A program made the translations under genes and the position numbers. 42,298 nucleotides of DNA, from assembly GCF_001194135.2 (NCBI RefSeq), contig NC_068987.1:31551891-31594188 (forward strand), written 5' to 3'. This stretch comes from Octopus bimaculoides. Taxonomy: Eukaryota. Below the pieces are notes generated by a model. The model saw only the letters and a list, made by a program, of their open reading frames with translations, did not search any database and was not told where the DNA came from. Of the stretch, positions 1-42,298 are shown in pieces; position 1 is the stretch's first letter, and each line of letters starts with the position of its first letter.

Positions 1-59
1 GTCATGTACAAACTGACGGTCGTGGAAATTTCCTTGTTTTTGTCACGCCCTCCTTAGCG

Positions 60-120
60 CCGCCTAGCACATGGCGCTCCGGGCGACTGCCCGAGTTGCC
101 GGTACCTTGAGCCGGCCCTG
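60..120. mobile_element. Possible right end of a GC-rich MITE (left end outside window)
   Basis: GC-rich stretch ending in GCCGGCCCTG (111-120), a typical CAGGGCCGGC-type terminus; partner end and TSD not visible. Confidence 0.3.
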
Positions 121-709
121 GTAACAGGTTGTACATGTTTAGCGGGGCTGGTATAAAGTCTCCTTTGGTTTTACTACGGAATCTTGCATACCATTATATA
201 ACATATGTCACGTATTCACTCGTGGAAATAATACAAGAAACAAACTTTTAAAATAACAGCGAGACTTTATTCCTCTGCTAAATTATACAGTGGACCAAAT
301 AAGCAAATCACGGATTCTGCTGGTAGTATAGTTCATCCATCGTTTGGATAATTTAGCTCTGGCCATCGTTGGTTACATGTGCTTCATTATAACGGCAGGA
401 AAAAAAAAACAAGACTCGCTTTCATGAAAATCGCTCACACTTCTGTCATAAATGTTTTGTTAAACCTATATATAGACAGAAGTAGGCTCCAGTTCAGATT
501 CAGGTTAGTTATTTGAGAATGTATTACGCACAACGTGATTGGATCCTCGATCCATATCCCGCACAATACTCGACCAATCAAAGCACAGGACTCAACCAAT
601 GTTCCATACTCACATGATAGGCAAGACGAATAACCAATACAGAATAACATGGTGAACCTATAGGAGGCTAGTTGACTCCAGTATGCCATAATAGAAAGTT
701 GTCTCGTTA

Positions 710-759
710 CACATACATACATACATACATACATACATACATACATACATACATACATA
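710..759. repeat. (CATA)n microsatellite
   Basis: direct reading. Confidence 0.95.
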
Positions 760-914
760 AAACAAAACATACAAATCTGTACATATACATACATACAAAA
801 ATACCTTGTTGGCATCGTTGAAATTCCAATGAAGGAGCCTTGGATCTAGATTAGAAATCAACTCTTTTTCTAATGGCAAGTAATCTTGAAATAAAACCGA
901 ATAATGTCTTACTT

Positions 915-1560
915 ACAAGTGTTGTACCGAAAGTCATGCAAAAGCGGGCATAATCCTCTTATTAATTGGCATAGATCTTTCAAATTGCGCATCTCGATAG
1001 AATAACTCTTTCTCAATAATAACTTTTGTCCTTGTTCCTCTGCATTGCAAACAAATACTGGGTTCCAAGCAGAAGTACCAAGCCGTCACTGAATTCTCGA
1101 CGAAGAAAGTATGCAGACTGTCATGACACCATTGACAAGAGCGATGCGCACAGATGGATAAAGAAATGTAAAGAAGGGGAAACTAGTATTAAAGACAAAC
1201 CATGCAGTGGGAGATCACAGCTGAGACCAATGGCACGAATCGCCAGTGAACTGATTCACGAGGATAGATAAGTCACAACTGTGATGTGGAAAACTTTGGG
1301 TACAGGAAGTATGTACCTTGATTTGAAAGGAGAGAAGGATGGAAGATTGCGTTGATCTTTGAAGTCAGTGAAGATAAGTTTTTCCCCCGATTTGGTGAGA
1401 GGTGATGATATGTGACCATATCTTTATGATCCAGAAACGAAGATTTAATCCATGGAATGGTGTCACACTTTTTCTCTAAGGCCTAAGAATTTCAGAAACC
1501 GGCGATTGGCACAGAAAGTCATGGTAATTGTTTTGTGACAATAACACGGGCGTCATACAA
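915..1560 (+). mobile_element. Decayed mariner transposase remnant
   Basis: Broken frames give WIKKCKEGETSIKDKPCSGR (HTH/GRP linker) and GDDM*PYLYDPETK...SMEWCH...QKVMV (first catalytic D region); many stops and deletions. Confidence 0.7.
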
Positions 1561-1669
1561 TACCCGTCGCTAAGTGGGTGCATTGGATGGCACTACCCCA
1601 TCACTATTCAATGGTGCACCCTCATATTTTCGGCGATACATTTATTTCGAAACTCCATTCTAGCATTAT

Positions 1670-2963
1670 TATTGGGTTGTCCGGAAAGCTCGTGCCGATT
1701 TATAGTAGCTTACCTTTCGATTTATTTTAGAACAAGGTTGAGTCCATAAAATAGGATTTGACTACACCTCCATTTAGAGCACAGTGAAAGAAGGTTTATG
1801 TTCCTACAACCTGTGTTAATTCTTTACCCTTTAAAATAGAAGATAAGAAAGTTCATTTTCAGCACTGGATGCTTTTCTTTTTCTGTAAAGGGAAAAATGC
1901 CTCACAAGCAACCAAAGAAATATGCGCAGTTTACAGTGATGTTTCTTTATCCAAAAGAACTGTACGGAAGTGGTTCGCAAAGTTCCGAGCTGGAGATTGT
2001 AGTCTTATTGATAAAGAGCGATCAGGCAGACCATCCACTACAGATGATGACCAAATCAAGTTATTAATTGAGAATAACCCACATTGCACAACCCAAGAAT
2101 TGGCAGAAAGCCTCAACCTATCAAAATCCGTCGTTCATGAGCATCTGGTAAAGCTTGGGTACACAAATCGCTACGATGTTTGGGTACCACATGAGTTGAT
2201 TGAGAAGAACCTTTTGGATCACATTTCCATNNNNNNNNNNNNNNNNNNNNNNNNNNNNNNNNNNNNNNNNNNNNNNNNNNNNNNNNNNNNNNNNNNNNNN
2301 NNNNNNNNNNNNNNNNNNNNNNNNNNNNNNNNNNNNNNNNNNNNNNNNNNNNNNNNNNNNNNNNNNNNNNNNNNNNNNNNNNNNNNNNNNNNNNNNNNNN
2401 NNNNNNNNNNNNNNNNNNNNNNNNNNNNNNNNNNNNNNNNNNNNNNNNNNNNNNNNNNNNNNNNNNNNNNNNNNNNNNNNNNNNNNNNNNNNNNNNNNNN
2501 NNNNNNNNNNNNNNNNNNNNNNNNNNNNNNNNNNNNNNNNNNNNNNNNNNNNNNNNNNNNNNNNNNNNNNNNNNNNNNNNNNNNNNNNNNNNNNNNNNNN
2601 NNNNNNNNNNNNNNNNNNNNNNNNNNNNNNNNNNNNNNNNNNNNNNNNNNNNNNNNNNNNNNNNNNNNNNNNNGTGGGATTGGAAAGGAATTCTGTACTA
2701 TGAGCTTCTCCCAAATAACCAGACGATTAATTCTGAGAAATATTGCACACAACTGGACGAGTTAAAAGCAGCAATTCAAGAGAAACGTCCGGAATTGGCC
2801 AACAGGAAGGGTGTTGTTTTCCAACATGATAATGCAAGACCGCACGTTTCTTTGGGAATCAGACAAAAATTGCTGCAGCTCGGCTGGGACTGTGTTACCC
2901 CACCCTCCATACTCACCAGATATTGCTCCTTCAGATTTCCACTTATTCAGGTCTCTGCAGAAT
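1670..2963 (+). pseudogene. Mariner (DD34D) transposase pseudogene, left TIR present, 3' truncated, spans gap 2231-2673
   Basis: TA+TTGGGTTGTCCGGAAAG TIR at 1670; start codon appears mutated to ATA (1836); WVPHEL motif; FQHDNARPH...YSPDIAPSD with 34 residues between the Asps after correcting a +1 frameshift near 2892. Confidence 0.92.
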
Positions 2964-3016
2964 GAGAACCCACCTGATGAAGGCTGGAGGATATATCAGC
3001 CGAAACGTTGCGTTAA
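2964..3016 (+). ncRNA. Minimal type I hammerhead ribozyme motif
   Basis: CTGATGA 2974-2980, extra A, stem II GGCTG/CAGCC (2982-86/2997-3001), GAAA 3002-05, palindromic ACGT stem III, GUU triplet; stem I weak in this copy. Confidence 0.6.
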
Positions 3017-3068
3017 CAACAAACAAGATGAGGACAAATATCCGTTGAATGTAAATAATGTAAATAAT
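2964..3068 (+). mobile_element. Penelope-like element 3' terminal fragment
   Basis: Hammerhead-type core followed by a short tandem tail (AATGTAAAT)2; abuts the truncated mariner. Confidence 0.55.
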
Positions 3069-3420
3069 GCACCTTAAAGAGTGTTAGTCGAAGAAATCGA
3101 CCCCAGGACTTATTCTATCGGTCTCTTTTGCCGAACAGCTAAGTTACAGGTTCGCAAACACGTTGGTTGTGAAGTGATGGTGGGGGAGGACAAACCCAGA
3201 CACAAAGACACACAAACATACACACCCACACCCAGACATATATGCATATTTATATATACGACGGGCTTCTTTCAGTTTCCGTCTACCAAATCCACTCACA
3301 ACGTTTTGGTCGGCCCGAGGCTATATGTAGCAGAAGATACTTGCCCAAGGTGCCCCGCAGTGAGACTGAACCCGGAGCCATGGGGTTGGGAAGCAAGCTT
3401 CTTATCACACAGCCACGCCT
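3069..3420 (-). mobile_element. tRNA-derived SINE, family C (CORE-like, internal microsatellite)
   Basis: Reverse-complement match to copies at 20574-21030 and 36655-37010. Confidence 0.85.
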
Positions 3421-4384
3421 ATATATGTAATATGCGTGCGTGCGCATATGTGTGCCATGCGAATGACATTCTCTTACATATCTCTGCGCTCAAACTTTAA
3501 CCTCTTTCTTTCTTTATCGTTAATTAACCTTTCATAAGGTATATNNNNNNNNNNNNNNNNNNNNNNNNNNNNNNNNNNNNNNNNNNNNNNNNNNNNNNNN
3601 NNNNNNNNNNNNNNNNNNNNNNNNNNNNNNNNNNNNNNNNNNNNNNNNNNNNNNNNNNNNNNNNNNNNNNNNNNNNNNNNNNNNNNNNNNNNNNNNNNNN
3701 NNNNNNNNNNNNNNNNNNNNNNNNNNNNNNNNNNNNNNNNNNNNNNNNNNNNNNNNNNNNNNNNNNNNNNNNNNNNNNNNNNNNNNNNNNNNNNNNNNNN
3801 NNNNNNNNNNNNNNNNNNNNNNNNNNNNNNNNNNNNNNNNNNNNNNNNNNNNNNNNNNNNNNNNNNNNNNNNNNNNNNNNNNNNNNNNNNNNNNNNNNNN
3901 NNNNNNNNNNNNNNNNNNNNNNNNNNNNNNNNNNNNNNNNNNNNNNNNNNNNNNNNNNNNNNNNNNNNNNNNNNNNNNNNNNNNNNNNNNNNNNNNNNNN
4001 NNNNNNNNNNNNNNNNNNNNNNNNNNNNNNNNNNNNNNNNNNNNNNNNNNNNNNNNNNNNNNNNNNNNNNNNNNNNNNNNNNNNNNNNNNNNNNNNNNNN
4101 NNNNNNNNNNNNNNNNNNNNNNNNNNNNNNNNNNNNNNNNNNNNNNNNNNNNNNNNNNNNNNNNNNNNNNNNNNNNNNNNNNNNNNNNNNNNNNNNNNNN
4201 NNNNNNNNNNNNNNNNNNNNNNNNNNNNNNNNNNNNNNNNNNNNNNNNNNNNNNNNNNNNNNNNNNNNNNNNNNNNNNNNNNNNNNNNNNNNNNNNNNNN
4301 NNNNNNNNNNNNNNNNNNNNNNNNNNNNNNNNNNNNNNNNNNNNNNNNNNNNNNNNNNNNNNNNNNNNNNNNNNNNNNNNNNNN

Positions 4385-4455
<71 letters not shown>
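4385..4455. repeat. (CT)n microsatellite at gap edge
   Basis: direct reading. Confidence 0.95.
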
Positions 4456-4458
<3 letters not shown>

Positions 4459-4526
4459 CATGTTTTTCTTTATATACATGAGAAGAGAGAAGTGTTTATG
4501 TCACTCGTGTTCAATTTATGTTGTAA

Positions 4527-4557
<31 letters not shown>

Positions 4558-4684
4558 TTATCTCCCTATCTTCCCTCTCTCTCATTCTCTCTGTATCTGT
4601 TTGAGTATATTCATGCATGCGCGTGCGTGCGTTTGCCTCTGGTACTAGAAACTACTGATCACCAAAACAGATTCAATATCCACA

Positions 4685-4739
4685 GCCGTGCCACATAGCC
4701 GTGCCACATAGCCGTGCCACATAGCCGTGCCACATAGCC
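4685..4739. repeat. 13-bp minisatellite (GCCGTGCCACATA)x4
   Basis: four perfect units plus a partial unit. Confidence 0.95.
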
Positions 4740-5405
4740 CGCGTCTAAACAGCCACGCCCAACCGTCTTATTTTGTTCTTAGTCATAGATTGGCGGAACT
4801 GTAAGAACGTCGGATCAACTGAGATAATTGTTCCTGTTCTGTGCGCTCTGAGTTCAAATCCGGGCATTTAACTAGGTGGGTGGTGGATTTAATCCATCAC
4901 CTGACTTAACACTACCACATGTCGCTTTGGGCACCTCAAACAAAGTCCAGTTAGTTGCAATCATTTGAACCTGGACTTTGGTTTGGCGATAGCTTCCTCT
5001 TCATATCGGGGCCCTGTAAAGTGTTAAGGACACTGACTACTACCCTCCCGACTAAAAAAATAAGGGATAGAATATGCAAAATGTGCAAGCGTGAGGCTGC
5101 AATTGTTAGTCCTAATGTATTGGTTTGATGGTGTATTTCTTGTTGAAATAAAGTCACCTGCTCTGGAATGGAATGGAATGGTGCCAAGAGAAACTCAAAT
5201 ATAATTATTTATTCCTTTAATTAAAGTTGAAGGATTAAGATTACAGAATTTTAACTTGAGCATAATTGCTTTTGATTCGCAAACATGAAATATCATCCAG
5301 TCCCTCACACTTTACATGCAGATGCAAATTAACACATTTAAACTCATAGCATTTAAACACATGCACGCACACACACACACACATACACATACACACATAC
5401 ATACA

Positions 5406-5686
5406 TTGTTGTTGGCACTCCGTCGGTTACGACGTCGTGGGTTCCAGTTGATCCGATCAACGGAACAGCCTGCTCGTGAAATTAACGTGCAAGTGGCTGA
5501 GCACTCCACAGACACATGTACCCTTAACGTAGTTCTCGGGGATATTCAGCGTGACACAGTGTGACAAGGCTGACCCTTTGAATTACAGGCACAACAGAAA
5601 CAGGAAGTAAGAGTGAGAAAAAGTTGAGGTGAAAGAGTGGAGCTTTAGGTGTTTTCGCTCAATAAACACTCACAGCACCCGGTCTG
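5406..5686 (-). mobile_element. SINE family B, 3' part (head lost in gap)
   Basis: Reverse complement of the 9467-10234 copies. Confidence 0.9.
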
Positions 5687-5786
5687 NNNNNNNNNNNNNN
5701 NNNNNNNNNNNNNNNNNNNNNNNNNNNNNNNNNNNNNNNNNNNNNNNNNNNNNNNNNNNNNNNNNNNNNNNNNNNNNNNNNNNNNN

Positions 5787-5995
5787 CTCCACAATGAAAG
5801 TAATATATGGTTCTTAAAAGAACAAGGTCTCAGCTATAAGATTTACTGGAAGATCTTGGCCAAGCATGAACCTTATACCAACGGTAGTGGTGAGTGCGGT
5901 CTTTGTGATATGGAAAGATGGTTCGTCTGGAAAAGTTCCTTGGACCCCGTTACATGTTTAAATTGAAGACCTGAACTTTCTGGATGGTGTCCACA
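5787..5995 (+). mobile_element. Penelope-like GIY-YIG endonuclease C-terminal fragment
   Basis: NIWFLKEQGLSYKIYWKILAKHEPYTNGSGECGLCDMER...LN*RPELSGWCPH matches the PLE CxLC...ExK...LNxRxE...CxH pattern. Confidence 0.8.
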
Positions 5996-6355
5996 TATGA
6001 CAAAATACCTGTTACAGTTTTGCTCCCACTCCTACGATCACGGATAGAATCTGTATTTTTACTATGCTCCTGTACAAGCTTTCCATGTGTCTTAACATTT
6101 TTTATTATTTTCTATATATTTTCATATTTTCCTTTTAATTGTGTGATTGCGTACGTGTATGAGTATATGTATATGTATGTATATACTAAATGTATATGTG
6201 TGTGCGTGTGTATATATGTGTACGCGTATATGTAAGTATATGAGTGTAGGACTGTGTCCATTGCATAAGTGCGACTTCCATGCACACGTCTCCTTTAATA
6301 CTTATATGTATATGGATATGCTTGTATATCTCCGGTTGTAGGTGTGTGATAAGAG

Positions 6356-6386
<31 letters not shown>

Positions 6387-6924
6387 NNNNNNNNNNNNNN
6401 NNNNNNNNNNNNNNNNNNNNNNNNNNNNNNNNNNNNNNNNNNNNNNNNNNNNNNNNNNNNNNNNNNNNNNNNNNNNNNNNNNNNNNNNNNNNNNNNNNNN
6501 NNNNNNNNNNNNNNNNNNNNNNNNNNNNNNNNNNNNNNNNNNNNNNNNNNNNNNNNNNNNNNNNNNNNNNNNNNNNNNNNNNNNNNNNNNNNNNNNNNNN
6601 NNNNNNNNNNNNNNNNNNNNNNNNNNNNNNNNNNNNNNNNNNNNNNNNNNNNNNNNNNNNNNNNNNNNNNNNNNNNNNNNNNNNNNNNNNNNNNNNNNNN
6701 NNNNNNNNNNNNNNNNNNNNNNNNNNNNNNNNNNNNNNNNNNNNNNNNNNNNNNNNNNNNNNNNNNNNNNNNNNNNNNNNNNNNNNNNNNNNNNNNNNNN
6801 NNNNNNNNNNNNNNNNNNNNNNNNNNNNNNNNNNNNNNNNNNNNNNNNNNNNNNNNNNNNNNNNNNNNNNNNNNNNNNNNNNNNNNNNNNNNNNAGTTAC
6901 TTCCCTTTTATTCAAGGGGTTTTA

Positions 6925-6999
6925 TTGTCATAATAGCCGATGAGAATGCATCGTAGCTTTTAGCTCAGGCATTTAATATTCTAAGTTTTATTATGACAA
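6925..6999 (+). ncRNA. Degenerate (fossil) type I hammerhead fold
   Basis: Stem I TTGTCATAATAG/TTATTATGACAA (11 WC + 1 GU); CCGATGA at 6937; stem II GAATGC/GCTTTT; stem III CTCAG/CTAAG; GUU at 6985-87; GAAA box destroyed. Confidence 0.45.
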
Positions 7000-7308
7000 C
7001 TTACTGATTGTCCTCATTCTGTCCACGTTTCTTTTTTTTGTCCTGTGCCCATATATGCATGTATATATACATATATATGTAGATATGTACATGTATGTAT
7101 GTATATATGCATATATTTATATATTATTTATATTATTATTATATGATCGAACGCCACGCATCCTTTTCCAAGTAAGTTTTGTCTTAATAATTACGATGCG
7201 CACTCTTATTCTGTCTCTTTTCTGTCTATCTTCCTCTCTTGTTCTTCTTCCTTTCTGTTTTTCTCTCCCATCCTTTCCCTATTCGTCTCCTCTCCCCTTC
7301 ACCGTTCC

Positions 7309-7346
<38 letters not shown>

Positions 7347-7604
7347 TCCTCCTCGTTGATCACACGTGACTAACGGCCATTCACTCTTTCTTCCACTTCC
7401 TTCCTAAAGACAAGACGTGCTTTTATCTGTCTCTTCTCAAAGCTCGTTTTTCCAGCGTTCATAACTTCACATCGTCTTGGTTAAACAGCCCTCACCGTTT
7501 CTTTGTACTGTTTTGTTCTCACTGTCCTGTTCTTGTTAACACTTTCACCCTCCGCAAAAAATCCCAAATTTTATTTAATTTGCTTTGCGGGAAGGACTGT
7601 TTTA

Positions 7605-7805
7605 ATGAAGTCGAGTCTTGTCCTTACCTTCGAAACGCAGAGTAGATAAAACAGATAAACAACTGATGAAGGGAATGCTCTTTATGTTGCATGTCTCGTT
7701 TCTCTGTTTGTTTATTCGTTGTTCGAAAAAAGTTCGTTTTCTATGTTTTTGTTTTTTATTTTCTCGTTTCTCATTCTGTCCACGTTTTTTTATGTCCTGT
7801 ACCCA
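7605..7805 (+). repeat. Interspersed repeat related to 6896-7050 (+) and 36205-36350 (-)
   Basis: Shared (C)TGATGA..GAATG box and CTCATTCTGTCCACGTTT motif. Confidence 0.6.
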
Positions 7806-8778
7806 TATATACATGTATATATACATATATATGTATGTATGTACATATATGTATGTATATATGCACGTGCACACATAGACACACACAGACACACACACAT
7901 ATCACTTACTATACACAGAATTCAAATTCGAGCTACTATTAGTTTCATGCCGTGAAAACACAATAATCTGACAAGCAAGTATAGCAGGCTATGTGTTTCC
8001 AAGCAATTGTTTAGACTCAAATATACAACATACCTGCTTTTCTCCTTGAAAAAAAAAAAGAAAATCAAGAAAGACGTTGGTCTTTGAGAAAACACAGGGG
8101 GAAGACCAAAGAAAAAAGTGTAATGAGAAAAAGGAAAACTGAATCCGGAGAGAATGGTACGTTCCAGTTCAAAAAAAGAAATTTGCCCAGATGCTTACAT
8201 TTAATAAAATCTCCATTTCTGGAATTTACTAGGTCAGTTGAGTTTTTAGATCTAAAAAGAATATGAGATATTTTTACTGAACAAAGCCTGCATATCTTTG
8301 ATCCATTACCTTATGGTGTGAATCGTTCCAAGAGGCTCCACTTAATGGCTTTCTTCTTATCTACGTGTCAGAAAGGATACTGGTGGTTAGCGTATCTTTG
8401 TTTTAAAGTCACTGTCGCATGTATCAATGAACTTTTTTTTTTTTTTTTGATATTCGTTATTTTGACGTACGTACTGCGGTGATTTCATCTCTACAAACCA
8501 CCGGGCTAATCATGCATGCCTGATCGAGTGGGCAAGTTTCTTGGTCTCGACAGTCTACGGTTTGTTAGAACAAGACCATACTGCGGTAGATTCCATGAGA
8601 GAGACTCTCATATTGGCTTTCTGGTGCAAAATTTATATCGCTAGCGGGGAGATAAATCCCTGCCATTTCCAGCCCCGAGGTTTCTTTTTATTGTTGTTTA
8701 TAAAAAAATGTACAACAGGAAGAGGTACCTATGTTTGCGAATTTCAAATGCTTCTCTTGGTGTGTGTATGTTGTTTCG

Positions 8779-8779
8779 G

Positions 8780-8817
<38 letters not shown>

Positions 8818-8949
8818 TTTGTTGTTGTTGTTGTTGTTGTTTAGTTCAAGTGCAACCTGATTAAGTAGATTTCACTTGGAGAGTGTCTGTTACCTTTTAT
8901 ATATTGTAAAAACACTTATCTTTACATATGTGTATGTGTGTGCGTGTGT

Positions 8950-9000
<51 letters not shown>

Positions 9001-9071
9001 GTGTGTGTGTGTGTGTGTGTGTGTGTGCTTGTACGTATATTAAAATGTACATGTGTCTCTATGTGTGTGAC

Positions 9072-9120
<49 letters not shown>
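8779..9120. repeat. Compound (GT)n/(GTT)n/(GA)n microsatellite cluster
   Basis: direct reading. Confidence 0.95.
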
Positions 9121-9121
<1 letters not shown>

Positions 9122-9466
9122 TGTTCTGTCTGCGTGCGTGTGTGCTAGTCTAATCTACAGGTATTGTTTTGGTGTTTATACTTTAACAAAAAGGTCTGGC
9201 CTTTAGGTAAGCCCCACATATAGATAAAAAAAAAAGAAAAGAAAAAAAACAATCCGAACCACACATCTATAAATAATCTATTGTACCTTGAATTAGTTCC
9301 GCTCCTTTAATACCACAACCATTACAACCACCGTCTAAGTGCCCATGTGATCTATTCACACTGTGAAGGGAACCTTTACATCGTTTGCTCACAATAGATA
9401 TGACTAATATGGTACCCACCAAAAGCGAAATAGAAATATTTTTTGTTGCCTCTAATTATTTATAAG

Positions 9467-10234
9467 GTGGAGGCGCAATGGCCCAGTGGTTAGGGCAGCG
9501 GACTCGCGGTCATAGGATCGCAGTTTCGATTCCCAGACCGAGCGTTGTGAGTGTTTATTGAGCGAAAACACCTAAAAGCTCCACGAGGCTCTGGCTGGGG
9601 ATGGTGGCGAACCCTGCTGTACTCTTTCACCACAACTTTCTCTCACTCTTTCTTCCTGTTTCTGTTGTGCCTGTAATTCAAAGGGCCAGCCTTGTCACAC
9701 TCTGTGTCACGCTGAATATCCCCGAGAACTATGTTAAGGGTACACGTGTCTGTGGAGTGCTCAGTCACATGCACGTTAATTTCACGAGCAGGCTGTTCCG
9801 TTGATCGGATCAACTGGAACACTCGACGTCGTAAGCGACGGAGNNNNNNNNNNCGCAATGGCCCAGTGGTTAGGGCAGCGGACTCGCGGTCATAGGATCG
9901 CAGTTTCGATTCCCAGACCGAGCGTTGTGAGTGTTTATTGAGCGAAAACACCTAAAAGCTCCACGAGGCTCTGGCTGGGGATGGTGGCGAACCCTGCTGT
10001 ACTCTTTCACCACAACTTTCTCTCACTCTTTCTTCCTGTTTCTGTTGTGCCTGTAATTCAAAGGGCCAGCCTTGTCACACTCTGTGTCACGCTGAATATC
10101 CCCGAGAACTATGTTAAGGGTACACGTGTCTGTGGAGTGCTCAGTCACATGCACGTTAATTTCACGAGCAGGCTGTTCCGTTGATCGGATCAACTGGAAC
10201 ACTCGACGTCGTAAGCGACGGAGTGCCAACAACA
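9467..10234 (+). mobile_element. tRNA-derived SINE family B, shown as two identical tandem copies across a 10-N gap
   Basis: A box TGGCCCAGTGG (9479), B box GTTTCGATTCC (9523); one 9-bp TSD ATTTATAAG (9458-66 / 10235-43) flanks the pair. Confidence 0.9.
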
Positions 10235-10589
10235 ATTTATAAGAGAAGCAACATACCTAAGGTAGAGGGATTTAAGAAAAAAAAAAGCATTCGCCTTTTC
10301 TTGTCTTGTTCTTAATTGCTTTGAATTTCTTTTAGCTTCTCTTAACTTCCCTTTATTCACTTACAGTTTTCCACCCTCCTTTACTTTCCAACCACTCCTA
10401 CTGCCGGTGTTACCCTATAACCATGTTGCCTCCGATACACCAGCATATTGTAGCTAAAAATTCTTTGGAAATAGAAAAAAATTATAATAAATAACAGCGA
10501 GTTTTCTTATGGGTTTGTTTCGATAATTTTGAGTCTTCTCCAGAGAAAATACACCCTTTATTTCTCACTTCTCAAAATAAAATGTATGA

Positions 10590-11170
10590 GAAGAGATGTG
10601 TTTGAGATGAGATGTTTGAGGGCCATGGTTGGTGTGACACGGATGGACAGGATGAGGAATGAGGAGGTGCGAAGACGAGCAGGAATGAGAGGAAGTCTAA
10701 CAAACAGAATGGATAGGCGAATGTTCTGGTGGTTTGGCCACATGGAGAGGATGGATGAGGAGCGAATGGTAAGGAGGGTGATGAAGGCAGAAGTGGTAGG
10801 CAGCAGAACCTGTGGATGGATGGAGTGAGGAAAGCTTTGATGGTTAGAGGTATTGGAGTGAGAGAGGTTAGAGGTATTGGAGTGAGAGAGGTAAGAGAGT
10901 TTATTAATGATAGGAAAGCTTGGAGAGTGTTTGCGGGGGCATGGGTGAATTTGATGTTGCTCAAAGGGGTACGGAACCAGCATGAATCGGCAGGGGTAAA
11001 CCAGCATATGCTGTCGGGCCCCGCTGCTGATATCGGGGGTTGCATTCTATGCCTTGGCCCGAACGTAGGACGAAGCTCGCCTCTTTGGGCTGGGAAATGA
11101 ATGAAATGCCTGATGTGTGCCTTGTCGTGGTTACCCCCTCCTAAAACAACGGGAAATAGGCTTGGGAATA
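10590..11170 (+). mobile_element. RTE-clade LINE 3' fragment (post-RT coding plus 3' UTR)
   Basis: FEMRCLRAMVGVTRMDRMRNEEVRRR...WFGHMERMDEERMVRRVM; 24-bp tandem duplication at 10842-10889. Confidence 0.85.
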
Positions 11171-11685
11171 TATATATATATANNNNNNNNNNNNNNNNNN
11201 NNNNNNNNNNNNNNNNNNNNNNNNNNNNNNNNNNNNNNNNNNNNNNNNNNNNNNNNNNNNNNNNNNNNNNNNNNNNNNNNNNNNNNNNNNNNNNNNNNNN
11301 NNNNNNNNNNNNNNNNNNNNNNNNNNNNNNNNNNNNNNNNNNNNNNNNNNNNNNNNNNNNNNNNNNNNNNNNNNNNNNNNNNNNNNNNNNNNNNNNNNNN
11401 NNNNNNNTATATATATATATATATATGGTGGTGGTGGTGGTAACAATGATGAAGAAGAGAAGAAAAGGGACGATGACAACGTCGACGAAGATCTGCATCC
11501 AAAATAATTTTTCCAAGAATCGCTCAGTAAGGGTCACTTTCCCAGTGCTGTCCCCAGGTTATACAAGATCACGAGACATCACTGACAGTGAATAAGAAAG
11601 AAATGGCTTGTTTAGGTAGAAAGTAAACTCCCCAATAATAACGATCCATGTTCTATTCCCGTTGTATCTCTCTATTCGATTAATA

Positions 11686-12031
11686 GGATCTTTATGGTTT
11701 GACGGCCAGCATTTTTTTATGTAGTATTTTTGGTACCGAAACACTTTCAAACTTCGAATACTTGTATATTTTGTGTTATAGAACAGATGAAAATTTTTGT
11801 ATTCGAAGTTATTTCATGTAAAAAATTGTCGTACTTCGGTAATTAGACGTCAGTGATTGGTTGAAATTACAGAAATACGACAACTTTAACATGAAATAAC
11901 TTATTAAGAAGTAATTTTTGTTAAGAAGGCTAAGAGAAAAAGATGTTTTATATGACACATTCTACCAGTATCCCAAGTTTGAAAGTGTTTCGTTAAGAAA
12001 ACAAGTGTTGGCCGTCAAACCATAAGGATCC
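11686..12031. mobile_element. MITE with GG-initiated TIRs and 8-bp TSD
   Basis: TIR GGATCTTTATGGTTTGACGGCCAGCA matches the other end at 24/26; inverted similarity extends about 75 bp; TSD GATTAATA (11678-85 / 12032-39). Confidence 0.9.
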
Positions 12032-12548
12032 GATTAATAAGCTCATTCAAACCTCTTCCTCTTCTCTCAAACACTCTTTAAATTGGAGCTTTGTTTCATG
12101 CACAGCAATGAGTTCTCAGCTGTTTAAAGTAACAGACTTGAGTGGGACTTGGAAGGCCATTGAGACAATATCATCCTTCAGACAAAACTAAACGATTCAA
12201 TCCTACCAACTGGTCGTTGGATGCATTCAGCAGGGTCAAATTCGTAATAGGCATTTGAATTAGGTAGGCGTCTCAGTATAATTTTCTCCTTTTGTTCTCA
12301 CGACTATTTCCACCACCATCAATACCGCAGGTCTTTCAAAATGTCTTTTTCTTGTTTTACTTAAGCTGCCACATAAGCGTGCTGACACATTGCAGGAGTA
12401 TTGATAGTTTTCTAAACATTAATGTCTTGTTTAAATATTGCTTCGAATGTCAGGGCGTAACGAAAAATGTTGGCGTAATGCTTACGTCATTTATAAAACA
12501 CTCGAACATGACGTGTGTGTGCGTGTATATGTGTGTGTATATATATAC

Positions 12549-12581
<33 letters not shown>

Positions 12582-12711
12582 AATATGTATATATATATAT
12601 ATATATAATATACATACATGNNNNNNNNNNNATATATATATATATATATATATATACAGATATATATATATATTTTATATCTATATATAAATAGATAGAT
12701 ATAGATATATG

Positions 12712-12743
<32 letters not shown>

Positions 12744-12829
12744 TATTATATATATGTATATATGCATATTTATATCTATGTATGTGTGTGTATGTGTAAG
12801 TATATACATGGGTGTGCGCACGCGTTTGT

Positions 12830-13043
12830 GGGGGATGCGTGGGTTAGTAGTTAGGGTGTTGGACACATGATCGTAAGATTGTGGTTTCGATTCCTTGACC
12901 GGGCGGCAGATTGTGTTCGTTTTCCCGTTGTTCCAGTCCTTTCACCTGGCAAAAATGAGTAGCCCTGTGACGGACCGGTGCCCTGTCCAGGTAGGGAATT
13001 TATACGTCATGGTAACCGGGGAAACCGGCCCTTATGAGTCGGT
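12830..13043 (+). mobile_element. tRNA-headed SINE family D
   Basis: B box GGTTTCGATTCC (12883-94); head resembles family B, body differs. Confidence 0.65.
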
Positions 13044-13440
13044 ATGCCAATGGCTATGTGGTGGAGAGAGACTCATGGGGTGAACAGAGCATCATTGTAT
13101 GGGGCGGGATTGCACTCAACCAGAATCTTGGACCGGTGGTCTTTCAAAGTATCGGCCAAAACCGGGGCAATGGAGTAACCGCTGCTCGGTACGTCTACCA
13201 AGTGTTGAAGACTCATATTGCGTCACACTTTGCCCGTCATCGGAGTCACGTGTTCCAACACGACATTTTACCAGGTTGACAACAGATTTCCACCAACAGC
13301 GCAACATCCAGACACTGCCAAGGCCTTCCTTAAGTCCGGAGTTAAACCCCACATAGCATCTGTGGGACGAAATCCAAAGAAGGCTAAGTGACATCCGTCC
13401 GAGGCTGACAACTGCGGCACAACTCACTGCAAGTTTTAAC
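13044..13440 (+). mobile_element. Tc1-type transposase C-terminal fragment
   Basis: VVERDSWGEQSIIVWGGI...YVYQVL...HVFQHD...PSLSPELNP...WDEIQRRL. Confidence 0.85.
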
Positions 13441-13445
13441 AGAGA

Positions 13446-14120
13446 GTTCTATGGGGTTCAAGTCCGGACATAGGGCAGGCCATAGTAGTCAGTGTCTGGA
13501 TGTTTTGCTGTTGGAGGAAGTATGTTGTCAATCTGGCAGTATGGGTACTATGGCGTAATATGAGGCCTCAACACTTGGTCGATGTAGCGAGCAGCTGTTA
13601 TTCCATTGCCGATATTTTAGCCGCTATTTTGGAAGACCGCCGGTCCGAGTTTCTGATTGAGTGCAATCCCGCCCCATACCATGATGCTCTGTTCTTTTCA
13701 CGAGTCTCGCTCCACCACATAGCCACTGGCATGGCGTTCACCCCTTCTCCTCCAAACCCTAGCTCTGCCATATGCCACAGAAATGCAATTTCGACTTTCG
13801 TCAGAGAATATTACAGTCCTCCACTGCTGATATCGCTAGTTCTGGCGTTTTTGAGCCCACTGCAGACGTGCCCGTCGATGACGATCTGAGAGGATGGGGC
13901 CCCTAGCCGGACGTCGACTAGACAGATTGAAAGATCTCAACCGGCGGCGAACTGTCACTGCACAAATGGATTTGTGGTGAGTCCCTATAGTCTGCCTAAC
14001 TGATTCCGTTACCGTCCGGAATCGGTACTGCAAGCGCTGTCTGTGCAGGGGGCGATCTTGTTAACGGGCTTGCGGCTTGGTAACTGCAGGCAAGTCGATG
14101 CTGCTGGACAGTGTTGCGGG
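13446..14120 (-). mobile_element. Second copy of the same Tc1 family, inverted
   Basis: TVRRRLRSFNLSSRRPARGPILSDRHRRARLQWA...VIFSDESR...IMVWGGI...PDLNPIE with stops. Confidence 0.88.
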
Positions 14121-15095
14121 ACGCTGTACCAACTGAGTGGTTGAACTGCACAGGTCTCTTCTGGTTTACTCTCAACCGCGAGGTAGATCGGAACGGGGAC
14201 GAAGCAACGAGCAGGGTGGCTAGTCTTGTTCAGAAATGGACCAAGAGGATACTATCCCTGCCGTGTACCAATCGGACAAATAGATCGGTAAATGTGTTCA
14301 AGCAATTTACAGAGTTTAGTGGAGGAAAAGATCGACGTCGTCTTTGAGGAAGCTCTGGGCGCCGGTATTCACTTCCAGGAATTATTATGAACAACTTACA
14401 AAATTCCTTTGCCTAGCAGTGCTATTGAGGGTCTCTCCCGGTTCAACAGAAACTTAGAGGCACAAAGCTTCTGTCTGAGACGCGTGCAGGGCGATCAAGC
14501 CGTTTTGCTCGCGTTCATTGGAGTTTTGTGAAACAGTTGCTGTCGCTTGTGGGACACATCCACCTAACAAGTGATTCCGCCATGATGACTGGCTCGCCGT
14601 TCTCTTACATATATGCGTGTAGGTGTATATGTGTAAGGATGTATCTAAGTATGTATATATATGTACGTGCGCGCACGCATGTATATGCATGTTTGTGTGT
14701 ATGCCTACATGTATGCATGCTACCTACATTTTTTGTTACTAATAAATAACAAAGTAATACTCAGTACATGTTTATTCAGCTGAGTCGGTAGACAGACAGA
14801 CTGAGAAGGAAATTATCGGGCCCAGCAAGCAGATTAAGTCATTGACAATAAAGTATATTTATCTTAAGTCAAACTTGCCTGACGTCACAATTACAAAACA
14901 ACATTCATTAGTCGCCAATCCTTCCGTTTACATTTCGTTCATTAATTAATCTTCGCGCGTGGGGTGAGTTGCAGCCTTTGGGACTGTCAAATCTATACGA
15001 ATTGTATAATTATTAGATGCTATATGTAAGGCAGACACTTGACTTTTCCTCATAACTTGTTATATACTACATTAAGTTTTCCGCAAGTTTTTCTC

Positions 15096-15102
15096 TGTGT
15101 GT

Positions 15103-15147
<45 letters not shown>

Positions 15148-15274
15148 CACGCGCACGAGCGTGTGTTTGTGCACAATTATGTAGGTACGCATGCAATTAC
15201 ATACCTACCTACATGTATGCACACACACATACAAACATATACATACATGCACACGATATATAACGTCATTTATA

Positions 15275-15343
<69 letters not shown>

Positions 15344-15447
15344 ATTTTTTTCCCAGAGGATGTAGCAACCGTTACCAATATAGCATAAGAACTTACCTTA
15401 GGAGATCATTAATTAGATTCCTTAAATTTAAAAGTTTAAAAACCTTA

Positions 15448-15530
<83 letters not shown>
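15096..15530. repeat. (GT)n/(TA)n microsatellite cluster
   Basis: direct reading. Confidence 0.9.
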
Positions 15531-15531
<1 letters not shown>

Positions 15532-17281
15532 CTGATAGGTGCGTCTATGTTATATTTAAAATATGACAAATAAATTATTTCCCTGAATCTGATTTCATTT
15601 ACAACGCTATTGAATTCTCTGCTAATCTCGTGAAACACACACACACACACACACACGAACAGATGTGTGCACACAGTCCTAACTGAATTTGGCCCACGGG
15701 CAAGTGTCATGAACTCTTGTAACCTAGTTATTCACATTCTTAATATGTGTGTGGTAATGTATGCATGGATGTATGTATGCATGTATGCACGTATTTATAC
15801 ATACATATGAACATATATGTTTGTATGTGTACGCGTATGTATATGCATATACGCAAATATGTATGTACATATATGTACTAATATTATCTTTATTATTATT
15901 TTAACCTTAAACTTCGTTCAAATTGTATTTAAAACGATGATAATTTATGTAAGCTGGTTTTTGTATATAATATGCATGTTAGCATATATTATAATGGATG
16001 TAGGGATGATTATGGAATGTTTATTATTTTGATATTTTTAATATTTTTCTATCTTTATAAAATAAGTATTTTATATAAATTCATTTCGTACTTATTGTTG
16101 ATTGATATATACATTTATTTATTATTATTATTGTTATATTTAGATCTGACGATTAGCTGTATTTTTGAATAGAATTTATTTTCGATAATTCTAATTGATT
16201 TTAATCGATTTAAATTTCCTTTCTATTTGAAAATTAGTTATGAAACACGTGTAGTCATTTTTTATTATCTTTATCTTATATTTACTTTGTATTATATTAT
16301 ACTCATTTATTGTGCTTTTAATTATTAATTTTTCTATATGTGACAGTGGATTTTCATCGATGAGTTCATGAACCTTGGTTCTTTTCCCTAAAACTATATA
16401 TTTATATATATTTTACTCTGTAAAGCTCAATTTAATTTTAATTTTTTATAAATTGATTTTAATTGAGTTTTTACCTGTAATTTTGGATTTTGTCCCTAAT
16501 ATTATTATAATTTTATATATATATANNNNNNNNNNNNNNNNNNNNNNNNNNNNNNNNNNNNNNNNNNNNNNNNNNNNNNNNNNNNNNNNNNNNNNNNNNN
16601 NNNNNNNNNNNNNNNNNNNNNNNNNNNNNNNNNNNNNNNNNNNNNNNNNNNNNNNNNNNNNNNNNNNNNNNNNNNNNNNNNNNNNNNNNNNNNNNNNNNN
16701 NNNNNNNNNNNNNNNNNNNNNNNNNNNNNNNNNNNNNNNNNNNNNNNNNNNNNNNNNNNNNNNNNNNNNNNNNNNNNNNNNNNNNNNNNNNNNNNNNNNN
16801 NNNNNNNNNNNNNNNNNNNNNNNNNNNNNNNNNNNNNNNNNNNNNNNNNNNNNNNNNNNNNNNNNNNNNNNNNNNNNNNNNNNNNNNNNNNNNNNNNNNN
16901 NNNNNNNNNNNNNNNNNNNNNNNNNNNNNNNNNNNNNNNNNNNNNNNNNNNNNNNNNNNNNNNNNNNNNNNNNNNNNNNNNNNNNNNNNNNNNNNNNNNN
17001 NNNNNNNNNNNNNNNNNNNNNNNNNNNNNNNNNNNNNNNNNNNNNNNNNNNNNNNNNNNNNNNNNNNNNNNNNNNNNNNNNNNNNNNNNNNNNNNNNNNN
17101 NNNNNNNNNNNNNNNNNNNNNNNNNNNNNNNNNNNNNTATATATATATACCTATTATTTTGAAGAAATTAATTCCCCCAAAATACTAGGTACTGAACCAG
17201 TATTTCCTTGGATGAAACCATCCCTTCATGAGATTAACACACCCTCTAATCGAAGTATATGTGTGTGTGTGTGTGTATGTA

Positions 17282-18211
17282 TACAGGGTATGACGGGTAA
17301 ATTGTCGGTGTTTTATATCTTTAATTTCGCGCATGCGCATTGTTTGCTTTTGATTTTGTCGGCTACACAGTATAGTAGGGGCCGTTGGGCACCGTCTGTG
17401 AGAAAACAGCAACATGCCGCAATTCACTCTGCCAAAAATTTGGGAACGACATGCTGTACTGCTTGGCATTCGCGCCGGAAGCTCCAATACGAACGTTTCA
17501 GAGTGTTTGGGTGTCAATCTGAGGACAGTGCAGAGGATTCGGAAAGAGTTGGATGAATCTAACAGTGATTACGAAGGTACGGCAGCTCGGAAAACTCACT
17601 CTGATCGTTCTGGTAAGAAAAGAACTTCTGAATTTGTTGGTGAGATCCAGGCCAGGTTGACAACGATCCCTCCAAGTGAATCAGGTCCATTGCCAGGGAC
17701 ATGTGAGTGTCTGAGTTTCTGATCAGGCAGACAGTGCATGAAGACATTTAGTATTCCGCATACAAGATGAGAAAGGATCAATTTTTATCCCAAGCCATCA
17801 AGGACAAGAGGAAAGACCGTACTGCAAAGCTTTTGAACAAACTCCAGCATCCCCCACCTCCAACTGAACATGCTTTGGTTTTTCTCAGACGAGAAAAATC
17901 TGTCAGTATCAGCTGATGAACACACAGAAGAACCGTTGGCTTGCCTTGTCCCCAAAAGCATGTACCGAGAGTGAGAAAAATCAAACATCCAGTCAACATT
18001 ATGGCGTTTGGAGTGATCGCTAGTGATGGCGACGTTATGCCTCCATTCATCTTCCCACGTGGTCTCACACACAACACAGAGGCCTACATCAAGTGCCTGG
18101 AGGAGGTAGAGCTGCCCTGGGTCAAGAGGGTGGCTGCTGGAACACCTTATGTCTGGCAACAAGATTCTGCACCATGCCGCACAAGCAGGAGGACCCAGTC
18201 GTGGCTGTTAG
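17282..18211 (+). pseudogene. maT-like (Tc1/mariner) transposase pseudogene, 3' truncated
   Basis: TA+CAGGGTATGACGGG left end; ATG at 17414; WFFSDEKN, IMAFGVIASDGDVMPPFIF, YVWQQDSAP; frameshifts; third Asp missing so the DD37D spacing cannot be confirmed. Confidence 0.82.
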
Positions 18212-18576
18212 AAGTAAATCTAAGCCATTTCAATTTAAGAAGGAATTTAATAAAAATGATTTTAAAAATTATATAAACAAAATATTACCCGTTTCAATGA
18301 ATCTCATCTTATCAAATATCAGTAAAAAATTTATAAAAGTTTGAAGTAAAAACAGTTTATCCTCTCTTTTTGACCCCAGACTGTTTTTACTTCAAATTTT
18401 TTATATATGCTTTTGACCCCCAGACAGAAGATAAACTGGTCAAATTTTTTTAAATTTTGACTGATATTTGATAAGATTAGATTCAGCATCGAAACCGGTA
18501 ATATTTTCTTTATATAATTTTTCAAATCGTTTTTGTTAAACTCCTTCTTAAATAAATAAATACCTTAGATTTACTT
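18212..18576. mobile_element. Foldback / long-inverted-repeat element
   Basis: About 135-bp imperfect inverted arms (18212-18345 / 18440-18576); inner perfect 17-bp hairpin (18340-56 / 18380-96). Confidence 0.8.
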
Positions 18577-18699
18577 GTGTGCTATTTCCACTTTCATCTT
18601 CTATATATAAAAATTTGATTTGTATAGAGCTCTTCGATAAAATAAAATAAAAAATTCTCATTTTTAATGAAAGCATACTTGTAACCTTTACAAAACATT

Positions 18700-19060
18700 A
18701 TATCAATTATTCTAAATAAACAACTCTTCTACAGTTTTCAGGTCTAGATTTTGTATACAATGTAGAGAAATCACACATACATTGTTTGAACTACAGTTAC
18801 CTGTTGGAGCTTATCAAACAACTTCTTACTGGATCTAATATACCAGAATTATTTCACATCCAGATGATTTAAAAAAAAAAAGAAAGCCCTCCTTTGCAGT
18901 CCCTCATAAAGGCCGACCCAATAACATTTAATAGACCATAAATTAAGACTGATAGCTATTTATAGGTACACTAGCTTCCGCAATAAACCTACACTTACAG
19001 AAGACCTTATGTAATTTTGGAATAAAAAAAAAATTAGAATAACATTGTGCCTCATTTGCA
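18700..19060 (-). mobile_element. Penelope-like reverse transcriptase fragment
   Basis: IPKLHKVFCKCRFIA and DFSTLYTK (18749-72) in PLE RT order; frameshifted. Confidence 0.75.
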
Positions 19061-19239
19061 CTGAAACCACTCGACTTTTCCACCCTGGTTAAACTACTCC
19101 TACTCCCAGTCACAGCTATATAAATACAAATATTTTCGAAGTCAAGATTACACACTAAGTAATCATTAAATAGTATTTCTCACAAATAATCGCGACATTC
19201 CCATTCCGACTTCCCAGTTGGTGTTATATCGTTTATTTT

Positions 19240-19978
19240 TTTACTTCTTTCAGACCGTGGTCATGCGGGGGCACCACCTTGAAGAGTTTTAGTGCAATGA
19301 ATCAACCGCAGTGTTTATTTTTTAAGTTTGGTATGTATTCTATCGGTCTATTTTGCTAAACTGCTAAGTTACGGAGACTTTAACAAATAAACACCGATTG
19401 TGAAACAAAGCTTGTGGACAAACGCAACACAGACACGAAAACACACCCATAGACATGTACACACACGCACATAATGTGTGTGTGCGTGCGTGCGTGCGTG
19501 CGTGCGTGTGTGTATGTGTGTGCAATGTATGTATGTATGTATGTATGTATGTATACGAGGTGGTGGGGCTGAAAAGTTCCTGGCTTTAAGGGTGTCACGA
19601 AAGGCCTGGTTGGAGGCCCAACCTTCTGAATTCTTATACGGGGCTTAGAAAAACTGAAGGATCACTGCAATAAGTATGTGAATTTGAGAGAGGAACATAT
19701 TGAATAAAATCATAATTAACTGACCCCCTTGTATTTTCTTTTGCTCAAAGTCACGAACTTTTCAGTACACCCTCGTGTGTGTGTGTGTGTGTGTGTGTGC
19801 GTGCACGCGGTATGCATGTATAAATCTATATGTTGGGCTTCTTTCAGTTTCTCCACCAAATCCACTTTTTGGTCAGCTCGGGGTTACAGTGAAGACAAAT
19901 GTCCAAGATGTCACGTAGTGAGACTGAATCCAGAACTATGTAATTGGAAAACAAATTTACCACACAGTCACGTCTGCG
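19240..19978 (-). mobile_element. SINE family C split by a MITE in its central microsatellite
   Basis: 3' half 19240-19440 and 5' half 19815-19978 both match family C. Confidence 0.75.
19554..19776 (+). mobile_element. Mariner-derived MITE (about 220 bp)
   Basis: Ends TACGAGG..CTGAAAAGTTCC and GAACTTTTCAGTACACCCTCGT; reverse homolog at 35126-35355. Confidence 0.8.
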
Positions 19979-20573
19979 ACTTTATTGTATTTTTCTTGTA
20001 AGATATCAATATGTTTCTTTATCTCCTACTTACTAAAAAACTATTTCTAATCATTTAATTCTTTCTAACGATAAACTAGTTGCTCGTTTTCTCTAATCTT
20101 CTTCCTAAACTTTGTGTTTAAGTCTTAACTATAAAATTTAAATTGACTTCAAGATTACTTCCGCTAATTTTTAACTAAGTCTAATACACCGGGCTTCCTG
20201 TATTTAATACCCTTTCTCGTTAGCCTTTTTAAAACCCTCGTTTAAGATAACATTCAAATCCACAAGTCCCCTTCGATGTAGCGAAATTCCGACTTGACGC
20301 AATCGCATGTAACAAGGCAAATCTCTACTGAAACCTTCCGAAGCAATGTCAGACAAACACTGCTTGTCATTGAGCAACCTATCACAAGTGGTTCGATCTA
20401 GTTTGAAGCTAATCCAAGTCTTTATTCTTAACATAAACTAGTTAAAGACGATCTCTTCTTATCGCTAAGTATCGTGCTAAAATAAACTCTATCAATGCTA
20501 ATGAAAGTTATTACCAAGAATTTAGCCTCCATTTTATGATTTTATTTCACATTTTTTTAGCGTCCTTAATCAA

Positions 20574-20763
20574 TCGCAGGTGTGGATGTGTGCTAAGAAG
20601 CTTGCTTCCCAACCACATCGTATCGGGTTCAACCCCACTGCGTGGCTCCTTGGCCGAATGTTTTCTACTATAGCTTCGGGCCGACCAAAGTCTTGTGAGT
20701 GGATTTGATAGATTGAAACTGAAAGAAGCCCATCGTATATATATGTATCTACATATATAAAAT

Positions 20764-20802
<39 letters not shown>

Positions 20803-21030
20803 TGTGTGTGTGTGAGTGTGTGTGTTTGTCCCCACCACCACCGCTTGACAGCCGGTGATGGTGTGTTTAGGCCCCCATAACTTAGCGGTTCGACAAAAAA
20901 GAACAATAGAATAAGTACCAGTCTTAACGAAAAATAAGTACCGCGGTCGATTCATTCGTTTAAAAGTTCTTCAGGGTGGTGCACCAGCATGGCCACTGTC
21001 TAATAACTGAAACAAGTAAAAGATAAAAGT
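20574..21030 (+). mobile_element. SINE family C, full length
   Basis: B-box-like GGGTTCAACCCC, CORE-like segment, (GT)n spacer, 3' GAAACAAGTAAAAGA tail. Confidence 0.88.
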
Positions 21031-22374
21031 AATCGATTATAAATATATATATGTGTGTGTGTGTGCGTGCGTGTATGTATGCATGTAATAGATAATGTGT
21101 CAAAAGACATGTATACAATAGATATACATATATATATACAATGAGTGCTCAGACCAAACCAACCTCCGACGTCAAGTGCAGAGATGCAGAACTCACAGGT
21201 TTAAGATCTATCTCTTGGAAATGTAGTTGTCGAGTTGATATAAGTATTATAGAAGAAAATATGAACAGACTGTCGCAATGCATCTTATAAATTTATAGCA
21301 TATGTATATAAAATATTGAAGAGAGTACAACCGGGAAATACCCGGAGGATAAAAATTCATAGATATCCGGCGTAGATGGATACACTCCAGGATGAGATAG
21401 AAGATAATTTTAGAGGTCCTTAGAGTTGATTTGGCTTCGATTGTTTAGTAAAATTCATGGAATCTCTGATGGGAAAACTCGTAAGTGATTGCAGTTAGTT
21501 CTATACTGTTGTTTTTGGAACAATTTCAAATTAGAAGCAGATCTGTGCTTTTTTTTCCTACAATACAGGACATAGTATGCAAGCTATCTCATCGTCAGAA
21601 GATGGCTTAATTGTTTTCTTATAGCAGTAGGAATGTAGGTTTTGAATCCTACTAGCGACCTACACTCTTTTGAAACAGATGTAGCAAAGATGGGCGCCTC
21701 TTGCAGCAGACGTTAACGCCCACTTAGTCACAAGCCTTCATTTCATTATGAAGTTTTTCATTGAGTGTTTTGCGTTTTTGGGCCACAGCTAATCACAGTA
21801 TGCAATGCATAATAGACATGTTAAATGTACCTGAAGCTTTTTAAAGTGAGGAATGGCATTGTACAGGGCCAACTCCACTCTCTAAACAACGTATGCAATT
21901 GCCCAAAGAGAAGAACTAGTCTGCATTATTAGATGTAAACGAAAATGCAAGTCTCTTAGAGAGATGTCTAAAAAAATACTAGAGTATCTCACTCCCAACT
22001 GTTAGATGGCCATTGACTCTACTGAGTTCATCTATCTTTTGACAGGTTTTGATTTTCATCCTGTACTAAGTCAAACAGAAATAACTCTGCTTACCAAGTG
22101 TGAATTTTCTTTCAGCTTTATTTTAGTTCTTTCTATGAGAGTTCAAACCAGTGGCTAACAAAACGACAAGACTTTTTGATTTACGAGAGTTTCTGGTGTT
22201 TTTAAATGTGTGGTTAAGTTGGTGTGTTGGTTGAACTGTCGATGCATACAGCTAAGTATGTGCCGGTTTAGTCGCTGACAGCCGGGCCATGTGACAGTTT
22301 GAATAAGGTTGCATTTAGCAGTAGCACTTAGAGTGCTCAGTCATATATGCATGAATATATACATGAATACACAA

Positions 22375-22444
22375 GCACATACATACATACATACATACAT
22401 ACATACATACATACATACATACATACATACATACATACACACAT
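22375..22444. repeat. (CATA)n microsatellite
   Basis: direct reading; similar arrays at 22733-22832 and (CCTA)n at 23094-23138. Confidence 0.95.
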
Positions 22445-23241
22445 AAAGCTGAAGAGAACACCTATGCTGAACTACTAAGAAATCTGCAGTTACTGTATCC
22501 AGGTTACAAGTTCAGGTTTATGCCTGTAATTATTGGGGCCCTGAGATATATAACACGCTGCCTAAACACCAATCTTGAGAAATTGGGCTTCTCGAAACCA
22601 GAAAGAAGCAAGCTAATTCAAAGACTACAGATCCAATACATCACTGGAACTGTAAAAATCTGTAAAACTTTCCAGAAGTTTATCATTTAAGTATATATGA
22701 GCATGTCTAGATAAGTAACTATGTGCATGAGAATACATACATACATACATACATACACACATACATACATGCATACATACATACATACATACATACATAC
22801 ATACATACATACATACATACATGCATACATGCATCTCATCATCAAATCACACCGTATATTCTTGTGTTTCTATAAATCTTGTTATGAACAAAAGAAAGAG
22901 GATATCTAACTTTTTGGGTCCACACGAAGGTCCTGATTATGTCCCATGGAAACCCTCCAAGACTTGTGAGATCATCTAACTGCACTGTGGTTGTATATAT
23001 ACATAAACCCTGAGTCTTCAACGTGTTAGGTACACACGTTAGCTTTATACACTACTGACTTAATGTTTCACGTATACATACGTAAATGCATACCTACCTA
23101 CTTACCTACCTACCTACCTACCTACCTACCTACCTACCTGACGGGTAATCATGGTGGGTATACTGAGTTTCGTATATTTTACCCCAGTATCACTTTGATG
23201 GCATGCACTGTTCTCTCACTCAGTAATAATAACAATAACAT

Positions 23242-23957
23242 TTGACAAAACGATAGACCATCTCGTCTCGGGATGTCCTGTGCTGACACCAAACAAATAT
23301 AAAAATCACCACGATATGGTAGAGCAGTACTTACACTGGAAAATATGTAAACACTACACAATCAGCACTCCTACTATCTGGTATGAACATCATCTTGAGC
23401 CAGTCGTTGAAAGTAAAAATGTCACTATCCCCCGGGATTTTCCAGTCAACACTGACAGGACGATCTAGGCTAATCAACCAGACATAATTATTAAAGACAG
23501 GGAAGAAAATACTTGTAGACTAATAAATGTAAGCATCCCACTGATAAAAATATATCTGTCAAGGAATTTGACAAACTAAGGAATTATAAGGACCTGGAAA
23601 CTGAAATACAAAAGATGTGACATCTTAGAACGAGAACTGTTCCTCTTATTGTAGGTGCCCTAGGTATGATAAAAAAAAAAGGGATGTTAAAAACATCTAG
23701 ATAAGATCCCAGGAGAACCATGCCTCAGAGAAATTAAAAAGATTGCACTGACAAGTACTGCCAGCATCCTTAGAAAAACCCTATCCATTTAAATGTCGAT
23801 GTTGTTTTACATGAAGATATTTCACTACCTCCTCTCCCCAAGCATTCAGTCATATTGTAACATCTCTTATCTTTCAGTCGCCCCAGGACGCTGGGTGTGT
23901 TCCGGCAAGTGACTGCAACAAAGATGCAGATTAAAAGTAATACTAATAATAATAAGT
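23242..23957 (+). mobile_element. R4/Dong-type non-LTR retrotransposon 3' end (Zn knuckle plus REL endonuclease)
   Basis: TIDHLVSGCP...HHD...YLHWKICKHY...ANQPDIIIKD...YKDLETEIQK...VGALG; stops and frameshifts; (TAA)n-like tail 23937-57. Confidence 0.88.
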
Positions 23958-24979
23958 AAAAGGAATTAATAAATCCAGGAAGATATTTATAAAATACTCA
24001 GTGTTAAACAAATTTTGTTAACTATATCCAGCAATCAGATACCAATAAATGAAAGTAATTCTTCGTGTGTGACATGTAAATCCAAATATAGCTTAGAAAA
24101 ATTTCAAGAAATTCGAAGTGTTAGGCAACAACAATAAGAATGGAGAAAAGCGCATGATGATTACACCATACATTAGTGACGATCGTTTCTACTGTGCCAA
24201 AATATTTAGATATAGAAAAAAGGTACAAAATACCGGTCAAATTAATATATCTGAAAATATATGCTAACACAACGTTATCATGACTTTCCAAAATGGGTTA
24301 CATTCACAGTGAACTAAGAAAATAGACAAACGTATTTTTAAAAAAATAGAAAAAGAAAAAATCATGAAGAAATATAATATTCTATGAAAAGCCAGTTTAT
24401 TAGTTAATTTTTATGATGTCAGTAGATAACAAAAGAATAAAAAATAAAGATGGGAATTTGTCGCGACAATTAAAAACAGGAATTCTGCGTCACAGCAATT
24501 AGTTACTTATCAGATGTGCTAAAACATTTTTTTTCTAATTATGCATATTAGATTGTATGAAAAGCACTTATAATTAATGAGTTATTTAGTATTGAAATAC
24601 CCAAATATTTTTTCTATATTTATGAGGACATTTCAATGTAAAATTACCTTTACAATCTAATAATACTAATTTAGAAGTAATATAATACAGTTTCTCAAGG
24701 CAAAGATCGCATTTAAAATTACCAATATTGTACAATCGTGCGCAACCAATAATGGACCACTTTAGATAATAGTTATTGCTTCTGTATTTTAAATCTCAAA
24801 TGCACTTAATAATTCATAGAATTACATTTTCTTCTATACTTAAATGAGAGAGAATTATTATGTAGCAGGAACGTTCTTCTCTTATGACCTTACATTGATA
24901 CACTATATTCTTAATTAAACACTGATTTTCTAAAGAACAGATAATTTTGTTTTTTGAAATCACAAAGGCATTTATTCAC

Positions 24980-25193
24980 CTGTATGTGGTACTCATGGTT
25001 AAAGGAATTAATACTAATCCTCCTCTCAGACGTAGACGCTAAGGCAGGATTATTATCAGTATTATAATTAATATTATTACTAGTCGTTATTTTAAAGGTA
25101 TTATCACAGCTGAAATTACTATTATCTAAAGTATCAAAATCTAATTCAGGAAAATTAGCAACAGAGTTAATTCCACAATTCACACTACTGGTT
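24980..25193 (-). other. Candidate coding exon of unknown gene
   Basis: Open frame of about 71 codons in very AT-rich DNA ending at a CAG|GTGAAT donor; acceptor weak; no recognisable domain. Confidence 0.2.
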
Positions 25194-25273
25194 CTACACG
25201 TGCTTACAGATGTATGTACGTACGTACGTATACATGTATGTATGTATGTATGTATGTTCAGATCGCATAAGAC

Positions 25274-25454
25274 AACTACTGGTAACACGTAATCAATAAA
25301 ACCAGCCGCATTTTTGAGCCGTCGGTGATTAGAGAGGCAACCACGCCAATTTTCCTTCTTCAGGAAAGTGATTTTGGACTCTTTGTAGGACGATAAACAA
25401 GAACTATCAAAGAGTAGACGATATCATGAGAGTCAATGGCCATACAATAATATA

Positions 25455-25500
<46 letters not shown>

Positions 25501-25789
25501 TTAAATATGCGTGTGTGTATTTAGAGGAACTTACAGAGTGAGTACTGTCTCTTCCAAAGCTTAAATCAACAGTAAGACCCTCCTGACAGCTTTTGCAAAA
25601 TTACCGAAGGGAAAAATATCCTGGGAGAAGCCTGATAGACGGTTATTGACAGAGAAAGTTCAAGTTCAGCAGGAAAACCCTCAGCGTCCATAGTCCAAAA
25701 GAACTATTTTTGTTGAGGTTATGTACCAGTCCAGCTTGTAGTTGAACGTACAATACTTGTAGCTAAAACTACTGGTAACACGTAATCAA
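25274..25789. repeat. 23-bp perfect direct repeat flanking 470 bp
   Basis: AACTACTGGTAACACGTAATCAA at 25274-96 and 25767-89. Confidence 0.85.
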
Positions 25790-25852
25790 AAAAAAAAGGC
25801 GACCAAAAGGTGCAAGCTCATAGCCTGCTTGAATATGATGTACCACTTATAC

Positions 25853-26089
25853 CGGTAGTTCTCAATCAGGGTTCACATGACCCTTGGGTGTCCACGTAAG
25901 ATTTTATTGCTAAAATTTATGTGCAATAAACTGGTTATATTTCTACAATAAACTATGTTTCTTTATACAAGTAGTAATGATATTTAATTCTAAAAATAGG
26001 ATTTTTTAGATATCGAATGGCTATGAGGGTTCAATCAAACAAAATAGGAACCAAAGGAATCCAAAAGTAAAAATTATTGAGAACCGATG
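25853..26089. mobile_element. hAT-type MITE
   Basis: Ends CGGTAGTTCTCAA / TTGAGAACCGATG (CAGTGGTTCTCAA type); TSD ACTTATAC / ACTTATAT. Confidence 0.8.
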
Positions 26090-26139
26090 ACTTATATAGA
26101 GATTGATCGAATGCATTCATATAGGATATGGGTGAAAAG

Positions 26140-26636
26140 AAAGTAGTCTGGAGCTGTGCCGAACTCCTCATCTACAAAGCTGCCCTTAACGAAGAGAAAA
26201 AGCTTCACCGAAACCTGTATAACTAGACTATAAAGAAGGCGTTTGGGTCTTCTTCGCTCAGGATAGTAAAGTCACTATGTCTTGCTAACGTTCCGACAGC
26301 TATGATCCAAGAGATTAAGAGACAAGTAATCTGGTCAACAGAGCTGTCAATAAGAACTGAAGTTACTACTAGAGTCACAAACAGAACTAGGCTACCAACA
26401 GGAATATTTCAAGCTGATAGCTTATCTGTAATACGCTAAGTTCTAGTAACGAACTCCTTCTCAACTCTGTTAAGGAAATATAAAGTTTACTTGTTAAGAT
26501 CTGCAGATGAAAGTTAAATTAATGTCAACTCTACCTTTTTTGTTAAAGATAAACTGTACACGAATAATATTTACAATACCAAGAGCAAGTTAGATTACAA
26601 CTTTTTTGAGAGATATAGGAATGAGATTCGATCAGG
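26140..26636 (+). mobile_element. R4-type reverse transcriptase fragment, 5' part
   Basis: DYK(K)AF, GIFQADSLSVI (26401), FFVKDKLY (decayed YxDD region), DIGMRFDQ. Confidence 0.8.
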
Positions 26637-26863
26637 AGAGTATGAAACGATCTGGTACAGTAGTTTGTCCCTGACAATTTAATATCAAGCGTTTTGTACT
26701 CAGAATCTTTTGATAATGGAAAATTTTGTTTCTGTTCTAGTTAACTAATTTATCACAACTACTAAACTACTCAGCTACTAAACATCGTCTAACTTACTGC
26801 TTTCTGGCTAGTGAAAGCGTTTATGTCGACTGGTTTCAATTAATAAATTGTAATCTCTCTTTT

Positions 26864-26943
<80 letters not shown>

Positions 26944-28622
26944 CAAAAATTTAGATTCAAGTGAATATGGTACTTTAGTTGAGGCACCAGAATTTAGCAC
27001 GGTATTATCCATACAATTTCAAAGTAAGGTGATTAAAATCAAAATAAGCAACAAGGATATCCAGAAGTAATGCAGTACGATCGGTTCATGCATCTCCATT
27101 TAATTGAACAATGAAATCATTACATCAATTTAAAATGCAGAGCAATCTTCAACTGCTCAAAGATAGAATTTAATTAAATTAGAACAGATGGACTCATTAG
27201 TATAATTATGCCTAAAATCTCCAAGAATTTAAGGAGATAGACAAAGAACATGTTGTCTCTACTACAACATAGAAGTTAATAAATTGTCAAGAAGACTCTG
27301 CCTGTCACTGATTTTATTTGTTTTTATGGGGTCAGTTTTAATTTATTGACTAGTTTATCAAACCTTATACCTAAGGCTGAGAGAATAAAGGGCAGTATCT
27401 GCTAGGGATGGGGCTGAGAGAGCAGACAAATCATAGTTGGTATAGTCATAAAAATTATGAGGTTTCGTAAAGGAAAACTTAAAACAAGATGTTGGCTGAC
27501 AACTAAGGGGGTCGCCCACTAGCAGACCATTGATAATGAAACAGTGGAAGTCTTATCATGTAGTACTAAAGTTAAATGTTTTAAAACAATGTTACTATAT
27601 TGTATATAGATAAAGTTTATGGCTATTCAGAGGATTATTAAGAAGAATATATTAACAAAAGGATAAAAATTTATGGATACTTTTGAGTATATACCGAACT
27701 TTTACCACAATAGTGGGAGGAAAAGAAATTATTCAGAAATAGTTTAATATTTATACATATTGTACACTTAAATACTAACTCTTCAGATGGTATTTGTGAA
27801 CATTGATTAATTGGTATACGCTGGTATTAATAAAGAGTATTGAGGTAAAAGAACATTCTAATTATATATTAATAAAATTGTAATCTAAGCAGTTTTTTTT
27901 TTTATATGTAGTGAATATACCAGCATAGTTTTATATAAGCTAAGCATGAATTTATAGAGATACAAAGATTAGGTTAATTTTATGAATAAATAAAGGCTAA
28001 TTATAAAATAATAAAGAAATGAAATAAAATAATCAAGTAGGGCAGAACACCATAGAAAAGGAATAAAATAGCTTAATTACTAATACTATGGTAAAGTATA
28101 TGCAGCTTATTAACACCAATAGAGAAGATTTATAGAAGTATAATAATTCAAAATATACTGGACTAAAAATTATATATTTACTTATTTAGTTAATATCAAT
28201 GAAAGACTGATGTCTGGTATCAGTTAAAAGAATATTTAAGTTATGGAACTTTCATATTTTACACTAATCTTTCCATATATAAACTGAGGGATTATATTAT
28301 AAGGTTTAAGAAGTTATTATTGTTACTCCTTACATGATATTTATAGTTTCTTAGTGGTACTTGTTTAGAAGGGTTATTTATATAAAGGCCTTTATAAAAT
28401 ACTAAGATCAGGAAGGTAGAGCCATTTAAGAAAGATATAAATCAAGTAATCTCTAAAGGTCATTTCAAACAATATTGTCTTATTGTACAAAGTTGAAATT
28501 CAGGGTAATCAAGAAAATTATTAAGAATGAAATTTTAGCAAAACAATAAAATAAATATACACATATGCTTTTATGTGTATATTTCTTTGCGCAAGTGTGC
28601 GTGTGTGCGTGCGTGCGTGTGT

Positions 28623-28694
<72 letters not shown>

Positions 28695-28794
28695 CTCCCG
28701 CGGCAAAAAGTACTGTCGCCCAAACATTCAATGTCCAGTCAGCCGTGACAAATCGCCAGAGTCCTAACAGTGGTGTCCGATCGTTTCATTCCGT
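26637..28794. mobile_element. 2158-bp TIR-bounded insert (non-autonomous DNA element with cargo)
   Basis: 16-bp TIR matching at 13/16 (AGAGTATGAAACGATC / GATCGTTTCATTCCGT); flanked by GATCAGG / GGTCAGG; excision rejoins the RT frame. Confidence 0.7.
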
Positions 28795-28801
28795 GGTCAG
28801 G

Positions 28802-29145
28802 GTAAATGTTCACATCTTATAATCAAACGAGGAAAGACATTCGATTAGACAAAAAATATGGATGCCAATGATCTGTTTGTTTCTCCAAGCTCCAGTGATG
28901 AACGTCAAAAATATCTCGGAAGCGACGTGAATATTGCATACGACAATATTGCTAAAATGACAAAGGAACATATCAACAGACTTCTGAAGGTATGGAAGTC
29001 AGAATTGTCTGCATCCATTAAAATCATATCCCAACACACTTTCGCAGTGCCGGCGCCAGTACCAACATTAGCAATACAAGACTAAATATTTGAAGAAATC
29101 CGCAACTTGAACATCAAGACTAGGAAGATATTAACAATCGTTTAA
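28802..29145 (+). mobile_element. R4-type RT fragment, 3' continuation
   Basis: KCSHLIIKRGK...QKYLG...KVWKSELS...HTFAVP...EEIRNLNIKTRKILT. Confidence 0.82.
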
Positions 29146-29395
29146 CATTTTGACATAAAGTCAACAATTTTAATAGAGTGGGTAAGTCAATTACATCAAC
29201 CCCAGTGATAGTGACTGTTAACTTTCACATCAACAGCGACGCTGACAGGATTTATGTTAAATAAAAGGATGGACGGCCATTTAAGTGCCGCATCGTGTCA
29301 CTTAGGCAACTGAATTGTAAAGCGAGAAATGGGTCTGTGTGGTAATTGTTCTCTTGATTGAATTTTACTGTGCTTTCAGTTGTTTATATTCTTCA

Positions 29396-29553
29396 CAGGC
29401 GTGGTCCCAGGTATTTTTCGAAAGGGAGGGCACAGGGTTAGACGAGATTACAATTCTAGGAGAAAAGGGCGTAATAACATTATTTGGAAGGGCGCACTTC
29501 TTTTCTTGAGAAAGCGCATACCTCTCAGGTACCCCCATGTGGGTCTGCCCCTA
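29396..29553. mobile_element. Probable short MITE (AGGGGCGGATCC-type ends, degenerate)
   Basis: CAGGCGTGGTCCCAGG ... GGGTCTGCCCCTA; no clean TSD. Confidence 0.35.
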
Positions 29554-31004
29554 CTTCACTCGTTATTACTGCTTGTTTACAACTGGTTACCGTTCATTCG
29601 TGTAATGTCAGCATGTTCGTCTCAGTTTTATTGTTATCGCACAGGTCGTGGTCCGTATTGTTTACAGTGTTCCCAGAAGAAGAATCTACTGCTCTGTTCT
29701 GGCTCATTTAATTTAGTACTTTGATGATCTGTAGGGATAACAGCAAATTCTTCTAGTCGAAGGTTGCTTGTTGACGAAACTGTTTGGCACTGAAGGGTCA
29801 GTTGTTAGAGTATTTTAGATCTCAATCACTCTGTAGCAGAATATTCAGCATTTAACTTATAATGGTAGTTGGTATACAGAGACAGACGGACAGAATTCAA
29901 CTTGTTCAATGGCAAGGTTTATTTACAGTAGTGGGTTATGTACAATATAAATGCCTTGTATAAGATTTCTGTCAAGAAGTAAGTTGTGTTTTATAGAGAT
30001 GTCTATAGTGTGATAGCGGTGAATAAATGCGTGAAGACATTAGATATACTTTGTGTAGATAGAAAGAGACTTGATAGAGATGTTTCTTGAAAACATTAGA
30101 GATAACAGTATTGAGTTTGATCGATACTGCTGACGCACGTGGACGAAGAATTGTTCTTGTGTGAGACGCCAGCGCAAACGCGATAGAACCAAACTACAAG
30201 CCGGGAGCCCTTGGAGAAATAAATGAAGGAACTCAATTAAATATGGCCGCAGCCACATTTATGTAAGTGACAATCGGAGATTGTAAAGGGAGCCTGTTTA
30301 TTCCGCCAATCATAGACCGAATAGGGATGTAAACTTACTGTGTCGTTTGAGCCTACTTTGAGATTAAAAATGTATGTGTTAAACTAATGCTAGTATAGAC
30401 ATGCTACAACCTGATTAGTGCGATTTGCTGAAATGTTGCTCACACGATTAGCGAATCTGACCAATCGCAATTTCGCCTAGAAAGAATATTGTCCACGTGA
30501 TCGACAGGATCTGACTAATCACGACCTCATGTGGAATAGGACTTCAAAGACTAATTTCACTTACGACACCTTCTTTCCTGAGTCTCTCAATAGGTGAAAA
30601 ATGGCATACACACGCAACTAAGACCCAGAGAGCACAGAGAGAAAGTCTTTGGTTGCAGCAAAGACGGCTGACAGTCAATATGACGAATAGACACGGGCAG
30701 CGGCTGAGTCGATCTAATATCATCATGAAGATCTCCCTACACCAATACAGAGCTAATTTTCAACTAACGAACTATTCACAACTCAGTGGCCAGCAGTAAC
30801 TTTTCTATACTATTTCAATTGCAATAACATTTAAACTCTCTCAACATTTATCGTAACACTATTTCAATTGCACCAATTGCTATAAGATCCAACCCTCCCA
30901 CAAGAAATAAAGTCGTTCGTGAAAACCAACAGATTTCGTCATTTTCTTCTATGTACAACTGCTGACCCCTACGCTAAAAATAACAGTCAGCTCCTGATAT
31001 CGGC

Positions 31005-31135
31005 TTCGCCTTTAGGTATAAGGCCAGGAATTTCAGGGGAAAGGGTAAGTCGATTACATCGACCCCACTGCTTTACTGGTACTTATTTTATCGACCTCGA
31101 AAGGAATGAGAAGCAAAGTCGACCTCGGCAGAATA
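31005..31135 (-). mobile_element. SINE family A fragment
   Basis: Reverse match to the GTCGACTTTGC..TCGATAAA..AAGTACCAG core. Confidence 0.75.
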
Positions 31136-31631
31136 ATTAGCTCTTAATATCAGCAAGCAGATTAGCTAACAAGTCTAAGCAGTTAGCTTATCAGCTTCAA
31201 CTACAAGTCGTACTCAGCATCTCTCTCCAGCCACAACTTTTCATCCTTTTCATGTTGTCAGTTGAAGGATCTTACCCAGCTGTTCTTCAATTTTTTATAG
31301 AATTGTTACAAGTCCTGCGTCTATTCAAAGGTCATCTGAAATCCCTCTCGATAGTTCTGTGACTGGCGATAGCTGACCCCTATCTCCTATCCAAACAGGG
31401 TGTATGTTGTAATTATCCCACTTGGTGAGTTTCAGTAAATTTTCTCCACTTAATTACAGCTCTGATCTTCCTTAAAAAGGTGCCTCTTCGCATTTATCCG
31501 AAGATAGCCAATCTTATTTGCCAGACTTGTATCAATGGCAAAAGTTCTAGGAAACAGTATTCATTACAGGAAGTTGAATAATCATCGTTATGTATGTATG
31601 TATGTATGGATGGATGGATGGATGGAAGGAT

Positions 31632-31662
<31 letters not shown>

Positions 31663-31785
31663 GTTGGTTGTAGATGATGCAGTGATTGACACAGTTCACC
31701 AAAGACTTGTCATCAGCTCACTGAAGTCAGTGTCTTCAATGGACGAAGTAGTAACGGCAATAAGAAAGTTGAATGCATAAAAACA

Positions 31786-31988
31786 GCCGGGCGAAATGCT
31801 TAACAGTATTTCGTCTGCCACTACGTTCTGAGTTCAAATTCTGCCGAGGTCGACTTAGCCCTTTATTCTTTCGGGGTCGATTAAATAAGTACCAGTTACG
31901 CACTAGGGTCGTTATAATCGACTTAATCCGTTTGTCTGTCCTTGTTTGTCCCCTCTATGTTTAGCCCCTTGTGGGTAATAAAGAAATT
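31786..31988 (+). mobile_element. SINE family A, 5' truncated
   Basis: near-identical to 32975-33207. Confidence 0.9.
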
Positions 31989-32069
31989 AAAAAAACAGAA
32001 TTTATGCTGAGGTCCAGTGATTTGACGGTAGTCGTATCGCACAGAATCTTCACGAGTTTATTTGTGTAG

Positions 32070-33790
32070 CGTAGAGGGATGGTACTGCTTTCCAAGGACT
32101 GGAAACATGCAATTATCCTTTCTCTCTATAAAGGAAAGTGAGTCAGACTAAAGTACGGCAACCATAGAGGTATTGCTCTTCTGTCAACAGCTGGCAAGGT
32201 TCTGGTAAGTATTCTTCTTACCGGCCCGAATAAATACCTTGAAAATGATGTCCTGTCCGAATCTCAATTAGGCTTCAGTTCTGAATGACGAACATTGTAC
32301 AGATGCATGAGAAGTGCTAAGAGCAGATTAACGATCTTGTCCAGGTTTCCATGGATCTTATTGTGGAAAATACTCGTCAAACTTGGTTGTCCGGGTTATT
32401 TTGTTTAGATAATTAAATCATATCAGGATGAAATGGTGACATGGATCAATATCCCCCGAAGAGAAAGACGTTAAGTAATGTGACATTTTTGCCCCAGCTC
32501 TCTTTTCTTTGCATTTTCTTGTTGCTCCCACTTATGCTTTTGAGGCAGATTGCTCTTCTAGGATGTATGTGGAGTATCGATCTTCCACTCGTCTCTTGAA
32601 CATGCGTCGGTTTGCTGTCAATACGTAAGTTTTTCAATCTCTTATTCGTGACCTCCTTTATGCGGATGATTGCAACTAAGTCGCTCATACTGTTGAAAAT
32701 GTACAAATTTTCAGGACCATAACTCTACATATTGCCAGGCATTTTTACTCAGCATTAACCTGGACAAGACTATAATAATGTTCCAGCCTACGCTAAGAAA
32801 CATATGTGATACTCTCTATTTTAGTTAACGGAACAGTACTGAAAGTGGTCGACAAGTTTGTCTACTTGGACAACACACTCATCCGTTCTTGCTCCTTAAA
32901 TGAGGAAACGGCTTCAAAAGGCTTCAGAAGGCATCAGATTCCTTCAGGGTCTTGTCTCGTTACTAGTCCCAATAAAAAGGCGGCGAACTGGCAGAAACAT
33001 TAACACGCCGAGCGAAACGCTTAGCGGTATTTCGTCTGCCACTGCGTTCTGAGTTCAAATTCCGCCGAGGTCGACTTTGCCTTTCATCCTTTCGGGGTCG
33101 ATAAATTAAGTACCAGTTACGCACTGGGGTCGATATAATCGACTTAATCCGTTTGTCTGTCCTTGTTTGTCCCCTCTGTGTGTAGCCCCTTGTGGGCAGT
33201 AAAGAAATAGTCCCAATATTGCATCACGAGGCGAACAAAAGTTGCCGGGTACCATGCGTTGCTCTCTTACTGATGTGAGACATGTACTCTTTACAGGTAT
33301 CATGTAGGGTCCTTGAAAGCTTCCATCAAAGACGGTCTGAGATACACTCTAAATGTCGGCTGATTTTTGCAGGTTCCAGATAGAGCTCTTGGAAGGAACC
33401 GACGTTATAAGCACTAAGGTGATCGTGCACAAGTATGTTTCACTTGGACTAAACATATTGTTCGGGTGACTAATCGGTGGATCCCGAAATAGATGTTATA
33501 TGGCAAACTTGTTTATAGAAAGCTCCCCCAACAGAAACCAAGACTATGATTTAAGGATTGTGTAAAGTCTTCGCTGAAAGAATGCGAAATATGAGAGGTC
33601 AATTGGAAGAGAAATAGCGGAAACAGATAAAGGAAGGAGTGGATATTTTTTAAGACACACGCATTTGTATGCTGAACTTAATCAGGTTGCTCGAAAGGCA
33701 CTGCCCGCGTAATGAATGAGGGAAGCTTGGTCTGCGATATCTACGGTTGTTGTATGTTTATCAAGGGCTGGGCTCGTTAATCATCAGCAA
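32070..33790 (+). mobile_element. Decayed RTE-clade LINE (RT and downstream region)
   Basis: GNHRGIALLSTAGKVL (32158), ESQLGF, RDLLYADDC (32647-73), VDKFVYL, MLYGKL...KDCVKSSLKEC; many stops. Confidence 0.85.
32975..33207 (+). mobile_element. SINE family A, full length, inserted in the RTE
   Basis: B-box-like GAGTTCAAATTCC; 11-bp TSD TAGTCCCAATA (32964-74 / 33208-18). Confidence 0.92.
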
Positions 33791-33949
33791 CGCTACGGAT
33801 ATAAAAGGTCAGTGATTAATTTGAAAGATTCACACAGACACAATGAAACAAGAAAGAAGAGAGATGAGGAAGGAAAAAAAGGAGGGTTCACAAAGCAGCG
33901 GATGACGGAGTGGGGACGATGGACCACATATCCCAGAACAAATGGGGTG

Positions 33950-34720
33950 TTCAGCTGCGCACCGCAGTAATGACCGCGATGGCGTTGACCCCACAGAATG
34001 GCCGGCGGCACTCGCTGCAGCAACCACATCACCTCGCGCGGCTCATTTCTTCGATAGACCCCGCTATACTTATTTTGCGGAGGAAATCAGTAGTGTCCCA
34101 GAAGGAAGAAATCAGAAGAAATACGGCGGCGAGCTGGCAGAAACGTTAGTATGCCGGGTAAAATGCTTAGCGGTATTTCGTCTGCCGCTACGTTCTGAGT
34201 TCAAATTCCGCTGAGGTCGATTTTGCCTTTCATCCTTTTGGGATTGATAAATTAAGTACCGGTTACGCACTGAGGTCGATGTAATCGACTTAATCCCTTT
34301 GTCTGTCCTTGTTTGTCCCCTCTCTGTGTAGCCCCTTGTGGGCAATAAAGAAATATGAAGGAAGAAATCGGTAGTATCTCAGAGCATTTAACGTCTTGAT
34401 GATGACTGGCACAAACTGATAGAGCCTGTTCAGGCTCCTGTGTACATTGAGTTCTCTCTCCTGTGCGTTACGGGCGGCAACAGCAGGGTTTGCAGCAGAT
34501 GCTGCGAAGTTAGAGCCGGAGAACGTGTCGTGGTACATCGCGTCCCAGACCAGAGATCTGCTTCCCTCGAATGGGAAGAGGGTTATCCCGTCGGAGAGCT
34601 TACCGGTGCCGCAGTTGAGACCTGCTGACTCAAGTTGAGACGGAAAGCCAGCCGTGTCAAAGCGCGTACTGAGTATGTCAACCTGTGGTACGAGTGGACA
34701 ACCATCATCATAGATGTGTA
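33950..34720 (-). mobile_element. CRE-type non-LTR element C-terminus (REL endonuclease), interrupted by a SINE
   Basis: FDTAGFPSQLESAGL..GKLSDGITLFPF..SLVWDA..DTFS..FVPVIIKT then NEPREVMWLLQRV. Confidence 0.72.
34125..34355 (+). mobile_element. SINE family A, full length
   Basis: matches 32975-33207; GAAGGAAGAAATC repeated on both flanks. Confidence 0.9.
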
Positions 34721-34723
34721 GAC

Positions 34724-35002
34724 CAGGGGTTTTCAAACTGTTTGACTTGCCGACCCCTTTATATTTCAGGCTTTACCTTAGGGACCCAATTATAAACGCT
34801 TATGAAATTTATACATAAATATTTGCTTAAAATAACATATATTTTTACATTTATTTATTTAACAGTATTTAACAAATGGGTTTATTGTCAATTAAAAGAT
34901 TTCGATTAAAAAACATATATAAAATCAAATTGCCCATAAAAAGTATTTGCTGTCTACGGACCCCCTGTCTTGTCCTTGCGGACCACAGTTTGAAAACCCC
35001 TG
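34724..35002. mobile_element. hAT-type MITE
   Basis: Perfect 17-bp TIR CAGGGGTTTTCAAACTG; perfect 8-bp TSD GTGTAGAC (34716-23 / 35003-10). Confidence 0.95.
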
Positions 35003-35125
35003 GTGTAGACGAACGTACGTATGCGTGTGTTTATGTTTTTATATACAATACAATACATTCACGTATGTATGGAGAATGATAAAAACAATAAACAGGAGAT
35101 AGGCTCACGATGAAAATTATAGATA

Positions 35126-35355
35126 TACGAGGGGGTGCTGAAAAGTGACTGGCTTGGGGTAAAAATAAATACAGGAGGATCGGTTAATTGTGATTTTATC
35201 CAACATATTCCCCTCCCATATTCACATACTTATAGCAGCGGTCCTTCAGTTTTTCTAAGCCCTGTAAAAGAACTCGGAATGTTAGGCCTCCAGCCAGGCA
35301 TTTCGCGACATCCTTAAAGCCAGGAACTTTTCAGTACACCCCCACCCCACACGTA
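35126..35355 (-). mobile_element. Mariner-derived MITE, same family as 19554-19776
   Basis: reverse-complement similarity along its length. Confidence 0.8.
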
Positions 35356-35665
35356 TATGTATACAACAACATGCTATGAGAGGAGGTAAAGTAAGTGGGC
35401 GGGACATTTAATATCTGTATGACACACAAATGAAGTTCGCGAGATAAATTAAATAGTTTGAAAAAACAACGATTTTCAGTCTGGTCTGCTGTGACCAATC
35501 AACAACTATTATTACTCATTGAAACATGTTAAATTGTTCTCTCTCCCACTTTCTTTCTCCCCCCCTCTCTCTCTCTTTCTCTTTCTCTCTCTCACACACA
35601 AACAAACAAAGACACACATGCACACCCATATACACACTCCGCCTATCTTACTGTTTTCTGTCAAG

Positions 35666-35687
35666 TTTTCTCTCTTCCCACATTTAG
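35666..35687 (+). other. Possible splice acceptor 13 nt upstream of the ATG
   Basis: TTTTCTCTCTTCCCACATTTAG polypyrimidine tract plus AG. Confidence 0.4.
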
Positions 35688-35700
35688 TATTTTTATCCTC

Positions 35701-35898
35701 ATGGATAAACAGCGGGTTTTAGCTTCGCTGCGAACACTGATATTCATTTTTTATTTTCTATGTATTTCACGCACTTTTCGTTATGTTCAAGCCCATGGAC
35801 GCTTATGGGAACCTTGTGCTCGCTCTAGCATGTGGCGGAAAAACTACCCGACCCCTGCAAATTATGAGGACAACGAACTTTACTGTGGCGGAATCAAC
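35701..35898 (+). CDS. First coding exon of a secreted AA15-family lytic polysaccharide monooxygenase (chitin-active LPMO-like)
   Basis: MDKQRVLASLRTLIFIFYFLCISRTFRYVQA|HGRLWEPCARSSMWRKNYPTPANYEDNELYCGGIN: hydrophobic signal peptide ending V-x-A, His1 at 35794, AA15 HGRL.EP..R.SMWR and P.NY.DNEL.CGG motifs; phase-0 GTGAGT donor at 35899. Confidence 0.9.
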
Positions 35899-36204
35899 GT
35901 GAGTATTTATTCATTTATAAACAACATTCAAGACAGTTGTAATTCATCTACTTCTGTGTGTGTGTGCGCGTGCAAGGGTGTGTGTATTATACTACAAGTG
36001 TATATCTACGTGTTACTGCATCTCTCGCTTGTTGCTTGTTTATCTCTACACTTCTCTCTTTTTATCTCCCTCCCTCTCTCTCTCTCTCTGTGATGTATGT
36101 ATGTATATCTTCATATATGTAATAATAAAAATAATATGTGAGTATATGCATATATACGTACATGTATGTACATACCTACATCTACATGTATATGCAGATG
36201 CATA

Positions 36205-36350
36205 TCTGGGTACATGGCGTCACAAGAAAACGTGGGCAAAATGAGAAACAGAACATAAACAGAGCACAGAAAACACACAGGCCACATAGAGAACATTTCC
36301 TTCATCAGCTGCCACCATTCTAAAACTAAGCGTTTCGAAGAGTTAGGGGT
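36205..36350 (-). repeat. Reverse copy of the 7605-7805 repeat family
   Basis: TTCATCAG and GTGGGCAAAATGAGAA reverse matches. Confidence 0.55.
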
Positions 36351-36384
36351 ATGTATGTATATATGTCTTTCTTTTACTTTTAAA

Positions 36385-36569
36385 TCGTTAGACTGCACAA
36401 TACTTGGGTACCGCTTTGAAGAATTTTTTGTCGAACGAAACGACCCCAGTGCATTTTGTGTAAGCCTAGTACTTATCTATCAGTCTCTTTTGCCGAACCG
36501 CTGCGTTACGAGGACGTAAACACACCAACACCGTTTTCGTTTCTTGGTGGGTGACAAAGACAGACATAA

Positions 36570-36639
<70 letters not shown>

Positions 36640-37010
36640 GTGTGTGTGTATTTATATTCTTTTATTCTTTTATTTGTTTCAGTCATTTGACTGCGGCCAT
36701 GCTGGAGCACCGTCTTTTTGTCGAACAAATCGACCCAAGGATTTATTCTTTGTAAGCCTAGTACTTGTTCTATCGGTCTGTTTTGCCGAACCGCTAAGTT
36801 ACGGGGATGTAAATACACCAACATCGGTTATCAAGCGATGATAGTAGGGACAAACATAGACACACAAACGCACACACACACACACACACATACGACGGGC
36901 TTCTTTCAGTTTCCGTTTATTAATTCCACTCACAAAGCTTTGGTCGGCCAGAGGCTATAGCAGAAGATACTTGTCCAAGGTGCTACACAGCAAGCTACTT
37001 ACCACACAGC
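36385..37010 (-). mobile_element. Two SINE family C copies (3' half 36385-36567; near-full 36655-37010)
   Basis: reverse match to 20574-21030. Confidence 0.85.
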
Positions 37011-37541
37011 CATCATTTTTAAACTGAATTTTTACTTAACAACATATTTTACAGGAACAAAAAAGAAGAGAAAAATGTTAAAAGTATAAAAGATGAAAAT
37101 ATCGAGAGAAAAAATAGAATCCTTTCTACAATCTTCAACAAAGAAACAAAAAGAAAGAAAGAAAGAAAACAAAGTTCGGTGAGGGAGTAGTCTGGGATGT
37201 GTGAGAAGTTCGTAATAGTTCAGATCTAAACAGATACACTAGGATAAGGTAGAAATGAAGGAAGACCTACATAAGTGTGCTCGCCCCTCAGGACTTCGTT
37301 TCCTCATAACTTTCAGACAAATTGATATTTCGTAATGAAATTTTCTACAAATACCTTTCAGATAGTGTAGATTACAATTATATCAGAATTTGTATTGAAA
37401 CAAAATGCTATGAGCAAGATGAGAATGGAGTTTCAGATAATTCACACAAATCAATTTTGTATCCTCATAACTTTCAAAAAAGCAGGTATTTTTTTTTTAA
37501 TGAAATTTTATTCAAATACTTTTCAAATGGTGTACATTATG

Positions 37542-37698
37542 CAGGGGCGGACTGAGAGTATTAAGGGCCCTCAGTCATAACTGTTTACCAGGCCCCTTTG
37601 AATGTGTGTTTTAGTAGAATTAACATGTAGAGTATGGACCCCTCAGAGCTCTGGGCCCTCAGACAATACCCACTTGCCGATGGCTCAATCTGCCCTTG
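37542..37698. mobile_element. hAT-type MITE (157 bp)
   Basis: TIR CAGGGGCGGACTGAG matching at 12/15; perfect 8-bp TSD ACATTATG (37534-41 / 37699-706). Confidence 0.9.
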
Positions 37699-37886
37699 AC
37701 ATTATGATTATATTGGAATTTATTGTGAAAACGAGGAGAAAAAATACCATTTAAGCACTCAGAACACACACCTATTAGTTTGAATTATCCTGACGTAAAC
37801 TCCTCATATCCTCTCTCTCTCTCTATGTGTGTGTGTTTGTGTGTGTGATGCATGTCAGTATGTGTGTGTGTGTGAGTGTGTGTGTG

Positions 37887-37931
<45 letters not shown>

Positions 37932-38010
37932 CCAGTCCAATGATGGATTAGCTGGTCAAAACTTCAAAGTCATTGTCAATACTATTCTTGTTGAAGAATA
38001 AAAAGATTTA

Positions 38011-38927
38011 TACCACGTGGTATCAAAATGTTCCCAGACTAGTTTTGGAGTGTGCCAACAGATGGCACAGTGGGAGCTAGCAGCGACTTTCATGAGGCTG
38101 TGTGTTGCATGACATTGCTGTGTTTACTTCACAAGTTGTGAAATTTGTGTTTTTGTGATCATGTGATTGCTGTAATCTGTAATTTTTGTCATGGACAGGA
38201 AGCTGGAACAAAGAGCAAATGTGAAACTTTGTGTTAAACTTTGGAAGTCTGCTACAGAGACATTGAGCATGCTTCGGCAAGATTACAGCGACGAAGCAAT
38301 TGGTTGCACCCAATGTTTTGAGAGGCATGGGCACTTGAAAAGCAGAAGAACGTTCCTGAAAGACAATGGGTGATCTGGAAGACCTGCCACGAGCATCACC
38401 CACCAAAATGTGCTATTGTGCATTGAGAATTTATGTCCAGGGCCAGACCATTAATCAGGAGTTCTAATGTAATGTTTTGAAGTGTTTGAGGGAAGATATT
38501 CGGTGAAAGCAACCAGATCTGTGGAGCACAAAGAATTGGATTCTTCAAGACAACAATGCACCCTGTTACCAAGTTCTCTTCACTCTTGAATTTCATTTCT
38601 TGCCATAAACAACATAGTATCATGTCCACACGTGCCCTGTTTGCCATATTTAGCACCTGTGGACTTCCATCTCTTCCCCCAAGATGAAGATGCAGCTCAA
38701 AAGTTGTTGTTTTAACACTGCTGCTGAGATCCAGGCTGAATTGCAGAAGGGCCTTGATTTGCTTATGGAAAACAATTTCCAGACCAGATTTGAAAATGGC
38801 AGAAACGCTGGGACCCATGTATGGCTGCACAAGGTGACTATTTTGAAGGAGATGATGTTTAAAATTAGGTAGATAAGTTATTTTCTATTACACAACTAGT
38901 TCAGGAACTGTTTGATATCACCTCATA
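38011..38927 (+). mobile_element. Internally deleted mariner with both TIRs
   Basis: LEQRANVKLCVKLWKSATET..SGRP fused to LQDNNAP..LAPVDFHLFPKMK..; degenerate TIRs TATCAAAATGTTCCCAGACT / AGTTCAGGAACTGTTTGATA. Confidence 0.85.
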
Positions 38928-38984
38928 CTCTACCAAAAATATTGAGTAATTCTTCAGTTTATTATAACATAAAAACAAGCTTTA

Positions 38985-39014
<30 letters not shown>

Positions 39015-39016
<2 letters not shown>

Positions 39017-39230
39017 TCTTTTACTCTTTTACTTGTTTCAGTCATTTGACTGTGGCCATGCTGGAGCACCACCTTTAGTCGAGAAAATTGGCCCCAGGAC
39101 TTACTCTTTGTAAGCCTAGTACTTATTCTATCGGACTCTTTTGCTGAACCGCTAAGTCACGGGGACGTAAACACACCAGCATCGGTTGTCAAGCGATGTT
39201 GGGGGACAAACACAGACACACAAACATATA
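39015..39230 (-). mobile_element. SINE family C 3' half
   Basis: (TACTCTTT) tail and ATGCTGGAGCACC core. Confidence 0.88.
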
Positions 39231-39593
39231 CATACACACATACATACATACATATATAATATATATATATTTTATTTATTTATTTATTTACGGCCTCAAA
39301 CATCTCAATACCTTGCGCTNNNNNNNNNNNNNNNNNNNNNNNNNNNNNNNNNNNNNNNNNNNNNNNNNNNNNNNNNNNNNNNNNNNNNNNNNNNNNNNNN
39401 NNNNNNNNNNNNNNNNNNNAGAATATGCGGTACCCATCGACTTGCAGACAGTGTATTTCGTTGAATTAACTTATTTTGTAACTAAAATGACAAAAACCAC
39501 AATATAGAAATGCTTATGACATATATATACACAGATATATATATACATTTATATATATATGTATATATACACACACATATATACATACATACA

Positions 39594-39701
<108 letters not shown>

Positions 39702-39965
39702 CATATATATATAGAAGGAGCCAGAAAGAGAAATACTAAGGTGGTGGAGTGGTGTGATGGGAAATAACAGGCAAATGGTTAAAAACAAGCTGATGATGCC
39801 TGTTCTATGGACAAATTAAGTAAGGAGGGAAAGTTGGGTATAGAGATACATGCTTCGGTGTGTATATGTGACTGGAATCACATGTATGTATTTAGAAGTG
39901 TGTAAGTGTGGTTACAGTGGAATAGGTAAGTAAGGGTATGACGGTTGGTGTATGTGTAATAGCTA

Positions 39966-40098
39966 TACAGGGTGGGCCAAAAGACACGCACAAAATCAGC
40001 TCAATACGCCCAGGAATTGTCAAAGACATGCTTCAATTTTTCTAAAATTCAATAAAATAAATAAAATAATGACGCATTGCACATGATGAACGAAATGG

Positions 40099-40154
<56 letters not shown>

Positions 40155-40357
40155 TCTTTCTACTATAAGCACAAGGCCTGAAATTTGTGGGAGGGGGATA
40201 CTCGATTACATCGACCCAAGTACTCAACTTGTACTTATTGTATCGACCCCGAAAGGATGAAAGGTAAAGTCGATCGCGGTGGAATTTGAACTCATATCGC
40301 ATGTAATATAAATAATATGGCAAATGTTTTGGTGCGTGACGTTTGGACCACCCTATA
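39966..40357. mobile_element. Tc1/mariner-type MITE containing a nested SINE
   Basis: TA-flanked TIR TACAGGGTGGGCCAAAAGACACGCAC matching at 22/26. Confidence 0.75.
40098..40295 (-). mobile_element. SINE family A variant with (ATT)n tail
   Basis: reverse core TCGACCCCGAAAGGATGAAAGG; (AAT)n at 40098-40153. Confidence 0.85.
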
Positions 40358-40924
40358 TAAACACACGTAAATGCTGTATATATACACACACACGTAAATG
40401 TCGAACAATGACAATGAGTGTTCAACACCGCATTGGTGGATAAAGATTCTTTATTTGTGTATTAAGGCTATCATCGGTTTTATATTAATAAAATATCTTA
40501 ACAATTTTTCAAGCCGATCACATGGAGGGATTGGGTGTTCATCTCAATTTTGGATTAAAACACGTAAAAAAAAAGTAATGAACACGGGAATTCACGATAA
40601 AGTCTCGCAGGAATTTTTGGTAAACAAAACAAAACATCGAGGGAGACGATTCATAGGTAACAACTGTTGGGTGATTATCTACCTTGGCTTTAACTTTTGG
40701 AAAAATTGTGCTGAATGATAAATTTGTTTATATTATGTGATATCCTGGGTATGTGTAGTGTTCGTACGTTTGTGTATTGAACGAGTTCATCACGAGAGCA
40801 TGTGTCTTCTATGTGTAGAGTTCATATGATGTATATATTAAATCTTCAGGTTCAGAGAGAAAAAAAAAGAAACCTATCTCGGTAGAGTGGGTGGTGGTTC
40901 CTCTTTGAAATGTCGGAATATAAA

Positions 40925-41102
40925 ATATTGCTGATGCATACTCCATGTTATCTGGAAGTTGCTTACTGTTTCTTCTTTCAATATCCATATCATATTAGAT
41001 AGGGATGTTTCGTGTCTTTTCTTTTTGTCCTTGAATGACGCCAGATGCTGTGTGTATCTTTCCTCGAACGAGTTGCTCATCATTCCAATGTAAGTCTTTG
41101 TT
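40925..41102 (-). mobile_element. Penelope-like GIY-YIG endonuclease fragment
   Basis: KTYIGMMSNSFEERYTQHLASFKDKKKRHETSLSNMIWILKE. Confidence 0.82.
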
Positions 41103-41714
41103 NNNNNNNNNNNNNNNNNNNNNNNNNNNNNNNNNNNNNNNNNNNNNNNNNNNNNNNNNNNNNNNNNNNNNNNNNNNNNNNNNNNNNNNNNNNNNNNNNN
41201 NNNNNNNNNNNNNNNNNNNNNNNNNNNNNNNNNNNNNNNNNNNNNNNNNNNNNNNNNNNNNNNNNNNNNNNNNNNNNNNNNNNNNNNNNNNNNNNNNNNN
41301 NNNNNNNNNNNNNNNNNNNNNNNNNNNNNNNNNNNNNNNNNNNNNNNNNNNNNNNNNNNNNNNNNNNNNNNNNNNNNNNNNNNNNNNNNNNNNNNNNNNN
41401 NNNNNNNNNNNNNNNNNNNNNNNNNNNNNNNNNNNNNNNNNNNNNNNNNNNNNNNNNNNNNNNNNNNNNNNNNNNNNNNNNNNNNNNNNNNNNNNNNNNN
41501 NNNNNNNNNNNNNNNNNNNNNNNNNNNNNNNNNNNNNNNNNNNTGAATGCATGGGTCTTGAAAGTACTTTTGCATTTCATAGTGCTAGCTTGAGGGGTGT
41601 TCTAGCACAGAGATGTGGTCAGCTCATTATAGTTGGGTACTTGCTTTTAAGGACTTCACAAACCTTTCATATTTTTTGTTGGTCCCAAGACTTCAAGCGT
41701 TTTCTGATGAAAAG

Positions 41715-41920
41715 AATCAGGACTTGAACTGGAAACGCAGTGATCCGAAATAAATACCCCGAAACATCTTGTCCGACGCAATAACTTTCTGCCAATCTAC
41801 CGCACTGGATTGATATTTTATCGATATCTAGGATGAAAGGCTAAGTTGATTAGGAAGTATTTGAACTCAGAACAACGCAGTATGCAAGAATACCCCCGAA
41901 ACATTCTCTGCCAACTTCAT
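41715..41920 (-). mobile_element. Two decayed SINE family A remnants
   Basis: reverse GGATGAAAGG..TTTGAACTCAGAAC and CTGCCAATCTACCGC heads. Confidence 0.6.
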
Positions 41921-41929
41921 TCCCTCCCC

Positions 41930-42234
41930 AACATGTATGTATGTATGTATGTATGTATGTATGTATGTATGTATGTATGAATGTATGTATGTATGTGTGT
42001 ATGTGTGTATGTATATACCTGTTCATATATGTTTATCTATGCTCGTGTAAATATATATATATATATATATTCATGTATGTATGTATGTATGTATGTATGT
42101 ATATATGTATATATATATATATATATGTGTGTTATACATATGTACGTACACATATTTATATATATATGCTTACACACACACACACACATATATATGCCAG
42201 GGCATATGTAATCTTTTTTTATGTGTGTGTATGC

Positions 42235-42298
<64 letters not shown>
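41930..42298. repeat. (TATG)n/(TA)n/(GT)n low-complexity tract
   Basis: direct reading. Confidence 0.95.

What the first reader, a model, noticed from the sequence alone, without database searches (positions are those of the whole stretch)
35701..35898. Secreted copper LPMO (AA15) gene start in a cephalopod-like genome
Seen: a 31-aa signal peptide followed directly by His, then AA15-like motifs and a clean GT donor. Known: LPMOs need an N-terminal His for the copper His-brace, and AA15 enzymes oxidatively cleave chitin/cellulose in arthropods and other lineages. Inference: this could remodel beak, radula or gut-lining chitin, or digest crustacean prey. I know of no functional characterisation in cephalopods.
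Basis: partly seen in the sequence, partly recalled or inferred. Interest (0 to 1): 0.75.

Follow-up and report, generated by a model that had tools for sequence, protein, structure and literature searches.

The report
Octopus AA15 LPMO gene, first exon
This is the real first exon of an octopus copper enzyme gene (an AA15 lytic polysaccharide monooxygenase, most likely chitin-cleaving and tethered to the cell surface), but the gene family is already annotated and published for octopuses, so it is a correct call rather than a discovery.

Summary
Window 35701-35898 (+) encodes a 31-residue signal-peptide-like leader, then His32 and a 35-residue stretch that keeps every invariant N-terminal residue of animal AA15 LPMOs. 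It ends at a GTGAGT donor.

The best solved-structure match is Thermobia domestica AA15 (5MSZ), residues 1-33, with His aligned to His1.

The window is collinear over about 15.6 kb with the Octopus sinensis locus of LOC115214156. That 260-aa protein contains a complete LPMO_10 domain, and its exon 1 is 86% identical to the window's, with the same donor. In O. sinensis intron 1 is 49.9 kb, which explains why no further exon lies in the 6.4 kb remaining in the window.

The orthologue has the second His (T-A-N-H), an axial Phe rather than Tyr, ten conserved Cys, and a C-terminal hydrophobic tail that looks like a GPI or membrane anchor.

The O. bimaculoides RefSeq model LOC106875858 lies on an unplaced scaffold. 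It has exons 2-3 but a spurious N-terminus. The window's exon supplies the missing part, provided the window is from that species.

AA15 genes in cephalopods ("octopodes") are already mentioned in the literature. I found no functional study. Novelty is low; the practical value is a gene-model correction.

The parts
35640..35700 (+). Conserved 5' flank / probable 5' UTR directly upstream of the start codon
   Evidence: The last ~60 nt before the ATG are ~97% identical to O. sinensis, against 81% for the surrounding block. Its role as UTR or core promoter is inferred.
35495..35499 (+). CCAAT motif within the conserved GTGACCAATCAA, ~200 nt upstream of the ATG (possible promoter element)
   Evidence: Conserved in the window / O. 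sinensis alignment. This is a consensus match only; function was not tested.
35701..35793 (+). Start codon and 31-codon signal-peptide-like leader (MDKQRVLASLRTLIFIFYFLCISRTFRYVQA)
   Evidence: Identical to O. sinensis at 29 of 31 residues. Predicted as a helix at residues 2-25 in the AF2 model of the orthologue.
35794..35796 (+). His32 codon (CAT): predicted N-terminal His1 of the mature enzyme and first ligand of the copper histidine brace
   Evidence: Aligns with His1 of TdAA15A 5MSZ and with position 1 of Pfam LPMO_10.
35794..35898 (+). First 35 residues of the mature AA15 catalytic domain (HGRLWEPCARSSMWRKNYPTPANYEDNELYCGGIN). Includes Cys62, the first of the ten conserved cysteines, and a species-specific extra Cys39.
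35899..35904 (+). Splice donor GTGAGT of intron 1 (phase 0)
   Evidence: Same position as the annotated intron 1 in O. sinensis LOC115214156 and in the paralogue LOC106877023/LOC115222289. The first 12 intron bases are identical in O. sinensis.
35899..42298 (+). First 6.4 kb of intron 1, running off the window. Contains SINE-like repeats, a degenerate mariner-like remnant, microsatellites and two N gaps.
   Evidence: tblastn with 13 full-length AA15 proteins found no further AA15 exon. Collinear with the O. sinensis intron as far as window 39256. The orthologous intron is 49.9 kb.

Best explanation
Window 35701-35898 is coding exon 1 of a three-coding-exon gene for an AA15-family lytic polysaccharide monooxygenase, in an Octopus genome. 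It is the orthologue of O. sinensis LOC115214156, and probably the missing first exon of O. bimaculoides LOC106875858.

Shown:
- The exon encodes a leader followed by His32 and the conserved AA15 N-terminus.
- It ends at a conserved phase-0 donor.
- The locus is syntenic with the O. sinensis gene.
- The orthologous exons 2 and 3 supply the rest of a complete LPMO_10 domain: the second His in T-A-N-H, an axial Phe, ten Cys, and a fold superposing on TdAA15A.

Inferred mechanism:
1. Signal peptidase cuts after Ala31, so His32 becomes the free N-terminus.
2. Its amino group and imidazole, together with the second His, hold one copper ion (the histidine brace).
3. Reduced Cu(I) uses O2 or H2O2 to oxidise and break glycosidic bonds at the surface of a crystalline polysaccharide.
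4. The substrate is most likely chitin, given the Ala/Phe active-site pattern and the animal context.
5. The C-terminal hydrophobic tail, preceded by small residues (S-S-A-S), probably acts as a GPI-attachment signal or membrane anchor. The enzyme would then work at the surface of chitin-secreting epithelia rather than as a soluble gut enzyme.
For: - Exon sequence and donor.
- 5MSZ match with His aligned to His1: E=3.8e-6 for the exon alone; E=4e-44 for the orthologue, residues 32-222 against 1-192.
- 959 relatives at E<=1e-3; nine of the ten full-length ones scanned carry LPMO_10 over 1-183/183.
- Orthologue P0225 has an N-terminus 86% identical to the window's (57 of 66 residues).
- Synteny of window 23686-39256 with L005 1-15315.
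- Exon structure: identical donor, 49.9-kb intron 1.
- dN/dS of 0.28 for exon 1.
- The composite of the window exon plus O. bimaculoides exons 2-3 gives LPMO_10 1-183/183 at 71 bits. The RefSeq model matches only profile positions 56-183.
- AF2 model of the orthologue: pLDDT 86.3, with terminal helices at 2-25 and 239-259. Foldseek top hit 5MSZ: E=3.7e-21, TM 0.91, rmsd 1.7 A.
- The only two hydrophobic segments are the N- and C-termini.
- Literature: axial Phe and chitin activity in TdAA15B and insect LPMO15-1, and C-terminal transmembrane spans in insect group II (PMC5823890, PMC9156745); GPI anchors recorded in AA15 (PMC8615602).
Against: - Only exon 1 is in the window. Its link to exons 2-3 rests on orthology, not on a transcript from this species.
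- No RNA evidence was available for this gene in any Octopus. The 90% cluster of the orthologue holds genome-derived models only.
- Pfam does not detect the 66-residue peptide on its own.
- Signal-peptide cleavage and the GPI anchor are rule-of-thumb inferences; no predictor was run. The c-region is long and carries two Arg, and a second plausible cleavage site exists after Ser23.
- The window has Cys39 where the family consensus is Pro and O. sinensis has Val. This gives an odd number of cysteines close to the copper site.
- Substrate and activity are untested.
- The species of the window is inferred only from divergence levels.
Confidence: 0.85

Rival explanations
1. The gene is a freely secreted digestive LPMO that helps break down crustacean-prey chitin in the gut or digestive gland.
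For: Catalytic-domain-only AA15s are midgut digestive enzymes in Thermobia, and insect group III is midgut-specific (PMC5823890, PMC9156745). Octopuses eat crustaceans (general knowledge).
Against: The orthologue and its relatives in O. bimaculoides, Argonauta and an unidentified species end in a hydrophobic tail. This resembles the C-terminal transmembrane span of insect group II, which is expressed in carcass and not midgut (PMC9156745). In the shipworm, a mollusc, endogenous AA15 expression in digestive organs is very low (PMC8561940). No octopus expression data were available here.
Confidence: 0.15
2. The exon is a relic: an orphan or unexpressed first exon of a gene that is broken in this species.
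For: Only exon 1 is in the window. No transcript evidence was found. In O. bimaculoides exons 2-3 lie on a separate unplaced scaffold with a different predicted first exon. There is an unusual extra Cys39.
Against: The 66-codon ORF is intact, with the start codon, donor and upstream 60 nt conserved. dN/dS is 0.28 against O. sinensis. Exons 2-3 are intact in O. bimaculoides and O. sinensis. The window and that scaffold map to non-overlapping, correctly ordered parts of the O. sinensis locus, as expected from a fragmented assembly rather than a rearrangement. A 60%-identical relative is assembled without introns in at least 73 sequencing-run assemblies, i.e. it is transcribed in some species.
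Confidence: 0.05
3. The protein is an LPMO-like, surface-anchored copper-binding protein (copper uptake or sensing, in the manner of fungal GPI-anchored X325/Bim1) rather than a polysaccharide-cleaving enzyme.
For: A histidine brace combined with a GPI-like tail is the architecture of X325/Bim1 (PMC10952591, PMC8615602). There is an extra Cys eight residues from His1 in the window. The function of insect group II (membrane-anchored) AA15s is unknown (PMC9156745).
Against: Sequence and fold match the catalytic TdAA15A closely (41% identity, TM 0.91). The next hits are active AA10/AA9 LPMOs, and no X325 entry appears among the listed matches. The active-site Ala, His and Phe pattern is that of chitin-active LPMOs (PMC5823890, PMC9156745). 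The extra Cys is not shared by O. sinensis.
Confidence: 0.07

Closest known systems
Octopus sinensis LOC115214156 (XP_029639091.1, 260 aa); O. vulgaris CAI9725955.1; O. bimaculoides LOC106875858 (XP_014779646.1); Argonauta hians GAB1608443.1
   Same: Orthologues. Exon 1 is 86% identical in protein and 89% in DNA, with the same donor. About 15.6 kb of the locus is collinear.
   Different: The window has nine amino-acid differences in exon 1, including Cys39 for Val. The O. bimaculoides RefSeq model lacks this exon and starts with a spurious 40-residue N-terminus that has no signal peptide or His.
TdAA15A from Thermobia domestica (PDB 5MSZ), founding structure of CAZy family AA15
   Same: N-terminal His after a leader; H-G-x-L-x-x-P-x-x-R-S-S-M-W-R motif; second His preceded by Ala two residues earlier; ten Cys; same fold.
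   Different: The axial residue is Tyr184 in TdAA15A and Phe in the octopus orthologue. TdAA15A is a catalytic domain only, found in the gut and active on cellulose and chitin. The octopus protein has a C-terminal hydrophobic tail (PMC5823890).
Insect group II LPMO15-2 (signal peptide + AA15 domain + C-terminal transmembrane span)
   Same: Same domain architecture (PMC9156745).
   Different: Phylogenetic relationship was not tested. The octopus tail has almost no cytoplasmic extension, so it looks more like a GPI signal than a transmembrane anchor. The function of insect group II is itself unknown.
Insect group I LPMO15-1 (required for cuticle turnover at moulting) and TdAA15B (chitin-specific)
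   Same: AA15 domain with an axial Phe; chitin as substrate (PMC9156745, PMC5823890).
   Different: Group I carries C-terminal 6-Cys motifs. That feature is seen in the other two Octopus paralogues (LOC106877023 and LOC106879916/LOC115215838), not in this gene.

Membership tests
CAZy AA15 / Pfam LPMO_10 (PF03067) | Leader peptide immediately followed by His, so that His is residue 1 of the mature protein | tested here: met
   At sequence level: basic n-region, hydrophobic core, V-Q-A|H. His32 aligns with His1 of 5MSZ and with profile position 1. The same arrangement occurs in 11 aligned relatives.
CAZy AA15 / Pfam LPMO_10 (PF03067) | Actual cleavage by signal peptidase exactly before His32 | not testable with these tools
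   No SignalP and no protein data. A rule-of-thumb alternative site exists after Ser23.
CAZy AA15 / Pfam LPMO_10 (PF03067) | Significant sequence similarity to a characterised AA15 (TdAA15A) | tested here: met
   Exon alone: E=3.8e-6, residues 1-33. Orthologue: E=4e-44 over 191 residues.
CAZy AA15 / Pfam LPMO_10 (PF03067) | Pfam LPMO_10 score above the gathering threshold | tested here: inconclusive
   The window peptide alone gives no hit because it is too short. The composite with O. bimaculoides exons 2-3 scores 71 bits and the orthologue 68.4 bits, against a cut-off of 23, both over 1-183/183.
CAZy AA15 / Pfam LPMO_10 (PF03067) | Second histidine of the copper brace, with Ala two residues before it | tested here: met
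   Not in the window. Present as L-T-A-N-H in exon 2 of O. sinensis and O. bimaculoides, aligned with Ala89/His91 of 5MSZ.
CAZy AA15 / Pfam LPMO_10 (PF03067) | Axial aromatic residue (Tyr or Phe) near the C-terminus of the domain | tested here: met
   Phe in Q-E-Q-F-Y-G-C-A-D aligns with Tyr184 of 5MSZ. It lies in exon 3, outside the window.
CAZy AA15 / Pfam LPMO_10 (PF03067) | Ten conserved cysteines (five disulfides) | tested here: met
   Ten in the mature O. sinensis orthologue. The composite has 11, because of the extra Cys39 encoded in the window (PMC5823890).
CAZy AA15 / Pfam LPMO_10 (PF03067) | LPMO immunoglobulin-like beta-sandwich fold | tested here: met
   AF2 model of the orthologue has pLDDT 86.3. 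Foldseek top hit is 5MSZ at TM 0.91 and rmsd 1.7 A, followed by AA10 and AA9 LPMOs.
CAZy AA15 / Pfam LPMO_10 (PF03067) | Copper binding and oxidative cleavage of chitin or cellulose | not testable with these tools
   Requires recombinant protein, EPR and product analysis.
Insect group II LPMO15-2 | AA15 domain followed by a single C-terminal membrane-spanning or anchoring segment | tested here: met
   Hydrophobic segment at residues 243-255 of the composite. Helix at 239-259 in the model. This is an architectural resemblance only; clade membership was not tested.
Fungal X325/Bim1 LPMO-like copper proteins | Sequence or fold similarity to X325 proteins | tested here: not met
   The only PDB sequence hit is 5MSZ. 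None of the listed Foldseek matches is described as X325/Bim1.

The most novel reading that the evidence does not exclude
This cell-surface-anchored, axial-Phe AA15 might not be a bulk chitin degrader. It could be a cephalopod epithelial factor that either edits nascent beta-chitin during formation of beak, radula, stylet or sucker linings, or serves as a surface copper-binding protein. The window species' extra Cys39 next to the histidine brace could modulate copper chemistry.
Probability: 0.1. Interest if true: 0.55.

Novelty: already known. Interest (0 to 1): 0.2.

Why it matters
The exon gives one octopus AA15 gene its correct start. The current O. bimaculoides RefSeq model for the orthologous gene lacks the signal peptide and the catalytic N-terminal His, so anyone expressing that model would obtain an inactive protein.

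Octopus carries at least three AA15 paralogues. Two have C-terminal Cys-rich motifs and one, this gene, has a membrane or GPI-type tail. This parallels the insect group I / group II split.

No cephalopod LPMO has been studied functionally. The corrected sequence is therefore a usable starting point for asking how cephalopods remodel beta-chitin structures. It is not a new kind of system.

Tried and rejected
- Pfam on the 66-residue peptide alone gave nothing because it is too short.
- The first word-index protein search returned only two short fragments and missed the 86%-identical O. sinensis orthologue. For a time I wrongly concluded the exon was unannotated everywhere. The orthologue surfaced only when I searched with the Octopus paralogue.
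- An exact-sequence look-up of the 130-aa read-through ORF found nothing on record.
- tblastn of 13 full-length AA15 proteins against the whole window found only exon 1.
- A weak match, 'LTGNHGGYTEFRI' at 23138-23176, resembles the second-His motif. It lies upstream of exon 1, abuts a (TACC)n microsatellite, and has no surrounding ORF or splice sites, so I rejected it as chance.
- I considered whether exon 2 hides in the 441-nt N gap at 41103-41543. This is unlikely, because the orthologous exon 2 lies about 50 kb from exon 1 and the window ends at roughly 18 kb in O. sinensis coordinates.
- The TARA fragment P0080, which also has a Cys near the same position, sits on a 605-bp contig of unknown origin and was uninformative.
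- A tRNA scan, run to see whether the SINE-like repeats contain recognisable tRNA sequence, found no tRNA genes.
- Pfam on seven other window ORFs gave only a weak HTH_23 match for one and nothing for the rest.

Full report
**1. What is in the sequence**

Window 35701-35898 on the + strand is an open reading frame starting at an ATG. It reads MDKQRVLASLRTLIFIFYFLCISRTFRYVQA | HGRLWEPCARSSMWRKNYPTPANYEDNELYCGGIN and is followed directly by gtgagt at 35899-35904.

The first 31 residues look like a signal peptide:
- a basic n-region, with net charge +2 in the first 11 residues;
- a hydrophobic core at about residues 12-23, with a Kyte-Doolittle 9-mer mean up to 2.99;
- V-Q-A at positions -3 to -1.

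Codon 32 (35794-35796, CAT) is His. No signal-peptide predictor was available, so cleavage exactly before His32 is an inference. The c-region is long and holds two Arg. By the -3/-1 rule, a site after Ser23 is also conceivable.

**2. Is it more than chance?**

Yes.
- The 35 mature residues hit only one relevant solved structure, Thermobia domestica AA15 (5MSZ), residues 1-33, at E=3.8e-6, with His aligned to His1.
- An exhaustive phmmer search of the 66 residues against 1.84 billion representatives gave 959 proteins at E<=1e-3 and 16 at E<=1e-10.
- Many of those hits are 60-100-residue fragments ending just after C-G-G. These are first exons called on eukaryotic contigs.
- Nine of the ten full-length hits scanned match Pfam LPMO_10 (PF03067) over 1-183/183, beginning at the aligned His.
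- In a 12-sequence alignment, all 14 invariant columns (H, G, L, P, R, S, M, W, R, N, D, C, G, G) are kept by the window peptide.
- Pfam does not detect the 66 residues alone. That is a length effect.

**3. The organism and the orthologue**

The window is a draft eukaryotic sequence. It has ten N gaps totalling 3,290 nt, microsatellites and interspersed repeats. The repeats recur at 70-96% identity in Octopus bimaculoides and O. sinensis loci.

Searching with an Octopus paralogue revealed O. sinensis LOC115214156 (XP_029639091.1, 260 aa; P0225). Its N-terminus, MDKQRVLASLRTLILIFYFLCISRTFHYVQAHGRLWEPVARSSMWRKHYGTPTNYQDNELYCGGVT, is 86% identical to the window's exon (57 of 66 residues).

Window 23686-39256 aligns collinearly with the first 15.3 kb of that locus at 79-91% identity, exon 1 included. 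The two loci are therefore orthologous by position as well as by sequence.

The divergence equals that of two O. bimaculoides loci against O. sinensis. The window is therefore O. bimaculoides or an equally distant Octopus. This remains an inference.

**4. Gene structure, and why the window holds only exon 1**

In O. sinensis:
- Exon 1 is 198 nt and ends ...CGGVT, followed by GTGAGTATTTAT. These are the same 12 bases as in the window.
- Intron 1 is 49.9 kb.
- Exon 2 encodes VQYKK...RWKYNAG.
- Intron 2 is about 12 kb.
- Exon 3 encodes GNSWG... to the stop codon.

The paralogue LOC106877023/LOC115222289 has a phase-0 intron at the same C-G-G-x-x| position.

tblastn with 13 full-length AA15 proteins found nothing credible elsewhere in the window. 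That is expected, because the window ends only 6.4 kb into the intron. A weak 'LTGNHGGYTEFRI' match at 23138 is a chance hit beside a (TACC)n repeat.

**5. An annotation problem the window resolves**

The O. bimaculoides member of the same 90% cluster is XP_014779646.1 (LOC106875858, 236 aa). It lies on an unplaced 20.4-kb scaffold.
- Its exons 2 and 3 are 87-88% identical to those of O. sinensis.
- Its first 40 residues (MNNVLKDVVWDTIENLL...) have no signal peptide, no His and no homology.
- Pfam matches it only over profile positions 56-183.

Joining the window's exon 1 to its residues 41-236 gives a 262-aa protein that matches LPMO_10 over 1-183/183 from His32, at 71 bits.

The scaffold aligns with O. 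sinensis coordinates 43-75 kb, and the window with coordinates 0-15 kb. They are in the same order and orientation and do not overlap. If the window is O. bimaculoides, it carries the true first exon of that gene.

**6. Catalytic features, taken from the orthologous exons**

- P0225 aligns with 5MSZ at E=4e-44, residues 32-222 against 1-192.
- His32 corresponds to His1.
- L-T-A-N-H corresponds to Ala89-x-His91.
- The Phe in Q-E-Q-F-Y-G-C-A-D corresponds to the axial Tyr184.
- The mature orthologue has ten Cys, as in TdAA15A (PMC5823890).
- An AlphaFold2 model built from a 30-sequence alignment has mean pLDDT 86.3. Its best PDB match is 5MSZ (E=3.7e-21, TM 0.91, rmsd 1.7 A, 41% identity), followed by AA10 and AA9 LPMOs.

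An axial Phe is the state in chitin-specific TdAA15B, in most chitin-active AA10s and in insect LPMO15-1 (PMC5823890, PMC9156745). Chitin is therefore the most likely substrate. This is inferred, not shown.

**7. Localisation**

The only hydrophobic segments in the composite protein are the leader and residues 243-255 near the C-terminus. The model makes a helix of residues 239-259.

The tail reads ...PNKPSSASKLTWNKHYLWLVLTAALVTGSVYSADI. It has small residues, a short polar spacer, a moderately hydrophobic stretch and almost no cytoplasmic extension. This is the usual look of a GPI-attachment signal, although a C-terminal membrane anchor is also possible.

Similar tails occur in the Argonauta orthologue and in a 60%-identical relative of unknown species.

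GPI anchors are recorded in AA15 (PMC8615602), and insect group II LPMO15-2 has a C-terminal transmembrane span (PMC9156745). The other two Octopus paralogues instead end in 6-Cys motifs, like insect group I.

I therefore favour a surface-tethered enzyme acting on the animal's own chitin over a soluble digestive enzyme. No expression data were available to test this.

**8. Is the exon functional?**

- Against O. sinensis, exon 1 shows 10.5 synonymous and 11.5 non-synonymous differences: dS 0.28, dN 0.079, dN/dS 0.28. The sample is small but points to constraint.
- The 60 nt before the ATG are about 97% conserved, against 81% for the surrounding block.
- A GTGACCAATCAA motif about 200 nt upstream is also conserved.
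- The 60%-identical relative P0043/P0175 is assembled as an intron-free 744-nt ORF in at least 73 sequencing-run assemblies. The lineage is therefore transcribed somewhere, but the organism is unknown.
- I found no transcript evidence for the Octopus gene itself.

One oddity: the window has Cys39 (TGT) where O. sinensis has Val (GTT) and the family consensus is Pro. This gives 11 Cys in the mature protein. It could be real or an assembly error.

**9. Comparison with what is known, and novelty**

- AA15 was defined in 2018 and was already reported in molluscs then (PMC5823890).
- A 2023 review lists cephalopods and 'octopodes' among AA15 holders (PMC10952591).
- RefSeq and UniProt annotate three Octopus paralogues with PF03067, as 'Chitin-binding type-4 domain-containing protein'.
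- Five literature searches found no functional work on a cephalopod LPMO.

However, the gene is an ordinary, already catalogued family member. The only new item is a corrected first exon for one gene model.

**10. Verdict**

This is a confirmed exon 1 of an Octopus AA15 LPMO gene.
- Confidence is about 0.85 for the identity together with the general copper-LPMO mechanism.
- Confidence is lower, about 0.6, for chitin as substrate and for surface anchoring.

Interest is 0.2. Novelty: already known.

Noticed in passing
window 35815-35817 (codon 39): Cys39 (TGT) lies eight residues after the catalytic His. O. sinensis has Val (GTT) and the family consensus is Pro. It gives an odd count of 11 Cys in the mature protein. 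It could be a lineage-specific change or an assembly error.
   Followed up: partly
L006 10001-10126 (O. bimaculoides scaffold LGKD02019231.1): The first exon of RefSeq model XP_014779646.1 (LOC106875858) encodes 40 residues with no signal peptide, no His and no homology. It appears to be a spurious prediction inside intron 1. The window's exon fits as the true first exon.
   Followed up: yes
window 1869-2228 (+): N-terminal fragment of a Mos1/mariner-type transposase (Pfam HTH_48, E=8e-16), cut off by the N gap at 2231-2673.
   Followed up: partly
window ~38176-38870 (+): Degenerate, frameshifted ORFs that look mariner-like to me but gave no Pfam hit. The block is collinear with O. sinensis intron 1 at 88.5%, so the insertion predates the species split.
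   Followed up: partly
window 3102-3433, 20575-21087, 36643-36990, 39012-39270: A SINE-like interspersed repeat of about 330-450 bp. Dozens of copies at 70-91% identity occur in the O. sinensis and O. bimaculoides loci fetched. ARAGORN found no tRNA genes anywhere in the window.
   Followed up: partly
window 31786-31997, 32977-33210, 34122-34360: A second repeat family of about 210-240 bp, present three times within 2.6 kb just upstream of the gene. It is also scattered through the O. sinensis locus at 84-91% identity.
   Followed up: no
window 9455-9843 and 9854-10226: Two adjacent ~380-bp direct copies that match the same O. sinensis repeat regions at about 90%, separated by a 10-N gap (9844-9853). 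This is possibly a scaffolding artefact rather than a true tandem duplication.
   Followed up: no
window 10529-10828 (+): An ORF containing ...RMDRMRNEEVRRRAGM...WFGHMERMDEERM..., which from memory resembles the C-terminal tail of non-LTR retrotransposon reverse transcriptases. Pfam gave no hit.
   Followed up: partly
whole window: Ten N gaps totalling 3,290 nt (7.8%), two of them inside intron 1 (39320-39419 and 41103-41543). This is typical of a short-read scaffold assembly.
   Followed up: yes
L007-L014 (Logan run assemblies): A 247-aa AA15 protein, 60% identical to the O. sinensis orthologue and with the same kind of C-terminal hydrophobic tail, is encoded without introns on 1.5-1.7-kb contigs in at least 73 sequencing runs. 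It is presumably the transcript of the orthologue in another cephalopod, but the organism is not identified.
   Followed up: partly
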